Positions 1 through 62,683 of a stretch of DNA of 62,683 nucleotides are shown in pieces. Source of the stretch: a virus (Duplodnaviria; Caudoviricetes). Position numbers and translations under genes: made by a program. The stretch lies in the IMG/VR virus record IMGVR_UViG_3300024262_000030, positions 1 to 62,683 of that record. One strand, 5' to 3'. The notes beneath the pieces were generated by a model. That model worked only from the letters and a program-made list of their open reading frames with translations. It searched no databases and had not been told where the DNA came from. The first letter of the stretch is position 1. Every line of letters begins with the position of its first letter.

Positions 1-24
1 AGTTCGATTCTCGTAGGCGCTTCA
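1..24 (+). tRNA. 3' fragment of a tRNA truncated by the window edge
   Basis: GTTCGATTC T-loop followed by an acceptor 3' strand; anticodon is outside the window. Confidence 0.7.
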
Positions 25-30
25 TTTTGT

Positions 31-105
31 GGGGATATGGTATAACGGCAATTATTTCTGGATTTGACCCAGAAGACAGTGGTTCGATTCCACTTATCCC
101 TTCCA
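31..105 (+). tRNA. tRNA-Gln(UUG)
   Basis: Acceptor GGGGATA/TATCCCT, anticodon arm TCTGG-atTTGac-CCAGA, GGTTCGATTCC, encoded CCA. Confidence 0.9.
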
Positions 106-110
106 TTTAT

Positions 111-194
111 GGCTGTGTGGTGGAATGGTATACACGGTAGTTTTAGAAACTATTGCCTTCGGGATTGAGAGTTCAAATCTCTCCACAGCTACCA
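111..194 (+). tRNA. tRNA-Leu(UAG)
   Basis: GTAGT-ttTAGaa-ACTAT, long variable arm, T-arm, ACCA. Confidence 0.95.
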
Positions 195-201
195 ATTTCA
201 A

Positions 202-282
202 GGGCGTATACGCAAACAGGTAAAGCGAACATACTTAAAATGTGTTGATTGTCTGTCGGTTCGACTCCGACTACGCCTACCA
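202..282 (+). tRNA. tRNA-Leu(UAA)
   Basis: ACATA-ctTAAaa-TGTGT, GGTTCGACTCC, ACCA. Confidence 0.93.
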
Positions 283-286
283 ATTT

Positions 287-411
287 TCAATGTAGTGTAA
301 ATACACGTTCAATAAATAAGCACGCTTCTTGGTGAAACTCCAAAACTTTAGAATAGAGTGGGTCTAAAATGGTAGTAGAATTCGGTGGGAAACGAGAATC
401 CGAATCATTGA
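287..411 (+). ncRNA. tRNA-like element with expanded loops
   Basis: TCAATG/CATTGA closing stem, TAGTG..AGCAC D-like arm, ATTCGG/CCGAAT T-like stem; no canonical anticodon loop; sits between tRNAs. Confidence 0.4.
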
Positions 412-420
412 TAATTTTAT

Positions 421-508
421 GTCGTCGTGGCGGAACAGAAACGCAACAGGCTGCAACCCTGAAGTCACCACTTGTGGTGTGCTGGTGCAAATCCAGCCGA
501 CGACTCCA
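421..508 (+). tRNA. tRNA-Cys(GCA) with long variable arm
   Basis: GTCGTCG/CGACGAC acceptor, CAGG-ctGCAac-CCTG, U73 and CCA, extra CACCA/TGGTG arm. Confidence 0.88.
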
Positions 509-512
509 TTTA

Positions 513-616
513 GAGATGCAATCAGCAAAACAAAATTAGGATAATACGATGTCCCAAAAGGGCAATGTTAGGTGGTTCAAACCCACCAAAACCGATTCGT
601 CGGATAACGCATCTCG
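513..616 (+). ncRNA. Y-RNA-like element A (CAGCA-stem family) containing a T-arm
   Basis: GAGATGC/GCATCTC closing stem, aatCAGCAA, internal GGTGG-TTCAAAC-CCACC and CCGA-TTCG-TCGG hairpins. Confidence 0.65.
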
Positions 617-625
617 TTACTTTCT

Positions 626-702
626 GGATCGTAGACTGAATTAGAGATAGTACTCCGCTCATAACGGAGAATAGGTGGGTGCGGTGCCCACACGATCCAC
701 CA
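626..702 (+). tRNA. tRNA-CAU (Met or Ile2)
   Basis: GGATCGT/ACGATCC, CTCCG-ctCATaa-CGGAG, atypical T-loop, ACCA. Confidence 0.8.
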
Positions 703-707
703 TTTTT

Positions 708-780
708 AGGCTCTTAGTTCAGTTGGTAGAACGACGGTTTTTGGTACCGTATGTCGTAGGTTCAAATCCTACAGGGCCTT
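708..780 (+). tRNA. tRNA-Gln(UUG), CCA not encoded
   Basis: ACGGT-ttTTGgt-ACCGT, GGTTCAAATCC, acceptor AGGCTCT/AGGGCCT. Confidence 0.8.
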
Positions 781-788
781 AATTTTAT

Positions 789-877
789 GCGAGATTAGCT
801 CAGTTGGTCAGAGCGCTTGTTTTACATACAAGATGCCGAATAGGTTTACACAGGTTCGAATCCTGTATCTCGTACCA
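789..877 (+). tRNA. tRNA-Val(UAC) with long variable region
   Basis: CTTGT-ttTACat-ACAAG, GGTTCGAATCC, ACCA; ~17-nt variable region. Confidence 0.88.
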
Positions 878-890
878 ATTTGAATTTTAT

Positions 891-966
891 GGTACTATTG
901 ATGTAGTAGTAAGCATATAACTCTGTGAAAGTTAGTGGACCGGAGCATAACCGGTATAGTACCCCA
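891..966 (+). tRNA. tRNA-His(GUG)
   Basis: TAACT-ctGTGaa-AGTTA, encoded G-1 opposite C73, CCA. Confidence 0.88.
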
Positions 967-976
967 ATTTCATCAT

Positions 977-1052
977 GCGTCATTAGTGTTAGCGATTAGC
1001 ACGCAAGGCTTCCAACCTTGAGGCGTCGGTTTGAATCCGACATGATGCTCCA
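977..1052 (+). tRNA. tRNA-Gly(UCC)
   Basis: CAAGG-ctTCCaa-CCTTG, U73, CCA. Confidence 0.93.
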
Positions 1053-1069
1053 TTTTAAATATTTTATGT

Positions 1070-1160
1070 GGAGAGTAAACCGGACAGGCGATACCGGCGG
1101 TGTCTTGAAAACACTTGGGGCTGTAAAAGGTCTGGCTTTCGAATAGTCTGCTCTCCGCCA
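1070..1160 (+). tRNA. tRNA-Ser(UGA)
   Basis: GGTGT-ctTGAaa-ACACT, long variable arm, GCCA. Confidence 0.92.
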
Positions 1161-1166
1161 TTTTTT

Positions 1167-1241
1167 GCCTGTCTATTTCAATGGATAGAATATTCGGCTA
1201 CGAACCGAAAGATCGGGATTCGAATTCTCGGATGGGCACCA
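1167..1241 (+). tRNA. tRNA-Arg(ACG)
   Basis: TTCGG-ctACGaa-CCGAA, ACCA. Confidence 0.92.
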
Positions 1242-1245
1242 TTTT

Positions 1246-1494
1246 ATCGTTTGAAAAAGTAGGCTTAAAAGCAGCCATCTTTTAAAGAGTGAAGCAATGG
1301 CCCAAGTGCTACTGAGTGTATATAGCGATACTAAGGATATAGTGTTATATATAAGGGAGCGGGGATATCACTAAGTAAAGTATCTGACAAGTCCGTAATA
1401 ACGAGACACGAATCTAATGTAATGTTAGATATGATATATGTTGGTAGGTTATTATACTAACATCTTCTTTAGCGTCTAAGCACATTCAAATGAT
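1246..1494 (+). ncRNA. Structured RNA containing a 23S rRNA L11-binding (H43/H44) mimic with a large insertion
   Basis: 10-bp closing stem ATCGTTTGAA/TTCAAATGAT; GTAGGCTTAAAAGCAGCCATCTTTTAAAGAG (1259-1289) and AGCGTCTAAGCACA (1471-1484) match the two halves of the rRNA GTPase-associated centre. Confidence 0.75.
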
Positions 1495-1570
1495 TTTTTT
1501 AGTCAACTACCATGATTAAGTTCTGTAAGAGTATGCTGACATGGCATCATCGTCTGAATGATGCTTTCTT

Positions 1571-1650
1571 GGCGATGTGGGCAAATTGGTAAAGTCGGCT
1601 ATCTCAAAAATAGCGTCATTATGTCGGTTCGAATCCGATCATCGCTACCA
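1571..1650 (+). tRNA. tRNA-Leu(CAA)
   Basis: GCTAT-ctCAAaa-ATAGC, GGTTCGAATCC, ACCA. Confidence 0.92.
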
Positions 1651-1706
1651 ATTTAAAAAGTTCAATAAAAGTTCAATAAAATATGAGTTTCATACTATTT
1701 ATTGGT

Positions 1707-2351
1707 ATGCGACATTTAGTATATAAAATAACGAATTTAATAAACAATAAAATATACATAGGTAAACACTCCACTAAAGACGTGAATGATAATTATATGG
1801 GGTCTAGTGTCATATTGAAACGTGCTTTTGATAAATACGGAAAATCCAATTTCAATAAAGAAGTTCTATTTGACTTTGACACTGAAGATGAGGCTCTGTT
1901 AACTGAGACTGATTTAGTTGATGAAGAATTTGTCGCTCGGTTAGATACCTACAACATTCAATTGGGCGGTCGTGGTAGTTGGACACATGTGAATGACGAT
2001 CCCGATATAAAGAACTGGAGACAATCGGGTGCTGATGTCATGGCTGAAAAATTTAAAGATTCTGAATATAAAGAAGAACATTCCAATAAGATAAAGCGTG
2101 GTCATGAATTATACAGACAAAGAGCTGGGGATTCAGCATATACGACTTGGGTTGGTAGACGACACACTGAAGAATCTAAACGTAAAGTTGGTATGGCTAA
2201 CTCCAAACACCAAAAAGGAAAGGGTAATTCTCAGTATGGAACGTGTTGGATTTATTCATTAACTGAAAAGAAATCTATTAAAATTAAGAAAGAAAATTTA
2301 CAAGAACATTTAGATAATGGCTGGTTAAAAGGTCGTAGGATTAAATTTTAA
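1707..2351 (+). CDS. GIY-YIG homing endonuclease (Seg-like) inside the tRNA array
   Basis: VYKITN..IYIGKH..YMGS..YN motifs, NUMOD3-like HTEESKRK; start moved to ATG 1707 behind the TATTTAT motif. Confidence 0.9.
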   Translation: MRHLVYKITNLINNKIYIGKHSTKDVNDNYMGSSVILKRAFDKYGKSNFNKEVLFDFDTEDEALLTETDLVDEEFVARLDTYNIQLGGRGSWTHVNDDPDIKNWRQSGADVMAEKFKDSEYKEEHSNKIKRGHELYRQRAGDSAYTTWVGRRHTEESKRKVGMANSKHQKGKGNSQYGTCWIYSLTEKKSIKIKKENLQEHLDNGWLKGRRIKF

Positions 2352-2355
2352 ATAT

Positions 2356-2444
2356 GGAAGGCCGACACAGATTGGTGAGGTGTGACTGTTTGCTAAACAG
2401 TTGGGCTCGTAAGGGTCCTGAGGGTTCAATTCCCTCGTCTTCCT
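2356..2444 (+). tRNA. tRNA-Ser(GCU), CCA not fully encoded
   Basis: ACTGT-ttGCTaa-ACAGT, long variable arm, GGTTCAATTCC. Confidence 0.9.
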
Positions 2445-2454
2445 CACTTTATAT

Positions 2455-2530
2455 GTCGCCGTAGTTCAAGTGGCAGAACACTACATTGGTATCGTAGAGG
2501 TTGTGGTTTCAATTACCACCGGTGACTCCA
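2455..2530 (+). tRNA. tRNA-Thr(GGU)
   Basis: GTCGCCG/CGGTGAC acceptor, loop ttGGTat, CCA. Confidence 0.87.
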
Positions 2531-2601
2531 TTTTCAAATTTGGTGAGTGACCTATCCGAAGAAATTAAAGAGGATATTGTCATTGATCAAATTTTATTTA
2601 T

Positions 2602-2677
2602 GCTCCTGTCGTCCAATTGGAAAGGACATCGGTCTTCTAAATCGAGAATCTGAGTTCAACTCTCAGCGGGAGTACCA
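2602..2677 (+). tRNA. tRNA-Arg(UCU)
   Basis: TCGGT-ctTCTaa-ATCGA, ACCA. Confidence 0.92.
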
Positions 2678-2687
2678 TTTTTATAAA

Positions 2688-2715
2688 TTGACCAATTGAA
2701 AAACAATGGTAAAAT
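2688..2715 (+). promoter_or_regulatory. sigma70-type promoter for element B
   Basis: TTGACC-16-TAAAAT with extended TG, 7 nt before the RNA stem. Confidence 0.65.
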
Positions 2716-2722
2716 ATTCATT

Positions 2723-2854
2723 TAGATATTAACAGCAATTAATACTCATGCAAAACGATGATATGCGTTGGTTCGAATCCCTGCCGCCCTCACAAATTAA
2801 AAGTTTTGAGGGTGTAGCCAAATGGTTAGGCAATCGTGTAGTAAATATATCTAG
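2723..2854 (+). ncRNA. YrlA-like Y RNA (element B): circularly permuted tRNA domain on a CAGCA stem
   Basis: TAGATAT/ATATCTA stem, taaCAGCAA, then ACGAT, T-arm GGTTCGAATCC, loop-closed acceptor CGCCCTCA/TGAGGGTG, D-arm TAGCCAAATGGTTAGGC, ATCGT. Confidence 0.8.
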
Positions 2855-2861
2855 TAATCAC

Positions 2862-2932
2862 AGTCCAATAGATCAATGGTAGATCGTTACCCCGACATGG
2901 TAAAGACGACGGATCAAAACCGTCTTGGACTA
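2862..2932 (+). tRNA. tRNA-Val(GAC), CCA not encoded
   Basis: AGTCCAA/TTGGACT, TTACC-ccGACat-GGTAA; C33 and atypical T-loop. Confidence 0.8.
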
Positions 2933-2974
2933 TTTTTTAAAACTATCTTGGCTTGTTCACAAAAATAATATATA

Positions 2975-3595
2975 ATGAGTAAATTAAAAGACAAAGGAAA
3001 TTTCATAGAATGGTCGAAAGATCAAATTGAAGATTATACAGATCTTCAATCTGATATAAGAAAGTATATGGAAAAATGGAATATTCGTGATAAAGACACT
3101 GTAATTCAAGAAGGTGAAGATATGATGGTCGGACGTATGTTGGGATTTATCAAATGTAACGATGGAAAACATGGGTGGGATTGTTCAAATGAATCGGAAA
3201 CCAAATTTCTTGAGGTAAAGCAAAGTAGTTGGGAAGTAGATCAAAATTCAGCAACTTTCAACGACACCACGCTTGCAAAAGCTCTTGAGTTTTGTGAAGA
3301 AAATACATATGTTGGATTGAGTGTGTCGTCATCAAAAGGAATTGAATTTATTGTATTTGGAAGCGAACCTACGCTCGGTGAAATGTTAGCGGAAAAAGTT
3401 AAAAATAGAAAACCTGGAAGTCGTTCAACTCCGTCTATGAGTATCAAAGCTCTAATTGAAATTGGATATGATGTATGTATTCCAAGTGAAGATAAAAGAG
3501 ATATGGTGTATGACAGACTTTCAAAAAGCAGATCAATCAAAAAACTTTTAGCTAAAGAAGATATTAAATTAATTGAAGATGTTAAAGTTAAGTAA
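2975..3595 (+). CDS. Putative PD-(D/E)xK restriction endonuclease
   Basis: E..GWD..LEVK motif pattern; overlaps the downstream methyltransferase gene. Confidence 0.55.
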   Translation: MSKLKDKGNFIEWSKDQIEDYTDLQSDIRKYMEKWNIRDKDTVIQEGEDMMVGRMLGFIKCNDGKHGWDCSNESETKFLEVKQSSWEVDQNSATFNDTTLAKALEFCEENTYVGLSVSSSKGIEFIVFGSEPTLGEMLAEKVKNRKPGSRSTPSMSIKALIEIGYDVCIPSEDKRDMVYDRLSKSRSIKKLLAKEDIKLIEDVKVK

Positions 3596-4589
3596 AGATT
3601 TTATTGGTAAGAAGAATTACCTAAAAGATTTATCAACTGAAGATTTTGAGAAACATTTACCTGAATTGGCAAAAATTTTGTCATATGCTGATTACCGATA
3701 TAACTACGATGATTCAGAATTGAAAGCTGATTGGCGTAAGTTATGTGATTTTTCAGATAGTAATTTATTATTAACGTCATCTTCTACTAGAACTGGAATG
3801 AAATTGTGTGAACACTTTTTCCCAAACTTCTTTGATATACAAAACAACAAAAATCAAAAGTTTGCTGATTTCTGGAATAAAGATGATCTCCAAAAAGTTT
3901 TACAGTGGAATAGAAACAGTCACAGCACACCATATCTTTCAGAATTACGCAGAGGGATTTACTTTTGTTTTGGATTGACGAAAAATACAATGTTCAGACC
4001 ACATCTTTCAAAGTGTGTTTCTTTGTATTATAAGCAATTTGAATCGTTGAATGTGGTAGATCCTTGTTGTGGGTGGGGTGGAAGATTACTTGGGACTGTT
4101 GCTGCTGGAAATAACTACATTGGATTTGAACCGAATGTGGAAACTTTTGGTTATCTGAAACAGTTAGTTGATTTTTTAGGCATACACAAATATGTTACGC
4201 TTTACAATGATGTTGCAGAGAATGTAGACAAATATGACTTTCCGTTAGCAGACGTGGTCTTGACATCACCGCCTTACTTTGACCTTGAAATCTACTCAAA
4301 TGAAGACACTCAAAGTCACCAGTCTTTTACCTGCTATGAAGAGTGGGTTGATGGTTGGTTGAAAGTTGTAATTCTAAAATTCGGAGAAAGATTGCATGCA
4401 GATGGGGTATCTTGTTGGAATGTACATAACATCGGCAAGATGAAAATGATTGAAGACGTTGAAAAGATACATTTGGATGCCGACTATATCCATGATGTTG
4501 ATTTCTCATTAGGTTCATCAGCAAGACAGTCAAATAAAAATACAAAGAAAAATCAAGATTTGACAAGATGTTTTAAAAAAACTTCTTGA
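3579..4589 (+). CDS. Amino (N4-C/N6-A) DNA methyltransferase
   Basis: DPCCGWGG SAM motif, GFEPN, TSPPY catalytic motif. Confidence 0.88.
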   Translation: MLKLSKDFIGKKNYLKDLSTEDFEKHLPELAKILSYADYRYNYDDSELKADWRKLCDFSDSNLLLTSSSTRTGMKLCEHFFPNFFDIQNNKNQKFADFWNKDDLQKVLQWNRNSHSTPYLSELRRGIYFCFGLTKNTMFRPHLSKCVSLYYKQFESLNVVDPCCGWGGRLLGTVAAGNNYIGFEPNVETFGYLKQLVDFLGIHKYVTLYNDVAENVDKYDFPLADVVLTSPPYFDLEIYSNEDTQSHQSFTCYEEWVDGWLKVVILKFGERLHADGVSCWNVHNIGKMKMIEDVEKIHLDADYIHDVDFSLGSSARQSNKNTKKNQDLTRCFKKTS

Positions 4590-4665
4590 CTTTTTATAAT
4601 TTGTAATTTATATTGTAATTACGAAAAGACGAAATGCCTGAACTACAAAAATTAAGTTTGTTAAA

Positions 4666-4863
4666 ATGAATACTAGAGAAATATTAATTGACGCAATTGA
4701 AGAATGTATTGACTTACACGATTTGGAGATAGCAGAAAACCAAACAACGTGTAGTTGTTGTAGTCCTGACTATGAATTCCGTTACTTGGAACGTGACGAA
4801 ATTGAAAAATTCGTGGATGATTACATAAAACAAAACGCTGAATTCATAAACGAGGGAGAATAA
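4666..4863 (+). CDS. Hypothetical protein
   Basis: ORF downstream of a TTGACT..TATTGT promoter-like site. Confidence 0.6.
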   Translation: MNTREILIDAIEECIDLHDLEIAENQTTCSCCSPDYEFRYLERDEIEKFVDDYIKQNAEFINEGE

Positions 4864-4956
4864 TGACATAGAAATTATACAAACTGACACATCCTCCGTA
4901 ATTTTATTGTTTGGGTAAAAAATAAAAAACAATAAATTATAAAAAAAGGAATAAAA

Positions 4957-5301
4957 ATGAAATTTGAAAACGTAAAAACAGAAGAACAGTATATTGACTG
5001 GGTAAAACAATGGAAAATTACACACGTTAAACTTGTTGAAATACAAAAAGTAAACAGAATGGCTAAAAAAACCAAGTATCACAATGATGTGTGGTATACG
5101 GATGAACAAAAGGCGGAAATCCTTAAATGGTATACTTCTATATACTATAGAGATACAGCGACACGTGTGTTAGCAGAAAAAGAATACGGTCATTGGTGTA
5201 TCCCACACATAAAAGTTCGTGGGAAACTACGTGACATGTATGAACAACGTAAAATCGGCAAAGAATTTTATCATGAAGAATTAAGTCTAATTACAGTGTG
5301 A
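4957..5301 (+). CDS. Hypothetical protein
   Basis: AAGGA SD, followed by terminator. Confidence 0.7.
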   Translation: MKFENVKTEEQYIDWVKQWKITHVKLVEIQKVNRMAKKTKYHNDVWYTDEQKAEILKWYTSIYYRDTATRVLAEKEYGHWCIPHIKVRGKLRDMYEQRKIGKEFYHEELSLITV

Positions 5302-5311
5302 TTTAAAAATG

Positions 5312-5339
5312 GGGTGGGTGTAAAAAATCCACCCTTTTT
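5312..5339 (+). terminator. Intrinsic terminator
   Basis: GGGTGG..CCACCC hairpin with T tract. Confidence 0.75.
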
Positions 5340-5503
5340 GTTTGACAAATGATAAAACCGTGATATAGTTATATCCATGGAATTAAAAACAGGAATACAA
5401 GCAGGTTACGACTACGACTTTGAATTATCTAACACACCATTGGATATAGCAATCCCTTGGTAAAGTCGTAATACTAACAAATTTACCCGATACTTTTTAT
5501 AAG

Positions 5504-5818
5504 ATGAAAGTATTTATGTACATGGGTATTAAAACTGACATTGAGATACTAGAGATAGTTGATGGGTTGTCTGATACCCGTTTGCGTCATTATTCATTTT
5601 GTTATTATATGAATGATCTTAGACATTATTTGAAAATTCAATGTGGATGGATTGAAACTGAACGATATTTTCTTGGAATGGAACTTGAAAAAAGACCAAC
5701 TGAGCTAGAAGTTATATCAGCATGGGAAACCCATAGAAATGCTGAACGATTCAAGGCATATTATGTTATGAGGTATCCTGAAAAAGTTAGTATAATTGAG
5801 CCAGAATATTACATTTAG
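5504..5818 (+). CDS. Hypothetical protein
   Basis: Co-directional ORF. Confidence 0.6.
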   Translation: MKVFMYMGIKTDIEILEIVDGLSDTRLRHYSFCYYMNDLRHYLKIQCGWIETERYFLGMELEKRPTELEVISAWETHRNAERFKAYYVMRYPEKVSIIEPEYYI

Positions 5819-5819
5819 C

Positions 5820-5866
5820 TTGACTTTTATACAAAATCATGTATAGTTATATATGTGTTCTTTGAA
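5820..5866 (+). promoter_or_regulatory. sigma70-type promoter plus boxA-like element ahead of the ncRNA/tmRNA unit
   Basis: TTGACT-16-TATAGT then TGTTCTTTGAA. Confidence 0.65.
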
Positions 5867-6038
5867 ATGACGGAATAACAGGTCATTAGCTGTCGTGAAG
5901 GTAACGATGGCGTGTTTTCTTCAACAAGTAGAAATCCGCGACATTCTGAAAAAAGTTTGTTCGGTTTAAAATTCGAAATAGAAAACAGCCGCTTCTGCTA
6001 AAGAAGCTTTGAACCGACGAGATTCGGTAGTCATTTCA
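5863..6038 (+). ncRNA. Unidentified structured RNA upstream of tmRNA
   Basis: 9-bp closing stem TGAAATGAC/GTCATTTCA, several internal stems, no ORF. Confidence 0.6.
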
Positions 6039-6046
6039 CACTTTAT

Positions 6047-6435
6047 GGGGGTGAACTAGATTCGACTCTGAATAAAAATTCCAAACTGCAAGTGAGAGAC
6101 GATACTTGGCTCTCTAAAAATGTATCAACGCATTCAACTGGCGATAATAAAGTTGTGAACTTCAGTAATGAAGTTGCTATGGCAGCCTAAACGCTCCATC
6201 CGTGAAATAAGATTTTCCTCCGAATTTTAAAGTAACGTCATTTAGGAGGAACTTTAACATACAAGTTAAAAGAATGTTAAGGGATTGGTTTGCTGCCTGA
6301 CAAAAAAGTAAACTCGTGGTATATACGATAGAAACCTAGTCCAATGCTTCTGGACGATGAAACATGAAGACAAACTTGTAGATGTTTGAGATGGATATTT
6401 AGAACACCGGAGTGCAACTCTCCGCACTTCCACCA
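6047..6435 (+). ncRNA. ssrA: tmRNA; tag (A)GDNKVVNFSNEVAMAA at 6140-6190
   Basis: GGGGGTGAA..GATTCGAC 5' end, T-arm and TTCCACCA 3' end, tag ORF ending AA-stop. Confidence 0.95.
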
Positions 6436-6486
6436 ATTTAAAGCGCAATTTGCTTTAATCCAAGATAACTTCAACGGAAATAAAAA

Positions 6487-7212
6487 ATGAAAAAAGAAAA
6501 AATTAGAAAAATATTAGAAAGTCATGTGTCTAAATCGGATAACGAAAACATGACATCCGAATTGTGGAGTCGTGTAACAAACGATTTGACAAAAAACTTA
6601 GAATTCACAAACATATCGGATAGTGATATTCCATCACATGGTGCATATACGTATTCAATAAGCGATTTCACACTATACAAAGACGTGACTGAGATTTATT
6701 TTGAAAGTCTGTATCCTAGGCTTATGATACAACATTCTGACGAGTTGTTTGAAACTACGTGTTCTGAATTTTTTGAAATTTACGAAATTATATTTGATCT
6801 CCGAGGGGATATCAAGCGTGATGTTGTGGAATGTGGTGATGTTAGTATACGACGGTTATACAAATTTATACGCATGTATTTGAATTATACATATGGCATA
6901 CTTTCAAGCAAACACAACAAATCCAATGTTAAAGCGTCAGCTGACTTGAAATATGAAATTCCCATGCTTGCACACGAAATTTTAAAAAAGATCAAAGATA
7001 ATTTCAGCGATGTTATTTATTGTGAAACGGATACATTCTTTATTCGGAATTACAGTGACAATAAATTTGAATTGACTGGCTTGTTGGATTCATTTTATTT
7101 GCCGTATGTTGTAGATTCTTCGTTTCACGTAATGACCCCAAGAAAAAAATGTTATATGAAATTTGATAAAACGATGCGAATCTTTGAAAAATCAGGAATT
7201 AAAACGAAATGA
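6487..7212 (+). CDS. Short degenerate family-B DNA polymerase palm-like protein
   Basis: YFESLYP (motif A-like), YLNYTYG (motif B-like), YCETDT (motif C-like), KKCY; only 241 aa. Confidence 0.6.
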   Translation: MKKEKIRKILESHVSKSDNENMTSELWSRVTNDLTKNLEFTNISDSDIPSHGAYTYSISDFTLYKDVTEIYFESLYPRLMIQHSDELFETTCSEFFEIYEIIFDLRGDIKRDVVECGDVSIRRLYKFIRMYLNYTYGILSSKHNKSNVKASADLKYEIPMLAHEILKKIKDNFSDVIYCETDTFFIRNYSDNKFELTGLLDSFYLPYVVDSSFHVMTPRKKCYMKFDKTMRIFEKSGIKTK

Positions 7213-7763
7213 GAATATTTTTAGATTTAGATGATACGCTTATTTACAGCGTATACAGAAAACACAAAAAAGGGTATACGTCAGCAAAATTTGCTGGTGA
7301 TGGATTATACTCTAGTATACTACGTCCGATTGCACATGAAATGATTTCGTTTGCAAAAAGTATAGATCCTGATGCTAGTATATTATCCACCGCTACAATG
7401 GATTGGATTCAACATTGGAATAAAGAATTCAATCTTGGGTTTTCTGATGATCAAATGTATGCTCGTGATGATTTTACAGCCAATATGATTACCGGTCCAT
7501 ATACAACTGGGACTGTAGGTTGGAATAAAAAAACGTTAGGTATAACTGATGGGGTGATCATTGATAATTATAGCATCCATGATAGATTCAATCCATCACC
7601 ACATCAAAAAATGTGTTTTATGTTTGGTGAAGATTATGATCCTAACGACTGGATTCAATTTAGAACGTTTGATGGTAGAATTGATACGGATTCAAACACC
7701 GCCGACAAAAAACAATTTGAAGAAATAAAAGAAAAAATTCAAAAAAGACTTGACAAATCGTAA
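7209..7763 (+). CDS. HAD-superfamily phosphatase
   Basis: FLDLDDTL motif I, LRP, ST motif II, IIDN. Confidence 0.75.
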   Translation: MRIFLDLDDTLIYSVYRKHKKGYTSAKFAGDGLYSSILRPIAHEMISFAKSIDPDASILSTATMDWIQHWNKEFNLGFSDDQMYARDDFTANMITGPYTTGTVGWNKKTLGITDGVIIDNYSIHDRFNPSPHQKMCFMFGEDYDPNDWIQFRTFDGRIDTDSNTADKKQFEEIKEKIQKRLDKS

Positions 7764-7787
7764 ATAATATGGTTTAATGTAGTCATG
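7750..7787 (+). promoter_or_regulatory. Promoter of the DUF2828 unit, near-identical to the prkA promoter
   Basis: TTGACA-17-TTTAAT with extended TG; matches 51211-51248. Confidence 0.7.
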
Positions 7788-7884
7788 TTAAACAAAAAAG
7801 TTTTTAAAAAAACTAAAAATTTGATTGTTTGACACACGGTAAACATATATATGATTACCACTACTAATTTCGTTCTTTGTTAAA

Positions 7885-7929
7885 ACGATTCTAACAGCAT
7901 TCAAATATTGGATATAAAAATGAATCGTG
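7885..7929 (+). ncRNA. CAGCA-stem element C in the DUF2828 leader
   Basis: ACGATTC/GAATCGT stem, taaCAGCA, 3' G. Confidence 0.6.
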
Positions 7930-7937
7930 AAAATTTA

Positions 7938-8040
7938 AAGATGCACTCAGCAATATGAAACTATAAATAAATGGGGTACCCGATCCTCGTCATTGTGACA
8001 CTAAAATCGGCAGAATAAAACTGTAAATTGATGCATCTTG
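7938..8040 (+). ncRNA. CAGCA-stem element D in the DUF2828 leader
   Basis: AAGATGCA/TGCATCTT stem, ctCAGCAA, internal CCGAT/ATCGG and GTCA/TGAC stems, 3' G. Confidence 0.65.
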
Positions 8041-8089
8041 AAAGCTTTCGCTTAACAAAAAACCAACACAAAGAAAAGGAAAAAATATC

Positions 8090-9544
8090 ATGAGTAAGTT
8101 ACTAAATTCATTACAAAATACACCAACAGGTTACACTGAAAATGGTGCTTTAACATTTGACTCAAGCAATTCAGAAGTACTGAATTTCTTCTCACTTGGG
8201 GGTGCTCTTAGAACAAGAGACGAATCGGACATTCTCCGTTTATTCAAGAACGCATTTGCAGAAGATGCTTTGCTTGCAGTAAAGACTTTATTTTATCTTC
8301 GTGATATCCGTGGCGGACAGGGGGAACGTAGAACTTTCCGTATCTGTTACAAGTGGTTAGCAGACAACCATTCAGGTATCGCAATGAAGAACTTTGATAA
8401 TGTTGCATTGGTGGGTCGTTACGACGACTTGTTTTCAGCATTTGACACTTCACTTGAAGGTGCTTTAACAGCATACTTGAAGGCTCAGTTAGACTGTGAT
8501 GCTTCAACTGCTGATGATAGTATCTCTTTGCTTGCAAAGTGGTTGCCATCTATCAACACATCTTCAAAGTCAACCGTTCGTTTGGCAAAGAAGCTTTGTC
8601 AGTCATGGGGTTACACTCATCGTCAGTACAGACAGACTTTGTCAAGACTTCGTAAGAAGTTGGCAATCGTTGAGCAGAATATGTGTGCTCGTGAGTTTGA
8701 AGCTATAGATTACTCCAAGGTTCCATCCCGTGCATCCTTGATCTACAGAAATGCTTTCGGAAATCGTGATGGTAACAGATATCAGAAGTTCTTAGATTCG
8801 GTTGAATCAGGTGAAGCTAAGATCAACGCGGGAACATTGTTTCCAGTTGATTTGGTTGCCAAGGTCATGTCAAATTATTCACGAACTGTGGATCGTACGG
8901 TTGAAGCTCAATGGAAGGCACTTCCAAACTATTTGGAAAATAACCCACACAACGGAATCGTTGTTGCTGATGTATCTGGATCTATGAATGGTAAGCCAAT
9001 TGAAGTATGTTTGTCACTGGCAATCTACTTTGCTGAAAGAAACACCGGCGCATTCAAGGATCACTTCATCACCTTCTCGGAAAATCCAAAGTTACAAAAG
9101 TTGAGGGGAACTTCATTGATGGACAAGGTAGAAAACCTCAGCCGTGCTGAGTGGGGTATGAGTACAAATCTACAATCTGTATTTGACTTGTTATTGACAG
9201 CTGCAACTCGTGATGGGTTGAGTCAAGAAGATATGCCTGACACAATTTACATCATCTCTGACATGGAATTTAACCAGGCATGTAGATCAAACTCTGAAAC
9301 TAATTTTCAGGCTGCACAACGTAAGTTTGAGGCAGTTGGATTGAAACTTCCATCCGTGTGCTTCTGGAACGTAAATGCACGTAACAATCAGTCGCCGGTT
9401 ACGAAGGATGAAAGAGGAACAATGCTTGTTTCAGGATACTCACCAAGTATCTTGAAGAGTGCTGTGACTGATACAGTTGTGACTCCATATGAAATGATGA
9501 TGAACGTCATCGGTTCTGAAAGATACGATTCAATTGAAATTTAA
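8090..9544 (+). CDS. DUF2828 family TROVE-like/vWA protein (Ro60-like architecture)
   Basis: [42 protein letters not shown]; AAGGA SD. Confidence 0.9.
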
Positions 9545-9570
9545 CTTGATATACATAGTATAAACTACGA

Positions 9571-9605
9571 AAAGCCCGCCATTATCGAAATATGCGGGCT
9601 TTTTT
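9571..9605 (+). terminator. Intrinsic terminator
   Basis: AAAGCCCGC..GCGGGCTTTTTT. Confidence 0.8.
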
Positions 9606-10351
9606 GTGTCCGCTGATATTTATATATATGAAACGTCAATGTCCTGATTGTTTTTCTGAATTTGTCTATAAAGATGCATATAAATTTAAGTTGGCATGTG
9701 AATTAAATAAACCATGTCAGAAATGTGCGTGTAAAAGAAGACGAAAATATCCAGAAACCAAAGTTAGAAATTGTCCTAGTTGTGGGCGAATTTTAGAATA
9801 CCCAACGGTCAATGATAGAAACAATGCTGAATACAGAAATCGCAGATGTTTATACTGTTCAAATTCAGGAGAAAATAATCCGATGTCAGGAAAAAATCAT
9901 TCCGATGATACGCGAATCAGAATAAAAAATTCCAACATTAAGACTTTTCGTTCTCGTAAAATAATAGGTCATAACCATGGAGTGAATGTAGAAGCATGCA
10001 AAATATTAGATGATATAGCAAAAGAACGTGGTTGGAATTTGAAACATGCACTCAATGGCGGCGAATATCAAATTTTAAATTATTTTGTCGATGGATTTGA
10101 TGAGAAACTTAACATTGTATTAGAATATGATGAACCACGTCATTACTCAAGGGGAGAATTGAAGATTGACGATTTGAAAAGAATGAATGAGATTATTAAA
10201 TTTCAGAAATGTAGCTTTTTTAGATATAATGAAAAGACAGGTGAAATGAAACGATATTTTTAATTATGCTTGATTTACAACAATATTCCTGTATATTTGA
10301 ATTCTATACATATAATCCGTTTTGGCTTTTTTGTGTCCGCTGATATTTATA
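9597..10351. repeat. 28-bp direct repeat (9597-9624, 10324-10351) flanking an endonuclease gene
   Basis: GGCTTTTTTGTGTCCGCTGATATTTATA occurs twice. Confidence 0.9.
9628..10263 (+). CDS. Putative homing endonuclease (Zn ribbons, NUMOD3, Vsr/DUF559-like nuclease)
   Basis: CxxC repeats, GENNPMSGKNHS, YFVDGFD..VLEYDE..H. Confidence 0.8.
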   Translation: MKRQCPDCFSEFVYKDAYKFKLACELNKPCQKCACKRRRKYPETKVRNCPSCGRILEYPTVNDRNNAEYRNRRCLYCSNSGENNPMSGKNHSDDTRIRIKNSNIKTFRSRKIIGHNHGVNVEACKILDDIAKERGWNLKHALNGGEYQILNYFVDGFDEKLNIVLEYDEPRHYSRGELKIDDLKRMNEIIKFQKCSFFRYNEKTGEMKRYF

Positions 10352-10355
10352 GGAA

Positions 10356-11522
10356 ATGAAAAAAATTGAACTTAAAAAAATTATAAAAGAGGCGATTCAC
10401 GAAATACTAACAACCGAATCGGATGAAAAATTTTCAACTTGGGATTTGGATGATTTTGTTCAAGACCAAATAAATGAGGCGGATTTTGATGATGCGAAAA
10501 CATCAAAGGCGAATTATGCAAAATATGTTGATGCCCGTTTGAATCCTGAGAAGGAAAGCGGAAAAGCTTCTGCTGCAAAGTTGGGTAGATTGATGCACAA
10601 AAGTAATATTATGGACGAAAGTGGAAATGTTATTGATGAAAAACAATTGGCAAAAAAGATTATGGTTAGACCTGAAAGTATTATCGGTGCCAATGCAAAA
10701 TTGAAAAAATCAAACAATAATACATTCAAATTTTTTGACACTACATTACCAGCGTTTCAAGGGTTTTATGTTGATGAAACAACCGGAGAATTGAGAATAA
10801 TCAGAACATGTCCTGCTGCTGGTGCATGTGCCCTCTTCTGTTACGCAACGAAAGGTGGATATATTCAGTATAAACCCAGTTCAATTGGATCTAGTAGACT
10901 GGTTAATTTTTTAATCAATGACAAAACAGGTTTCCGAAATCAAATGATTAAAGAAATAAAAGCTGAAGCGGAAAAATTAAAACGAAAGAATATCACGGCA
11001 GTAATACGATGGCATGATAGTGGTGATTTCTTCTCAAGAGATTATCTTGATATGGCTTATGATATTGCAAAAAATACTCCAGAGGTAATTCATTATGCTT
11101 ATACAAAGGCATTGAGAATGGTGAAGGCATCAGGAAACAAACCAAAGAATTTTGTTTTCAATTTTTCTACAGGCGGTATACATGACAAGGAAATTGACAA
11201 ATCAAAAGATAAATTTTCAGAAGTTGTTCCAAAAGAAATGTTTATTGATTTATTTTCAACCGATGATTCCGGTAGACATAAAAAAACTAAAGACGGATTT
11301 AAAGTTTTCGTTGACGGTGGTAAACAAGAATTGAAACGTAGAATTGCACAAGGATATAAAATTCCAATTGAAAGCATTATTACTTGGTCGGAACTTATGA
11401 AAATGCCATATGACCCAACCAAAGATCAAAAAGCAAAATATAATGTATTGGTTTCTCCCGGGGATGGTGATAACGCTGCAATGAGAAAAGACGTTTTGGG
11501 TACATATTTACTCATTCATTGA
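10356..11522 (+). CDS. Gp88-like phage protein (Cys-cluster, radical-SAM-like)
   Basis: TCPAAGAC..FCYA, RWHDSGDFFS, YAYTK. Confidence 0.7.
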   Translation: MKKIELKKIIKEAIHEILTTESDEKFSTWDLDDFVQDQINEADFDDAKTSKANYAKYVDARLNPEKESGKASAAKLGRLMHKSNIMDESGNVIDEKQLAKKIMVRPESIIGANAKLKKSNNNTFKFFDTTLPAFQGFYVDETTGELRIIRTCPAAGACALFCYATKGGYIQYKPSSIGSSRLVNFLINDKTGFRNQMIKEIKAEAEKLKRKNITAVIRWHDSGDFFSRDYLDMAYDIAKNTPEVIHYAYTKALRMVKASGNKPKNFVFNFSTGGIHDKEIDKSKDKFSEVVPKEMFIDLFSTDDSGRHKKTKDGFKVFVDGGKQELKRRIAQGYKIPIESIITWSELMKMPYDPTKDQKAKYNVLVSPGDGDNAAMRKDVLGTYLLIH

Positions 11523-11533
11523 TATTTATACAC

Positions 11534-11941
11534 ATGAAGTTGACAATCAAAAAACTGAATGAGGTTTCCAGAAGTGAAAAAGATTTGGATGAAATAACAA
11601 ATTTTATCAAATTCTGTTCAAAAAAACTTGGATGTGAAGGTGACATTGAAGTAACTCTCGTTGGAAAAGGAAGCGGAGACCAAGGTATGAGTACAGGTGG
11701 ATTTGATGTATTCAGCAACAAAATTTTGGCTAGAGAATATGGTCGTAGTTTGGTTGATATTTTACGAAGTATCGCACATGAATTAGTACACTATCGTCAA
11801 AAAGAAAAAGGAAAGTTTAAACCAGGTGACGACATTCCAAACATCGGTGGTGAAATTGAAGATGAAGCAAATGCTATATGTGGACAGCTTGTAAAAATGT
11901 TTGTCAATGAAGAGGATAAAAAATATCTGTATACGTACTAA
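11534..11941 (+). CDS. HExxH zinc metalloprotease-like protein
   Basis: ILRSIAHELVHYRQ..EDEANA. Confidence 0.75.
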   Translation: MKLTIKKLNEVSRSEKDLDEITNFIKFCSKKLGCEGDIEVTLVGKGSGDQGMSTGGFDVFSNKILAREYGRSLVDILRSIAHELVHYRQKEKGKFKPGDDIPNIGGEIEDEANAICGQLVKMFVNEEDKKYLYTY

Positions 11942-11942
11942 A

Positions 11943-12593
11943 ATGAAACTTAAATATTTAATTTTAGAACGTCAATCGTTTTTACAATTTCCAAAATTAA
12001 ATTTGGGGCTTGGTAGAATTGATACACTTTCAAAACAAATGACAAAGACTGATGTAAAAATGCCCAAGAAGGATTCGTCAGTAAAACAAATCATTGACAA
12101 GAGATTTAATCATGCTGGTGCTGGCAAGGTGACGAATAAAACACACAAATCGGTAGGTGGAATGTTTGTTCACGATCCTGATGCTGGGGATTTTTCATTT
12201 GCAAATCGTGATGCAATGGCACATGAAGGTTTGCATCATGTATTACAGCAAATTGCAACCCAATACGGTGAAGATTATCGCTTGGCGTTGATCAAAAAAC
12301 TTGTGTCATTTATTCCAGGGGATGTTAAGAAGCAGATGTTTATTATGCTTAATGATTATGAATATGACATGGATGCCAATTTTATGGAGGAAATGCTTAC
12401 ATTTGCTTATGATATACTAACAAATAAAAAAGCTCGTTATTCATTTGTCAAATCATATTCCAGCGATGGAAATCCAACTGATGAAAGGTTAATTGATGCT
12501 TATGAAGCAAAAAAAGACTTGCTTAAGGCTTGGAATAAAATTATTTCATATTCCAAAAATCTTACACCAGAAAAATTAGAAAATTTGATTTGA
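11943..12593 (+). CDS. HExxH zincin-like protein
   Basis: AHEGLHH..EE. Confidence 0.6.
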   Translation: MKLKYLILERQSFLQFPKLNLGLGRIDTLSKQMTKTDVKMPKKDSSVKQIIDKRFNHAGAGKVTNKTHKSVGGMFVHDPDAGDFSFANRDAMAHEGLHHVLQQIATQYGEDYRLALIKKLVSFIPGDVKKQMFIMLNDYEYDMDANFMEEMLTFAYDILTNKKARYSFVKSYSSDGNPTDERLIDAYEAKKDLLKAWNKIISYSKNLTPEKLENLI

Positions 12594-12624
12594 CATTTTC
12601 CATTTGATGGTTTATGATGCCATC

Positions 12625-13770
12625 ATGGATATAGAGTTTTCAAAAGATCAAAAAAAGGCAGTTGATACAATTACGGATTGGTATACCAGCCACACGAGCC
12701 AATTGCCAGCATTCACCTTCGGAGGTGCGGCTGGAACTGGAAAATCAACATTAATTTCACATTTACATCAGGCATTACCATTTGCTAAAATATCGTATTG
12801 TGCATATACAGGCAAAGCGGCCACTGTATTACGACGGAAGTTGGCGGTACATGGAATAGGACATGAATCAATTTCAACGATTCACTCATTGATGTATACG
12901 CCACAATTGGATTCCGATGGAAATGTGGCAGGATGGAAACGAAACCCACATCTTGATGGGAACTTGATTGTGATTGATGAGGCTAGCATGGTTCCAAAAG
13001 AAATCTATGATGATCTACTTTCATATGACATACCGTTGTTGTTTGTAGGCGACCACTACCAACTTCCACCTGTATCACAATATGAGTTTAACTTGATGGA
13101 TGATCCATTTGTCAAATTGGATACTCCGCATAGATTTGCTGCTGACTCACCAATTGTCAAATTGGCAACTAAAGTGAGAAACGGAGAAAATATAAAATTC
13201 GGAGATCACGGTGATGGCGTTTCAAAAAGAACATTGAAGACAATCACACAAGATGAAATACAAAGATTTTTCCAAAGTGATGAACTGAAAAATGGTGACT
13301 CAATTATGCTTAGTGGCTTCAACAAGACCAGAGTGAAACTCAACAAACGTGTGAGAAAGCAATTTGGTTACTCTGGACTGATCAACAATGGTGAAAGAGT
13401 CGTGTGTTTGAGAAATAATAAAAAAACAAACATTCCACTTTTCAACGGTGCTTTGGGAACTGTGAAACATGTTGGAACTAAACACGACACAGCATGGAAA
13501 GGTGCCATTGAAATGGATGGATTTGATTCACCATTCCGTGGTGTAATTTATAATGACATTTTCAACACGGAGAAGCCGGATTTGTATGTTGGTCGTAGTC
13601 GTGATACTCAATGCTTTGATTATGGATATGCTTTGTCAGTTCATAAATCACAAGGAAGCAGCTGGAATCGTGTTTGTGTATTTGAGGAACAATGTGATTT
13701 GTTTGATAATCTGAGGTGGTTATATACAGCAGTAACAAGAGCGGAAAATGAATTGTTAATAATCAAATGA
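12625..13770 (+). CDS. dda: Dda/RecD-like SF1B DNA helicase
   Basis: GAAGTGKS, DEASMV, GDHYQLPPV, YALSVHKSQGS, YTAVTRA. Confidence 0.92.
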   Translation: MDIEFSKDQKKAVDTITDWYTSHTSQLPAFTFGGAAGTGKSTLISHLHQALPFAKISYCAYTGKAATVLRRKLAVHGIGHESISTIHSLMYTPQLDSDGNVAGWKRNPHLDGNLIVIDEASMVPKEIYDDLLSYDIPLLFVGDHYQLPPVSQYEFNLMDDPFVKLDTPHRFAADSPIVKLATKVRNGENIKFGDHGDGVSKRTLKTITQDEIQRFFQSDELKNGDSIMLSGFNKTRVKLNKRVRKQFGYSGLINNGERVVCLRNNKKTNIPLFNGALGTVKHVGTKHDTAWKGAIEMDGFDSPFRGVIYNDIFNTEKPDLYVGRSRDTQCFDYGYALSVHKSQGSSWNRVCVFEEQCDLFDNLRWLYTAVTRAENELLIIK

Positions 13771-13988
13771 TTAAGAAGATTTGTCAAAAATATTTTGGGT
13801 TATTTTTACCTAAATATCAATTATTTTATAGAGGGGAAACCCCTACGAATTATTATATTGAAGAAGGAACTGGAAAAATATTTTTCAAGAATGTATTACA
13901 TGGGATTGGGTATTTCAGAGCACCATGTGAAGCATCAGAATTCATCAAAATGAAAATAAATTCAGGAACACTTGAAATTAAGTCTTGA
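13767..13988 (+). CDS. Hypothetical protein
   Basis: ATGA overlap with helicase stop. Confidence 0.6.
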   Translation: MIKKICQKYFGLFLPKYQLFYRGETPTNYYIEEGTGKIFFKNVLHGIGYFRAPCEASEFIKMKINSGTLEIKS

Positions 13989-14111
13989 CTTTTTATATTT
14001 TACAGTTTATACTATATGTTATAATAATTTAAAACGGAACATTTTTTATGCTTTAAATCATATTTATAAACAGAATGAACAAATCATTCTGTGCGAAAGG
14101 AGAACAATACA

Positions 14112-14753
14112 ATGACTCAAGACATCATGAACAAACCGATTGTGTTACAACTTAATGCAAATTGGATGCCAATCGGAACAAAATCAGTTAAAGACGCAAT
14201 GATCGCAATGCTTTCAGATGGGGATCAGCCAGCTGCATTCGCTTTGGATATTGCTTACGAAAAGGGTGAAAATGGAGAATATGATTTTTCGGCTCCAACA
14301 TATATGAATCCTGTAAAATGGGATGACTGGAAAAATCTACCGATTCGTGAATATGATTTTGTGATTCATTCTGCTAGATTAGAAGTTAGAGCGCCAACCG
14401 TTCTTGTTGCTCCAAATTACAGACATATGCCTATGAGCAGACCTTCTCCAACTAAGTATAATGTATTTGAAAGAGACGGTGGAATTTGTCAGTATACTGG
14501 TAAACAACTTAACAAGACTCAAGGTAACATAGATCACGTACTTCCTAGATCACGTGGTGGTAAAAACACCTTTGAAAATATGGTATGGTGTGACAAGTCT
14601 ATTAATTCAAAAAAGGGTGACAAACTTCCACATGAAGTAGGATTGCAACTTAGAAAGAAGCCGAAAGCTCCTGCTGTTATGCCTATATCTGCAAAGTTCA
14701 GAGAAGCAAAACATCCAACTTGGATGCCATTCATCATCAAAAGCAACAAGTAA
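14112..14753 (+). CDS. HNH endonuclease (McrA-like)
   Basis: VLQLNA, RDGGICQYTG, IDHVLPRSRGG, N..K. Confidence 0.88.
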   Translation: MTQDIMNKPIVLQLNANWMPIGTKSVKDAMIAMLSDGDQPAAFALDIAYEKGENGEYDFSAPTYMNPVKWDDWKNLPIREYDFVIHSARLEVRAPTVLVAPNYRHMPMSRPSPTKYNVFERDGGICQYTGKQLNKTQGNIDHVLPRSRGGKNTFENMVWCDKSINSKKGDKLPHEVGLQLRKKPKAPAVMPISAKFREAKHPTWMPFIIKSNK

Positions 14754-14802
14754 GTTGATCTTTTTTCTTGACAGACGGTTATTACTATGATAATATGCCG
14801 TT

Positions 14803-15198
14803 ATGTCAAAAATAAGTTATTCAGCAGTAGTATTGGATGAAGAATCCGCTAACACTTTAAAGAGGGAGTACTCTAGTTATATTCCTGATGATTGGAAGTG
14901 GTTTGGTCATCACATGACGATTAAAATGGGAGAATTGTCTCCTGATATGAAACAGTATATTGGTCAAGAGATTGATTTGGTAGTGGATACCATTGGTCAA
15001 GATGAAAGAGCAATTGCAGCTGGAATCGGAGCTGGTGGGGATTTATCTAAAAATGAAATCCCACATATAACATTAGCGGTAAATATAAACGGTGGCGGAA
15101 AGCCATTTCACTCAAATAAAATCCCAAAAGAAAATTGGAAACCGGTTGGAAATCGTATTAGATTGACTGGTCATGTAACGGAGATCCCACAACAATGA
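14803..15198 (+). CDS. 2H phosphoesterase (tRNA-ligase cyclic phosphodiesterase-like)
   Basis: Two HxT motifs: HHMTI and PHITLA. Confidence 0.75.
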   Translation: MSKISYSAVVLDEESANTLKREYSSYIPDDWKWFGHHMTIKMGELSPDMKQYIGQEIDLVVDTIGQDERAIAAGIGAGGDLSKNEIPHITLAVNINGGGKPFHSNKIPKENWKPVGNRIRLTGHVTEIPQQ

Positions 15199-15392
15199 TA
15201 TACATAGATGTAAGATGTAAAGATTCTAAGGACATTTTCCCAAAAATGTTTCCAGTTGTACCAAGAAAAGGCGAAACAATCGTTTCAGTTGAAGATAACT
15301 TTTTTACCGTTTTGGATATAGTTTATAAATCAGACCTTTCTGGGAAAGCCCTAGTTATTTTGGTTGTAGAACGAAAAGTATCCGTATTGTGA
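15195..15392 (+). CDS. Hypothetical protein
   Basis: Translationally coupled ORF. Confidence 0.6.
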   Translation: MIYIDVRCKDSKDIFPKMFPVVPRKGETIVSVEDNFFTVLDIVYKSDLSGKALVILVVERKVSVL

Positions 15393-15802
15393 TAGAAGCA
15401 AGCATAATATTTTGTCTTGTTCTGCTTTTGGTATCATTTCAATTTATTGGGAAGATAGAGAATACAACTGATAACAATGAGAAACTTCTTGAAAAGTTGA
15501 AAAAGGATCGTGAAAACGATGTTGAAACCATAAACGCCAATTTGAAAAATCTTGAAAGATTGGTTGAACTGAATAACAGAAATATTTCAAATATTCAAAA
15601 ACAGACGGACCGAAACAAAAACTCACATACCGAAAAACGATCAACTTTATTGCCATCTGGATATTCAGAACGTTTGGAGTTGGATAAACTACTAAAACAA
15701 CAACGACAAATTGAAAATGGAATCAAAGTTGCTTCGGACAACTTGAGGAAGTTTCAAAGACAACTTGAATTGGAAAAAACCAAAGCAAAGAAAAATGGAT
15801 AA
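15389..15802 (+). CDS. Membrane-anchored coiled-coil protein
   Basis: N-terminal hydrophobic segment, heptad-rich remainder. Confidence 0.6.
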   Translation: MIEASIIFCLVLLLVSFQFIGKIENTTDNNEKLLEKLKKDRENDVETINANLKNLERLVELNNRNISNIQKQTDRNKNSHTEKRSTLLPSGYSERLELDKLLKQQRQIENGIKVASDNLRKFQRQLELEKTKAKKNG

Positions 15803-15965
15803 CTTTTTTGAAAAAAACACACTTATAACTCAGACTGAATCTGAAATTAAAAAAATTGAAAAGTTAATTGAGCTTACTAATGTTGAATGTATAATCTACA
15901 AACAACAATTGGCATTTTTGAAACTGCAATTGAAAGGCTTATATGTCGATACCACAAGAAACTGA
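15795..15965 (+). CDS. Hypothetical protein
   Basis: Tiled ORF. Confidence 0.5.
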   Translation: MDNFFEKNTLITQTESEIKKIEKLIELTNVECIIYKQQLAFLKLQLKGLYVDTTRN

Positions 15966-16248
15966 AAACAGTAGAACTCAAACTTTAAACGAGAGAGCAC
16001 AAGAGCTTCTCAAAAATGCAGAAACAACCGAATGGGTTATGTTATCTGCTGAAGAGTATCAAGAGAAATTTGAACTTTCCAATGCGGCCATGAGAGTTGT
16101 GGCGGCTATGGGATTCTGGGATCGTGTGAAGGGGTATAAAAAATTAGTGAAACAATATCTTACTCAACTTCAAGAGATTGAGGATACATTCAGAAAAAAA
16201 GAAAAAGAACTCAACAAGAAAATGAGAAAAAAGATGGATGTTGAATAA
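15943..16248 (+). CDS. Hypothetical protein
   Basis: Tiled ORF. Confidence 0.6.
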   Translation: MSIPQETENSRTQTLNERAQELLKNAETTEWVMLSAEEYQEKFELSNAAMRVVAAMGFWDRVKGYKKLVKQYLTQLQEIEDTFRKKEKELNKKMRKKMDVE

Positions 16249-16290
16249 TTTGTCTTGACTTTTTATAATATGTGATGTATATTGATTTAT

Positions 16291-16542
16291 ATGAAACAAT
16301 CAACAAAACAATTAATCGGAGCATTACTATTTGTCATCGGCATTCTCGGTGTATTATATATCGGAATTTATCTTGGGATAATCTCACCGATACTCACAGT
16401 CGCTGCCGCTTATGACGCTGGCACTTTAACTGGTACCATAGTCGCAACTCAACTCATTTGGTTTTTTGCCAAAGAAGTTTTAGCATGGATTTGGGCTATG
16501 TTAGTCTGTGGAACTGGAATGTATCTAATCAAAGACATATGA
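16291..16542 (+). CDS. Small membrane protein
   Basis: Two hydrophobic segments. Confidence 0.65.
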   Translation: MKQSTKQLIGALLFVIGILGVLYIGIYLGIISPILTVAAAYDAGTLTGTIVATQLIWFFAKEVLAWIWAMLVCGTGMYLIKDI

Positions 16543-16769
16543 AGAATTTAGATGCAGTAAAACAACAAGGAGATTTACCGCTTCCAAAATACAATATCGG
16601 TAATAAATTATTCAAGAGGAATATCGTCGGAAAAGTGGTAAATATAATAACGTCAATAAACTTTGACAGAGAAACACAAACAATTTCAAGCGTAGATTAC
16701 ACTTATTGCACAATAAGCACAGTAGGAATCCACGATTGGAAAGAAGATGAAGTAAAGGAATTAAAATGA
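16539..16769 (+). CDS. Hypothetical protein
   Basis: ATGA-coupled both sides. Confidence 0.6.
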   Translation: MKNLDAVKQQGDLPLPKYNIGNKLFKRNIVGKVVNIITSINFDRETQTISSVDYTYCTISTVGIHDWKEDEVKELK

Positions 16770-17797
16770 AAAAACTAGCAACAATTGAGAAAATTACAAA
16801 ATTTGAAAAACACCCGAACGCAGATCGTTTGAATTTGATCACGGTTAAGGGGTGGGAGTGTGTAACGGCATCTAACTATGAAGTTGGTGATCTAGTTGTT
16901 TACATCCAAATAGACACTACAGTTCCAAAAGCCGATTGGTCGGAGTTTTTGTTTGACAAAGGTAAACCTGATCAAACTAGAGCTAGAATTAAAACTATAA
17001 AATTGAGAGGTCGTGTATCACAGGGGTTGTGTCTTCCAGTTGATGTGCTTGGTTTGAAGCCGGATGAACCTATACTTGAAAGCGACGACGTTACAGAGGA
17101 ACTTGGAATTGAAAAATATCAAAAACCTGTACCGGTTCAGTTAAGCGGTGAGGTGGTTGGAAATTTCCCAACTCATATTTGCCCTAAGACAGACGAAGAA
17201 AGGATTCAAAATTTTCCAGAGTTGATTGATGAATTTAAAGCTCTTGACTGTGACGTGTATGTTTCCGTCAAAATGGATGGAACATCCTTTTCCGCAATTG
17301 CATACGAAGAAATGAATGGATTGAAAAATCTTAGCGTATGTGGTCGCAATTGGGAACTCAAGGAAACTGATGGTAATACCTACTGGAAGATGGCACACAA
17401 ATATAAATTGGATGAAAAAATGCAAGATTTGGAAGTCATTCAAGCGGAAATGATTGGTCCTAACATCCAAAAAAATCCAAGCGGAGAAGCTGAAGTTGGA
17501 TTGAGGGTATTTAACTATGGTACTGGATATGGTCGTAAATACTTTGGATTGAATGAGATGAGAAGTTTTTGTGAAAAAAATGAAATCCCTATGGTTCCTG
17601 TTATTTATGAAGGTAAGTTTAAATGGAATTCCATGGAAGAGTTGCTTGAGTTTGCTGATTCTGTTAAATATGACAACGGCAAACAAGCAGAAGGAATAGT
17701 GATTCGTCCTGTTAAGGAGGTTCATTCAGAATTGCTTGGTGGTAGATTGTCATTCAAGGTGATCTCAAATGAGTATGCAGCTAAACATGGAGACTAA
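16766..17797 (+). CDS. RNA ligase, DRB0094 (Rnl5) family
   Basis: N-terminal HPNADRL OB-fold, PKTDEERIQN, KMDGTS, QAEMIG, EGIVIR, FKVISN. Confidence 0.93.
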   Translation: MKKLATIEKITKFEKHPNADRLNLITVKGWECVTASNYEVGDLVVYIQIDTTVPKADWSEFLFDKGKPDQTRARIKTIKLRGRVSQGLCLPVDVLGLKPDEPILESDDVTEELGIEKYQKPVPVQLSGEVVGNFPTHICPKTDEERIQNFPELIDEFKALDCDVYVSVKMDGTSFSAIAYEEMNGLKNLSVCGRNWELKETDGNTYWKMAHKYKLDEKMQDLEVIQAEMIGPNIQKNPSGEAEVGLRVFNYGTGYGRKYFGLNEMRSFCEKNEIPMVPVIYEGKFKWNSMEELLEFADSVKYDNGKQAEGIVIRPVKEVHSELLGGRLSFKVISNEYAAKHGD

Positions 17798-18095
17798 AAT
17801 GAAAAATGGAAAAAAAGTAATTCTTGAAAAAATATTTCACTTCAATGATGATTCATACACAAACGAATCCGCTGGCAAAGAAGTAGATGGATTCAAAAGC
17901 AAAGGCTTGCCAACTGGATATATAGTTGAGGGTGTATTGCTTGATGATATAGAGGTCGGAAAAAGTGTAAGTTTAGCCAGACATGTCAGAAATGGAGTTG
18001 AAGTTGATGGACTTATGACCACGTCACCTGTTATGGAGATCACAAACGAAAAGATCAAAACAAAAAATTCAACATATAGAATAACGGTATTATGA
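17787..18095 (+). CDS. Conserved phage hypothetical protein
   Basis: TTSPV..KTKNSTY C-terminal motif. Confidence 0.6.
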   Translation: METKMKNGKKVILEKIFHFNDDSYTNESAGKEVDGFKSKGLPTGYIVEGVLLDDIEVGKSVSLARHVRNGVEVDGLMTTSPVMEITNEKIKTKNSTYRITVL

Positions 18096-18535
18096 ACATA
18101 TTAGATTTAAAAAAACTAAAAAACACAGCAAGAAAAAATAAGCAACCAGATGTTGTATCTGCGATTGACTATGTACTTTCTGAGATTGATTTGATTGAGT
18201 CAAGAAATAACAAAACTTTGAATGAAGACGAAGTTATGACATCAATCAAAAAGACTATTTCACAACTGAGAGAGACTCAAAATATGTATGCTGAAGCAGC
18301 ACGAAATGAGGACGCAGAAGTTCAAAAAGTCAGAGCAGATTATCTACAAACATTACTTCCACAACAATTGTCAGACGATGACGCGAAACAAGCTGTTGTT
18401 GATGCCATGATTGCCGTTGGTGCATCAAGCGTAAAAGACATGGGGAAAGTCATGGCACATCTTAAACAACAGTATGGAGCAGCTTTGGATATGAAAGTTG
18501 CATCTAATTTAGTGAAAACTTCGTTTTTGATTTGA
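18092..18535 (+). CDS. GatB/YqeY domain protein
   Basis: LPQQLS, KDMGKVM motifs. Confidence 0.9.
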   Translation: MNILDLKKLKNTARKNKQPDVVSAIDYVLSEIDLIESRNNKTLNEDEVMTSIKKTISQLRETQNMYAEAARNEDAEVQKVRADYLQTLLPQQLSDDDAKQAVVDAMIAVGASSVKDMGKVMAHLKQQYGAALDMKVASNLVKTSFLI

Positions 18536-18597
18536 CTTTTTATAACGTGGTTGGTATAGTTGTATCAATTCAACTGAACGTTTTACAAAAAGGAAAA

Positions 18598-19383
18598 ATG
18601 AAACAGAATAAAAATGATTTAGGATCAAGGATGAAGGATTACGAACAACGTGCTCGTAGTTACCTTCAACGAAGATCATACACTGTAATTAGAGTTGATG
18701 GGAAATGTTTTTCTTCATACACACGTGGTCTTAAAAAGCCATTTGATGAAGGTTTGGTTGAAGATATGCAACTAACCACTCAATTTCTTTGTGAAAACAT
18801 ACAGGGTTGCAAACTAGGATATACACAAAGCGACGAAATTAGCTTAATCCTCACCGACTTTGACAACAACCAAACCGATGCGTATTTTGACGGTCAAATC
18901 CAGAAGATTTGTTCGGTTGTTGCTAGTATGGCAACTGCCAAGTTTAATCAATTGAGACTAAAGAGATATGCTGTTGAACTTGAAGGTTTGCCTATCTTGG
19001 CATTCTTTGATGCCCGTGCATTCAATCTACCATCTTTCACGGAAACAATGAATTATCTTCGTTGGCGTCAAAAAGATGCAGTAAAAAATTCAATCAGTAT
19101 GGTTGCACAGTCGTTGTATTCTGACAAACAACTTCACAAGAAGAATGGTTCAGAAAAACAGGAGATGATTTTCCAAAAAGGACAAAATTGGAATGATTAT
19201 CCTGCTAGTCAAAAACGTGGAACTACGGTAGTCCGTAGACCATTTACCGCTATTTCGGATGAAGGTGACACTTATTCCAGAAGCCGTTGGGAAGTTGAAA
19301 CTCCTGATCTGTTGAAAGACACTGCGCCGGAGTATCTTGGGGAAATTTTTCCAGATGAAAAATATACCGAAACTGCTGGCTGA
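18598..19383 (+). CDS. tRNA-His guanylyltransferase (Thg1-like protein)
   Basis: RMKDYE, IRVDG, YTQSDEISL, FDAR, WRQKDA.KNS. Confidence 0.95.
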   Translation: MKQNKNDLGSRMKDYEQRARSYLQRRSYTVIRVDGKCFSSYTRGLKKPFDEGLVEDMQLTTQFLCENIQGCKLGYTQSDEISLILTDFDNNQTDAYFDGQIQKICSVVASMATAKFNQLRLKRYAVELEGLPILAFFDARAFNLPSFTETMNYLRWRQKDAVKNSISMVAQSLYSDKQLHKKNGSEKQEMIFQKGQNWNDYPASQKRGTTVVRRPFTAISDEGDTYSRSRWEVETPDLLKDTAPEYLGEIFPDEKYTETAG

Positions 19384-19503
19384 CACATTATTTTCTATTG
19401 TTGAAATATTATTTTTTGGATTTTCCTTTATCGCTGTGATATTAATTCTCACAAAGTGTATATTATATGTGATTGGGATTTTCCTTTACAACCCGAAAGA
19501 AAC

Positions 19504-19746
19504 ATGAAATTAAAAAATTGGATTACAAACGCAATTGACGAACTTCAAAATTCAGATGATTTTGCTGAAACCTTTGTTGAAAAACGCCTTGAACTTAGTA
19601 GAACTTACTTGAAAGATAAAGTATTATCAACATCACATGGTGCAGACATTTTTGAAAATATTTTGAAGTGTTTGAGTGGTGAAGAATGGAAAGAACAAGG
19701 GGTATATGGAGACAATTTCAGAAAGCTCATTAAAGAAAATCAATGA
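19504..19746 (+). CDS. Hypothetical protein
   Basis: Co-directional ORF. Confidence 0.55.
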   Translation: MKLKNWITNAIDELQNSDDFAETFVEKRLELSRTYLKDKVLSTSHGADIFENILKCLSGEEWKEQGVYGDNFRKLIKENQ

Positions 19747-19916
19747 AAAATTTAATAACGTTAATGTTAAGCCTATTCATGATCCTCCATATTCTGGAAG
19801 AGAATGAAAAATACGAAGAAAGTAAATATCCAAAAGCGGTGGAGCCTGTAAAGGTTCCCGAACATATAATGGAAATTTATCGCGCTTCCGTATAAGTCGG
19901 AATATTTATACATCTT

Positions 19917-20252
19917 ATGAGTGATACTATTCAAAATGGAAAAGGTGACAAACCTATCAATTGCCATTCGGAAAAATTCAAGGAAAACTTTGATAACATC
20001 AAAGGATTTGGATATAAACCGAAATGGCAGCTTGAGCTTGAAAAACAAGAAAAAGCAAAAAAGAAACCGAAAAAAGTTAAGCTGGAGAAAAAGACAAGTT
20101 CTGTTTGGTTGAATTCTAAGGAGTTTGAAAAAGTGAGGATCATAGATCCTGACGGGTGGGATCGTGAAAATTGGGAATTTTCGTTTTTCCATGAAAAAAT
20201 CACAAAGCAAGAATTTGAAAGCCGATTGATTAAATCTACTATAAAAGCTTGA
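19917..20252 (+). CDS. Hypothetical protein
   Basis: NGKGDKP and DPDGWDR motifs; TATTTAT upstream. Confidence 0.65.
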   Translation: MSDTIQNGKGDKPINCHSEKFKENFDNIKGFGYKPKWQLELEKQEKAKKKPKKVKLEKKTSSVWLNSKEFEKVRIIDPDGWDRENWEFSFFHEKITKQEFESRLIKSTIKA

Positions 20253-20283
20253 CTTTTTACAATTGCTGATGTATAATTCTGTT

Positions 20284-20733
20284 ATGAGAAAAGTTAAATC
20301 AGCAGGAATTTTAATCAAAAGCAATGACAAGGTGTTATTGGTTCACGCAACGGGTCAAAAGCCTGAAATGGGTTGGGGTCTGCCTAAAGGTAGAGTTGAT
20401 GATGGTGAATCATTAACACAAGCAGCGGTAAGAGAGACATTTGAGGAATGTGGGTTGAGTATACCGGAAGACGGGTTACAACCATTGACAATGACCTCAT
20501 ACAACTCTTCGGATGAAGGGGAACGAATCAAAAAGGAACTTCATGTATTTATGTTTGAAACTGATGAATCTATTCAACAGGAAAAGTTGAGTTGTTCAAC
20601 ATTTTTCAATCCACATTGGGTAAAAAATGAGAATGTAAAATTGCCAGAAGTTGATAATTTCAAATGGGTGGAAATCTCGGATGTAAAGAACGTGGCAATG
20701 AAGTCAATTAAAAAGGTATTTGATTTATTATAA
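20284..20733 (+). CDS. NUDIX hydrolase
   Basis: PKGRVDDGESLTQAAVRETFEECG Nudix box, PEVD. Confidence 0.92.
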   Translation: MRKVKSAGILIKSNDKVLLVHATGQKPEMGWGLPKGRVDDGESLTQAAVRETFEECGLSIPEDGLQPLTMTSYNSSDEGERIKKELHVFMFETDESIQQEKLSCSTFFNPHWVKNENVKLPEVDNFKWVEISDVKNVAMKSIKKVFDLL

Positions 20734-20769
20734 TTTGACAAAATATTGAAATTATTGTATGATACTATC

Positions 20770-21009
20770 ATGAATATAGAACAAGAAGAATTTGAATCGT
20801 TGGTTGATGATTTATTATATTTTGCCATGAAATATCACATGACAAGAAACAACGAGAGGGTAAGAAAACAGTTTGAAGTTCTTTTGAAATCATACGTTGC
20901 AAAAGTGTGTGCTGAAAGAATCCAAGATCAAAAAATTGTTGAAAAACTGAAAAAGGAACATGATGCCGGCAGCCAAGAAAAAAACAGCGAAGAAAAAAAC
21001 GACAACTAA
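20770..21009 (+). CDS. Hypothetical protein
   Basis: Co-directional ORF after promoter-like site. Confidence 0.55.
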   Translation: MNIEQEEFESLVDDLLYFAMKYHMTRNNERVRKQFEVLLKSYVAKVCAERIQDQKIVEKLKKEHDAGSQEKNSEEKNDN

Positions 21010-21457
21010 AAAGAAGGCTTCTGGAAAATCATTGTGGGATCATTTGACCGCAATCAAGACAATTCAAGATCCGAAATATTTTGACAAATTGACTGAGTCT
21101 GATTTGAAGACTTGGAATAACTACATGATATTGCGAACATTGTCATATAATGATGACTATCTGATTTTAGCAAACGAATTGAATCGTTTGTATAATCTAA
21201 CTCCAAAACAACTTTATACGGTTCTCATTGATTTTCTACCGAAACAAAAAACTTACGAGAAATTCATTAGAGGCAAAAATGAAGGCAAATACTCCGGTGA
21301 AATCTTAGAGTTGGTTGCGAGGTATTTTGAAATTTCGGAAATTCATGCTGTTGATTATTTGGATATGTTTTATTCGTGTGATGAAGGAAAACGAGAACTG
21401 ATTAAAATTACAGAAACGTATGGTTGGGATGCAAAACAACAAAAACAGAATTTATGA
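20960..21457 (+). CDS. Clamp loader small subunit (T4 gp62-like)
   Basis: YMILRTLS, ANELN, LPK, VARYFEIS pattern. Confidence 0.7.
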   Translation: MMPAAKKKTAKKKTTTKKKASGKSLWDHLTAIKTIQDPKYFDKLTESDLKTWNNYMILRTLSYNDDYLILANELNRLYNLTPKQLYTVLIDFLPKQKTYEKFIRGKNEGKYSGEILELVARYFEISEIHAVDYLDMFYSCDEGKRELIKITETYGWDAKQQKQNL

Positions 21458-21963
21458 AGAAACAAAAAGTATTTAAAGCACCAGAAAACATATCAATTAG
21501 AGATAGAAATCTCCCGAGTGTATTTTTGGCTGGGACGATTGACACGGGCAACTCCATTGATTGGCAAACAGATTTGACAAAACAACTCAAGCTGAACTCC
21601 AACATCTTCAATCCAAGACGTGATGGTTGGGATGATTCATGGGAAACTACAATTAATTCTCCACAGTTCAACGAACAAGTAAATTGGGAATTGGATGCAC
21701 TTGAAGAATCAGATATAATTGCTATGTATTTTGCAGATGGTAGTAAGTCTCCAATTTCACTATTGGAACTTGGGTTGTTTGCAAATCAGAATACATGGGC
21801 AGATGGCCCAAAACTTGTTGTGTATTGTAATGATTTTTATAGAAAAGGAAATGTTGACATTGTATGTCAGCGGTATAACATACCCGTATTCACAAACTAT
21901 GAAACATGGGTTCAAGAAATCAAAAGAAAGTTGAAGAAAATAAGATGCGTATATTCGGATTAA
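21454..21963 (+). CDS. Nucleoside 2-deoxyribosyltransferase-like protein
   Basis: VFLAGTI, NPRR, QVNWE, SPISLLELG, RKGNV. Confidence 0.88.
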   Translation: MKKQKVFKAPENISIRDRNLPSVFLAGTIDTGNSIDWQTDLTKQLKLNSNIFNPRRDGWDDSWETTINSPQFNEQVNWELDALEESDIIAMYFADGSKSPISLLELGLFANQNTWADGPKLVVYCNDFYRKGNVDIVCQRYNIPVFTNYETWVQEIKRKLKKIRCVYSD

Positions 21964-22547
21964 CAGGAGTAGCAAGATGTGGGAAAGACTCATTTTGTAG
22001 ATTGGGAGTAGAATATTTATTTGAAACTCGTGGATGGTATGGACAACGATATGCATTGGCTGATGAATTGAAGGCTGATGTTGCTGGTTTTATCCGTGAT
22101 AAAGTTGGAATTGATGTGGCAACGGACGATCCAAATGAAAAAGCATTAATCCGACCATTGCTTGTTGAATATGGCAGAATACAACGGATAAAATCGGAAG
22201 CACAGTATTGGACATCTAAAGTTGGTGAGAAGATTGAAAAGGATAAAATCAGCGATGTAGTCTTCATTACCGATGTTAGATATACAACATATCCGAAAGA
22301 TGAAATATACTGGCTCCAGAATAAAATGGATGGAAAATTGATTCACATTTCACAATACAATGTTGATGCTTCTGGAGATAGAAACTATTTAGCTCCGCCA
22401 AACAAAGATGAAGCGGAAAACGATCCTGTGTTGAAAGCAAATGCAGATTATCACTTTGAATGGAAAACTGTATTAACTCAAGATGGTGAACCTGATTGGG
22501 TGAAAATGAAAAAACAAATTGGTGAATTTTTAGATAAAATATTATGA
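21945..22547 (+). CDS. Deoxynucleoside monophosphate kinase
   Basis: GLTGVARCGKD, ADELK, ITDVR. Confidence 0.82.
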   Translation: MRIFGLTGVARCGKDSFCRLGVEYLFETRGWYGQRYALADELKADVAGFIRDKVGIDVATDDPNEKALIRPLLVEYGRIQRIKSEAQYWTSKVGEKIEKDKISDVVFITDVRYTTYPKDEIYWLQNKMDGKLIHISQYNVDASGDRNYLAPPNKDEAENDPVLKANADYHFEWKTVLTQDGEPDWVKMKKQIGEFLDKIL

Positions 22548-22798
22548 ACGACGAAAACGAAAAAACAGTGGAGTATATTGTTACTCCTGAACATCCTGAT
22601 TATGATGAAGTGGTTAAAAACACAATTGATTGTGAACCATGGCGTCAAACTGACGAAAATTTGAAACAAAGTGAAGAAGAGTTGAAAAATCATTTCAACG
22701 GTGGGGGTAACGACGATTCTAAGCGAGATGTCACATTCGCTTTGATTTTCGTTGTTGCAACGATAGTTGGATTCGTAATTGCTCAACTTTTGATGTGA
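22544..22798 (+). CDS. Small protein with C-terminal transmembrane helix
   Basis: Hydrophobic C-terminus, coupled overlaps. Confidence 0.6.
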   Translation: MNDENEKTVEYIVTPEHPDYDEVVKNTIDCEPWRQTDENLKQSEEELKNHFNGGGNDDSKRDVTFALIFVVATIVGFVIAQLLM

Positions 22799-23301
22799 TG
22801 AAACCTTCGTGGGATGTATATTATCTGGCGCAGTGTTTTTTAATAGCACAACGAAGCATAGATACTGGAACTAAGTGTGGTGCGATAATCGTATCAAAGG
22901 ATAACCGAGTATTGTCACAGGGCTATAACGGTCCATTGAAAAAAATACATGACTCCCAAGTTCCAATGACACGTCCTGAAAAGTATTACCACATGATTCA
23001 CGCTGAAGAAAATGCTATATTGGCATACAACGGTAGTTACCAAGACATTCAAGGTTCAAGCATATACATCACGGGAACACCTTGTCACAAATGTTTGAGA
23101 ATGATCATTCAAAAGGGAATTTCTGAGATTGTTGTTCCTGAGTTTCCAATTACAAAGTGTCAAGATGAAGGTGATTTGAAAGCTGCTGAATTTATGATGG
23201 AACAAAGCGACATCAAAATACGGACAATATCCGAGATTGATAGAATTTTCAAACTGTTTGACATGACAAAATATTACATGGATGAAAAACTCTCAAACTA
23301 A
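22795..23301 (+). CDS. dCMP deaminase
   Basis: GYNG, HAEENA, PCHKC. Confidence 0.93.
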   Translation: MMKPSWDVYYLAQCFLIAQRSIDTGTKCGAIIVSKDNRVLSQGYNGPLKKIHDSQVPMTRPEKYYHMIHAEENAILAYNGSYQDIQGSSIYITGTPCHKCLRMIIQKGISEIVVPEFPITKCQDEGDLKAAEFMMEQSDIKIRTISEIDRIFKLFDMTKYYMDEKLSN

Positions 23302-24196
23302 AAAAACATATTCACAGATATTGCCGTTTGACATAAATTGTAGAGTTGATAAACAATTCGGCCGATTGCCTTTATCTATAATGGAATTTGATTCCGCTTC
23401 AAAAAAGAAATGGGAATGTGCATATTTTGAACAGGATGAAACAAGTAGACGGCGAAGTTCAAACTGTGAATATTTGAAAAATCTACAATTTTCAGAATTT
23501 CATGCTGGTGAAGCTGAGTGGATTCTTCGATACTGGAGTATGAAAGGTTCTGTAGTTGTAGATCCATTTGCTGGTAGAGCCACTAGAGCCGTCGTATCTT
23601 CTAAATTGGAAAGGCATTATACGGGATATGAAATTTCTCCTGATACATTTAAAAAATCCAAAGAATTGTATTCAGACAATGGGATATCTCCAACATTATA
23701 TCTGGGAGACGGGTGTAAGATGTATAATACCGAAGATGAATCGGCTCACTTGGTTTTTACATGTCCTCCATATTTCAATATAGAAAAATATGAAAATGTT
23801 GATTGTCAATTATCATCAATTGATTCTTATGATATATTTTTGGAAAAAATTTCCGAATGTGTTTCTAACATTTTTAGAGTTTTGAAACCCGGTGGATTTG
23901 TGTGTTGGAAGGTTGGTGACTGGAGAGATTCTACTGATTTTCGTTTGTTTTCACATGATAGTATTTCAATATTTAAATCTAACAATTTCAAAATATGGGA
24001 TATGATTATTATTAAAAATAATTCTCCGTTTGCTGCGTTGCAAGCTGGAAAATCAGCATCAAAAAGAAAAACAAGCAAAATTCATGAATATTTACTGGTT
24101 TTTAAAAAACCAGGAGAACTTGACATTTCAGGATTACAAGCTGATGTGGATTTGATTGAAAATGAATCAGCGAACTCTTTTTTTGATTTTGAATGA
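23282..24196 (+). CDS. Amino DNA methyltransferase
   Basis: DPFAG, TCPPY, VLKPGG, HEYLLVF. Confidence 0.88.
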   Translation: MKNSQTKKTYSQILPFDINCRVDKQFGRLPLSIMEFDSASKKKWECAYFEQDETSRRRSSNCEYLKNLQFSEFHAGEAEWILRYWSMKGSVVVDPFAGRATRAVVSSKLERHYTGYEISPDTFKKSKELYSDNGISPTLYLGDGCKMYNTEDESAHLVFTCPPYFNIEKYENVDCQLSSIDSYDIFLEKISECVSNIFRVLKPGGFVCWKVGDWRDSTDFRLFSHDSISIFKSNNFKIWDMIIIKNNSPFAALQAGKSASKRKTSKIHEYLLVFKKPGELDISGLQADVDLIENESANSFFDFE

Positions 24197-24498
24197 CTAC
24201 TATAGTAAATCTATACAAAAGTGAATATGACGTTTATATTGGTCGTGATCCTCGTTATGGTGACACAAAGTGGGGCAATCCATTTAAAGACCCTTTGATG
24301 CCCTTGCATGAAAAGTTACAAAAATATGAAGAATATGTAACAAATTCACAACATCTAATGGATTCGTTGGGTGAATTAAAAGGAAAAAAGCTGGGTTGTA
24401 CATGTAAGCCAAAACCTTGTCACGGTGATGTTTTAGTTAAACTCACCAATCAAAAGTTTGGCGGTGAACCTGTAGATTCTGAGTTTTTTGCTTATTGA
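24193..24498 (+). CDS. DUF4326 protein
   Basis: DVYIGR, KWGNPF, LGCTCKP..CHGDVL. Confidence 0.88.
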   Translation: MTTIVNLYKSEYDVYIGRDPRYGDTKWGNPFKDPLMPLHEKLQKYEEYVTNSQHLMDSLGELKGKKLGCTCKPKPCHGDVLVKLTNQKFGGEPVDSEFFAY

Positions 24499-24558
24499 TT
24501 ATAATTTCAGTTTGATATTTATGTACTTTACAGTCTAATCTCAAACAAGGGAACAAAA

Positions 24559-24876
24559 ATGAAAAGCAAATTGAAGATAAATGTGTACGAATCTGAAATA
24601 TTGAAATCGTTTCACAATCAAGATGAATCCGAAACCTTTGAATTTGTGTCAAAAATGATAAATGGATATGAATACCCTCACATCACAGCGAGAAATTTGA
24701 TTCATCATTTAGCAGATTATGTCAATCAATATGTTGATGCTTCTTCTTCATTTGAAATTCAAACAACCAGCGACGAAAAAGGTTCTCTAGTAGTGAAAGT
24801 GGTTAATACCGCTTCTAAAGACGAACAGGCAACAGCTGAAGCGAATAGAGTAAAAGTTGTTGATGTGGAAAAATAA
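24559..24876 (+). CDS. Hypothetical protein
   Basis: AAGGGA SD. Confidence 0.65.
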   Translation: MKSKLKINVYESEILKSFHNQDESETFEFVSKMINGYEYPHITARNLIHHLADYVNQYVDASSSFEIQTTSDEKGSLVVKVVNTASKDEQATAEANRVKVVDVEK

Positions 24877-24914
24877 AGCTTGACAGTTTTTACAAAATAG
24901 GTTATAGTATATTC

Positions 24915-25301
24915 ATGCAAAGCTTATTCTTAGATGACATTCGCAATCCCCATGGAGTAAAATGGGCGGTAACAGATATACAAAATCAAAACATTAAATT
25001 ACCTGATACGGTATATGATATCGTACGTAATTATGATGAGTTTGTTGCTTATATTGACAAACAAATGCCAGACATGATTACATTTGATCATGATCTTGCT
25101 GATGAACATTACAATACATCGTTAAACCCTGACAATTTCAAGGAAAAGACAGGTTTACATTGTGCCAATTACTTAGTTGAAAAATGTATCAATGAGAAGC
25201 GTAGGTTGCCGATTGTGTATGTTCATTCCATGAATCCAATTGGAAAACGAAACATCATTTCATTATGCAACTCAGCAAAACGGAATTTTGACTTTTTATG
25301 A
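24915..25301 (+). CDS. Cyclic-phosphate-processing receiver domain protein
   Basis: LFLDDIR, FDHDL, TG, HSMNPIG. Confidence 0.8.
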   Translation: MQSLFLDDIRNPHGVKWAVTDIQNQNIKLPDTVYDIVRNYDEFVAYIDKQMPDMITFDHDLADEHYNTSLNPDNFKEKTGLHCANYLVEKCINEKRRLPIVYVHSMNPIGKRNIISLCNSAKRNFDFL

Positions 25302-25696
25302 ATGTAAATGAATTATACAGCAAATCAACATTGAATGCTGCTAAAATTAACAATGTAGCTGAAAAACGGAGAAATCAAAATGATCGTATTAAGCGTGAGG
25401 CTGTAATGCGATTTTTTCCACATTTAATTAATTTCATTGAAAAACAAATTGAACTTCAAGCTGAAAATGGCAACTTTACCTGTGTAGTATCAGTGGATAA
25501 AGTGGGGCGTACTGGTATTGAAATAAGAGGGATGAAAAATGGAATAGTTTGTGCGTGTGACTGGGATATTTATAGAGTCGTTGATGAACATTTTACACAA
25601 CAGGGATTTTCAGTCAAGGCATTACCAAGCATAGAACGTACTAATTGGTATATTTCATGGGAAAATGCCGTAACTCCATTGGATTATCAAATATGA
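25298..25696 (+). CDS. Hypothetical protein
   Basis: ATGA-coupled ORF. Confidence 0.6.
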   Translation: MNVNELYSKSTLNAAKINNVAEKRRNQNDRIKREAVMRFFPHLINFIEKQIELQAENGNFTCVVSVDKVGRTGIEIRGMKNGIVCACDWDIYRVVDEHFTQQGFSVKALPSIERTNWYISWENAVTPLDYQI

Positions 25697-26421
25697 GTTT
25701 TTTAGATTACAGCGACCAAATAGATTATCCTATATTTTTACAGGAATGTAATAACCCAGCATCAAACGAGTTATTCAGAAATACTATCAACAAGTATCAT
25801 AGCTATGTGAAATATAAGGATGCCCCCACGCGAAATATCCGTTGGTTGGTGATTGAAACATCTACTGGTCACTGTATCGGTGCTGTTGGAATTGCCAGTT
25901 GTGTACTTGCTTTAAAATCTCGCGATGGTTTCGTCGGATGGGATAAAGACGCACGAATGAAAAATTCCAACAAGGTTGCTAACAACTCACGATTTTGTTT
26001 GATTCCCAATGCGTCCAAATTGAAAAATGTTGCATCTATGACATTGAAACTTGTCGGTATTGAAGGCAGAAAAAGATGGAAAGAAAAATACGGTGACGAT
26101 CTGGTTTTGCTTGAAACTTACATTGAACAAATAGACAATGGAGAATTACACCGTTCAGGAGCATGTTACAAAGCTAGTAACTGGATATATGTAGGAGAAA
26201 CTACAGGTGTAAGCATAAGCAAGTCTCCTATGACACTGTGGAAGAAAGAGGATACTGCTCGTGGTAGATTATGTAGAGCGAATCCTGAAGCTGCCTTGGA
26301 AAAGTATGGAAAGTATTTAGGAGAAACTCAAAACGCTGGGTATAAAGTTTCAAAGTCAACTCCTAAAATGGTATTTGTGAAACCTCTTGTAAAGGATTGG
26401 CGAAAACACCTTGTGAATTAA
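25693..26421 (+). CDS. DUF4338/DruA-like (Mom/GNAT-like fold) protein
   Basis: YHSY, RD.FVGW, NNSRF, LLETY, GACYKASNW..GET. Confidence 0.75.
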   Translation: MSFLDYSDQIDYPIFLQECNNPASNELFRNTINKYHSYVKYKDAPTRNIRWLVIETSTGHCIGAVGIASCVLALKSRDGFVGWDKDARMKNSNKVANNSRFCLIPNASKLKNVASMTLKLVGIEGRKRWKEKYGDDLVLLETYIEQIDNGELHRSGACYKASNWIYVGETTGVSISKSPMTLWKKEDTARGRLCRANPEAALEKYGKYLGETQNAGYKVSKSTPKMVFVKPLVKDWRKHLVN

Positions 26422-27062
26422 TCATATTTACAAGGAATATCCTCAAACTCTAGCCCGTAATGTTCGCATATATCCATACATTTCAACCAAGCTGCTTTAG
26501 CTTCTGTTTCATTTCCACTTTTGCTTAATGCTTTTAGTTTCTTGAGTTTTCCAAAAGTGCTTGCATCCATATTTTGATAAATATACTTCTCCATATGTGG
26601 AACGGTATCTTCTGTCTCAAAGTTGTCAATCTCCTTGCCATGCTTATCAGCTAAACCGCCTAATACATTCATATCAGTACTTGGATTCCATTTTTCTGTT
26701 AAATGACCATATCGTTCTTCGTATTGCTTTTTAAGCTTCTCCATTTTTTGATCAACTATACCATACTCTTCATTTAAAAAGTAAAGCATATTCATAATGG
26801 GAGTTTGAACAGTAGGCATAAACACTTCATTCATTTTGAAAAAGTTTTCTGCTTCTTGGGTTCCATCCTTGATTCCAGCTTGCTCTAGCATCAATTGACG
26901 TTTTCTAGTACCCTCTTTAATTTTCTCGTGATACTTGACATTGTAATGACCGGCAATCTCGTCAATCTTTGCTTTGGATTGTTTCGTTTGCTTTTTCGCT
27001 TCTTGTAATGACTCCATTGTAAAGTCATTCTTCATTAAATCTATTATTGAGTATTCTGACAT
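26418..27062 (-). CDS. Hypothetical protein with DUF2786-like C-terminus
   Basis: KLKKLKALS.SGNETEAKAA..YGL. Confidence 0.55.
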   Translation of the reverse strand: MSEYSIIDLMKNDFTMESLQEAKKQTKQSKAKIDEIAGHYNVKYHEKIKEGTRKRQLMLEQAGIKDGTQEAENFFKMNEVFMPTVQTPIMNMLYFLNEEYGIVDQKMEKLKKQYEERYGHLTEKWNPSTDMNVLGGLADKHGKEIDNFETEDTVPHMEKYIYQNMDASTFGKLKKLKALSKSGNETEAKAAWLKCMDICEHYGLEFEDIPCKYD

Positions 27063-27085
27063 ATATGTATATATATCAAGAAAAA

Positions 27086-28354
27086 TCAAAAAGATAACTG
27101 ACGAATCATTTTGATATAATCCTGCTTGGATGTATTTGGATCTTCTTCAAATTTGTCTTGAACCATGTCAAGAATTTTTTTGAAATCTTTTCCAGGTTTA
27201 AATCCCATTGCAATCAAATCTCCGCCTGAGAATGGAGGTTTCTGAGGTTCATTTGTCATGTTTTCAATTTGTGATTGAATTTTTGACGTATCTACCGGCT
27301 TATTCAATGAATCCATCAATGATAATGCTGTATATGCATGTCTTCCAGCAATCCTTCTGAATTTCCGAACAGTTTTCAATGATTGATCCAAGTTAAAGAA
27401 ATCTTGAAGTTCAATAGCATTTGCCACATCTGAAACGATGTGGTTGGGGTATTTCAAATGTTTCATCAATGATTCAACCTGCTGTTTCGGGATATCACTA
27501 AACAATACCGCAAGTTTAACTTCTGGCGATTTGTCACTATTCATTGCTCTCATTTTTTCCACGGTGAATTTTACACCAGGTAATACATTTTGAGCAATTC
27601 CAGAATTGTAGATCAATTTGAATGCTTTTCCACTTTTCTTCGTTTTGAGAATTTTGTTGAATTCTTCTTGGACTCTTTCACCTGAAATGTTTTTGATTTG
27701 AGCAGCGTTACGCTTTAATGCTCTCAACTGATCCATAGGAACATCCCAATCATATTTTACGAAGAACCTAACAAGACGTAACATTCTCAAAGGATCGTCT
27801 GAAAATGTTTTATCAGGGTCAAGTGGAGTTCTAGCAATTCCTTTTTCAAGGTCTGCTCTTCCCTTGCCTGTCAAATCCACGATCTCACCTGTTGAAATGT
27901 TCTTGAATAATGAGTTAGCAGTCAAATCACGTCTTTCAGCATCAGCTTTCAATGAAGCGCCGCTTACCTTTGGTTTTCTTGACCCAGGTTCATATTCTTC
28001 TGCTCTTGGTGCCACAGCCTCAATGTCAATGTCTGAAAGATCAACTCCATTGTGAGTGATTCCTTTCATAGTAAATTTGCTTGTTCCATATGTAGGAAAT
28101 AAAATCGGGTTAGAACCTTCTTTATGATTCCCCATTTTTTTAGTTGCCCAATTGGCGAATGAAATTCCACCGTCTGGTAGATCAACCACAACATCGATGT
28201 CTTTGATTGGTTTACCCATCAATTCGTCTCGGACAGCTCCTCCAGCAACTAGAACTTTGTTCTCAAATTCTGTTCCTGAAATCAATTCTCTGAGAAAGTC
28301 AATGGCTAAATCTTCTTTCTTTCCCTCTTGTAGTAATTTTTTCAATTTAATCAT
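27086..28354 (-). CDS. cca: CCA-adding tRNA nucleotidyltransferase (class II)
   Basis: AGGAVRD, DIDV, RRDLTANSL, DDPLRMLR, SGERV..E. Confidence 0.92.
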   Translation of the reverse strand: MIKLKKLLQEGKKEDLAIDFLRELISGTEFENKVLVAGGAVRDELMGKPIKDIDVVVDLPDGGISFANWATKKMGNHKEGSNPILFPTYGTSKFTMKGITHNGVDLSDIDIEAVAPRAEEYEPGSRKPKVSGASLKADAERRDLTANSLFKNISTGEIVDLTGKGRADLEKGIARTPLDPDKTFSDDPLRMLRLVRFFVKYDWDVPMDQLRALKRNAAQIKNISGERVQEEFNKILKTKKSGKAFKLIYNSGIAQNVLPGVKFTVEKMRAMNSDKSPEVKLAVLFSDIPKQQVESLMKHLKYPNHIVSDVANAIELQDFFNLDQSLKTVRKFRRIAGRHAYTALSLMDSLNKPVDTSKIQSQIENMTNEPQKPPFSGGDLIAMGFKPGKDFKKILDMVQDKFEEDPNTSKQDYIKMIRQLSF

Positions 28355-28536
28355 TTTAACATGAAATACAATAAAATATTCAGCGGTAACGCAATTACAA
28401 TTGTAAGTAGTGCTGAATGTTTTGTTGAAATCTCTTTTGGTTTTTTAGATTCTTCCGGTTGGAAATCCAGATCTAACTCTTTCCATTGATCTAATTTAGC
28501 TTGTTCTCTTGCTTTTTCTCTGTAACTTGGTCTCAT
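28351..28536 (-). CDS. Small protein with C-terminal transmembrane helix
   Basis: Coupled between lysozyme and cca; hydrophobic C-terminus. Confidence 0.55.
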   Translation of the reverse strand: MRPSYREKAREQAKLDQWKELDLDFQPEESKKPKEISTKHSALLTIVIALPLNILLYFMLK

Positions 28537-29444
28537 TTTATACTTCTCATCATTTTTACCAATTTAACACCACGGCGTTTTACTTGGTCATACCATTTAC
28601 TGTTTTTCATTTCATCGGCTGCTTTCTGAAAGTCTTTTTTATTGACAGCCGCAATCATTTTTTCAAATTTTTTCAATCTCGGACCACCCAAATTGAAACT
28701 CATATCCAAAAGAACCATTTGAGCTTCCTCTGGCAAACTGTCAAAGTTTTTGAAGATTGATTTTGCATCATTGTATGCTTTATTCAATGAGAATTTGTAA
28801 AGGTTTGTAATTGATTTATCAGTGAGTTCTTTTTCACCTTTCAATAATCCACGTATATCAACTCCTTTCATTTGCAAAAATCTCAAATTATCCTTGTCTG
28901 TTAGATTGAATCCAATTCCAATTGAATATCCGTCTCCATCTCTATATGCCCTTTTTTCAATTCCCTCATGATCTGCAATCTGTTTGAATAACGCGGTGTG
29001 ATCAATTGCACCCTTTAGAGGTAAAACCGATGCTGCTGCTATTGCTAATGTTGATGCTATCTTTTTCATTCTTGATTCGTTTAGATTTATTCTAAACATA
29101 CTATCTTTTTTTGCGTCAGTTGTCAAGTTAAAACTGTTGGTGAATGCTTTGGCGGCTGAATCTGAAATCGGCTTACCGATCATATACTCAACCTGTGGAT
29201 GTTTTTGTTTGATGTATTTTGCCATTCGTTGAAGAGTTTTAGTTCCCTTGATGGGATTCATTTCCGCGTCTTTGGGTGCTGATACACTAGAAATGTATGC
29301 CAGTTTCCCTTCATTTGTGGGTGACATTAATTCATCTACTATGGCATAATCAAATTTCCCACCTCCATTTAATTCAACTGTAATGGAAATGTCTTCTAAG
29401 TCTTCTTCAAAACTTTCACGTAATAAGTTAATCATTGATTTCAT
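28533..29444 (-). CDS. T4-type lysozyme (GH24) domain protein with N-terminal extension
   Basis: HEG..Y.D..SIGIG, MSFNLG, AADEM..SKWY.QV.RR. Confidence 0.88.
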   Translation of the reverse strand: MKSMINLLRESFEEDLEDISITVELNGGGKFDYAIVDELMSPTNEGKLAYISSVSAPKDAEMNPIKGTKTLQRMAKYIKQKHPQVEYMIGKPISDSAAKAFTNSFNLTTDAKKDSMFRINLNESRMKKIASTLAIAAASVLPLKGAIDHTALFKQIADHEGIEKRAYRDGDGYSIGIGFNLTDKDNLRFLQMKGVDIRGLLKGEKELTDKSITNLYKFSLNKAYNDAKSIFKNFDSLPEEAQMVLLDMSFNLGGPRLKKFEKMIAAVNKKDFQKAADEMKNSKWYDQVKRRGVKLVKMMRSIK

Positions 29445-29447
29445 ATT

Positions 29448-30563
29448 TTAATATTTTGATTTTTTCATGTATGGGCGAATATCTACATTTTTGTATTTTT
29501 CAAGAAATTGTAATGTCTTCTTCAAAATTTGAATTGTCATTTCAACATCCGCTAAGGCGTTATGCCATCCAGTAGGTTCAACATCAAACGCTTTAGCGAT
29601 AATCCCCAAACTCATTGACAGTCTTTCAGTCCCTCGTTTATCTGTCTTTATGAACTTCTGTCTGAATGCTTTAGCTGCATTATCATCTGAATTTTTGATG
29701 TATTCTAGTATTGGGGTTAAAACATTTTTGGTCAATGTTAATGTGTCAGCCACTCTGACATTTGTTGGGAATTGTAAATTGTATTTTCTAGCCCGTGATA
29801 CTATTACCTTCATATCAAATCTAGCATTCTGTGCCATCAATACAACATTGTCAAACTTTGAAACAAATTTAATAAACGTTTCCAATAACTCTTTTTCTTC
29901 AACAAATTCAGCAGTTGGTTCATCGTATCTTGTTAAATCCATTGCCATCTTTGGAGTGAAGAAGTTATTTTTGTTAATTTTCATGTCTTTCCAATTGACA
30001 CTTTGTTTATTTTTTCTTCCACGCTTGACTTTTCGTTTCAAACTTCCTTTTTCACGCTTCACATAATCCTTAAATTCAGGAGAAGTCGGTGATGTTGTCA
30101 CCTTTTTAGAATCTGGACGAAGATTTGCTTTGTAATTCATTTTGTCAATTACATTGAAGTCGTCACCGTCAACTGCCATGGCTGCCAATTCTGTAAGTTG
30201 AATATAATCAATCTGGGTTTGTAATCCTAAAGTTTCCGTGTCGAACACAATGATAGTTTTCCCTTGATATTTTTTCGTGAATTGATCAACCAACTCACCC
30301 GCTTTTATCTGTTGAAGTTGAGTTTCCTCTGCAATTTGTTTTTCAACTTTTTCAAGTCGGTCATAATAATCTGGAAGTTCCCATATATGATCCAATGCAA
30401 TTTCGTGTGCCATGTCTTGATCGCTTGTATGTTCCATTTCAACTTCAACTCCTTTTTCAAGCTGACTTTGGATGTTAGCAACATCTGTATGGTGTTTATC
30501 TGCAATATCTTGGATAGATTTGCCATCCGCCATCCCGCCTGGTATTAAATCTTTTAGTTTCAT
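29448..30563 (-). CDS. DEDDh 3'-5' exonuclease with N-terminal DUF5661-like domain
   Basis: FDTETLG, QNARFD, HNALADV; GVEVEMEH..IALDH..YY. Confidence 0.88.
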   Translation of the reverse strand: MKLKDLIPGGMADGKSIQDIADKHHTDVANIQSQLEKGVEVEMEHTSDQDMAHEIALDHIWELPDYYDRLEKVEKQIAEETQLQQIKAGELVDQFTKKYQGKTIIVFDTETLGLQTQIDYIQLTELAAMAVDGDDFNVIDKMNYKANLRPDSKKVTTSPTSPEFKDYVKREKGSLKRKVKRGRKNKQSVNWKDMKINKNNFFTPKMAMDLTRYDEPTAEFVEEKELLETFIKFVSKFDNVVLMAQNARFDMKVIVSRARKYNLQFPTNVRVADTLTLTKNVLTPILEYIKNSDDNAAKAFRQKFIKTDKRGTERLSMSLGIIAKAFDVEPTGWHNALADVEMTIQILKKTLQFLEKYKNVDIRPYMKKSKY

Positions 30564-31240
30564 ATTAGTCGTTGTATCTGTTTGATTGAGTCTGATGTAT
30601 TCTTGTGGATTACACCCCTTCCGCCTGCTCGCTTAAACAACACGATGTTTTCTTCCATGTCATCGATCAATAAATAATCTTCTTCAGCATATTCCCACTT
30701 ATCTTTTCCAGTACGAACTATATTGAATTTCAAATCACCCAATCCATGAGTTTGTAACCATTTCTGTTTACCCTTGGCAGTCTCCGGTCCCTGACCAGCA
30801 GTTAAAATTTCAGTGGGAATTCCTAAACCGAACACAAATTTAACCAATTCTTGTCCACCCGGCATCCAGTCCATAGTTGACCAAAAATCTTCACCACCAT
30901 ATATGATTAAACTCCATGCTGGGTTTGAGGTTAATTCCGTTTTACAACGAGTCTTCAATGTGTCGTAAATTTCGTCGCCATTTTTTGACAATGCATCATT
31001 TCTGATTTCAGTTGCACGTCGGTTGAACTCTTCTCGGTCTATTCCGAGGTTGTCAAGTTTTCTTTGTGAAACCAACTTTTTATTGTTTAATACAGACTTC
31101 CACAAATTATCATTTGCGAGATATTTTGCGTATTGTTTTGAGAAATCGCACAGTACGCCATCACAATCTAAATAAATTTTAGTAACCTTTTGTTCATTTT
31201 CCATAATATCACCTTCTATTAATTTTTTTAATTTTATCAT
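30560..31240 (-). CDS. HAD 5'(3')-nucleotidase-like protein
   Basis: LDCDGVLCDF, ILT, K..W, LIDD. Confidence 0.85.
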   Translation of the reverse strand: MIKLKKLIEGDIMENEQKVTKIYLDCDGVLCDFSKQYAKYLANDNLWKSVLNNKKLVSQRKLDNLGIDREEFNRRATEIRNDALSKNGDEIYDTLKTRCKTELTSNPAWSLIIYGGEDFWSTMDWMPGGQELVKFVFGLGIPTEILTAGQGPETAKGKQKWLQTHGLGDLKFNIVRTGKDKWEYAEEDYLLIDDMEENIVLFKRAGGRGVIHKNTSDSIKQIQRLI

Positions 31241-31304
31241 TGTTAATATATATCATATTTTAATAAAAATCAAGAAAAAACCTCATCTATCTCTATTTAT
31301 TGGT

Positions 31305-32225
31305 ATGACGATAAATGAAAAATATAAATATGTAGTATATGAATTGTGGAATCCTATAAAGAATCAACCATTTTACGTGGGGAAGGGGTCTATTAAGAGA
31401 AAACGTTGGTTATCACATATACATGATGTTGATACCGACTCAAATCGTCACAAGACAAATACAATTAAAAAAATAATAAAAGAAGGATATTCTCTTGAAT
31501 ATAGGTTTGTATATTACACCAACGATGAAGAAACAGCATACAAAAAAGAAATACAGTTGATTGCTGAATATGGAAGACGTGATCTGAAAACGGGAATACT
31601 GACAAATATGACTGATGGTGGAGATGGTGTTAGAAATTTAATAATAACTGATGAATTCAGACAGAAATGCAGTGAAAATTTCAAAGGAGAAAAAAATGGA
31701 ATGTATGGAAAAACCCATTCATCTGACGCTAGAAAACGGATAAGCGACATACGTAAATTACGTGAGGTTGAGTATAAACACACAAAAGAACACATTGAAA
31801 AGTTAAAAACTCATAATCCAGGAGCTATTGCGATGGGAAATCCTATCATGCGGTTTGATTTAAACGGTAATTTGATTGGTGAATGGCACGGAGTCAAAGC
31901 GGCGGCGAGGGAATTGTCGTCATCGGATTGTGAGTTTGAGTGTTATGCTAGAAAAATTAGAATTCGTGCTAAGAAAAATAAATGGGATTCGTTTTTGGGT
32001 TCATATTGGCGTGAATCTGATGATTACAATAAAAATGGATTCGTCTTTTATGCTAAGCCGGGTGTAAAGCGACAAGAAATTCACCAATTCACGTTAAATG
32101 GTGAATTCGTAAAATCGTGGGATTCCATTAAACAGATAGAACGTGAACTAAACCTTAAATATTCAGCATTATGGAAATCTGTAAAAAACGAAACGTCGTA
32201 TAATGGGTTTGTATGGAAAAAGTAA
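31305..32225 (+). CDS. GIY-YIG homing endonuclease with NUMOD repeats
   Basis: VYEL..PFYVGKG..R, LTNMTDGGDG, NGMYGKTHS. Confidence 0.88.
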   Translation: MTINEKYKYVVYELWNPIKNQPFYVGKGSIKRKRWLSHIHDVDTDSNRHKTNTIKKIIKEGYSLEYRFVYYTNDEETAYKKEIQLIAEYGRRDLKTGILTNMTDGGDGVRNLIITDEFRQKCSENFKGEKNGMYGKTHSSDARKRISDIRKLREVEYKHTKEHIEKLKTHNPGAIAMGNPIMRFDLNGNLIGEWHGVKAAARELSSSDCEFECYARKIRIRAKKNKWDSFLGSYWRESDDYNKNGFVFYAKPGVKRQEIHQFTLNGEFVKSWDSIKQIERELNLKYSALWKSVKNETSYNGFVWKK

Positions 32226-32331
32226 CCGATTCTTTTTTATAAGTATACTTGTATATTCAGATTAAACATATTCATAAATATTGTGTTTTTTCAATTTGAC
32301 TTTATATTTACATTATAGTATACTTTTAGTT

Positions 32332-32622
32332 ATGAATCAAGAAAAAAATGTTATGCCTAGCCGATTTAAATTCGGTCTCCATGAAAAACTTGGAATTCCA
32401 GCTATAATGTATAAGGATACTGGTGATGTATATGAGTCATTTGCCAAATACATACCAGAAGGCTTGGTTGTTCAGAGACTATGGGAAATTCGTGAAGATG
32501 AAATAATGAGGGATCGTTTGGTTGCTGGGACATCAATGGAAAATTCAAACGGAAATGATGGTGGTATTATCACCGATTTTTCTTCTCTTCCTGAATTGAA
32601 AGGTGAATTACATACGATATGA
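32332..32622 (+). CDS. Hypothetical protein
   Basis: Coupled to DHFR gene. Confidence 0.55.
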   Translation: MNQEKNVMPSRFKFGLHEKLGIPAIMYKDTGDVYESFAKYIPEGLVVQRLWEIREDEIMRDRLVAGTSMENSNGNDGGIITDFSSLPELKGELHTI

Positions 32623-33122
32623 GAGGTATTGTAGCCGTTTCCAAAAATAATGTGATGGGTATCAATGGCAAGTTACCATGGTACTCTCCGGAAGACCTTA
32701 AATGGTTCAAACAAAATACCTTGAAACAAACGTTGATCGTCGGACATGAAACGTTTAAACATATACCATTGCTTCTTAGAAACCGAAAAGTATTTGTAAT
32801 CACACGTGATGCTGGGAAATCGTTTGAACAATATCACCAAGGTGATAATAAAAAACTTGATGACTTAATTCAACATGAAACATTTTTTACAAGTAAATTG
32901 GATAATTTGCCAAGTGATTCGTGGGTAATCGGTGGGTATGAAATATTTGAGTTGTTTATTGATAAAATTTCAGATTTTCACATTTCTCATATTCCGGTTG
33001 ATTTGAAATATTCAGTGGATGATGATGTTACGTTTTTTGATCATGTTGTGCTGGATGGATTCCGAAATGTGGGTACAACAAATAAAAAAACATTTTATAT
33101 TCAGCATTATAAGCGTATGTGA
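32619..33122 (+). CDS. folA: Dihydrofolate reductase
   Basis: IVA..N.MG..LPW..EDL..FK..T, L.NR, IGG, D.FF. Confidence 0.92.
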   Translation: MRGIVAVSKNNVMGINGKLPWYSPEDLKWFKQNTLKQTLIVGHETFKHIPLLLRNRKVFVITRDAGKSFEQYHQGDNKKLDDLIQHETFFTSKLDNLPSDSWVIGGYEIFELFIDKISDFHISHIPVDLKYSVDDDVTFFDHVVLDGFRNVGTTNKKTFYIQHYKRM

Positions 33123-33137
33123 AGAATATTTATATGC

Positions 33138-33497
33138 ATGTCGGAAGTTAAACATGCATTGTATCATTATAAAGCTATCGTAACCAGTGTGTATGACGGA
33201 GATACTATCACCGTTGATATTGATCTTGGGATGGGGGTATGGTTGAAAGGCCAAAAAATAAGACTTCTTGGTGTAAATACGCCTGAAATTCGTGGAGAAG
33301 AACGTGATGTTGGAATCTTGGCTCAACAATTTGTAAGAAACGCAATACTTCATAAGGAAGTTATATTAGAAACGATAAAGGATTCTAAAGGAAAATACGG
33401 TAGATGGCTTGCCAATGTATATCCACCTGATTATTCAATGAGTTTAAATGATGTGTTGTTACTTGAAGGTCACGCCACAGAATATTTGAAAAAATAA
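33138..33497 (+). CDS. Thermonuclease (SNase-like)
   Basis: VYDGDT, IRLLGVNTPE, GKYGRWL. Confidence 0.92.
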   Translation: MSEVKHALYHYKAIVTSVYDGDTITVDIDLGMGVWLKGQKIRLLGVNTPEIRGEERDVGILAQQFVRNAILHKEVILETIKDSKGKYGRWLANVYPPDYSMSLNDVLLLEGHATEYLKK

Positions 33498-33631
33498 TTA
33501 TTTTAATTTGACTTTTTGAAATTTTGTATATAATTATATAGTGATGATACTCAAACGGGGTCATCATACTAGTAGCCAAATGGTGCTGGTATATAGTTCA
33601 AAAGAATATAACAAAATGAAAGGATAACGAA

Positions 33632-34117
33632 ATGAAAATCGTAAAACACACAGGTGGCTTGCCTACCTTATTTGATGAAATGCAAGATACACTAAATGCC
33701 GTATTAAAAGATGGTATGTTTAGTCCCGAATTCATGAAGCAGAATCTCGGAGTGGCTTATTCCAAAGCAGCTTATCCAAAAACGGATATGTACTATGAAG
33801 ATGGAAAGATTGTTCTAGAAGCGGATATACAAGGATTGAAGAAATCGGAAGTATCAGTTGATCTAGAACCATCCGAAACCCGTAATGAAAGTTACCTTGT
33901 AATTTCAGGTGGTAAAAAAGAACATCCGATGGTTGAAGGAAGAAGATACGTTCACAAAGAGATCAAAAGATCAACATGGCGAAGGTCATGGTCGCTTGAT
34001 GAAAACCGATTTGATGTCAGCAAAATCAGCGCGGATGTTAAAGATGGATTGCTGACTGTTAGTATTCCTGAATGGGAAAACAAAGAGGTTAATTCGGGAT
34101 CTAAAAAGATCCTTTAA
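33632..34117 (+). CDS. Small heat-shock protein Hsp20
   Basis: Alpha-crystallin features, A..KDGLLTVSIP. Confidence 0.9.
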   Translation: MKIVKHTGGLPTLFDEMQDTLNAVLKDGMFSPEFMKQNLGVAYSKAAYPKTDMYYEDGKIVLEADIQGLKKSEVSVDLEPSETRNESYLVISGGKKEHPMVEGRRYVHKEIKRSTWRRSWSLDENRFDVSKISADVKDGLLTVSIPEWENKEVNSGSKKIL

Positions 34118-34123
34118 ATTGTT

Positions 34124-34158
34124 GGGTGGGTGACAAAAGTTGCCCACCTTTATTTTTT
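34124..34158 (+). terminator. Intrinsic terminator
   Basis: GGTGGGTGAC-AAAA-GTTGCCCACC then T tract. Confidence 0.8.
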
Positions 34159-34255
34159 ACTTGACTTTTTAAAACTTTTATAATATATTATATTATATGA
34201 ATTACAACATCACATTCAAAGATTTCTCCATGTAGATATCTACGACAATTAAGTT

Positions 34256-34660
34256 GTGGGTATGCTTACAAACATGAGAGATAGAGCATATAGAATACAC
34301 CAAAAAGAACGAATCAAACACAAGATTATCAGTCGTTTGAAAAACGAACAGTGGAAAACGACTGAAATTGATTGGGAGAATATAATGTCCCATTACGATG
34401 AGACTGAAATGATAGTAAGTCGTTATACTCGTGGTGGATTAGAACATGAAATAGAATATGAAAGGGAAACCGATGAAAGTCATCAGGCACATTCCCTCGT
34501 ATATTATATGAGCGGAGGAAAACATTACTGGAAAGCTCCAAAGTGGTTTAAAAAAATTTACAGCAGACGAAGAAGGGCAAAAGTGAAAGACAGAATGATA
34601 CACGAGGATTACGACAACATTCCTGTCTTTAGAAAAGAAAACGATTGGAATTGGGATTGA
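34256..34660 (+). CDS. Hypothetical basic protein
   Basis: APKWF..RRRR motif; co-directional. Confidence 0.6.
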   Translation: MGMLTNMRDRAYRIHQKERIKHKIISRLKNEQWKTTEIDWENIMSHYDETEMIVSRYTRGGLEHEIEYERETDESHQAHSLVYYMSGGKHYWKAPKWFKKIYSRRRRAKVKDRMIHEDYDNIPVFRKENDWNWD

Positions 34661-34661
34661 T

Positions 34662-35072
34662 ATGGGTGACTGGAAAAAAAGAGGCGTAGACAGAAAGGAT
34701 TTCAGAAATGGAAAGTCTGATTATACTGAAACCCAGAAATGTAGAAAAAAATCATCCAAAAAGCCTTGGTTGATCCAAACTCGTTTTACAGGTCGTTGGG
34801 TTGAAACTCACCACGTTGTATATGGAGGGTTGCGAGAAGAAACATTGTATGACGATGATGTATCAGATTGGCACAAAGACAGATATCGCCGAGAATGGAG
34901 AAATGAAAAACGATTTGCAAAGGAATCAGACGCAATAAATTGTTGGGAAGATTCAAAGAAAGAAGGAAAGTTTAATTTGCTTAGATGTTTTAGAGAAGAA
35001 AAAGGCTGGGAATATAGAATTATACACGAACAAGATTACAAGGAAGAGAAAAAAAATGATGAAGAGAAATAA
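34662..35072 (+). CDS. Hypothetical protein
   Basis: Tiled ORF. Confidence 0.6.
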   Translation: MGDWKKRGVDRKDFRNGKSDYTETQKCRKKSSKKPWLIQTRFTGRWVETHHVVYGGLREETLYDDDVSDWHKDRYRREWRNEKRFAKESDAINCWEDSKKEGKFNLLRCFREEKGWEYRIIHEQDYKEEKKNDEEK

Positions 35073-35301
35073 TTGGACGAATGAAGAGGTAGTTGACATT
35101 CTGAAAGGTCAAATGTTATGTGTAAATGAAGGCGCTGATGAAGCGGCACAAAAACAAGTTGATGATTGGAATACTTCGTTGAGTGATGCCATTGAGTATT
35201 TCTCATACCATTTTTCGGTATCTGATGATGATTACTCAGCTCTTGCTTACGATACTGAGAAGAAACAAATATTCCACATCGGACAGATTTTGCCAAAATG
35301 A
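35056..35301 (+). CDS. Hypothetical protein
   Basis: Tiled ORF. Confidence 0.6.
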   Translation: MMKRNNWTNEEVVDILKGQMLCVNEGADEAAQKQVDDWNTSLSDAIEYFSYHFSVSDDDYSALAYDTEKKQIFHIGQILPK

Positions 35302-35609
35302 ATGAAATCCTTGGAAACTGCGATGTTTGTGGGCAACAAATGTCCAACGATAACTCAAACATACATCACTTGATTCCACAACTTAAAGGCGGAAGAACAG
35401 GGCCAACCATTCGTCTTCATACATATTGTCATAGTAAAATACATTCGATTTGGAACGAAAACGAGTTGAGAGATGTTTATAATGACATGTCTATAATCAT
35501 GGATGATGATAGAATGAAAAGCTTTGCCAAATGGGTTAGAAAGCAAAAAGATGGAATCAAAATCTCCAACAAAATGACAAACACCCACAAAAGAAAACGA
35601 AAACGGTAA
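35298..35609 (+). CDS. Small HNH protein
   Basis: CDVC, HHLIP..GG, CHSKIH. Confidence 0.82.
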   Translation: MNEILGNCDVCGQQMSNDNSNIHHLIPQLKGGRTGPTIRLHTYCHSKIHSIWNENELRDVYNDMSIIMDDDRMKSFAKWVRKQKDGIKISNKMTNTHKRKRKR

Positions 35610-35620
35610 TATTTATTGCC

Positions 35621-35890
35621 ATGGAAGAACAAGCACAATACGGAAAAGCGAGAGTAAGAGATTATTCCGATTTGGCCAATCATCAAACGCCAACTAAGGC
35701 ACCAAAATCGGATACGGAAGATTATATGAATGATATCATGTATACTCTTACGCGAGTCAATAGAATGATTGGGTCATTACTTCCTGTTGTGGATGAAGAA
35801 ATACGTGGTGAATATCTCCAAGCGGAACAAACATACCGAGACATCGTATTTTCGCTTCTTGATATAATTGATGAAAAGGTGGGAAAGTAA
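35621..35890 (+). CDS. Hypothetical protein
   Basis: TATTTAT motif 4 nt before ATG. Confidence 0.6.
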   Translation: MEEQAQYGKARVRDYSDLANHQTPTKAPKSDTEDYMNDIMYTLTRVNRMIGSLLPVVDEEIRGEYLQAEQTYRDIVFSLLDIIDEKVGK

Positions 35891-36065
35891 ATTTTATATA
35901 AGTGACTTTAAACGCTTTGCCACTTGGAAGAAAGTAGCTTTGATAGTGATACTATTAATCATTTTATTTTCAAGTGAATATTTCAGCATTTGGAAACAAG
36001 ATGATGCTTTAGATTTTTCAGAGAAACCTCCGATTTACGGAATTCAGAAAAAAATAGATTTTTGA
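35868..36065 (+). CDS. Small membrane protein
   Basis: Central hydrophobic helix. Confidence 0.5.
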   Translation: MMKRWESKFYISDFKRFATWKKVALIVILLIILFSSEYFSIWKQDDALDFSEKPPIYGIQKKIDF

Positions 36066-36083
36066 CTTGACTTTTTATAACTG

Positions 36084-36482
36084 ATGATGTATGTTCCAGT
36101 TGTGAAAAACAAAACACCACATACAGCCACTGGTAAAGTTCGTTATAAAAACGATTGGGTGGTAATAGACTGTCCATTTGACATTGTGTATTACTACAAC
36201 CGTGTGTGTAATTGGATGCTCCACAAACAAAATAAGATAACGTGGCCGCTTCATGGTGCTCATATTACAGTAGTTGCTGGTAAGTATACGAAGGTAAAAA
36301 AGAATTGGGGTTATCGTGCCGACGAAACAGTTAAATTTAACTACGGAACATTAACAAATAACGATAATTATTTTTGGTTAGTTGTTGATTGTCCAGAAGC
36401 ATCGGAAATACGTGAGAAACTTGGTCTATCTCCTGAACCTAAATGGCCATATCACCTAACAGTAGGATATCTAAATGAATAA
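36084..36482 (+). CDS. 2H phosphoesterase (Acb1/gp57B-like fold)
   Basis: AHITVV and YHLTVG HxT motifs. Confidence 0.75.
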   Translation: MMYVPVVKNKTPHTATGKVRYKNDWVVIDCPFDIVYYYNRVCNWMLHKQNKITWPLHGAHITVVAGKYTKVKKNWGYRADETVKFNYGTLTNNDNYFWLVVDCPEASEIREKLGLSPEPKWPYHLTVGYLNE

Positions 36483-36654
36483 AATAAAATTAACATTGTT
36501 ACTTGCAACCGTTCTATTTTTGGGCGGGTGTGCCACCAAAAGTGAAATAATTGAAACTGACAAGTGGATCAAGATAAAACAAGGAAGTCGTGAGGTCTGG
36601 ATAGATCAACGTAGATTAGAACTTATCCCTCCGGGATACACATTCAGAAAATAA
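36475..36654 (+). CDS. Small lipoprotein (not in ORF track, 59 aa)
   Basis: MNKIKLTLLLATVLFLGGC lipobox signal. Confidence 0.65.
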   Translation: MNKIKLTLLLATVLFLGGCATKSEIIETDKWIKIKQGSREVWIDQRRLELIPPGYTFRK

Positions 36655-36702
36655 AATAAGTTTTTCTTGACATTTCAATGAATGTGTAGTATTTATTATA
36701 TT

Positions 36703-37065
36703 ATGATATTATTAAAAGAATTGGTTGAGCAAGTATTAGAAGAATCTACAATGGGATATATTCCTGCCTGGATGGATAATCGTGGTGAGGTCATTCGAGT
36801 TACTTCTCATGCTGATTTTGGAGCGGAAACTCTCCAAATGGGATTAGACCCTATGGATTTTGATGATATTGAGAAGATATACGATGGTATGTATTCTAAG
36901 GGTTATGTGAGAGTTACAATCGAACCAAATCAAATTATGTATGATTATGATACTAGACCCCCATCACGAATTCAGTTACGTACGTTAAAAGACACTGGAA
37001 TAACGAAGAACCTCGTCGTATCAGATGCCGTTAGTGGTAGGATTTTATACAGTCCACATAGATAA
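36703..37065 (+). CDS. Hypothetical protein with putative capsid-targeting leader
   Basis: MILLKELVEQVLEE start; TATTTAT upstream. Confidence 0.65.
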   Translation: MILLKELVEQVLEESTMGYIPAWMDNRGEVIRVTSHADFGAETLQMGLDPMDFDDIEKIYDGMYSKGYVRVTIEPNQIMYDYDTRPPSRIQLRTLKDTGITKNLVVSDAVSGRILYSPHR

Positions 37066-37213
37066 TTTAAAACAAATGAAAAAGTCGAGGAAAAATAAAA
37101 TAACTTTTTTCTTGACATTTTAAACAGTATAATGTATATTTAATAATAACACAACAAGCCTGATATTGATAAGGCTTGCTGTAACAGTCAAACGCAAACA
37201 TTCAGATAAAGAT

Positions 37214-38308
37214 ATGAATAAGCAAAAAATTATAGATGCCATTAATGGCAAGCCTGAAAAGGCATACCTTTTGGTCACTGGCGGAGGAACCCGCTTTATC
37301 GGTGACTTTCTGGAACAAGGTGGTGGTAGTGCCACTATTCTCGGATTTGAAGTTCCATACGCAACGGAAGCTTTTAATAAAGCTCTTGGGTATGAAATTG
37401 ACAAATATTGTGATGAAAATGCTGCAAAGCGGTTAGCATTAGCTGCCTTTAGAAAAGGTGAAGCGGTAAATGACTACAAACGACTTGAACAAACAATTGG
37501 GTTTGGTGTTACATGTTCTTTGAAAAAAGACGGTGAAAGAGAAGGACGAGAACACAAATTATTCATCAGTTACTTCAATGGAAAGACTTTGAAAACGTTG
37601 GGTATTAAATTACCAAATGTTGATAGAAAATTACAAGAGAAAGCTGTATCTGGATTGATCTTGGGTTTCATGGCTGATGCTTATGAAATGCCTGATGTAT
37701 TTGACAATATGCTTACAAAGCCGATTGAGGACGTTATAACTTATGCAGATGAAGTTGATACAGAATATGGTGAAGCATACGGAAACATACCAATTGCACT
37801 TCTCGGAGAATGTGACCCACGGAATGACATAATTTTTCCTGGCAGCTTCAACCCACAACACGAAGGTCATGCTGAGATTGCGAGGTTGGTTGAAAAACAA
37901 ACAGGCAAAAAAGTTTATTTTGAATTGTCTGTTAAGAATGTAGAAAAGCCAGACGTTTTACCACGAGATTTAAACGATAGAGCAAAACAATTTGATGAAA
38001 ATTTAATTGTCAGCAATCTTCCAAAATTCATTGACAAAATCAAATTTTATGAAGGTGCCACATTTGTTGTTGGTGCTGATACAATGAATCGTTTGGTGTG
38101 GGATTATCCATATGAAGATTTGTTGATGTTGCATACACATGGAATCAAATTTATTGTGGTTCCTAGAGATGGGATGTTTGAAAATGGAGAGTATGAAGCA
38201 TTGGCTGACGCACCTCTTCAATTCAAAGAATTGGCAATTGATATGATTGCAATGGTGTTGGATTACACCAATCCAATCAGTAGTACACAAATTAGAAATG
38301 GAGAATAA
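37214..38308 (+). CDS. CinA-like domain fused to HxGH nucleotidyltransferase (NMNAT/NadD-like)
   Basis: TGGG..GGGS..VPY N-domain; PGSFNPQHEGH, VGADT, ISSTQIR. Confidence 0.78.
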   Translation: MNKQKIIDAINGKPEKAYLLVTGGGTRFIGDFLEQGGGSATILGFEVPYATEAFNKALGYEIDKYCDENAAKRLALAAFRKGEAVNDYKRLEQTIGFGVTCSLKKDGEREGREHKLFISYFNGKTLKTLGIKLPNVDRKLQEKAVSGLILGFMADAYEMPDVFDNMLTKPIEDVITYADEVDTEYGEAYGNIPIALLGECDPRNDIIFPGSFNPQHEGHAEIARLVEKQTGKKVYFELSVKNVEKPDVLPRDLNDRAKQFDENLIVSNLPKFIDKIKFYEGATFVVGADTMNRLVWDYPYEDLLMLHTHGIKFIVVPRDGMFENGEYEALADAPLQFKELAIDMIAMVLDYTNPISSTQIRNGE

Positions 38309-38441
38309 TAAAATGGAACCATATGACACAATGGAAGATGACAAACGTATGTTTGATATCGGTGGCGGAATTAAAAAAGGCGAATTGAATATAGTCGTCG
38401 CTTCCAAAAACACAGGCAGAAGCTTGATCAAAGAAAACAAA

Positions 38442-39356
38442 ATGAAAAAACTAGCAGTATTAATCGGAAGATTTCAAAGTGACGAAATGTGCTCTGAAAT
38501 GAATACACAAATCCTCAGACTTTTAAATGAAAATGATAAAGTGTTGATTTTACTTGGGTTGAGTCCTGTAGTTGCAACGAAACAGAATCCAATGGATTTT
38601 GAGACACGTAAGTTGATGGTTGACGAATACTACGGTAACTTTGAGTCTTTGCATATTGGATATGTGAAAGACAATAGAAGCGACGATGAATGGAGTAAAT
38701 CAATTGACGAACAAGTAGATAGATTTGCAAAGAAACATAAGCTGAAAACTATCAGCGGTATTCATGGCGGAAAATACACATTCTGCAAACATTACAACGG
38801 CAAACACAAAGCAGTTGAGTTATCTCAGAAAATCTACAAAAACAACGAGACTCAGAATGCTCGTGCTGGCAGTTCCGTAAAGGGAACAAAGGATTTCCGC
38901 GACGGTGTCATTTGGGCTACACAAAATCAATATCCCAAAGTTTATCCAACTGTAGATGTTGCTGTTCTGGATGGTGAAAATCTGTTACTTGCTAGAAAGC
39001 CAAATGAAACCAAATTCAGATTCATCGGCGGTTTTGTTGATACCAATGAAAAGTTTGAAGATGCTGCCAAGCGTGAAGTGATGGAAGAAGCTAATATTGA
39101 GATACAAAATCTACAATATATGGGAAGTTTTATGATTGATGATCACAGATACCGCCGTGAGGTTGATAGTATAACCACAACATTCTTTGTTGCTGAATAT
39201 GTTGACGGTGAACCAAGAGCACAAGATGATATTGAAGAGATACGATACATTCCACTTAGTGAGATTGATGTTGACGATTTAGTTCCAGAACATGCTGAAT
39301 TATTTGAAACATTACTCAATGATGCTTACGATGAAAATGGGAATTTTATACTATGA
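38442..39356 (+). CDS. NadM-Nudix type protein (ADP-ribose pyrophosphatase; degenerate NMNAT motif)
   Basis: IGRFQ, NPMDFETR, YPTVD, GGFVD..AAKREVMEEA; ORF is open upstream to 38298. Confidence 0.85.
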   Translation: MKKLAVLIGRFQSDEMCSEMNTQILRLLNENDKVLILLGLSPVVATKQNPMDFETRKLMVDEYYGNFESLHIGYVKDNRSDDEWSKSIDEQVDRFAKKHKLKTISGIHGGKYTFCKHYNGKHKAVELSQKIYKNNETQNARAGSSVKGTKDFRDGVIWATQNQYPKVYPTVDVAVLDGENLLLARKPNETKFRFIGGFVDTNEKFEDAAKREVMEEANIEIQNLQYMGSFMIDDHRYRREVDSITTTFFVAEYVDGEPRAQDDIEEIRYIPLSEIDVDDLVPEHAELFETLLNDAYDENGNFIL

Positions 39357-39718
39357 AAACAACAGTTGAATTGACGGGAGACGAACTTGAAGAAGCAATC
39401 CTTGAATATGTGGGATCAAAAGGATTGATCGCAACTTCTCCCATTAGATTTTGGGTTCCAACGGCGAATGAAGATGGAATTAGAACAACGTCTGTGAGAA
39501 AAGTTGAATTTGAAGTTGAATTTGTGGATTAGACAAATGATGGAAAAACCAACAAACGTATAAACCCCAACATGTTACGTGAATTTGAGAACACTGGATG
39601 GGTGAGGGGTAGAATAAACTTTAATCACCCGTTTAAAAAAACTTGACTTTTGCCATTTTACATGATAGGATGGTAATCTAATAAACAATAATCCTGATAA
39701 AGATAAGGAAAAAATAAA

Positions 39719-41152
39719 ATGAAACATAATATAATAATGGATGTCGATTCCTACAAAGTAGGACATAATTTAGTCTATAGACCCGGTACAGAGGTCATTT
39801 ATAGCTACTTTGAGGCACGTAAAGGTGCAGAATACAACGAGGCGGTTTTCTTCGGATTACAACCTTTGCTTAAACGGCTTGAGGGGGTAGTGGTAACACA
39901 AGACCTGATTGATACAACTGCTTTGAAAATTAAAGCTCACTTCTTCGGAAATGATACTTTTTTCAATCGTGAAGGTTGGGAATACATTGCCAATGAGTTG
40001 GGTGGAAAGCTTCCAATTCGGATTAAAGCTGTTCCAGAAGGAACTGTAGTTCCGATTGACAACGTCATGATGACAGTTGAAAATACAGACGAAAAATGTG
40101 CTTGGTTGACCAACTACCTTGAGACTTACTTGAGTCGCGTTTGGTATCCAATTACAGTGGCAACCAAAAGTTACCAAACAAAGAAAATCTTGAAAAGATA
40201 TTTGGATGAAACGGCAGATGCTGATTTTCTTCTTCCATTTATGCTTCATGATTTTGGAAGTCGTGGTGTAAATACCTTTGAGGGTGCTGGTTTAGGTGGT
40301 GCTGCTCACTTGGTAAATTTCTTGGGAACTGATACAATGGTTGCATTGGATTATGCAAATGAGTATTATGACGCACCATTTGAAGGATTGGGTCATAGTG
40401 TATTTGCAACTGAACACAGTGTAATGACTGCTGGTGGTCCAGAAGGTGAAATGGAGATCGTTCAAGACTGTCTTGATAAAAACCCACTTGGAATTGTAAG
40501 TTTAGTCGCCGACAGTTACGACTACTACGAGTTCGTGAGACAAATGGGAAGCACCTTTAAGCAACAGATCATTGATCGTAATGCTAACGCTGGTGATATC
40601 CCAACGAAGCTTGTAATCCGTCCTGACAGTATCACGCCAACGCATGAAACTCCTGAAGAGTTGGTCGTGTGGACATATCAACAACTTGAAGCTGACTATG
40701 GTGTGACATTAAACACAAAGGGTTACAAAGAGTTACATCCTGCTGTTGGTGTCATTTGGGGTGACGGAATTGATACCAAAGGAATTGAAAGAATCCTTGA
40801 AGCTCTTAAACAAGCTGGTTACAGCACCGGAACGCAGATCTTCGGTCAAGGCGGCGGGCTGCTCCAGAAGGTAAACCGTGATACATTGAGACATGCTTTC
40901 AAATGTAGTGCTCAAAAACGGAATGGTGAGTGGATTGATATCCAAAAGAATCCATTGGATCAAACCAAGAAAAGTAAAGCTGGTCGTCTCGGGTTATACA
41001 TTGGGAATGATGGTAAAGCTACCACATACCGTCTGGATGACTTGAAAAATGCTGCTCACGGACCTGTGAATCATTTGGTTACGGTTTATGAAAATGGAGA
41101 AATCCTTGTGAATCATACCTTTGACGAAGTCAGAGAACGTGCTAAAATCTAA
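39719..41152 (+). CDS. nadV: Nicotinamide phosphoribosyltransferase
   Basis: DSYK, LHDFGSRG, ATEHSV, IRPDS, WGDGI, FGQGGGLLQ, KKSKAG. Confidence 0.95.
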   Translation: MKHNIIMDVDSYKVGHNLVYRPGTEVIYSYFEARKGAEYNEAVFFGLQPLLKRLEGVVVTQDLIDTTALKIKAHFFGNDTFFNREGWEYIANELGGKLPIRIKAVPEGTVVPIDNVMMTVENTDEKCAWLTNYLETYLSRVWYPITVATKSYQTKKILKRYLDETADADFLLPFMLHDFGSRGVNTFEGAGLGGAAHLVNFLGTDTMVALDYANEYYDAPFEGLGHSVFATEHSVMTAGGPEGEMEIVQDCLDKNPLGIVSLVADSYDYYEFVRQMGSTFKQQIIDRNANAGDIPTKLVIRPDSITPTHETPEELVVWTYQQLEADYGVTLNTKGYKELHPAVGVIWGDGIDTKGIERILEALKQAGYSTGTQIFGQGGGLLQKVNRDTLRHAFKCSAQKRNGEWIDIQKNPLDQTKKSKAGRLGLYIGNDGKATTYRLDDLKNAAHGPVNHLVTVYENGEILVNHTFDEVRERAKI

Positions 41153-41158
41153 TTGAAT

Positions 41159-41187
41159 GGGGCGGTGGAATTTAACCGCCCCTTTTT
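41159..41187 (+). terminator. Intrinsic terminator
   Basis: GGGGCGGT..ACCGCCCC TTTTT. Confidence 0.8.
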
Positions 41188-41224
41188 CTTGACATTTCAA
41201 CAAAACTAATTTAAAGTATATAAC

Positions 41225-41437
41225 ATGAAAGAAGTACACATATTATACAGTGACCTAGATGGTAACGAACATGGTTGTTTTTCCAAGATGGAAATGGCAA
41301 TTGACAAAGCAAAAGTTATGATTGAGAAACAAGAGTCCTCACTTACATTAGAACCTTCCCATTTGTATATAATCACACATCAAGTTGATTCTAAACAAAC
41401 TATTGGGGAAATGACATATATGGAGAATGTATTATGA
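41225..41437 (+). CDS. Hypothetical protein
   Basis: Co-directional ORF. Confidence 0.55.
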   Translation: MKEVHILYSDLDGNEHGCFSKMEMAIDKAKVMIEKQESSLTLEPSHLYIITHQVDSKQTIGEMTYMENVL

Positions 41438-41570
41438 AAGATTTAATCCTTTTTATTCTGACGATTTTGCTGTTGGTTTTTGTTTTTGAAGCATCCAACA
41501 ATGGAATCAAACCAACGATTGACAAATATTGGCTTGGAAAAGACAACATTGAACAAGTAGAAATCAAAAA

Positions 41571-42524
41571 ATGAAAATATTCAGCGGTAGCTCTAACAAA
41601 AAACTAACCAAACAAATTTGCCAATTCTTAGATGAACCATTTGGGAATGTATATCTACATGCTTTTCCGTCTGGAGAACGGTATTGTCAGTATAAAGAGA
41701 ACATACGAGGCCAAGATACGTTCATTATCCAAAGTCTGGATACACCTGTCAATGACAATCTAATGGAGTTATTGATCATGATTGATGCTGCTAAAAGAGC
41801 ATCTGCCAGTCGTATTACCGCTGTGATTCCTTACATGGGATATTTACGACAAGACCGTAAAACAAAAAGTAGAACGCCTATTTCTGGCAGACTTGTCGCA
41901 GATATGATAGAAGCTGCTGGTGCCAATAGAATCATCAGCATGGATTTTCATTGTGCTCAAGCCCAAGGATTTTTCAAGATACCCGTAGATCATTTATATG
42001 CAACACCTGTGATCACAGAATATCTTAACAAAACCAACAACATCAATGTGGTTGTATCTCCAGATGTGGGCGGAGTTAAACGTGCTCACGCTTATGCTGA
42101 AACATTGGATGTATCTTTTGCATTTATTGCCAAGAAACGTATATCAGACACGGAAGTAGAAAGTAGTGAAGTATGTGGTGATGTTAAGGACAAAAATGTA
42201 TTATTGGTTGACGATATGACAGAAAGTGCTGGTACGTTGATATCTGCTGCTGATATTTGTAAAGAAGCTGGTGCTAGTACAGTGACATGTGCCATTACCC
42301 ACGGAGTATTTACAACCAAGGCACAAGAACGATTTGAAAGCGCTGGCCATGTGATAGATGAATTCATTTACACGAATACCACTCATAACAAAACCATAAA
42401 CCTACAGAATTCCAGAGTGGGGAAAATGACAGAATTAAACGTGGGTAATCTGCTTGGTAGGGCAATTAAACGAACCCACACAAACGAAAGTATATCTGAA
42501 TTATTTCAAGTGGAAGGGTTTTAA
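41571..42524 (+). CDS. prs: Ribose-phosphate pyrophosphokinase
   Basis: FPSGE, PYMGYLRQDRK, SPDVGG, VDDMTESAGT, THGVF. Confidence 0.95.
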   Translation: MKIFSGSSNKKLTKQICQFLDEPFGNVYLHAFPSGERYCQYKENIRGQDTFIIQSLDTPVNDNLMELLIMIDAAKRASASRITAVIPYMGYLRQDRKTKSRTPISGRLVADMIEAAGANRIISMDFHCAQAQGFFKIPVDHLYATPVITEYLNKTNNINVVVSPDVGGVKRAHAYAETLDVSFAFIAKKRISDTEVESSEVCGDVKDKNVLLVDDMTESAGTLISAADICKEAGASTVTCAITHGVFTTKAQERFESAGHVIDEFIYTNTTHNKTINLQNSRVGKMTELNVGNLLGRAIKRTHTNESISELFQVEGF

Positions 42525-42525
42525 A

Positions 42526-42735
42526 ATGATAACATCTGAACAATTAAAAGAGTTGGCATTAAAGGATGATAGAGCCAAAGCATGCTTAGATTATTTAGAG
42601 GATCTACATTACTTTAAAAATTTAGCGACAGCGCCTGCCAGCGAGGTGATCAATGCACATGATGATTTATTATTCTCTGCACAAAAACTTAAAGACGAAT
42701 TACAAAATTTCCTTGACAAACGACAAGGATACTGA
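42526..42735 (+). CDS. Hypothetical protein
   Basis: Tiled ORF. Confidence 0.55.
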   Translation: MITSEQLKELALKDDRAKACLDYLEDLHYFKNLATAPASEVINAHDDLLFSAQKLKDELQNFLDKRQGY

Positions 42736-42747
42736 TATATTGTTATT

Positions 42748-43260
42748 ATGGAAACTGAATACGTACTATACATTTTAATGAGAACTGATTTACCTTCAAT
42801 GAATCCAGGTAAAGCAATGGCACAAGCTAGTCATGTTAGTAATGCTTTTGTCGCTGATATTGACGATAGAACAAAACAAGAAGAAGCTTTATGGGCGGAA
42901 AGTAAATCTGTGACTGAAGCTGCTCTTGAATGGAAAAACACAACCTGTCAAGGATTTGGTACTGTATTAGTATTGGGTTGTGATTTGGTTGAAATTGAGA
43001 ATGTGGATCTTAACATAGTCACTGCTAAACTACAGAATCAAGTTGTGTTTGATTATCTACACGACCCAACATATCCGTATATTGTAAATTTGGAAGTTAA
43101 GGATTTGATAGACCGTGATTTTCACACCGAAGATCCACATGAACTTGAAAGCGGTGACTTTGTATGCTTCAGAAACGAAGTAACATGTGCTTATTTATTT
43201 GCTGACAAAAACAGTGAAACAACCAAGAAATTAGTTGGACATTTAAAACTACACCCATGA
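42748..43260 (+). CDS. Peptidyl-tRNA hydrolase Pth2-like
   Basis: YILMRTDL.SM.PGKAMAQASH, FGTVLVL, DPTYP. Confidence 0.78.
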   Translation: METEYVLYILMRTDLPSMNPGKAMAQASHVSNAFVADIDDRTKQEEALWAESKSVTEAALEWKNTTCQGFGTVLVLGCDLVEIENVDLNIVTAKLQNQVVFDYLHDPTYPYIVNLEVKDLIDRDFHTEDPHELESGDFVCFRNEVTCAYLFADKNSETTKKLVGHLKLHP

Positions 43261-43538
43261 AACGATTAAAAATATACTCTAGTTATTTGAACTTGGTTTT
43301 AAGCGAAAATAAAAATTTTGAAATACAGTGGCATAAACCATACAGTTATTCATACTGTGGTTTCAAATTTGATTTGAGCTTCACGAGAAAATGTGATCAT
43401 GCTGGTGGTGGATTGTATTTACATTTTCTATTTTGGGGAATTGACTTCAATGTTTACGACAAACGACATTGGGATCGTAGAAATGATTGTTGGGAAACTC
43501 CATCCCGAAACGATGATGATTTTAGGCACAAATTATGA
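43257..43538 (+). CDS. Hypothetical protein
   Basis: DHAG..YD.RHW motif; coupled. Confidence 0.6.
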   Translation: MKRLKIYSSYLNLVLSENKNFEIQWHKPYSYSYCGFKFDLSFTRKCDHAGGGLYLHFLFWGIDFNVYDKRHWDRRNDCWETPSRNDDDFRHKL

Positions 43539-43744
43539 AATTGGAAAAATATAGAATCGTAGAACGAAAAAACCATTATGGGGGAATCTGTTATGTCGTC
43601 CAAAACAAAATTTTGTGTTTCTGGTGGTATGATTGTAAATATCCAAATGGAATTTTAGTCGGTGGGAAGTCGTTGATGGAAGCAGAAGATGCATTGCGAA
43701 GATTTAAATATAAACCTCAAGATAATATAGTATATGAAGACTGA
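43535..43744 (+). CDS. Hypothetical protein
   Basis: Coupled ORF. Confidence 0.55.
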   Translation: MKLEKYRIVERKNHYGGICYVVQNKILCFWWYDCKYPNGILVGGKSLMEAEDALRRFKYKPQDNIVYED

Positions 43745-43997
43745 GACAAAAGTAATACCTTGTGCATGTTATGGCGAAGGATTGATTCTTCGGAAAGATG
43801 AAGATGATTTTCTTGAAGTATATTTTTACACTATTGGATGTGAAGGTAAAAAATTAGGTTTCAAAGATAAACTGAGATATATCTGGAGAGTGATTACAAC
43901 AGGAAAACCATTTGGAGATCAGGTTATGCTTGATGAACAGAGAATGATTGAACTGAGAGATTACCTTAACTTACAAATAGATACACAAACGGAGTAA
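43734..43997 (+). CDS. Hypothetical protein
   Basis: Coupled ORF. Confidence 0.55.
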   Translation: MKTETKVIPCACYGEGLILRKDEDDFLEVYFYTIGCEGKKLGFKDKLRYIWRVITTGKPFGDQVMLDEQRMIELRDYLNLQIDTQTE

Positions 43998-44403
43998 CAT
44001 TCATTACTTTGGCAACCATTAATCGTGTGTTGCCTGAAACAAGATGATATTGATGATCATGTTTCATAACAACGGGTGCACTTAGTTGTTTCCCGCTTCG
44101 GAATGCTTCTTTAAATTCTTTCCATTGGGATTTGTATTCTGGATCAACTTTTTGTTGTTTGTGAGCGATATCAACAATTTCCAAAAATGAATTTGCTTTT
44201 TTACAATCACAACGGCCGAGAGTTTCCCAGATTTTGTTTGGGAGCATTCTGATTTCACCGCGTTTGAAATCTTCTTTCAGTCTATCAAGTGAAATGTCAA
44301 ATTCTTCAGCGACTGCTTCTAAATCTTTCAATTCATTTTCAAGTTTTGGGGTGGTCCATTTATTTTGGACTTCTAATAACAATTTTTTAAGCGACTCATC
44401 CAT
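43966..44403 (-). CDS. ParB/Srx-like domain protein
   Basis: APVV..LVSGNTRL; TATTTAT upstream on minus strand. Confidence 0.65.
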   Translation of the reverse strand: MDESLKKLLLEVQNKWTTPKLENELKDLEAVAEEFDISLDRLKEDFKRGEIRMLPNKIWETLGRCDCKKANSFLEIVDIAHKQQKVDPEYKSQWKEFKEAFRSGKQLSAPVVMKHDHQYHLVSGNTRLMVAKVMNVTPFVYLFVS

Positions 44404-44473
44404 ATATTCATAAATATTCAGTTTTGTGTTTTTATATCTTGACCTACCACATTTTTGATGATATTATTCCAGA

Positions 44474-45472
44474 ATGGCAGAAGAAAAGAAGAAACAACTA
44501 AACACATCAGGTAGAAAGCGAGTAAGCTATAGTCAGTTTTCAACTTGGTTTAAGTGCCCATATTCGTATAAGTTAGCGTATATTGATGGGTTATCCACGT
44601 ATGAAAACAACGTCCACGTCGCATTCGGTTCGGCGATACACGAAGCAATCCAAGATTTTCTGACGAAGTTATTTAATGAAGGTGGTCGTGAAGCAGATGG
44701 ATTTGACATCATAGGGCGATTCAATGAAGTTTTTGCAAAAGAACTGAAAGGAGAGAAAAAAGTCTCAGTCAAAGATGATGATGGTAATTATGTATTAGAT
44801 GACAATGGAAAGAAAACATACAAAACCATATCAGACCCAGTGGATATATCGGATGATGATTTTGATACTTTTACGGAGCATGGAGAATTAATTTTGAAAC
44901 ACATTTCAGATTATTCAAATCGTCAAAAGTATTTTCCAACTGACAAATATGAACTTGCTGGGATTGAAATTCCAATCAATATGGCTGTCATGAATAACTT
45001 ATCTTTTGTTGGATATCTTGATATAGTACTTCGTGAAAAAGCATCAGGCAAAATCAAGATCATTGATTTGAAAACATCTACCAGAATGTGGAATAAATAT
45101 CAAAAAGCAGACATGCATAAGATAATGCAGTTGTTATTCTACAAGGCTTTTTACAATCAACAATTTGGGATTCCGCTTGACAAGATTGAGGTAGAATTTT
45201 TGGTGTTGAAACGAACATTAATGGAGAATGCTTCTTTTCCAGAGGGAAGGATTCAAAAAATAACCCCACCATCAGGAAAGGTTATGATCAATGACGCTGT
45301 ATCAACGTTGGTACAATTCATTGAGAATTGTTTCACACCGGATGGCGTATACAACGTAGATGGAAAATTTAGAAAAAACCCACACAAAGGAAAAACCAAA
45401 TACAGCAATTGTAAATATTGTGAATTCTCTTGTAAAGAGGGTGGTCCATGTGACAGAAAAGAAGGAATATAA
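44474..45472 (+). CDS. PD-(D/E)xK Cas4/RecB-like exonuclease
   Basis: SYSQ..CP, FGSAIHE, GYLD, IIDLKT, QL.FY, CKYC. Confidence 0.88.
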   Translation: MAEEKKKQLNTSGRKRVSYSQFSTWFKCPYSYKLAYIDGLSTYENNVHVAFGSAIHEAIQDFLTKLFNEGGREADGFDIIGRFNEVFAKELKGEKKVSVKDDDGNYVLDDNGKKTYKTISDPVDISDDDFDTFTEHGELILKHISDYSNRQKYFPTDKYELAGIEIPINMAVMNNLSFVGYLDIVLREKASGKIKIIDLKTSTRMWNKYQKADMHKIMQLLFYKAFYNQQFGIPLDKIEVEFLVLKRTLMENASFPEGRIQKITPPSGKVMINDAVSTLVQFIENCFTPDGVYNVDGKFRKNPHKGKTKYSNCKYCEFSCKEGGPCDRKEGI

Positions 45473-45696
45473 TGAACAAGACAAAATCAAGCCGGATTCA
45501 AATCAGCGGATGTGCTTTGCTTACAATCATTTTTATCATCCTCAAATTGACAGGAAACATAGCATGGTCGTGGTGGTGGATATTTGCTCCATTGTGGATT
45601 CCATATGCAATCATTTTTTCAATTCTAATTTGTATAGCCGGTTTTGTTTTCGGTCTTGCATTTTTGGCATTAATTGCGGAAATGATTGGAAAATAA
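45472..45696 (+). CDS. Small membrane protein
   Basis: LKLTG.I.WSWWWIFAPLW motif. Confidence 0.75.
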   Translation: MNKTKSSRIQISGCALLTIIFIILKLTGNIAWSWWWIFAPLWIPYAIIFSILICIAGFVFGLAFLALIAEMIGK

Positions 45697-45723
45697 ATTT
45701 GAAAAATAAAATAAAGGTAAATT

Positions 45724-46095
45724 ATGAGTGACTATATACTAAATACAGAAGACGAAGACAACAGAGATGAATTATACTCAGTTGATAATATTGAATTAAC
45801 AGACGATGAAAAGCTTGTCATGGAAAAGATGCAAGAACTTTCACAGTTATGTTCAGAAAAGAAGATTCCAGCATTTTTGAGTGCTAAGTTGTCAAACAGT
45901 GAAGATCCGCTGGCCGCTTGGTATTTTGATGAAGACCCACAAAAAGCACATGCGGTATTTATTAATGAATTTGCTGCATTGTTTTTGCATATCACATCAA
46001 AGATGACCATGACTACTATAACCGCAAAAAATCCTAAAACGGATCAAGTGGTGTATGAGGTTCATCCAGATAAGGCTGTAGAAAATGAATCATAA
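45724..46095 (+). CDS. Hypothetical protein
   Basis: AAGG SD, tiled. Confidence 0.6.
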   Translation: MSDYILNTEDEDNRDELYSVDNIELTDDEKLVMEKMQELSQLCSEKKIPAFLSAKLSNSEDPLAAWYFDEDPQKAHAVFINEFAALFLHITSKMTMTTITAKNPKTDQVVYEVHPDKAVENES

Positions 46096-46336
46096 TGAAG
46101 AATGGGAAGAAATTCTACTAGAAGTGGAAGCTGTCAAAGTTAATACCGAGGAAAAACTGAAGTATGTCAGTTGGTTGATGGAAAATCGTGATATGCTTAT
46201 GAAGGTGGCTGATCAGACTTATAAACTTCAAATTCAACCCCTTGAAGAAGAAATTTCCAAACTCAAAACAGAAAATTCATTTTTGAAAAACAAAATTGAT
46301 AATTTTCGCGGTGGTGCGAACGAAAACTGTAAATGA
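46085..46336 (+). CDS. Hypothetical coiled-coil protein
   Basis: Tiled ORF. Confidence 0.55.
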   Translation: MNHNEEWEEILLEVEAVKVNTEEKLKYVSWLMENRDMLMKVADQTYKLQIQPLEEEISKLKTENSFLKNKIDNFRGGANENCK

Positions 46337-46563
46337 CAAAGATAAAAGCAAAATACCCAATCAAAGTTGGTGGTCCAGATGGAAATTTGATCCCGAAAGG
46401 TGAAATTGGAAAATTGATAAAGTTGGAAGAATCAACCAAAATTAAGAATTATTTTCCAGCGATCAAAGAGAACCCAACATCGGATTATTGTTTGGTGAGG
46501 TTTCCAATCGTGGGTGAATTTATATGCTTATCAAAACAAATTGAAAAAATTGAAGATGAGTGA
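46333..46563 (+). CDS. Hypothetical protein
   Basis: Tiled ORF. Confidence 0.55.
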   Translation: MTKIKAKYPIKVGGPDGNLIPKGEIGKLIKLEESTKIKNYFPAIKENPTSDYCLVRFPIVGEFICLSKQIEKIEDE

Positions 46564-47770
46564 ATTAGACTATTCAGATGTTTCATTGGTTGCTAAATAT
46601 TTTGATGGTGATAGTAGATCTAAACTAGATACATCAATTGAGTTATGTGGGCATACATTCAAGTTACCTGCAATCCCATCCAATATGAAATGTTGTATTG
46701 ACTATGAAATTGCGGAGAAGCTAAGCGAAGCTGGTTACTTTTACGTGTTACATCGTTTTATGCCATACAAGGAGTTGTGTCAGTGGATTTTGGATAGTAA
46801 TGAAAAAGACTTGAAGATGATAAGCATTTCACTTGGAGTCCAAGATCAAGATTACAAGTTGGTTGAATGGTTGGTTAAAAATGACTCACCTGTTGATTTC
46901 ATAACGGTTGATATTGCACATGGTCATTGCAAAAAGATGCGAGACTTTCTATCCCACTGTAAAACTGTATTGGTGGATGAACCAACTAAAATCATAGCAG
47001 GAAACGTCATGACTCGTCAAGGTGTAGAAGACTTGTCAAGATGGGGTGCTGACGCGGTGAAGGTAGGCATCGGCCCAGGAGCCGCATGCTCGACTAAACT
47101 CATGACAGGCTTCCATTCTCCGATGTTCTCAACTATTCAGAAATGTAAAATATCAACTCAAACTGCTCCGAGAGAGGTTATTGCGAAAAAAACTGAACAA
47201 GAAGCAATGGATTATGTGAATAACACCACACGACCTAAAATGCATCATTCATCTGCCACGTTTGAACCTTCTTTTTCAAGTCCATGGGATGAGTTGGTAT
47301 ATATCAAAGCAAATACATCCAACGGCAACCTGCATATCCAACAAGAGAAATTTAAAGAGGTTTTGAATAATGAGATTGACAAACGATTCCAAGACTGTCA
47401 AGTTGATCCAGTTCCAATTATTGCTGATGGAGGCATTCGTCATCCTGGTGACATCGCCAAAGCAATTGCAGCTGGTGCTGACATGGTGATGGTTGGCTCA
47501 ATGTTTACTGCTTGTGTTGATAGTCCAGCGGAAGATATCATGGATGATGATACATTGACGGTCAAAAAGAAAGTGTATTATGGTTCTGCTTCAGTATCCA
47601 ATGGAAATAACAAAAACATTGAAGGTACTACGGTAGAATTGGATTGTAATGGCAAAACATACATGGAATATTTAGATGAATTACAAGGTCATTTACAGTC
47701 GGCAATCTCGTATTGTGGGGGTGATCGGATTGATGATCTAAAAGGATGTGAATATATTCAACACGCTTAA
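46556..47770 (+). CDS. guaC: GMP reductase (IMPDH/GMPR family) with internal insertion
   Basis: SNM, HRF, DIAHGH, AGNV, KVGIGPGAACST, IADGGI, YYGSAS, LQSAISY. Confidence 0.88.
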   Translation: MSELDYSDVSLVAKYFDGDSRSKLDTSIELCGHTFKLPAIPSNMKCCIDYEIAEKLSEAGYFYVLHRFMPYKELCQWILDSNEKDLKMISISLGVQDQDYKLVEWLVKNDSPVDFITVDIAHGHCKKMRDFLSHCKTVLVDEPTKIIAGNVMTRQGVEDLSRWGADAVKVGIGPGAACSTKLMTGFHSPMFSTIQKCKISTQTAPREVIAKKTEQEAMDYVNNTTRPKMHHSSATFEPSFSSPWDELVYIKANTSNGNLHIQQEKFKEVLNNEIDKRFQDCQVDPVPIIADGGIRHPGDIAKAIAAGADMVMVGSMFTACVDSPAEDIMDDDTLTVKKKVYYGSASVSNGNNKNIEGTTVELDCNGKTYMEYLDELQGHLQSAISYCGGDRIDDLKGCEYIQHA

Positions 47771-47972
47771 TTTTTAGGCAATAAATATGACCAGTAAAGC
47801 ATTTTTCATGGGGTTTTTGTCGAAGAAAAAAATAAAAATTTTATTTTGGTGAATGCTTACTGCTTACCAGATATATACAATATTTAAACTTACAATCGAT
47901 ATTATATGTTGACTAAAACAGCAAAATATATTACAATTTATTTTTAAAAACACGAAAGGATTATAAAAAATC

Positions 47973-50393
47973 ATGTCAATTAAAGCATTACAAGACTATA
48001 CAATTTACGCAAAATATGCCAAATACGATACAGATCATCAACGCAGAGAAACTTGGGAGGAACAAGTTGATCGTGTATTTTCAATGCACGAAAGAAGATT
48101 TGCAAAACAATTGAGTGAAAACGAAGAATTCCGTAAGGATTTTGAATTTGCCAAAAAACAAGTTGCAAAACGAAGAGTGCTTGGGAGTCAAAGAGCGTTA
48201 CAATTTGGAGGACCATCAATTGAAAAACACGAAGCAAAAATGTTCAATTGCATCGTTTCGTATTGTGACAGAGAAAGATTCTTCCAAGAATGTATGTATC
48301 TTTTGTTGTGTGGATGTGGGACTGGATTTTCGGTACAAAAAGAACACATTCAAAAATTGCCAGAAATTGGAAAAAGAACCAATGGTGAATTTGAATATGT
48401 CATACCTGACAATATAGAAGGATGGGCTGATGCCATTGGAATGGTTGTCAATTCATTTTTCAAAAATTCAACAGCGTTTTCAGAATGTAATGGAAAAAAG
48501 GTTTCATTTGACTTTTCATTGATTAGGCCTGCTGGAAGCTTCATTTCAGGTGGATTTAAAGCACCTGGTCCAGAAGGGTTGAAAAACTCCATCAAAAAAA
48601 TTGAAGAATTGGTTCAAAAACGAATATCAAGTGATGGTTTTACAACTGATGAATTTGCTGGAAAACTACGACCAATTGATGCTTATGACATTGCAATGTA
48701 TATGTCTGATGCTGTATTATCAGGTGGTGTTAGACGTTCTGCAACGATTTGTGTATTCTCATTTGACGACGATGATATGCTTGGTGCTAAAACTGGTTCA
48801 TGGTTCATTGAGAATCCACAACGAGGGAGATCAAATAATTCTGTCATGTTAATCCGTGATAAAATCACCAAACAACAATTCACAAAGATCATGGAGTCAG
48901 TGAAAGACTTTGGTGAACCAGGTTTTATATGGGCAGAAGATTCAGGAATTCTCGTAAACCCGTGTGTTGAAATTGGCTTTTACCCCAGTTTGGACATTCG
49001 CAAATTATCTCCTGAGAAGTTAGAAGCATTTAAACAAACTGACGAATATAATGAATCCAATGTATTTTACAGTGGATGGCAAGCATGTAATTTGTGTGAG
49101 ATAAATGGTCGCAAAATCAAGAGTGAAGAAGATATGAAGCAAGCTTGTAGAGCTGGCGCTATCATCGGAACTATGCAAGCTGACTATACTACATTTCCGT
49201 ATTTAGGATTGACTTCACAGTATCTTGTTGAACAAGAAGCTCTACTTGGTGTTTCTATGACAGGTATGATGGATAGTCCAGACATTACATTTGACCCAAA
49301 AATCCAAAGAGCGGGTGCCAAAGCGGTTCTTGATCAAAACGAAAAAACAGCAGGTCACATTGGAGTTAATGTGGCAGCTAGAGCAACGTGTGTAAAGCCT
49401 GCTGGAACTACTTCATGTGTATTAGGAAGTTCAAGCGGTATTCACCCACACCACGCTCGTAGATATTTCAGACGAGTTCAAGCGAACAAGTTGGAGTTCC
49501 CACTTCAAGAATTTACAAAACACAATCCACAAGCAGTAGAAGAATCTGTTTGGAGTAACAACGGAACTGATATGGTTATTACATTTTTATGTGAAGTGCC
49601 AAATGGATCGGTTGTCAAAAACCAACTATCAGCAGTAGAACTTTTAGAGAAGGTGAAACTAACTCAGCAGAATTGGGTTGAAGCTGGAACAAGAGTTGAT
49701 AAATGTTCCAAAGAGTTTATACGACACAACGTTTCAAATACAATTACGGTTAAACCGGATGAGTGGGAGGAAATAACACACTTCATTTATGACAACCGAA
49801 AATGGTTTGCTGGAATTTCATTATTACCTTCAAGTGGAGACAAAGACTATCCACAGGCTCCATTCACCACGGTTTTTACGCCTAATGAGCTTGCCAAGAT
49901 GTATGGTGACGCATCGGTATTCGCTAGTGGTTTGGTTGTAGATGGTCTTCACGCTTTCAACAACAATCTATGGGCGGCTTGTGACTGTGCTAGTGGTATT
50001 GGGGAAAAGTTATCAGATGAAATGAAAACTTCTGAACAGCCAAATAGACCCAAGAAGAATGGATATACCGATAAAGAATATTCCAATAAACTTGTAACAT
50101 ATGCGAGAAACCTTGAAAAGTATTTCGTGGAACAAGAAGAATATGACATGTGGTATAACAAAAAAGATTGGATTAGACGAGCGAAGCAATTTGCTGAACG
50201 TTACTTTGACGGCGATCTGAAACAAGCCACATACTGTCTGAAAGACGTATCTAATTGGAAAACTTGGTGTGATTTACGCAGAGAATACAAAGAAATTGAT
50301 TGGTCAAATGTTTATGAAGCAAATGAATTCTATCAGAATGTGGATGAAACTGCTGGTGCTGCATGTGCGGGTGGAAAATGTGAATTGTTCTAA
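47973..50393 (+). CDS. nrdJ: Class II (adenosylcobalamin-dependent) ribonucleotide reductase
   Basis: RETWEE, GCGTGFSV, GGVRRSA, NPCVEI, CNLCEI, TCVKPAGT, C-terminal CAGGKCE; adjacent PduO. Confidence 0.9.
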   Translation: MSIKALQDYTIYAKYAKYDTDHQRRETWEEQVDRVFSMHERRFAKQLSENEEFRKDFEFAKKQVAKRRVLGSQRALQFGGPSIEKHEAKMFNCIVSYCDRERFFQECMYLLLCGCGTGFSVQKEHIQKLPEIGKRTNGEFEYVIPDNIEGWADAIGMVVNSFFKNSTAFSECNGKKVSFDFSLIRPAGSFISGGFKAPGPEGLKNSIKKIEELVQKRISSDGFTTDEFAGKLRPIDAYDIAMYMSDAVLSGGVRRSATICVFSFDDDDMLGAKTGSWFIENPQRGRSNNSVMLIRDKITKQQFTKIMESVKDFGEPGFIWAEDSGILVNPCVEIGFYPSLDIRKLSPEKLEAFKQTDEYNESNVFYSGWQACNLCEINGRKIKSEEDMKQACRAGAIIGTMQADYTTFPYLGLTSQYLVEQEALLGVSMTGMMDSPDITFDPKIQRAGAKAVLDQNEKTAGHIGVNVAARATCVKPAGTTSCVLGSSSGIHPHHARRYFRRVQANKLEFPLQEFTKHNPQAVEESVWSNNGTDMVITFLCEVPNGSVVKNQLSAVELLEKVKLTQQNWVEAGTRVDKCSKEFIRHNVSNTITVKPDEWEEITHFIYDNRKWFAGISLLPSSGDKDYPQAPFTTVFTPNELAKMYGDASVFASGLVVDGLHAFNNNLWAACDCASGIGEKLSDEMKTSEQPNRPKKNGYTDKEYSNKLVTYARNLEKYFVEQEEYDMWYNKKDWIRRAKQFAERYFDGDLKQATYCLKDVSNWKTWCDLRREYKEIDWSNVYEANEFYQNVDETAGAACAGGKCELF

Positions 50394-50408
50394 ATCATTG
50401 ATATACAA

Positions 50409-50657
50409 ATGGTTATAATGGATACTGAACATTGTCCGATCTGCAAAAAACAAAACAACTGCATGTCATCATGTATGTGGATTGGGTCAAAAAATTGTTG
50501 GTGTAGTGGGGAAGATATCCCCACTGACCTAATTGACTGTTTGCCAGATAGTTATCGTGATACAGCTTGTATTTGTAAATCATGTGTTGAAAATTTTCGA
50601 AAAGGAAGCTTGACAAAACCAGAATTGTTTATTAGAATGTATACTGATAAACATTAA
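50409..50657 (+). CDS. Cysteine-rich CWC family protein
   Basis: CPIC..N.C, CWC, CICKSC. Confidence 0.8.
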   Translation: MVIMDTEHCPICKKQNNCMSSCMWIGSKNCWCSGEDIPTDLIDCLPDSYRDTACICKSCVENFRKGSLTKPELFIRMYTDKH

Positions 50658-51197
50658 ATGAAATATAAGAATATTACACAAAAAAAGGGCGACACTGGCT
50701 TTACCGATTTATGTCTCGGTGGACGTGTGTCCAAAATAGATCCAAGAATTGATGTCGTTGGTGAAATTGACGAATTCCATGCAACACTTGGGTTGTGCCG
50801 AAATGATTTAGATGGTATTACATGTTCACATCTTAATAAAATACAATTGCATTTAACCTTGTTAATGGGTGAGATATCAACTGCAGATGAAAATAAGCAA
50901 AAATACAGAGAAACGTTTGACTTCGTTTCAAATTCACATTTGAAGTATATTGATGACCTTCTAAATTATTATGCTGGAATTCTTGACGATTTAAATAGAG
51001 ATCAACGTGGTTGGGCATATTATGGACACCGTGGAATTCCAGCCGCCAAAGTGGATCACGCTGGAACTGTGTGTCGTAGATGTGAAAGACGCGTAGTGGC
51101 ATTGAGTGATCAATTTGAAATTCGGGAGGAAATACTCGCTTATTTAAATCGTTTAAGCAAGGTTTTATACTTAATTGCTCGGTTTTTCGAAAACTAA
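50658..51197 (+). CDS. pduO: ATP:cob(I)alamin adenosyltransferase, PduO type
   Basis: KGDTGFT.L, RVSK, GEIDE, TVCRRCER, YLNRLS..AR. Confidence 0.9.
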   Translation: MKYKNITQKKGDTGFTDLCLGGRVSKIDPRIDVVGEIDEFHATLGLCRNDLDGITCSHLNKIQLHLTLLMGEISTADENKQKYRETFDFVSNSHLKYIDDLLNYYAGILDDLNRDQRGWAYYGHRGIPAAKVDHAGTVCRRCERRVVALSDQFEIREEILAYLNRLSKVLYLIARFFEN

Positions 51198-51210
51198 TAG
51201 TTATTATAAT

Positions 51211-51248
51211 TTGACAAATCCTCATGGGTATGGTTTAATGTAGTCATG
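51211..51248 (+). promoter_or_regulatory. Promoter of the prkA operon
   Basis: TTGACA-17-TTTAAT; 30 of 38 positions form two blocks identical to 7750-7787. Confidence 0.7.
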
Positions 51249-51286
51249 AGTTTTTTAACACACAATACAGAAGGGAAATAGTTACA

Positions 51287-53224
51287 ATGGCAACATTCAA
51301 AACAATCGCCGAAGGTTACAAAAAGAGAAAAGATGAAACATTCTCTCTCGAAGAATACATGGAACTTTGTAAAACAGACAAAATGGCTTATGCTACTGCC
51401 TCCGAAAGGGCGTTAGATGCAATAGGTCAGCCAGAGTTTGTTGATACACAGAAAGATCCAAAGCTTGGAAGAATATTCCAAAACAGAACAATCAAGTTAT
51501 ACCCAGCATTCAAAGATTTTTACGGCATGGAGGATGTCATTGAAAAAGTCGTTGGTTATTTCAAACACGCTGCTCAAGGGTTAGAGGAAAAAAGACAGGT
51601 ATTATACCTACTTGGACCTGTTGGTGCTGCTAAATCAACATTGGCCGAAAAAGTCAAGGAATTGATGGAAGCTAGACCGATTTATGTCCTGAAAGCGGGA
51701 GAAGCAGTTTCTCCAGTTTTTGAATCTCCACTTGGGTTATTCAAGACAATCGGTGCTGATTTACCTGAGATATCAGGCGAATACGGTATACCGGAAAACA
51801 GATTGAATGGAATGCTTTCGCCATGGGCGATTAAACGACTAGATGAATTTGATGGAGACATCACAAAATTCTCAGTGGTAAAAATGTATCCATCTAAACT
51901 TCGTCAAATTGGTATCATGAAAACTGAACCAGGTGACGACAACAATCAAGACATTAGTTCATTGGTTGGTAAAGTTGATCTCCGCCGTTTGGATGAATTG
52001 AGTCAAAGTGATCCTGATGCATATAGCTTCAGTGGTGCTTTAAACAGAACAACTCAATGTTGTATGGAGTTCGTGGAAATGTTCAAAGCTCCAATCAAAA
52101 CTCTTCACCCATTATTAACTGCCACACAAGAAGGCAATTATGTTGGATCGGAAGAAATTGGACCTATTCCATATGAAGGTGTGGTATTGGCTCATAGTAA
52201 TGAATCAGAGTGGAAGACATTCAGAAACAACAAAAACAATGAGGCGTTTCTTGATAGAATCTATCTTGTGAAGGTGCCTTACACATTACGTTGGGAACAA
52301 GAACAGAAGATTTATCAAAAGTTGTTGAATTCTTCAAATCTTGGCGATGCTGCATGTGCTCCAAAAACATTGGAATTGCTTTCTAAGTTTTGTGTATTGA
52401 CACGACTTCGTGAACATGAGAATTCAAATAAGTATACCAAAATGAGAGTATATAATGGTGAGAATTTGAAAGATGTTACACCTGGAGCTAAAAGCTTACA
52501 AGAATATCGTGACTTCGCTGGAGTTGATGAAGGTATGGAAGGTATTTCTACCCGTTTCGCTTTCAAAGTGTTGTCAAAGACATTCAATCATGATCCTGTT
52601 GAGGTATCTGCTGATCCAGTTCATTTGATGTATGTGCTTGAAGAAGCTATCCGTCAAGAACAATTCGGAGAAGACCGTGAAAACAAATACATAGATTACA
52701 TTAAAACCGTAATCACTCCAAAGTATTTTGATGAAATCGGAAAAGAAATTCAAAAGGCGTATCTTGAAAGTTATTCCGATTATGGTCAGAATATATTTGA
52801 CAGATACATTGATTACGCTGATCACTGGATTCAAGATCAAGATTTCAAAGACCATGATACAGGTCAGTTGATCTCAAAGGATGCTCTTGATGAAGAGTTG
52901 GAACAGTTGGAAAAACCTGCTGGAGTTTCAAATGCACAAGATTTTAGACATGAGGTTGTAAACTTCGTCTTGAGATCAAGAGCTAGAAACAAAGGTAAGA
53001 ATCCAGCATGGAACACTTATCAGAAGATGAGAGACGTGATTGAGAAAAAGATGTTTGCTTCTACGGAAGAATTGTTACCTGTAATCTCTTTTGAGACAAA
53101 GAAAGAGAAGAAGGATCAAAAGAAACATGATGACTTCGTATCACGCATGGAAAGTAACGGTTACACGAAAAGACAGATCAAACGTGTAGTGGACTTTTAC
53201 ATGAGATATTCAAAAAGTAACTAA
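51287..53224 (+). CDS. prkA: PrkA/YeaG AAA+ serine protein kinase family
   Basis: GLEEKRQVLYLLGPVGAAKS, TEPGD.NNQDIS, EFVEMFK, HSNESEW, GISTRF. Confidence 0.96.
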   Translation: MATFKTIAEGYKKRKDETFSLEEYMELCKTDKMAYATASERALDAIGQPEFVDTQKDPKLGRIFQNRTIKLYPAFKDFYGMEDVIEKVVGYFKHAAQGLEEKRQVLYLLGPVGAAKSTLAEKVKELMEARPIYVLKAGEAVSPVFESPLGLFKTIGADLPEISGEYGIPENRLNGMLSPWAIKRLDEFDGDITKFSVVKMYPSKLRQIGIMKTEPGDDNNQDISSLVGKVDLRRLDELSQSDPDAYSFSGALNRTTQCCMEFVEMFKAPIKTLHPLLTATQEGNYVGSEEIGPIPYEGVVLAHSNESEWKTFRNNKNNEAFLDRIYLVKVPYTLRWEQEQKIYQKLLNSSNLGDAACAPKTLELLSKFCVLTRLREHENSNKYTKMRVYNGENLKDVTPGAKSLQEYRDFAGVDEGMEGISTRFAFKVLSKTFNHDPVEVSADPVHLMYVLEEAIRQEQFGEDRENKYIDYIKTVITPKYFDEIGKEIQKAYLESYSDYGQNIFDRYIDYADHWIQDQDFKDHDTGQLISKDALDEELEQLEKPAGVSNAQDFRHEVVNFVLRSRARNKGKNPAWNTYQKMRDVIEKKMFASTEELLPVISFETKKEKKDQKKHDDFVSRMESNGYTKRQIKRVVDFYMRYSKSN

Positions 53225-53272
53225 TTCAAAAGGATAACGGGGGAGAGAAAATCTCTCCCGCCCTTCTTTACT

Positions 53273-53470
53273 ATGCCGAGACAAGAAAACAAAAAACGGA
53301 TTGAAGTACGACTTGAAAAAGAAATCGTAGACGATCTAACATACGATGTACTTTACATTGACAATAAAGAAATTGTAGCATTCCATTTGGAAAACATTGA
53401 AAAATTAAATTTGGAACATAACAATGCAACAATTTTACAATTTTTAACAGACTATTTTAAACAGCCATGA
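53273..53470 (+). CDS. Hypothetical protein inserted between prkA and yeaH
   Basis: ATGA overlap with yeaH. Confidence 0.55.
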   Translation: MPRQENKKRIEVRLEKEIVDDLTYDVLYIDNKEIVAFHLENIEKLNLEHNNATILQFLTDYFKQP

Positions 53471-54768
53471 GTAATTTCCGGGTAATTGACAGAAGAAAAA
53501 ATCCAAAGGGTAAATCAACAAGCAATCGCCAGAGATTCATTGATCGTGCTAAAGAAGCAATCAGAGAATCAATCAAGGATAAAATCCAAGATAGAAAGAT
53601 TGGAAATACCACAGGCGGTGAAAATGTAAATATTCCAAAAGAAGGAATTAAAGAACCTACGTTTGGACACGACTGGAAAACAGGCAAAAAACAAGATGTT
53701 AGACCTGGAAACAAAAGTTACAAAAGCGGAGACAAAATAAAGAAGCCGAAAGACGGTCAAGGTGGAAAGGGAGCTGGAAAAGGACAAGGTTCAGACGATG
53801 ATGATATATCAGAAGACGAATTTGAGTTTGCTTTAAGTAAAGATGAATTTTACAACATTTTCTTTGAAGATTTGGAATTGCCAAATTTGAAAGACAAGGA
53901 AATGAATGAAATCAAGCATTACAAAATGATTCGTGAGGGGTATCGCCGTGACGGCAGCATCAGTAACCTTGACAAGTTGCAATCATACAAAAATTCACTT
54001 GGAAGACGTATGGCATTAAAACGCCCACCTAAGAAGAAGCTTTATGAATTGGAAGAAGCACTTGAAAAGGCAAAAACCAAAGCGGAAAAAACAAGACTTG
54101 AAACTGAGATCGCTGCTTTGAAGAAAAAGTATAAAACAGTACCATTCTTTGACGAAAACGATATGCGTTTCAGAAACTTTACACAAAAACCTCAACCAAA
54201 TAGTAAGGCTGTGATGTTTTGTGTGATGGATGTATCTGCTAGTATGGGTGAGCATGAAAAAGACCTTGCCAAACGATTCTTCATGTTGTTATACATGTTT
54301 CTTGAGAGAAAGTATGATCAAACTGATATCATTTTTATTCGCCATCACACCGACGCAATAGAATCTACAGAGGATGAATTCTTCCACTCCAAAGAGACTG
54401 GTGGAACCAAGGTATCTTCAGCAATCCACAAATTGAATGAGATTCGTAAGGAACGTTATCCGACAAACGAGTGGAACGTATATGTTGCACAATGCTCTGA
54501 TGGAGACAATTGTGGTTCAGCTGATACAAAGGAATGTATGGATATTATTCAGAATGAAATATTACCAGTAACTCAGTATTACGCTTACATTCAAACGGAA
54601 TATCAAAGAATGAGTTATGGTGGTTCATATTTTGACAAGGAATATGGATTGTGGGCATACTACGAAGAACTTAAAAACTCAAACAAACACTTTGAAATGA
54701 AACAGGTTGCTGAAGCTCCTGACATTTGGAAAGTATTCATGGAATTATTTAAAAAGCAAGACGCATAA
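53467..54768 (+). CDS. yeaH: YeaH/YhbH (DUF444) vWA protein
   Basis: IDRR..KS..NRQRF, FEDLELP, MDVSASM, FIRHH, ETGGT, SDGDN. Confidence 0.95.
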   Translation: MSNFRVIDRRKNPKGKSTSNRQRFIDRAKEAIRESIKDKIQDRKIGNTTGGENVNIPKEGIKEPTFGHDWKTGKKQDVRPGNKSYKSGDKIKKPKDGQGGKGAGKGQGSDDDDISEDEFEFALSKDEFYNIFFEDLELPNLKDKEMNEIKHYKMIREGYRRDGSISNLDKLQSYKNSLGRRMALKRPPKKKLYELEEALEKAKTKAEKTRLETEIAALKKKYKTVPFFDENDMRFRNFTQKPQPNSKAVMFCVMDVSASMGEHEKDLAKRFFMLLYMFLERKYDQTDIIFIRHHTDAIESTEDEFFHSKETGGTKVSSAIHKLNEIRKERYPTNEWNVYVAQCSDGDNCGSADTKECMDIIQNEILPVTQYYAYIQTEYQRMSYGGSYFDKEYGLWAYYEELKNSNKHFEMKQVAEAPDIWKVFMELFKKQDA

Positions 54769-54776
54769 GGAATAGA

Positions 54777-56351
54777 ATGGCAAAACGAAACAAATTAATG
54801 TATACCGATTCTGAATGGAATTTTGAAAGTTTAGATCGTGCATACGAAGAGATTGAAAAGATTGCAGTTGAAGAATTGAATCTGAGTTATTATCCAAATC
54901 AGATTGAGATAATTTCATCGGAACAAATGCTTGACGCATATACATCAGTGGGTATGCCTATGATGTATAACCACTGGAGTTTCGGTAAATCATTCGTACA
55001 ACAACATGACCAATACAAACGTGGTCAGATGGGTCTTGCTTACGAAATCGTTATCAACTCTGATCCATGTATCAGTTATTGTATGGAAGAAAATACCATG
55101 ACGATGCAGACGTTGGTAATTGCACATGCTGCTTTCGGTCACAACTTCTTTTTCAAAAACAACTATCTTTTCAAAGAATGGACGGATGCAAGTAGTATCA
55201 TTCCATATCTTAGTTTCGCTAAGAAATACATTGCGGAATGTGAAGAAAAGTATGGTCAAAGAAATGTTGAAATGATCTTGAATTCATGTCATGCTTTACA
55301 AAGTCATGGTGTAAATAGATACAAACGACCACGCAAGTTATCATTACACGAGGAACATCTTAAACAAGAAGATAGATCAAAATTCTTGAGTGAAAATGTA
55401 AATCACTTATGGGAAACTTTGACAAACAAACGCAAAACTGCAAAAGATGTTGAAGAAGCTTCTTCATTCTTGAAGGAACCGGAAGAAAACATCCTGTATT
55501 TCCTTGAGAAACATTCTCCTGTGATGGAACCTTGGCAACGAGAGATTATCAGAATTGTGAGGAAGATTGCACAGTATTTTTACCCACAGGCACAAACAAA
55601 AGTGATGAATGAGGGAACTGCCACATATGTTCACTATTACATCATGAATCGTTTATATGAAAAGGGTTTGATCAGCGAAGGTCATATGCAAGAGTTTTTG
55701 ATCTCCCATACTGGCGTTGTATTTCAACCTGACTTTGATGATGTTGTAGTTTACAAAGACAAAAACGGAGAAGAAAAGGCGTATTCAAGATACAGCGGAA
55801 TCAATCCATATGCTTTGGGATTTGACATGTTTAAAGATATTCAGCGTATTTGTGAGAATCCAAGTGAGGATGAAAAGTATTTGTTTCCTGATGTTGCTGG
55901 TCAAGATTTCATAGGGGTATTTCACAACGCCGTGGAAAATTTCAGAGATGAAAGTTTTATCCGCCAATTTTTAAGTCCTGAACTTGTTAAAAAATGGAAA
56001 ATGTTTATCATGACTGATGATGCATCGGATAAAGAAAATTACTCAATTGATGCAATTCAAAATGAAGATGGATTTGAATCCATACGAGAAGCATTAGCCG
56101 AAAGACATACAATTTCAAACTTTTATCCTGAGATAAAGATCACGGATGTTGATTTGAAAGGCGACAGAACTATATATCTGACTCATACGGCACACAATGA
56201 AATGGAACTTGGTAAAGATGACATTGAAGATGTGATGAAACATCTTTATAGATTGTGGGGTCATAACATTGTAATTGAAAGTCGGAACGCAGATGATGGA
56301 AGCCTCATTGAAGATTTCGCAACTGATTTATCAGACGAAGACGATGATTGA
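54777..56351 (+). CDS. ycgB: SpoVR/YcgB family protein
   Basis: GMP..Y.HWSFGK, AYEIVINS, HAAFGHN.FF, KVMNEG.A, NPYALGF. Confidence 0.95.
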   Translation: MAKRNKLMYTDSEWNFESLDRAYEEIEKIAVEELNLSYYPNQIEIISSEQMLDAYTSVGMPMMYNHWSFGKSFVQQHDQYKRGQMGLAYEIVINSDPCISYCMEENTMTMQTLVIAHAAFGHNFFFKNNYLFKEWTDASSIIPYLSFAKKYIAECEEKYGQRNVEMILNSCHALQSHGVNRYKRPRKLSLHEEHLKQEDRSKFLSENVNHLWETLTNKRKTAKDVEEASSFLKEPEENILYFLEKHSPVMEPWQREIIRIVRKIAQYFYPQAQTKVMNEGTATYVHYYIMNRLYEKGLISEGHMQEFLISHTGVVFQPDFDDVVVYKDKNGEEKAYSRYSGINPYALGFDMFKDIQRICENPSEDEKYLFPDVAGQDFIGVFHNAVENFRDESFIRQFLSPELVKKWKMFIMTDDASDKENYSIDAIQNEDGFESIREALAERHTISNFYPEIKITDVDLKGDRTIYLTHTAHNEMELGKDDIEDVMKHLYRLWGHNIVIESRNADDGSLIEDFATDLSDEDDD

Positions 56352-56380
56352 TATAAAATAAATTGTTTCAAAATATAAGA

Positions 56381-56411
56381 AGCCCAACAAGTAAATTTGT
56401 TGGGTTTTTTT
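56381..56411 (+). terminator. Intrinsic terminator
   Basis: AGCCCAACAA..TTGTTGGGTT then T tract. Confidence 0.8.
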
Positions 56412-56441
56412 GTATATATGTGTATATATATACATAGAAAT

Positions 56442-56651
56442 ATGAAAAAGCAAGTGATTGGAAATTTAAAGCTTACAACCGTGAAAATCTTTGAGAATAG
56501 ATATCACGATTTTAAGCGTATGAACCTTGGTGGGGATATGACACTTCAAAAATTGGTCAATCGTTCATTGAACTTATACCTGACCAACGAAGAATATCGA
56601 ACCATGATTGATGAAATGCTGGAATTGCAAAACAGCGGGAGCTCATTTTAA
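56442..56651 (+). CDS. Small conserved phage protein (ribbon-helix-helix-like)
   Basis: KLTTVK..FK..LQKLVNRS..LY. Confidence 0.65.
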   Translation: MKKQVIGNLKLTTVKIFENRYHDFKRMNLGGDMTLQKLVNRSLNLYLTNEEYRTMIDEMLELQNSGSSF

Positions 56652-56905
56652 TGAAGATAAAACATACACGATATGATAATAACGTAGGGTTCATATATTG
56701 TCCGTATGTTCCCACGTTTGATGTTGAGCAGAATCTAATACATGACTTGTCGGATCAAATCCGAAAAGAAATTGACGCTGAAATGCTGAAAATAGTGTCG
56801 GTTCAACCTATGAGTGAACCTTCTGGTAAAATCTATCACATAACAATGGTTGGTGGATGTGGTGGAAACTCTGAAAATAATTTTAAAAAAAGTAAAGAAA
56901 ACTAA
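56651..56905 (+). CDS. Mini-protein built from major-capsid-protein-like motifs
   Basis: GFIYCPYVP, DVEQNL..LSDQI..EIDAEML, IVSVQPMSEPSG resemble T4 gp23-family conserved blocks. Confidence 0.6.
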   Translation: MKIKHTRYDNNVGFIYCPYVPTFDVEQNLIHDLSDQIRKEIDAEMLKIVSVQPMSEPSGKIYHITMVGGCGGNSENNFKKSKEN

Positions 56906-56936
56906 TCTTTTCTAATTCTTTCTAATATATATTAGT

Positions 56937-57068
56937 ATGAGTAATAAAACTGCTATTCAAGTATCAACTGACATTAGAGACAAACTCAAAGAGTATTGTT
57001 CTAAACATGGATATAAAATGTCTGCGTTGGTTGAGAAGCTTATACTACGGGAGATAGACGATGAGTGA
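56937..57068 (+). CDS. Small ribbon-helix-helix-like protein (not in ORF track, 43 aa)
   Basis: MSNKTAIQVSTDIRDKLKEYCSKHGYKMSALVEKLILRE; similar to 61202-61336. Confidence 0.65.
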   Translation: MSNKTAIQVSTDIRDKLKEYCSKHGYKMSALVEKLILREIDDE

Positions 57069-58080
57069 GGTTTTAAATTGTGAAATTTGTGGATGTGGAA
57101 TGAAAACCAGAATCAATGGTTCACATCTGAAACGAAAGCATGGAATTACCCTTGATGAGTATAAATCAAAATTTCCAAATGCTATAATTGGAAAAAGAAA
57201 TCCAAATCATAAAAAATATGTCTGTGAGATTGATGGAAAATTATGCAAAAATAGTAGTTCTCTTTCACGGCATCTAAATAAGAATTATGATATGTCATTG
57301 GAAAATTATTACATTGAATATAAATTGGGCGGAAAACAACCAATGTGCAAATGTGGATGTGGGGAATTTACAGCATTTAAAAATATGGAGATTGGGTTTT
57401 GTGATTATATAATAAGACATGCTCCTGTTTGGAATGTAGGACTTACAAAAGACAATGATGATCGTGTGAAGAATTCTAATGCGGGTGGTTGGCAAAAAGG
57501 ATTAACCAAAAATACCAATTCAATTTTAAAAATACACTCTAAAAAACTTTCTGAGTTTTGGGAAAATAATCCAGATAAAAAGCTGGAGATGGTGGAAAAT
57601 TATAAAAAAACTATGTTGGAAAAATACGGAGTTGATAACTTTTCAAAAACCGAAGAATTCGTGGAAAAATTTGAAAATACGTGTTTGGAAAGATACGGCG
57701 TAACGAATCCATATTTTTCCAATAAATGTAAATGGAAATTTAAAAATTACACATTGCCATCTGGGAGAATTGTTAAATTACAGGGATATGAAAATTATGC
57801 AGTTGATTTTCTATTGTTAGAATTCTCGGAAAATGATATAACATATGAAAACGAAGATATACCATCAATACCATATATAGAAAATGAAAAAGACCGAAAT
57901 CATAAACCGGATTTATATATCCATGGTGAAAATTTATTAATAGAAGTAAAATCTACTTTTACTTTCGGATTACATGAGGATAATGTTTTACTGAAACAAA
58001 AATTTGCAAAAGAGTTGGGATATGATTATCATATTTTAATATTTGATCGCAAAGGAAACTTAATTAAAAAATATGAATAA
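57061..58080 (+). CDS. Putative homing endonuclease (Zn-finger repeats, PD-(D/E)xK C-terminus)
   Basis: CEIC..HL..H, CKCGCG, LEKYGV repeats, QGYE, PDLY..IEVKS. Confidence 0.78.
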   Translation: MSEVLNCEICGCGMKTRINGSHLKRKHGITLDEYKSKFPNAIIGKRNPNHKKYVCEIDGKLCKNSSSLSRHLNKNYDMSLENYYIEYKLGGKQPMCKCGCGEFTAFKNMEIGFCDYIIRHAPVWNVGLTKDNDDRVKNSNAGGWQKGLTKNTNSILKIHSKKLSEFWENNPDKKLEMVENYKKTMLEKYGVDNFSKTEEFVEKFENTCLERYGVTNPYFSNKCKWKFKNYTLPSGRIVKLQGYENYAVDFLLLEFSENDITYENEDIPSIPYIENEKDRNHKPDLYIHGENLLIEVKSTFTFGLHEDNVLLKQKFAKELGYDYHILIFDRKGNLIKKYE

Positions 58081-59608
58081 AGACGAAGAATTGAAAGGAA
58101 AACTAGATCGTCAGCGCAAGAAGAAAATTCTCTTGTTAGCTGACGATCTGTGACTGAGAATGCACAGTGGAATTGCTACGATTTCCCGCGAGATTGTACT
58201 TGGTACATGTCACAAATATGATTGGGCACAACTTGCAGGAAGCGTCAAACACCCGGACAAAGGAAAAGTGTTTGACTTGTCAGATGCAGCTAAACAAGAG
58301 CGTGGAGTTGATGATGCATACGTAAAATTATACCCTACTGATGGGTATGGTAATCCAGATGTATTGAATCAATTGATTCAACTGGAAAAGCCAGACGCAA
58401 TCCTACATTTTACAGATCCTAGATTTTGGATGTGGTTGTATCAGATGGAAAGAGATATACGTAAAAATATCCCATTGACGTATTTAAATATTTGGGATGA
58501 TTGTCCAGCTCCCATGTGGAATAGGCCGTTTTATAAAAGTTGTGATTTATTGATGGGTATATCCAAACAGACGGTGAACCTTAATAAGATAGTGCTTGGA
58601 AAAAATGATTTTGTGTGTGCTGACGATGTAAAATCTCCAGCGGACTGTAAAGGCAAATCAATCATTCATTACGTTCCACATGGAATTGATGAAAATATGT
58701 TTAAGCCATTGGATAAAAACGATCCACTTGTGCTTGAAATGAAGAAGAAGATTCTCAAGAATAAGGATTACAAATACATCTTGTTTTCAAACAACAGAAA
58801 TATCCAACGCAAACGTACTTCAAATATCATATTGGCATACAGAACTTTCTGTGATTCATTGCCTAAAAAGGATGCTGAAAAATGTTGTTTATTGTTACAT
58901 ACACAACCTGTTGATGACAATGGAACTGATTTGCCAACTGTGGTGAAAGCTTTGTGTCCTGATTATGACGTAGTCTTCAGCGCTGGCAAGGTTGAACCGA
59001 AACAAATGAATGCACTGTATAACTTAGCAGACGTTACAATCAACGTAGCTTCAAACGAAGGGTTTGGGTTGAGTCATGCTGAGAGTTTAATGACTGGTAC
59101 GCCTATCATAAACAACGTTACAGGTGGATTGCAGGATGGTTGTGGGTTTACGGATGACAATGGAAACTCAGTTGAATTTTCAGCGCAATGGGGCAGTAAT
59201 CACGATGGTCGTTATAAAAAACATGGTAAGTGGGTTAAGCCTGTGTATCCTGTTACACGATTGTTGCAAGGATCACCTCCTACGCCTTATATTTTTGACG
59301 ACCACGCTAAATGGGAAGACGTTGCGGATGCTATGATGTTTTGGTATTTGGCTGGGGATGAAAAACGCAAAGAGTGTGGAGAAGCTGGAAGACAGTTTGT
59401 TCTTGGTGAAGGTGGATTGAACTCAACAAACATGTGTAACCAATTGATTTTTGCAATGGAAACAACAATGGATAATTTCACACCACGAAACAAATTCAGT
59501 TTGCATACAACAGATGAACATGTTGGACATGAAATGAAAAATGGAATGGGATTTGAAATTCCAAAAATTGATGTTGAAAAAATCAAACAAGAGGTTGAAC
59601 AATTATGA
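58073..59608 (+). CDS. GT-B (GT4-like) glycosyltransferase with in-frame TGA at 58151-58153
   Basis: KKKILLLADDL*LRMHSG in one frame; VPHG, NRN..RK, NEGFGL..ESL..GTP. Confidence 0.85.
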
Positions 59609-59955
59609 TCACGAAGCAAGAACTTATACGAGGTACCCGCCAAGAACTTGAAGAATATTTCAATGAATTTGTGTTGGATATTCCGCATGCTGATGTGAAT
59701 TTTACCAAGGATGTAACTCCTGAAAAAACACATTGGTTGATTGGGGAAACTGCTTCGGAACAATTGGATGAATTAATGACCGAACAAAATAATATTGCTG
59801 CCAAAGAAAGCAAAATGTATGTCGGTCCATTGTTTTTTATGAGTAGAGACATAAAAACATCCGAAAACGAAGAGAAGATTGAAGAAGTCGTATTGAAACT
59901 TGAATCGTTTTGGGTACAAATAGTAGAAGAGGCAAAAGATGAAGATAAAGCATAA
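59605..59955 (+). CDS. Hypothetical protein
   Basis: Coupled ORF. Confidence 0.6.
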   Translation: MITKQELIRGTRQELEEYFNEFVLDIPHADVNFTKDVTPEKTHWLIGETASEQLDELMTEQNNIAAKESKMYVGPLFFMSRDIKTSENEEKIEEVVLKLESFWVQIVEEAKDEDKA

Positions 59956-60511
59956 ATTATACACACAACCGTTTAATGGTCAAGCTGGAGAATACGACTA
60001 TTACCCACATCAGGAGTATCTGTATACATTGATGGAGAACTATTCAAGTTTACATGTCACCAAATCAAGACAAATTGGGATAACTACACTTGCATTAGAT
60101 TATGCAGTAAAAAAATGTAATGAGGGACAAAAAGTTGCATATGTCGCTAAAAGTAACATGATACAACACGTTAAATGTATGTTGCCTAATATGCCTCGTG
60201 AATTGGTATTTTTGTCAAATCATAAACAGAATAAAGATTTTGAGCCGGATGTGGTCATTTTTGACGAATTTGGATATATTGACTTGGGTGAAATTCGTAG
60301 TTTTGCTGCTCGGTTTAGTATCACTGAAGAACGTAAACCTGTGAAAGTAATTTTCTTGGAAACAAAAAGTGAAAGAAATGTATTGACAAACGTTGAAAAA
60401 CATGTTACAATACCGTTTAAAGATACTGTTCTGTATAATCCGAAAAAAGAAGCAGAACTTAGAAAAAACCTCAGTGACGAACATTACAAAATGGAGTTTG
60501 AATGTAAATGA
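59939..60511 (+). CDS. Truncated terminase large-subunit ATPase-like protein
   Basis: YPHQ (Q motif), KSRQIGITT (Walker A), VIFDEF (Walker B), EFEC; only 190 aa. Confidence 0.65.
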   Translation: MKIKHKLYTQPFNGQAGEYDYYPHQEYLYTLMENYSSLHVTKSRQIGITTLALDYAVKKCNEGQKVAYVAKSNMIQHVKCMLPNMPRELVFLSNHKQNKDFEPDVVIFDEFGYIDLGEIRSFAARFSITEERKPVKVIFLETKSERNVLTNVEKHVTIPFKDTVLYNPKKEAELRKNLSDEHYKMEFECK

Positions 60512-61155
60512 AAGACGAAGAATTACAAAGACATAACGTTAGAATAGGATATTTGGAGGTATTAAGTAGATTTCCAGATGTAACAGCCGCACAAGCGATT
60601 TCATATTCTGATGCATTGCTTAAAGAAAAAGAGGTTGGGACTATAGACAATCCAGATTTATCCGAAATCAAAGATCAAATTGCTAGGATGCAACAAGAGA
60701 ATGATGAAAGATTCAATCAGTATACTGATCCAGATTTATCCAGAGATTTTCCAGCCGCTAAGCTTGGTGAGATTGTCAGTAAAGCTGATAAAATTGTTAA
60801 AGGTGAAGGCAAAAAGATTGAGATTAAAACTCCATTCAAAGAAGCAATAGAAGAAACTGAGAAGGAGTTCAAAGCCAATCAAAGTCAGAGTATAACTCCT
60901 GCTGAAGAGTTTCCTGGATTGGATATGGTTGATCCTAAAGCGCGTAAAAAAGAGGCTGATCAAAAACCACAACAAAAAGTGGTTGATGAAGAAAGGGCTC
61001 CAATGCCTATGCCTGTGAAATATGAAGATAGAATGAAATTAGTTGAAAGTCAAGCATTTCAACCGAGAGGAACCGGTATAGAACCTGGAACAGATAAATT
61101 TGACAGCCGTGGGATGGGAGAATCCGGCGGAGAAATTAACAAACGAGGAAATTAA
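60508..61155 (+). CDS. Hypothetical protein
   Basis: Coupled ORF, charged low-complexity. Confidence 0.65.
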   Translation: MKDEELQRHNVRIGYLEVLSRFPDVTAAQAISYSDALLKEKEVGTIDNPDLSEIKDQIARMQQENDERFNQYTDPDLSRDFPAAKLGEIVSKADKIVKGEGKKIEIKTPFKEAIEETEKEFKANQSQSITPAEEFPGLDMVDPKARKKEADQKPQQKVVDEERAPMPMPVKYEDRMKLVESQAFQPRGTGIEPGTDKFDSRGMGESGGEINKRGN

Positions 61156-61201
61156 TTTGTAGATTTTTACACTTTTCTATTTTTCTACTATAGTTATACA
61201 T

Positions 61202-61336
61202 ATGAAAACATTAAAGATAAGTGATGAAACGCATAGAGAATTAAAAATCTATTGCGCTAAAAACAATCTTAAAATTAATGAATATGTTGAAAAATTAATA
61301 TTATCAACTATAAATGAAGAAGATGAAAAACATTGA
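61202..61336 (+). CDS. Small ribbon-helix-helix-like protein (not in ORF track, 44 aa)
   Basis: MKTLKISDETHRELKIYCAKNNLKINEYVEKLI. Confidence 0.65.
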   Translation: MKTLKISDETHRELKIYCAKNNLKINEYVEKLILSTINEEDEKH

Positions 61337-62177
61337 AGTCAAATGTAAATTTTGTTCATGTGGGTTTTTAACTACCGAGGCTAGAATTAAGATAGGTCGT
61401 GGGAAATACTGCTCTCGGAGATGCTTATACGATGACATGAAAAAACCGAAATTAAACTGTGTTGAGTGTGGGGTGGAAATTGAAAGAGGAAATAAATTTT
61501 GTTCAAATGAATGTAACTATTCAAATGTTAAAAATACTGGTAAAAATAAAACAGGTAAATATATTGTAAAAAGTTCAAAGAGTAAATTGAATTTTTGTGG
61601 TAAATTGTGTTACGGTGAATATAAAAAAGGAAAGACCGACCTCCATAAGAAAAAAACAGGAGAATATAAAAATTGTGAAATGTGTGGCGTGGAGTTTTAT
61701 GCCCAAAAACATCAATCACATTACAAATGTTGTTCAGCAAAATGTGCTAATAAAAGCAGACGTGGAAAACCAAATCCCAAACTTTCGGAAAAACTAGCAA
61801 CGATGTATTCAGATGGAACATTAAATCCCAAACGTAATTATTATAAACAGGGATATTATACATCAACAATTACAGACGAAGAAGAGTTTTATAGTAGTAG
61901 TTATGAGTTGAAATATATGGAGATTCTAGATAACAATGGTGTATTTTGGACTAAAAAGCACAAAATAATTATACCGTATATTGACGACAATATGGTGAGT
62001 AGATATTACATTCCTGACTTTTTAGTTGAAAATGTATATCTGGATGAAGTAAAACCTTCAAATTTGGTAGATTCCTCTATTGATAATAATCATTTAAAGA
62101 TGGAAGCTGCAAGGATATGGTGCCAAGATAACGGTTTGGAATTTAGAGTTATAACAGAAAAAGAATTGAAAATATGA
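61314..62177 (+). CDS. Putative homing endonuclease (Zn-finger repeats, TnsA-N-like nuclease)
   Basis: CxxC..CSxxC repeats; SSYE, YIPDF, EVKP, K..AA..C, F.VITE. Confidence 0.8.
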   Translation: MKKMKNIEVKCKFCSCGFLTTEARIKIGRGKYCSRRCLYDDMKKPKLNCVECGVEIERGNKFCSNECNYSNVKNTGKNKTGKYIVKSSKSKLNFCGKLCYGEYKKGKTDLHKKKTGEYKNCEMCGVEFYAQKHQSHYKCCSAKCANKSRRGKPNPKLSEKLATMYSDGTLNPKRNYYKQGYYTSTITDEEEFYSSSYELKYMEILDNNGVFWTKKHKIIIPYIDDNMVSRYYIPDFLVENVYLDEVKPSNLVDSSIDNNHLKMEAARIWCQDNGLEFRVITEKELKI

Positions 62178-62683
62178 TTGGAAAAAAAGTAATAGTTATT
62201 CAGTCGCCACACACGACTAGATCAGGATATGGTGCAAAATCAAGAGATATAATTAGGTCCGCTGTAAAATGGGCTGATAAAAATGATTTTGTTGTTAAAT
62301 TGGTTCCGATGCCGTGGGGGGGGACTCCGCAAAATGCATTGGATAGTGAACCCGACGGTGATTTGTTTTTGAGTCGCCATTTAACCGTTCAGCTGACCCA
62401 ACAACCGGAAATACATATGCAGATTAGCATTCCAAATGAGTTTCAACCTCAAGGGAAATTTAACATAGGTTGGACCAGTGGTATTGAGTCAGATTTATGT
62501 AGAGCTGAGTGGATTGAGGGATTGAATCGTATGGATTTAAACATTGTTCCATCCAAACATGCTAAGTCAGTGTTTGAACGTTCAAAGTTTAAAAAGAAAG
62601 AGAAAAATGGATTGGAAATTCCGATTGAAATGACAAAGCCAATGGAAGTGTTGTTTGAAGGAAGTGATCTTGAAATTTACAAA
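62174..62683 (+). CDS. Glycosyltransferase, 5' part (runs off window)
   Basis: Open frame MIGKKVIVIQSPHTTRSGYGAKSRD..PNEFQ..NIG.TSGIE..IVPS.H. Confidence 0.75.
   Translation, partial: MIGKKVIVIQSPHTTRSGYGAKSRDIIRSAVKWADKNDFVVKLVPMPWGGTPQNALDSEPDGDLFLSRHLTVQLTQQPEIHMQISIPNEFQPQGKFNIGWTSGIESDLCRAEWIEGLNRMDLNIVPSKHAKSVFERSKFKKKEKNGLEIPIEMTKPMEVLFEGSDLEIYK

Follow-up and report, generated by a model that had tools for sequence, protein, structure and literature searches.

An rRNA-like element in a phage tRNA array

The stretch of DNA analyzed here, hereafter the window, comprises 62,683 bases of a phage genome and carries 13 tRNA genes (ARAGORN). All of them lie on the same strand as an element at positions 1246 to 1494, which is arranged with its neighbors as follows (rRNA positions refer to 23S rRNA).

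1167..1241, plus strand: tRNA-Arg(ACG), called by ARAGORN and by the Rfam tRNA model (51.8 bits); it ends 4 nt upstream of the closing stem
1246..1255, plus strand: 5' strand of the closing stem, helix-42-like, pairing with 1485-1494 (read from the sequence)
1257..1281, plus strand: helix-43-like hairpin with the 1067 loop, equivalent to rRNA positions 1057-1081 (C1272 corresponds to C1072)
1282..1290, plus strand: junction strand TTAAAGAGT, equivalent to rRNA positions 1082-1090 (G1287 corresponds to G1087 and pairs with C1483)
1291..1467, plus strand: extra arm that real 23S rRNA does not have, turning the three-way junction into a four-way junction
1468..1471, plus strand: linker TTTA, leading from the extra arm to helix 44
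1472..1484, plus strand: helix-44-like hairpin GCGTCTAAGC followed by ACA, equivalent to rRNA positions 1091-1103 (C1473 corresponds to C1092 and G1480 to G1099)
1485..1494, plus strand: 3' strand of the closing stem; its end merges with a T run at 1494-1500
1571..1650, plus strand: tRNA-Leu(CAA), the next tRNA, 76 nt downstream of the element (ARAGORN and Rfam)

As read from the sequence, the two rRNA-like halves are GTAGGCTTAAAAGCAGCCATCTTTTAAAGAG at 1259-1289 and AGCGTCTAAGCACA at 1471-1484, and they are enclosed by a 10-bp closing stem, including one G-U pair, in which ATCGTTTGAA (1246-1255) faces TTCAAATGAT (1485-1494). Between them lies a 177-nt insertion closed by GAAG (1291-1294) and CTTC (1464-1467), and the helix-44-like hairpin proper occupies 1472-1481. 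The junction strand (1282-1290) equals the Rfam LSU consensus letter for letter. The helix-44 loop of the window copy, GTCTAA, is atypical in having C at 1095 and T at 1096; an A at 1095 is found in 97 of the 107 clusters of the family described below. In its 5' part, the arm shares homology with the arm of another family member, L038 (71% over 66 nt).

Likeness to the GTPase-associated center of 23S rRNA

A first-pass annotation, made from the letters of the DNA, had proposed that this RNA reproduces helices 43 and 44 of 23S rRNA and that no other rRNA sequence is present in the window. The coordinates and strings it gave for 1246-1494 are all present and correct to the base, and the likeness is borne out by several comparisons. 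More specifically, window positions 1262-1290 match a 29-nt string from a real 23S fragment (L103) with 2 mismatches, where no such match is expected in 100 shuffles; blastn with the element region matched records annotated as 23S rRNA near position 1100; and Rfam LSU_rRNA_bacteria aligned window positions 1257-1304 with model positions 1098-1144 (19.4 bits, E = 9.6e-05 in a 75-nt search), an alignment that is meaningful only over helix 43 and the junction. The element falls short of the 50-bit gathering score of that model and does not qualify as a 23S rRNA gene (RF02541, LSU_rRNA_bacteria). The second part of the proposal holds as well, since neither a match to rRNA at Rfam gathering scores anywhere in the 62,683 bases nor a sarcin-ricin-loop motif was found in the window.

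With 23S helices 42-44 the mimics share the sequence and loop of helix 43, the strand that forms the junction, and the hairpin of helix 44. Two mismatches, U1060-U1078 and 1056-A1103, are common to both as well, and so is the tertiary contact of 1072/1092:1099, which covaries from C/C to U/U as in real rRNA. Whereas those helices are embedded in a 2.9-kb rRNA, the mimics stand alone within tRNA arrays at ~100-450 nt. Between positions 1090 and 1091 they insert the extra arm, which is followed by the UUUR linker; U at 1101 is replaced by A, and their helix-42 stem shows no sequence conservation.

Other RNA classes were rejected. Neither ARAGORN nor Rfam found a tRNA, tRNA-like RNA, or tmRNA within 1246-1494. 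A self-splicing intron or intervening sequence finds no intron family match in the window or at nine named-phage loci, and the insertion ranges over 23-354 nt across the family with unrelated sequences. Models of ribosomal-protein leaders gave no match to the element at E values up to 10; the element sits between tRNA-Arg and tRNA-Leu, and none of the 36 window proteins scanned is a ribosomal protein.

A large family of homologues in tRNA-rich phages

Homologues with an insertion of variable length had been expected from the first-pass annotation, and they were found. Two pattern scans of IMG/VR, together with named phages, yielded 166 complete elements, which fall into 107 clusters and all have the same split architecture; the arm ranges from 23 to 354 nt (median, 155), and the arm sequences are unrelated. 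Named carriers include pf16, GAP32, XacN1, RSP15, ME3, Aeromonas 4_4572, Vibrio 2.275.O, and Otagoviruses. Lak megaphages carry diverged copies, and in that of Lak-B3 the helix-43 loop, helix 44, and the sarcin-ricin motif have all been rewritten. The 5' module was present in 179 of 182 sources, and both modules together with a complementary closing stem in 166; among the 13 sources with a 5' module and an incomplete element, 6 end at the boundary of the locus. The 3' half was located by a rule combining its motif with the stem, as stem complementarity by itself gave mostly noise.

The search patterns fix much of the 5' module and leave free positions 1056-1061 and 1078-1080, the whole 3' module, the stems, and the linker. 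Conservation of the 5' module, including the junction strand, is thus by construction, and only the free positions count as evidence. Among these, the linker reads TTTG in 91 and TTTA in 11 of the 107 clusters, and A occupies position 1101 in 102.

A covariance model (R1) was seeded with 12 other viral copies, the window being excluded. Across the 62,683-base window, R1 returned a single match at 1245-1495, at full length (model positions 1-136), with 69.9 bits and E = 5.4e-16; named phages scored 75-92 bits, and elements with long arms are split by the model. Built from phage copies alone, R1 also matches helices 42-44 of authentic 23S (59-62 bits over 70 nt). The model by itself therefore does not discriminate between the mimics and genuine rRNA cores, and membership also requires the arm and the genomic setting. 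The window element has both halves, the extra arm, the UUUR linker, and the closing stem.

No family in Rfam 15 describes the element, which answers the check that the first-pass annotation had called for, and no published description was found in the open-access article texts covered. The family is unannotated in all named phage records inspected, and one record miscalls its place as a small hypothetical protein. Collectively, the mimics are a large and so far uncatalogued family in tRNA-rich big phages. Megablast of window positions 1-3000 against the named phages gave no match, and the best identity of the 806-aa reductase-like protein of the window by tblastn was 48.7%.

Covariation and the 1072/1092 tertiary contact

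The alignment of homologues displays strong compensatory evolution. The covariation score was 0.676, against 0.178 after shuffling; none of 500 shuffles reached it, and slid controls gave 0.08-0.19. Paired cells amounted to 94.6% (68.2% when shuffled), both sides changed in 15 of 21 pairs, and compensatory changes occurred in every helix. Over 95 homologues, the nine inner pairs of the closing stem were 89.7% paired and the first three pairs of the arm 93.4%; every one of these pairs changed on both sides. Pair 1058:1080 alone appeared as GC 36, UA 30, AU 24, CG 3, and UG 1 times, with one copy unpaired (n = 95).

Both hairpins of the rRNA domain are present. Helix 43 carries its 1067 loop on a compensated stem, and the U1060-U1078 mismatch is kept, with U1060 and A1057 in 107 of 107 clusters each. 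Helix 44 has a six-base loop together with the G1087-C1102 pair; pairs 1091:1100 and 1087:1102 are GC in 95 of 95 homologues, and pair 1092:1099 is CG in 53, UA in 40, and UG in 2 of the 95, letters that the search rule set in part. Position 1067, where the search left it free, was A in 26 copies, G in 20, and U in 1.

Thermodynamic folding of the element as a single sequence gave weak support: its z score was -1.78, 8 of 200 shuffles folded as well, and the minimum-energy fold contains the closing stem and lacks helices 43 and 44. The structure accordingly rests on homology and covariation.

In E. coli rRNA, C1072 pairs with C1092 and forms a hydrogen bond with G1099, as given in PMC2952862. 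Across the 107 clusters, the letters at 1072 and 1092 match in 106 (C/C in 59, U/U in 47, C/U in 1, and U/C in 0), and a scan permitting A, G, or T at 1072 returned T in 73 of 73 hits. The switch is coordinated even between the close relatives L004 and L136, which are 89.6% identical over the whole arm, and the same coordinated change separates L033 from L145, L001 from L127, and L013 from L138, so that several independent switches have taken place. Authentic 23S rRNA behaves likewise: among the genome_contigs matches listed, loci with U1072 had U1092 in 31 of 31. The contact by which the 1067 loop docks on helix 44 (1072 with 1092:1099) is thus retained, and this covariation argues that the mimics keep the tertiary fold of rRNA.

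We considered whether the element could be a piece of host 23S, captured by the phage or present as contamination, or else an rRNA pseudogene that has been interrupted or a mobile intron lodged in rRNA. Real rRNA contamination does exist in phage collections (L103 and several short records), but 0 of the 99 hits of the first scan continue as authentic 23S, and the flanks are phage tRNAs. The conserved features that rRNA does not have (UUUR linker, A at 1101, and extra arm), the compensatory evolution over 107 clusters, the lack of an intron family match, and the arm length of 23-354 nt also speak against such an origin, whose probability we regard as negligible.

Comparative evidence shows an invariant core of helices 42-43-44, with their non-canonical pairs and the 1072/1092:1099 contact, that folds like the 23S GTPase-associated center. 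We are highly confident that the element is a real structured RNA with that fold, and the sequence comparisons strongly support assigning window positions 1246-1494 to an RNA gene that reproduces 23S helices 42-44 inside a phage tRNA array.

Genomic setting

Across the 107 loci, 654 of 658 tRNAs lie on the strand of the element. A tRNA lies no more than 10 nt away in 30 of 107 clusters and no more than 30 nt away in 43; 26 of the 107 loci have no tRNA, 10 have a tmRNA, and the downstream neighbors vary by locus. The shared strand and flush spacing suggest that the element may be co-transcribed with the tRNAs. If the array is processed as tRNA precursors are, the end of tRNA-Arg, 4 nt from the stem, would set the 5' boundary of the RNA. 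Other genes of the window phage specify an RNA ligase, a Thg1-like enzyme, a CCA-adding enzyme, and a tmRNA, which together are a toolkit for keeping translation RNAs working.

This setting could also be read as that of a cis-acting element of the tRNA array, serving processing, stability, termination, or as a leader for control of an adjacent gene, with a likeness to rRNA that is incidental or inherited. Such a role would fit an element that is always on the tRNA strand and often flush with tRNAs, and that is followed in the window by a T run. However, rRNA-specific non-canonical pairs and a covarying tertiary contact would be superfluous in a spacer, the loci that lack tRNAs and the differing downstream neighbors do not suit it, no ribosomal-protein leader family matches, and the scan called no terminator at the 3' end of the element. 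We find a cis role very improbable. For window positions 1-3000 as a whole, 14 promoter-like sites were counted (9.4 +/- 2.6 in shuffles) and 2 terminator-like sites (2.1 in shuffles), counts that gave no usable signal.

Sarcin-ricin-loop copies in relatives

Some relatives carry a copy of the sarcin-ricin loop within the arm (L106, L107, L108, L113, L114, L154, L112, and L026). These carriers represent about 4 of the 107 phage clusters plus L112, and the window is not among them. When 55 arms were compared with real 23S rRNA by blastn-short, scattered matches of 8-15 nt were obtained and no consistently copied second rRNA region was found, the one exception being the sarcin-ricin-like motif in L026.

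A second arrangement was uncovered in genome_contigs, where the filter also passed real 23S rRNA of the U1092 form, so that the matches listed are mostly authentic Patescibacteria rRNA. Of the 120 matches listed, 34 place a sarcin-ricin-loop copy upstream of a center copy that is not split, at a distance of 60-90 nt, and all 34 are cyanobacterial by title; Rfam LSU models match such a center copy locally (L208, 55.1 bits). Like members of the phage family, this RNA of long tRNA arrays and plasmids places a center copy, with the U1072/U1092-A1099 triple, in mobile tRNA arrays. It differs in its unsplit three-way junction, its upstream sarcin-ricin-loop hairpin, a conserved 3' extension, and a host that is bacterial rather than viral. 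At least five phage-type copies occur in bacterial assemblies of the same collection. Antibiotics that target the ribosome induce the long tRNA arrays of cyanobacteria (PMC8421152), a work that is not known to describe an RNA joining a sarcin-ricin loop to the center.

The relatives with sarcin-ricin-loop copies indicate, by association, that the family imitates the whole GTPase center; the argument goes no further than association because few clusters carry such a copy and the window has none.

Possible functions

The first-pass annotation had offered three candidate roles, namely titration of uL11 or stalk proteins, a dampened stringent response, and a decoy for a ribotoxin. In our reading, the element would give rise to a stable, trans-acting non-coding RNA, cut from the tRNA-array transcript by tRNA-processing nucleases. 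The free rRNA domain folds alone and binds uL11 tightly, and uL10-bL12 beside it; on these grounds we infer that the phage RNA would bind the same host proteins. Dressed in them, it would offer a ribosome-like stalk base off the ribosome and could absorb agents aimed at the GTPase center, probably ribosome-damaging effectors of host defense, or inhibitors of the site, keeping host ribosomes working during infection. A trans-acting RNA of the tRNA array that serves as a decoy for such agents is, in our judgment, the best explanation of the comparative data, and we put its chances at about even. We lean somewhat toward the broader proposition that the element acts by binding ligands of the GTPase-associated center; that the ligand which matters is one attacking the site, and not the ribosomal proteins themselves, is possible and falls below even.

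The decoy is weakened by the loops that factors and thiopeptides touch, which an agent reading them should have kept conserved: 1067, positions 1095/1096 of the window copy, and the Lak-B3 copy all depart from strict conservation. In addition, stoichiometric decoys neutralize catalytic toxins poorly. The free variation at 1067 also argues against a sponge for thiopeptides of the thiostrepton type, which we rejected. Replacement in trans of a damaged rRNA domain was rejected too, given that the closing stem has no conserved sequence able to dock to the ribosome.

Instead of an attacker, the RNA might titrate uL11, and perhaps uL10-bL12, from or in place of ribosomes, shifting host physiology in favor of the phage, or else disturb the feedback control of ribosomal-protein operons. 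Ribosomes poor in uL11 cannot activate RelA. The best-kept free positions (A1057, U1060, 1058:1080, and 1072/1092) build the tertiary fold and lower helix 43, the surface bound by the C-terminal domain of uL11, and the free variation of the factor-contacting position 1067 is what one would expect if only protein binding matters. However, the copy number of the RNA would have to rival that of ribosomes, and the sarcin-ricin-loop copies of relatives are left unexplained, the sarcin-ricin loop lying outside the uL11 site. We judge titration of ribosomal proteins to be rather improbable, and the addition of a sarcin-ricin-loop copy in relatives favors a decoy of the whole center over plain uL11 titration.

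The presence of both GTPase-contacting rRNA elements on one small RNA in cyanobacteria and some phages would also suit an RNA that holds or regulates a GTPase-center factor (EF-G, IF2, RelA, HflX-like, or rescue factors) off the ribosome, with or without stalk proteins. Oligonucleotide copies of the sarcin-ricin loop and of the GTPase-associated center reportedly bind EF-G separately. Yet A1067 and A1095, key factor contacts in rRNA, are not invariant, most phage members have no sarcin-ricin copy, and the benefit to the phage is not evident. Accommodation of a factor is, in our estimate, quite improbable.

Returning to the decoy, the RNAs of phages and of cyanobacterial arrays might be seen together as a "ribosome in pieces" that copies the factor-binding site of the 50S subunit and protects ribosomes from anti-phage defense toxins directed at the GTPase center or from antibiotics, a tentative extension that we would call unlikely. 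We hold as equally tentative its structural side, that the GTPase-associated center is always copied and the sarcin-ricin loop in some lineages.

Were the decoy reading true, the element would represent a new class of RNA-based counter-defense, alongside the tRNAs that replace nuclease-cleaved tRNAs, and a new kind of player in the contest over the host translation apparatus. Viruses would then copy a functional center of rRNA, beyond tRNAs, tmRNA, and ribosomal proteins, and the stalk base and sarcin-ricin loop would emerge as targets of host defenses or inhibitors still to be discovered.

Comparison with known RNA systems

The rplJ (L10) leader is a ribosomal-protein mRNA leader that resembles the same region of rRNA, and such leaders share with the mimic the principle of an RNA outside the ribosome that imitates a ribosomal-protein binding site on rRNA. 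Leaders are cis-regulatory 5' UTRs of ribosomal-protein operons with partial likeness to rRNA, whereas the mimic is phage-borne and flanked by tRNAs, and rRNA is copied in it nearly base for base, including tertiary contacts.

Structured phage RNAs near tRNA genes have precedents. The tRNA cluster of T4 encodes the stable species 1 and 2 RNAs, and we know of no rRNA mimicry reported for these or for GOLLD and ROOL. The Rfam models of GOLLD and ROOL gave no match to the element or to the family loci tested; these two are likewise structured phage RNAs of unassigned function near tRNA genes, as described in PMC12286853. In 6S RNA, CsrB-type sponges, and YrlA with its tRNA-like module, a stable non-coding RNA also imitates a ligand and sequesters a protein; none of them is known to imitate a functional center of the ribosome or to ride regularly in phage tRNA arrays. 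The likeness of the mimic to 6S RNA, CsrB, and YrlA, in a decoy or sponge role, is thus one of principle only.

The family provides more than 100 natural variants of a classic RNA-protein recognition module, including an isosteric base-triple switch and a tolerated four-way-junction insertion, which should be useful to RNA structural biology. Since it is unannotated, annotation pipelines would gain a new RNA model, and its function is open to direct test in cultured carriers such as pf16 on Pseudomonas putida.

The element in the window

ARAGORN called 13 tRNAs at the start of the window, between 31 and 2932 and all on the + strand, and the element lies within this array. Its parts, read from the sequence, and the tRNAs that flank it (ARAGORN) are as follows.

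1167-1241, +, tRNA-Arg, upstream of the element
1246-1255 with 1485-1494, +, closing stem, 10 bp
1257-1290, +, helix-43-like hairpin and junction
1291-1467, +, insertion (extra arm) closed by GAAG/CTTC
1468-1471, +, TTTA linker
1472-1484, +, helix-44-like hairpin plus ACA
1571-1650, +, tRNA-Leu, downstream of the element

All strings and coordinates given for the element in the first-pass annotation, including the closing stem and the GAAG/CTTC-closed insertion, agreed with the window sequence. The likeness to 23S rRNA helices 43 and 44 that it had proposed was judged on rRNA sequences and models, and it held: window 1262-1290 differs at 2 positions from a 29-nt string of a real 23S fragment (locus L103), with no such match expected by chance; blastn of the element region retrieved annotated 23S rRNA records, matching near position 1100; and positions 1098-1144 of the Rfam bacterial LSU model align to window 1257-1304 (19.4 bits, E 9.6e-05, in a 75-nt search). 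The E. coli 23S rRNA numbering used below is consistent with eight E. coli letters (A1070, G1071, C1072, G1091, C1092, A1096, G1099, and C1100) in PMC2952862.

The phage is represented by a 62.7-kb fragment (CheckV completeness, 34), and nucleotide and protein comparison found no close named relative. Several gaps between the called tRNAs look tRNA-like by eye, namely 626-707 (ending CCACCA), 1053-1166 (within it 1076-1166, ending CTCTCCGCCA), 283-420, 509-625, 878-976, 1495-1570, and 2678-2861; ARAGORN and the Rfam tRNA model called no tRNA in any of them, giving only antisense artefact matches.

A family of split centre copies in phages

The 5' module (helix 43 and junction) was found by blastn at sites without annotation in large phages. 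Ten of the 11 inspected sites, the window among them, have the split architecture, in which the arm interrupts the centre; the others are in Pseudomonas phages pf16, Astolliot, and UNO-G1W1, Aeromonas 4_4572, Vibrio 2.275.O, Cronobacter GAP32, Ralstonia RSP15, Acinetobacter ME3, and Xanthomonas XacN1. The 11th, which served as a control, is a genuine piece of 23S in Paenibacillus phage Pd_22F. Pectobacterium CBB and Xanthomonas XaC1 are further named carriers in which the 5' module alone was seen.

A pattern scan of IMG/VR added 94 stretches, and none of the 99 matches collected by then continued as authentic 23S. A second scan, for a base other than C at 1072, added 73 more. The 5' module was present in 179 of the 182 collected sources, and by rule 166 of these also have the 3' module (helix 44) and a complementary closing stem; among the 13 that fall short of the full rule, 6 are truncated where their locus stops, and inspection by eye reveals the 3' half in L112. 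Homologues with a variable insertion, which the first-pass annotation had proposed to look for in phage tRNA arrays, number 166, grouped by arm similarity into 107 clusters with arms of 23-354 nt (median, 155). Most of the 5' module is fixed by the scan patterns, so within it only the unconstrained positions are independent evidence, to which the stems, the linker, and the entire 3' half can be added. Judged by their sequences, the split centre copies are a family and not an accident.

Conserved secondary structure

The specified structure was scored against shuffles in a MAFFT alignment of 95 cluster representatives. Pairing reached 94.6% versus 68.2% in shuffles, and the covariation score was 0.676 versus 0.178, a value attained in 0 of 500 shuffles (slid controls, 0.08-0.19). 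Both sides have changed in 15 of the 21 pairs. All four Watson-Crick types are used in the nine pairs of the closing stem, pair 1058:1080 occurs as GC (36), UA (30), AU (24), and CG (3), the first three pairs of the extra arm each covary, and pair 1092:1099 alternates between CG (53) and UA (40).

Mismatches of the rRNA type are retained, with U1060 in 107 of 107 clusters, U1078 in 97 of 107, and G or A at 1056 facing A1103. Three traits are peculiar to the family and absent from the Rfam rRNA consensus: an extra arm starting directly 3' of U1090, a UUUG (91) or UUUA (11) linker among the 107 clusters, and A at 1101 in 102 of them.

At the end of many arms is a conserved hairpin, GNC-ACC-CCR-NNNN-YGG-TAAG-GNC, whose outer stem covaries and which follows AAGTR (L001, L002, L005, L006, L008, L011, L012, L035, L038, L047, L053, L065, L069, L076, L079, L089, L104, L105, and L127). 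The window's arm does not have this hairpin and shares its 5' part with the L038 arm.

Covariation at the tertiary contact

According to PMC2952862 (section 6), C1072 of rRNA pairs with C1092 and forms a hydrogen bond to G1099, and these contacts dock the 1067 loop onto helix 44. In the phage family, positions 1072/1092 are C/C in 59 clusters, U/U in 47, C/U in 1, and U/C in none, with U1092 partnered by A1099 in 42 clusters and by G1099 in 5. T is the letter at 1072 in every one of the 73 matches from the second scan, which also permitted A or G there; GTGT at 1091-1094 was found by rule in 68 of these and by eye in 1 more, and was not found in 4. The switch does not reflect one clade split, because 8 of the 47 U-type representatives match a C-type representative across the arm. 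L136 and L004 are of opposite types and are 89.6% identical over the whole 183-nt arm; other such pairs are L145/L033, L127/L001, and L138/L013. Among the matches listed, all 31 loci of real 23S rRNA with U1072 obey this rule too. Because 1072 and 1092 covary, with repeated switches, as in authentic 23S, there is strong evidence from sequence that the phage RNAs take the compact fold of the real GTPase-associated centre.

In keeping with that fold, a covariance model with a seed of 12 viral copies, none of them the window's, gave a single match in the window (1245-1495, 69.9 bits, E 5.4e-16), scored named-phage copies at 75-92 bits, and scored real 23S helices 42-44 at 59-62 bits.

Relatives copying more of the ribosome

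A scan of one genome for each prokaryote species gave at least 120 loci, and the locus counts, taken from the matches listed, are lower bounds. At least 31 loci are authentic 23S, with the sarcin-ricin motif >1200 nt downstream; at least 48 are unsplit without the motif in the stretch examined and are probably 23S of Patescibacteria; and at least 5 are phage-type split copies in bacterial assemblies. Two further loci among the matches listed, scored as split by rule, are miscalled authentic rRNAs.

At least 34 cyanobacterial loci are of a new kind, in which an unsplit centre copy follows a copy of the sarcin-ricin loop motif 60-90 nt upstream, in a non-rRNA setting and often within long tRNA arrays. 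The motif is presumably the sarcin-ricin loop, and its location 1543-4080 nt downstream in authentic 23S agrees with this. The centre in these cyanobacterial RNAs gives local matches to Rfam LSU models (55.1 bits in L208), and Dolichospermum and Kovacikia plasmids carry near-full-length copies without annotation (blastn matches H41 and H42). By record title, the RNA, about 190 nt long, occurs in Microcoleus, Moorena, Nostoc, Phormidium, Coleofasciculus, and others (L190, L205, L208, L179, L242, L274, and 28 more among the matches listed). In L208 (Moorena, 3320-4811) and L179 (Nostoc, 5792-7371), it precedes an ORF of about 280 aa, which matched nothing in Pfam or PADLOC, and beyond this ORF lies a ThiF/E1-like protein matching PADLOC E1-E2 models; L242 has a Tpt1/KptA-like ORF downstream (by eye).

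Among phage members, the sarcin-ricin motif sits inside the extra arm, in a hairpin with a covarying stem, in L106, L107, L108, L113, L114, L154, L112, and L026; it is missing from most, the window's element included. All 15 Prevotella Lak megaphage records match the L106 element (76-92% coverage, about 70-72% identity). The Lak-B3 copy (L299, 571-1010), between tRNA-Arg and tRNA-Gly, keeps the junction strand, linker, and closing stem and scores 26.6 bits with the covariance model; both loops are much diverged, and the sequences of its helix-43 loop, helix 44, and sarcin-ricin-like motif have been replaced, with some G-C pairs flipped.

Novelty

The first-pass annotation had proposed looking in Rfam for an existing family. 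The element is covered by no Rfam 15 family in the window, in nine named-phage loci, or in the cyanobacterial and sarcin-ricin-bearing loci, where LSU rRNA models match locally only. No description of such an RNA was found in a full-text literature search of main texts, mostly from non-subscription journals. The terms "23S," "rRNA," and "ribosomal RNA" have zero occurrences in the main text of a huge-phage survey (PMC7162821), and the passages of PMC8421152 on cyanobacterial long tRNA arrays do not mention an rRNA-like RNA. Within Rfam 15 and the searched literature (main texts, mostly from non-subscription journals), the phage RNA is a new class of RNA.

Genomic setting

The closing stem lies within 10 nt of the nearest tRNA in 30 of the 107 cluster loci, within 30 nt in 43, and within 500 nt in 65; 26 loci have no tRNA. 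Nearly all tRNAs (654 of 658) are on the element's strand, and 10 loci have a tmRNA, twice within 63 nt. This close spacing suggests that the element is released by tRNA-processing nucleases. Other genes in the window are as follows.

6047-6435, tmRNA (Rfam, 68.6 bits; not called by ARAGORN), 4.5 kb downstream of the element
16766-17797, 18532-19383, 27086-28354, -, tRNA-repair set: RNA ligase, Thg1-like tRNA-His guanylyltransferase, CCA-adding enzyme
25645-26421, DruA-like protein (Pfam, 1.3e-25; weak PADLOC match)
37166-42524, NAD salvage genes: cytidylyltransferase-like plus NUDIX pair, nicotinamide phosphoribosyltransferase, PRPP synthetase
51287-56351, phage-encoded PrkA, DUF444, and SpoVR trio

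NAD-salvage gene sets are said to counter NAD-depleting defence. In XacN1 (L102, 524-1174), the element immediately follows a gene annotated as 2'-5' RNA ligase.

Possible functions

Collectively, our data show a widespread structured RNA of phage tRNA arrays whose core faithfully reproduces the structure of the 23S uL11/uL10 binding domain. Since the free rRNA fragment of the uL11 domain folds alone and binds uL11 tightly, uL11 is a predicted ligand of the phage RNA, and the stalk complex a probable one. We rank first the reading that it may be a decoy of the GTPase centre, absorbing agents aimed at that centre. The sarcin-ricin copies in relatives support this, as do its occurrence alongside tRNAs, tmRNA, and RNA-repair enzymes and the stress induction of the cyanobacterial long tRNA arrays, which PMC8421152 describes as mobile and induced by ribosome-targeting antibiotics. 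Against a decoy, the factor-contacting loops vary, the Lak copy has diverged, the sarcin-ricin copy is rare in phages, and decoys neutralize enzymes inefficiently. Second comes the reading that the RNA may titrate uL11 and the stalk, so that RelA activation is lost; the conservation pattern fits it, as does the free variation of position 1067. Ranked third, the RNA might sequester a translational GTPase or a related factor.

What the first reader, a model, noticed from the sequence alone, without database searches (positions are those of the whole stretch)
58073..58162. CUG-UGA-CUG: possible stop-hop (ribosomal bypass) in a glycosyltransferase gene
Seen: ATG 58073 opens MNKDEELKGKLDRQRKKKILLLADDL, then CTG TGA CTG AGA ATG continues in frame into the 482-aa ORF. 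The upstream part holds the hydrophobic first beta-strand (KILLL) expected of a GT-B fold. Identical codons flank the stop, so hopping CUG to CUG gives ..DDLRMHSG, which is how I recall homologues reading. Known: stop-hopping between matched codons occurs in E. coli, and T4 gene 60 uses programmed bypass. TGA is a normal stop elsewhere in this window. Alternatives: readthrough, a recent inactivating 6-nt insertion, or an assembly error.
Basis: partly seen in the sequence, partly recalled or inferred. Interest (0 to 1): 0.7.

Follow-up and report, generated by a model that had tools for sequence, protein, structure and literature searches.

The report
Endonuclease-borne six-base ribosome-hop gap
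A phage sugar-transferase gene carries six extra bases with a stop codon, brought in by a selfish nuclease gene; related phages carry 5- to 13-base versions at the same codon, so ribosomes most likely hop over the gap.

Summary
ATG 58073 opens a 26-codon leader that ends CTG-TGA (58148-58153). CTG-AGA-ATG (58154-58162) then runs in frame into the 482-aa GT4 glycosyltransferase ORF.

TGA is a normal stop here: it ends 26 of 62 + strand ORFs. An independent re-assembly of the probable source run keeps the six bases at depth about 25. All 35 first-fetched relatives, and the closest protein (76% identity), read ..ILLLxDD[LIV]R.. without a break.

The break is not a private lesion. Motif scans of IMG/VR found 10 more contigs from 9 datasets. 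Each has a stop directly after the same Leu codon, then a gap of 5, 6, 8 or 13 bases that in 9 of 10 ends in a Leu codon of the same box, then Arg-Met-x-Ser-Gly. All three stop codons occur.

The gap travels with a DUF7487 nuclease gene (57061-58080), or its remnant, and with a cassette-borne leader.

My reading is a miniature, unrelated analogue of the T4 MobA/gene 60 bypass cassette, decoded by a Leu-to-Leu hop. This rests on comparison only; nothing was shown at the bench. Earlier notes of this scan describe similar endonuclease-linked micro-gaps in other phages.

The parts
57061..58080 (+). Free-standing homing-endonuclease-like gene (339 aa). It has an N-terminal Cys/His zinc-finger-like segment and a DUF7487 nuclease domain. 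Its TAA overlaps the leader's ATG (ATGAATAA).
   Evidence: Pfam DUF7487 1.6e-38 and ROS_MUCR 1.7e-8. PHROG 3339 'homing endonuclease' 3.2e-7. Homologues lie directly upstream of the gapped GT in L090/L098 (36% identity, intact), L093 (44%, frameshifted) and L092 (50%, cut by the contig end). tblastn against all 98 loci then held hit only gap-bearing loci.
58073..58117 (+). N-terminal extension of the leader (codons 1-15, MNKDEELKGKLDRQR). Most gap-less relatives lack it.
   Evidence: All gap-bearing leaders have 14-16 codons before the (K/R)(K/R)K-ILLL motif, whereas most gap-less relatives start MxKKKILLL. In types A, B, D and E the leader ATG overlaps the endonuclease stop or its remnant.
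58118..58150 (+). Leader codons 16-26, KKKILLLADDL. This is strand beta-1 of the N-terminal Rossmann domain, re-encoded by the cassette.
   Evidence: The AlphaFold2 model (pLDDT 87.9, pTM 0.89) has a strand at residues 17-24, a loop at 25-32 and a helix at 33-45. Between five cassette types, 4-8 of these 11 codons differ synonymously and only 0-2 non-synonymously.
58148..58150 (+). Proposed take-off codon CTG (Leu).
   Evidence: All 11 gap-bearing contigs have a Leu codon here.
58151..58156 (+). The six extra bases: stop TGA 58151-58153 plus the proposed landing codon CTG 58154-58156. The insert can equally be written as 58148-58153.
   Evidence: These bases are absent from 35 of 35 first-fetched relatives and from 36 of 37 further loci that show the N-terminus. 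Gaps of 5, 6, 8 and 13 bases sit at the same boundary in 10 IMG/VR contigs.
58157..58159 (+). Proposed resume codon AGA, encoding the family's invariant Arg. A start at ATG 58160 would lose it.
   Evidence: Arg is invariant in 54 of 54 aligned sequences (R29). An Arg codon stands directly before the ATG in all 11 gap-bearing contigs: AGA in 10, CGA in 1.
58160..59608 (+). Body of the GT-B/GT4-type glycosyltransferase (482 aa as an ORF), otherwise intact.
   Evidence: Pfam PF00534 at 2.2e-9. Foldseek to solved GT4-type enzymes: 3oy2 at 7.7e-18, PimB' 3oka, MshA, BshA. Full-length matches to relatives at 45-76% identity.

Best explanation
The six bases are this phage's version of a mobile 'micro coding gap'.

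The cassette has three parts: a DUF7487 (PD-(D/E)XK-type) homing-endonuclease gene at 57061-58080; a cassette-borne leader at 58073-58150; and a short untranslated gap. The leader re-encodes the transferase's start, that is, a 15-codon extension plus strand beta-1 (KKKILLLADDL). The cassette has replaced the native 5' end of the glycosyltransferase gene.

Proposed decoding: the ribosome translates the leader. With peptidyl-tRNA-Leu on CUG 58148 and UGA in the A site, the tRNA unpairs, the mRNA slips six bases, and the tRNA re-pairs with CUG 58154. Decoding resumes at AGA 58157. One chain results, reading ..DDLRMHSG.. like every unbroken relative.

By analogy with MobA/gene 60, the gap probably spoils the endonuclease's target, so that cassette-bearing DNA is immune to its own nuclease.

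Shown here: the sequence; the recurrence at one codon boundary; the linkage to the endonuclease gene; the break in identity at the gap; and protein-level constraint on the leader.

Inferred only: the hop itself and its efficiency, any role of the N-terminal extension as a nascent-chain anchor, and the immunity function.
For: (1) Recurrence. A scan of IMG/VR for K-I-L-L-L-x-D-D-L followed by TAA or TGA gave 9 loci, 8 of them this gene. The TAG version gave 2 of 2. With the window, that makes 11 contigs and 8 different junctions:
- CTG TGA CTG (window)
- CTT TGA CTC (L090, L098)
- TTG TAA TTG (L093)
- CTT TAG CTC (L102, L103)
- CTT TGAGG CTA (L095)
- CTG TGAAAAGTCA CTA (L091)
- CTG TGAAAAGTCG CTG (L094, L096)
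- TTG TAA TG (L092)
In each, (A/C)GA ATG follows.

(2) Codon matching. Take-off and landing codons share a Leu box in 10 of 11 contigs, and CTN is never paired with TTR. At this site gap-less loci use TTR 24, CTN 16 and other codons 11 of 51, and in a second sample TTR 86, CTN 30 and TTT 4 of 120. If the landing codon were an independent draw, same-box pairs in six junction lineages would have a chance of about 0.001.

(3) Gap lengths and stops. The 8- and 13-base gaps change frame, and UGA, UAA and UAG all occur. Readthrough therefore cannot be the general route.

(4) Mobile cassette.
- Endonuclease homologues or their 3' remnants (the last 42-52 codons) sit upstream in 10 of 11 contigs (L096 and L103 are counted by their local identity to L094 and L102).
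- An endonuclease-profile scan found only gap-bearing contigs, 3 of 3.
- Leader DNA is 92-99% identical within a cassette type, while the next 450 bases of the gene are 69-74% identical (alignment).
- Against the gap-less locus L068 (87% identical N-domain), homology resumes right at the end of the gap, and 1.5 kb replaces 140 bases.
- Gap-bearing genes are scattered in the family tree, needing 6 changes.

(5) The leader peptide matters. Between cassette types, 4-8 synonymous against 0-2 non-synonymous codon differences are seen in KKKILLLxDDL. It forms strand beta-1 of the fold.

(6) The invariant Arg (54 of 54) is kept only if decoding resumes before ATG 58160.

(7) Literature. Stop-hops between matched codons work at a low level in synthetic E. 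coli constructs (passages of PMC5009743; passages of bioRxiv 10.1101/2024.12.09.627546). A homing endonuclease plus bypass gap is a known mobile unit in T4-like phages (passages of bioRxiv 10.1101/2022.08.31.505936).
Against: - No protein, RNA or reporter data exist.
- No significant RNA structure surrounds the take-off site in any of 7 loci (z from -1.9 to +0.8). No stimulator is therefore identified, and unstimulated stop-hops are only described as 'low-level' in the texts I read.
- The stop lies 6-13 bases before a conserved ATG. That arrangement also suits termination with re-initiation.
- The Arg codon and the ATG may simply be native recipient DNA. AGA is also the commonest codon at this site in gap-less loci (22 of 51 and 77 of 120), so its retention alone proves little.
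- L092 lacks an intact landing codon.
- The window's own cassette type (D) is known from this one contig. Its only read support comes from the probable source sample, because X2-X4 do not cover the site.
- All relatives are metagenome assemblies with unknown hosts.
- The tree is FastTree on 150 columns, with 79 of 168 inner branches unsupported.
Confidence: 0.6

Rival explanations
1. Split expression. Ribosomes terminate at UGA 58151 and re-initiate at AUG 58160, six bases after the stop. The enzyme would then be made without strand beta-1. The 26-aa leader peptide would either supply that strand in trans or be dispensable.
For: In all 11 contigs the stop lies 5-13 bases before the conserved ATG, a spacing that suits translational coupling. 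The family tolerates being split: the two Rossmann halves are separate ORFs in L092, L093, L094, L098, L102 and in Microcystis phage Mel-JY01. This route needs no unusual decoding.
Against: It would lose the invariant Arg (54 of 54). It gives no reason for a same-box Leu codon to precede the Arg codon in 10 of 11 contigs. A lone 26-aa peptide would have to supply a strand of the N-terminal Rossmann domain. ATG 58160 has no Shine-Dalgarno-like motif, though only about half of the window's genes have one, so this point is weak.
Confidence: 0.2
2. Dead gene. The cassette's insertion simply inactivated a dispensable glycosyltransferase, and no functional product is made.
For: The gene is accessory. 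More than 120 gap-less copies exist in IMG/VR against 10 gapped ones. L092 has a degraded junction.
Against: The rest of the ORF is intact over 482 codons. So are the 449-456-codon bodies in the gap-bearing contigs L091 and L095, which have lost the endonuclease gene. The leader's peptide sequence is conserved through many synonymous changes across five cassette types. The stop and landing pattern is kept while the stop codon itself varies among UGA, UAA and UAG.
Confidence: 0.1
3. Stop-codon readthrough. UGA 58151 is read by a near-cognate or suppressor tRNA, giving a full-length protein with two extra residues in the beta-1/alpha-1 loop.
For: The window's gap is in frame. The stop is followed by C; that UGA-C is a weak termination context in E. 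coli is my recollection, not a result of any call. In the model the insert lies in a loop, residues 25-32.
Against: There is no suppressor among the 13 tRNAs of the window, although the window is only part of a phage genome. Readthrough cannot work for the 5-, 8- and 13-base gaps of the same cassette family. All three stop codons are used. No relative has two extra residues at this point.
Confidence: 0.08
4. Assembly or sequencing error, or a rare variant fixed by the assembler.
For: Only the probable source run covers the site. The contigs of X2-X4 stop short of it.
Against: Logan's separate assembly of the source run gives the same letters at depth 25.4, with 0 differences over 2001 bases. 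Three junction types were each recovered twice from different IMG/VR datasets: L090/L098, L094/L096 and L102/L103.
Confidence: 0.02

Closest known systems
Phage T4 gene 60 coding gap carried by the MobA homing-endonuclease element (passages of bioRxiv 10.1101/2022.08.31.505936; passages of review PMC5009743)
   Same: - An endonuclease gene lies directly upstream.
- The element supplies an N-terminal extension plus its own copy of the replaced coding stretch.
- The gap begins with a stop directly after the take-off codon and ends at a matched codon.
- The gap marks the 3' edge of the element.
- The endonuclease is progressively lost while the gap is kept.
- Gapped and ungapped alleles occur in close relatives.
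   Different: - The gap is 5-13 bases, not about 50.
- Take-off is at Leu, not Gly.
- The host gene is a glycosyltransferase that is not cut in two by the element; there it is a topoisomerase subunit.
- The nuclease is DUF7487/PD-(D/E)XK-like, not HNH.
- No take-off stem-loop was detected.
- No homology to the gene 60 cassette is claimed, and no product has been shown.
[quoted passage not shown] 1987, known to me only as cited in PMC5009743, and in bioRxiv 10.1101/2024.12.09.627546)
   Same: The window's CTG-TGA-CTG has exactly that form, as do the 6-base junctions of L090/L098, L093 and L102/L103.
   Different: Those were laboratory constructs with low-level hopping. The 2016 review states that no natural in-frame stop-hop was known. 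Here the arrangement is natural and recurrent, and it also comes in 8- and 13-base forms.
Bypass elements ('byps') in mitochondrial genes of Magnusiomyces capitatus (passages of PMC5009743)
   Same: Short inserted blocks inside conserved coding sequence that translation must skip, and that appear to be mobile.
   Different: Those are mitochondrial and use an unused codon in the A site with relaxed codon matching. There are 81 sites across many genes and no endonuclease linkage is described. Here there is one site, a true stop codon and well-matched Leu codons.
[quoted passage not shown]
   Same: A short coding gap in a phage gene, inferred from sequence.
   Different: That case hinges on the rare UUA codon and has no described endonuclease cassette. 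Here the take-off codons are CTN or TTG, and TTA is never used although it is the commonest codon at this site in gap-less loci.
Free-standing DUF7487 nucleases of cultured T4-like Vibrio phages (annotated 'endonuclease' or 'HJR family nuclease')
   Same: The C-terminal nuclease domain is 31-35% identical over about half of the window's protein. They stand alone between conserved genes, just after the major capsid gene.
   Different: They are not next to a glycosyltransferase and no gapped gene follows them.

Membership tests
Programmed translational bypassing (gene 60 type) | Take-off and landing codons read by the same peptidyl-tRNA | tested here: met
   The window has CTG and CTG. Same-box Leu pairs occur in 10 of 11 contigs; L092 is the exception.
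Programmed translational bypassing (gene 60 type) | Stop codon directly 3' of the take-off codon | tested here: met
   Seen in 11 of 11 contigs, with UGA, UAA or UAG. The scans required this feature, so it is not an independent count.
Programmed translational bypassing (gene 60 type) | Untranslated gap whose removal restores the conserved protein, in any frame | tested here: met
   In 10 of 11 contigs, gaps of 6, 8 or 13 bases, once skipped from Leu codon to Leu codon, each restore ..DDL-R-M-x-S-G as in gap-less relatives. The 5-base gap of L092 has no intact landing codon.
Programmed translational bypassing (gene 60 type) | Stimulatory mRNA structure at the take-off site | tested here: not met
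   RNAfold of -30 to +45 in 7 loci gave z-scores of -1.9 to +0.8 against 200 shuffles each.
Programmed translational bypassing (gene 60 type) | Nascent-peptide signal | not testable with these tools
   All gapped leaders carry 14-16 extra N-terminal codons, so take-off is at codon 25-27. Any effect on the ribosome is unknown.
Programmed translational bypassing (gene 60 type) | Single polypeptide spanning the gap shown experimentally | not testable with these tools
   No RNA run holds the stretch and no proteomic data were available.
Programmed translational bypassing (gene 60 type) | Sequence homology to the gene 60 cassette or to MobA | not tested
   No alignment was made. The host gene, gap length and nuclease family differ (DUF7487; HNH according to the passages read).
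Homing endonuclease mobile element | Nuclease-fold protein | tested here: met
   DUF7487 at 1.6e-38. The L090 homologue matches DUF7487 at 1e-45, with a weak TnsA-like endonuclease N-terminal match at 0.0084, below its cut-off. A ..PD..-E-V-K motif is kept in the window and in L090 (alignment). PHROG 3339 'homing endonuclease' at 3.2e-7.
Homing endonuclease mobile element | Present in some close relatives and absent in others, with a filled and an empty site | tested here: met
   L099 and L058 against the gap-less L068: 1.5 kb replaces 140 bases. No endonuclease hit next to any gap-less locus among the 98 loci. This was shown for cassette type B, not for the window's own type.
Homing endonuclease mobile element | Cleaves the empty allele and spares its own | not testable with these tools
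   Needs purified enzyme and both alleles.
GT-B fold, GT4-type glycosyltransferase | Family profile above the curated cut-off | tested here: met
   PF00534 at 37.5 bits against a cut-off of 26.4. PHROG 2170 'glycosyltransferase' at 1.7e-23.
GT-B fold, GT4-type glycosyltransferase | Two Rossmann-like domains resembling solved GT4 enzymes | tested here: met
   Model pLDDT 87.9. Foldseek 3oy2 at 7.7e-18, 3oka, MshA, BshA and 2jjm, with TM-scores by target of 0.7-0.78.
GT-B fold, GT4-type glycosyltransferase | E-x7-E motif in the C-terminal domain (the motif name is recalled, not from a call) | tested here: met
   E329 is invariant and E337 nearly invariant in 54 sequences, in the numbering of the read-through translation.

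The most novel reading that the evidence does not exclude
These are natural stop-hops: a family of homing-endonuclease cassettes that protect themselves with gaps of only 5-13 bases in a conserved glycosyltransferase codon. They would rely on peptidyl-tRNA-Leu re-pairing at the first cognate codon downstream. The cassette-borne N-terminal extension would lengthen the nascent chain enough to hold the tRNA during the hop. Together with the earlier notes of this scan on other genes, this would make endonuclease-borne micro coding gaps a general, overlooked way for selfish DNA to sit inside conserved phage genes. It would also offer a minimal natural system for studying bypassing.
Probability: 0.5. 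Interest if true: 0.9.

Novelty: new variant of a known kind. Interest (0 to 1): 0.8.

Why it matters
The 2016 review of recoding states that in-frame stop-hopping was shown only with synthetic constructs and that no natural case was known (passage read). The 2022 preprint on gene 60 says that no similar bypassing had been reported in other phages apart from gene 60 relatives (passage read).

My four literature searches listed no paper on a gapped phage glycosyltransferase or a natural stop-hop. They cover only the open-access library held here.

If the hop is real, several things follow:
- Bypassing is not a one-off of T4 but a recurring answer to the problem a homing endonuclease faces when its target lies in conserved coding sequence.
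- A 6-13-base natural system becomes available in which take-off, stop and landing can be varied.
- It explains why gene callers report this enzyme as N-terminally truncated, as for the window's own protein P0002.

Tried and rejected
- **RNA evidence:** no RNA holder listed.
- **Independent reads:** runs X2-X4 from other studies hold near-identical DNA, but their contigs do not cover 58056-58179. There is therefore no independent check of the six bases.
- **Close relatives by DNA:** an exact 27-base stretch just after the gap found nothing in IMG/VR.
- **Truncated protein calls:** five of the 119 listed homologues start exactly at M[HN]SG, and I first took them for further gapped genes. P0093's first 160 residues are encoded in L044/L083, whose DNA is unbroken upstream. 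Such calls are start-site choices, so I dropped them as evidence. Scans with P0106 and P0079 did not retrieve their own DNA; the best matches were 77% and 78% over full-length matches, with one 122-residue partial match at 86%.
- **Another genetic code:** rejected, because TGA ends 26 of 62 + strand ORFs.
- **Suppressor tRNA:** none among the 13 tRNAs.
- **RNA structure at the site:** none above shuffles.
- **Shine-Dalgarno analysis of the two ATGs:** uninformative, because 31 of 62 ORFs have no motif.
- **Arg-codon argument:** AGA before the ATG is also the commonest codon in gap-less loci, so I do not count it as evidence of selection.
- **Prokaryote genomes:** 37 pattern matches, 0 of them this gene. 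I use this only as a control.
- **Cultured phages:** endonuclease homologues in Vibrio, Burkholderia and Yersinia phages are not next to a glycosyltransferase, so no cultured model was found.
- **Earlier findings for this genome:** none.
Full report
**What is in the window.** The + strand reads ATG (58073), 25 further codons ending GAC GAT CTG, then TGA (58151-58153), CTG, AGA and ATG (58160). From there an open frame of 482 codons runs to 59608. The long ORF is a group-1/GT4-type glycosyltransferase: Pfam PF00534 at 37.5 bits against a cut-off of 26.4, and PHROG 2170. The ATG at 58073 overlaps the TAA of the upstream ORF 57061-58080. The window is the whole assembly held, one phage-like contig of 62,683 bases at 35% G+C with 13 tRNA genes at its start.

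**Not a code change, not an obvious error.** TGA ends 26 of 62 + strand ORFs of at least 100 codons, and none of the 13 tRNAs is a suppressor. In the run that probably supplied this DNA, Logan's own contig (43.8 kb, word depth 25.4) matches 57400-59400 with no difference and no gap. That is a second assembly of the same sample, not independent material. Three runs from other studies hold near-identical DNA, but their short contigs miss 58056-58179.

**Relatives read straight through.**
- Two cultured-phage records (Flavobacterium phage immuto, Microcystis phage Mel-JY01), 9 IMG/VR loci and 24 metagenome loci all encode ..KKILL[LM]xDD[LIV]R[MIL]xSG.. without a break. These are 45-56% identical to the window's protein, and the count is 35 of 35, some being the same contig in two collections.
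- A protein search found at least 8,000 relatives. The closest, P0003 at 76% identity, reads ILLLADDLRMHSG. Of the 119 listed, 112 run unbroken through the motif, two start inside it and five start at M[HN]SG.

**The break recurs at the same codon.** One of 37 further loci that show the N-terminus, L058, has a stop right after the same Leu codon and then a change of frame. I therefore scanned IMG/VR for DNA encoding K-I-L-L-L-x-D-D-L followed by a stop.
- TAA/TGA gave 9 loci, 8 of them this gene and one a chance match. TAG gave 2 of 2.
- The same pattern in 185,579 prokaryote genomes gave 37 matches, none followed by the R-[MLI]-x-S-G-[IV] motif used as the test.

With the window there are 11 contigs from 10 datasets and 8 different junctions. 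Six-base gaps are CTG TGA CTG, CTT TGA CTC, TTG TAA TTG and CTT TAG CTC. An 8-base gap is CTT TGAGG CTA. Two 13-base gaps are CTG TGAAAAGTC(A/G) CT(A/G). One 5-base form, L092, is the TTG TAA TTG junction minus one T. Each is followed by an Arg codon and the conserved ATG. Three junctions were each recovered from two datasets.

**Linkage to a selfish nuclease gene.**
- The upstream ORF (339 aa) carries DUF7487 (1.6e-38), a Ros/MucR-like zinc-finger segment and a weak PHROG match to 'homing endonuclease'.
- Homologues sit in the same place, with the stop overlapping the leader's ATG. They are intact in L090/L098, frameshifted in L093 and cut by the contig end in L092.
- L091, L094 and L102 keep only the last 42-52 codons. 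L096 and L103 are locally identical to L094 and L102. L095 has none.
- tblastn with the window's protein against all 98 loci then held hit only gap-bearing loci. A profile scan of IMG/VR found only gap-bearing contigs, 3 of 3; it used two N-terminal peptide patterns, so its reach is limited.
- Distant DUF7487 nucleases stand alone after the capsid gene in cultured Vibrio phages.

**The leader belongs to the cassette.**
- Within a cassette type the 81 bases before the stop are 92-99% identical, while the next 450 bases of the gene are 69-74% identical. The drop comes at the gap.
- Against L068, a gap-less gene whose N-domain is 87% identical to that of L092, homology starts at the end of the gap, and 1.5 kb (nuclease gene plus leader) replaces 140 bases.
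- In a FastTree of 174 N-domains the gap-bearing rows are scattered, needing 6 changes. L092 pairs with the gap-less L068 at support 99, and L091 sits in a supported set with 8 gap-less rows. Many other branches are unsupported.
- So either the cassette has entered different alleles, or the gap was lost many times.
- This filled-site/empty-site comparison exists for type B, not for the window's own type, which is known only from this contig.

**The leader peptide is under selection.** Between the five cassette types the 11 codons for (K/R)(K/R)KILLLxDDL differ synonymously at 4-8 codons and non-synonymously at 0-2, the changes being K/R and S/A. An AlphaFold2 model of the read-through translation (54-sequence alignment, pLDDT 87.9, pTM 0.89) puts residues 17-24 in the first strand of the N-terminal Rossmann domain. 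The break lies in the loop 25-32, before helix 33-45. The fold matches solved GT4-type enzymes. The Arg that follows the landing codon is invariant in 54 of 54 sequences.

**Mechanism and rivals.** A hop of peptidyl-tRNA-Leu from the take-off codon to the first cognate Leu codon downstream accounts for all of the following:
- the stop directly after take-off;
- the same-box Leu pairs in 10 of 11 contigs, where gap-less genes use TTR, CTN and other codons at 24:16:11 and, in a second sample, TTR 86, CTN 30 and TTT 4 of 120;
- the frame-changing 8- and 13-base gaps;
- the use of all three stops;
- the kept Arg codon.

Readthrough could work for the window's in-frame gap, but not for the family as a whole. 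Termination with re-initiation at ATG 58160 is the main rival. It needs nothing unusual, and the family is often split between its two domains. However, it loses the invariant Arg and leaves the matched Leu codon unexplained. A dead gene fits poorly with the constraint on the leader and with the intact bodies. Against the hop, there is no detectable RNA structure and no product data. I put the hop at 0.6.

**Comparison with what is known.** The anatomy parallels the MobA/gene 60 element as described in the passages I read of bioRxiv 10.1101/2022.08.31.505936. There, as here, are a nuclease gene, an element-borne N-terminal extension plus a copy of the replaced coding stretch, a gap at the 3' edge that protects against self-nicking, and decay of the nuclease gene with the gap kept. 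The differences are the gap length, the codon, the host gene and the nuclease family, and I claim no homology. The window's CTG-TGA-CTG has the form of the synthetic stop-hops cited in PMC5009743, whose text says that no natural case was known. Searches listed nothing on this gene. Only listings, abstracts and the quoted passages were read, and no supplements were opened.

**Earlier notes of this scan.** Unchecked AI notes describe endonuclease-linked gaps of 4-13 bases in other phage genes, including another glycosyltransferase and a terminase with CUU-UAG-CUU. One note describes this enzyme family made as two halves. I used them as context only. The scan has therefore met this kind of element before, on other DNA.

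**Limits.** Everything is comparative and rests on metagenome assemblies with unknown hosts. The hop's efficiency, the role of the extension and the nuclease's target are all untested.

Noticed in passing
window 59605-62177: In 29 related loci the second glycosyltransferase-like gene (window 62174 onward) has its homologue downstream of the first, directly adjacent wherever I checked coordinates (for example L001: end 2871, start 2871-2874). In the window about 2.5 kb lies between them, holding three ORFs with no family match (59605-59955, 59939-60511, 60508-61155), a 44-aa ribbon-helix-helix-like ORF (61202-61336) and a second nuclease gene (61314-62177; TnsA-like endonuclease N-terminal domain at 2.8e-10, with zinc ribbons). 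None of these has a match in the relatives' loci. The second gene shows no gap over the 170 codons held.
   Followed up: partly
window 56937-57068 and 61202-61336: Each of the two nuclease genes is preceded by, and overlaps, a 43-44-aa ORF with weak ribbon-helix-helix or repressor-like matches, all below the Pfam cut-offs. They may be two-gene modules.
   Followed up: no
L092 644-2122, L098, L093, L094, L102; L002 (Mel-JY01) 1459-2950; L050, L061, L070-L074: In many relatives, gapped or not, the enzyme is encoded as two ORFs split at the linker between the two Rossmann domains. In L094/L096 about 350 bases lie between the halves.
   Followed up: partly
L089 2501-4639: The match to residues 160-475 spans 2,139 bases where about 950 would be expected, so roughly 1.2 kb is inserted inside the C-terminal half of a relative's gene.
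   Followed up: no
L092 (same contig as L058) around 615-652: This junction is one T shorter than in its relative L093. It therefore has no intact landing Leu codon and a 5-base gap. It could be a degraded copy, a sequencing error, or a case needing a different shift.
   Followed up: partly
window 58094-58102; leaders of L091/L094, L093, L095, L102: By my own count on the sequences shown, every leader type has a purine-rich Shine-Dalgarno-like run (AAGGAGG, AAGGAG, AGGAG; AAAGGAAAA in the window) about 47-58 bases before the take-off codon, inside the coding frame and with no start codon after it. It may only reflect Lys/Gly/Glu codons. No statistical test was made.
   Followed up: no
window 31-2932: A cluster of 13 tRNA genes includes three tRNA-Leu genes with anticodons TAG, TAA and CAA. 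The first could read the CTG take-off and landing codons. No unusual feature was looked for.
   Followed up: no
window 51287-56351: A PrkA kinase (PF08298 at 4.6e-162), DUF444 (3.9e-151) and SpoVR (4.6e-160) gene trio lies on the phage contig.
   Followed up: no
gap-less proteins P0081, P0089, P0103, P0118, P0120 and P0001 (immuto): Some unbroken relatives also carry 12-17 extra N-terminal residues before the KKK/ILLL motif, loosely like the cassette leaders. They could be ancestral forms, or copies that lost the gap but kept the extension.
   Followed up: no
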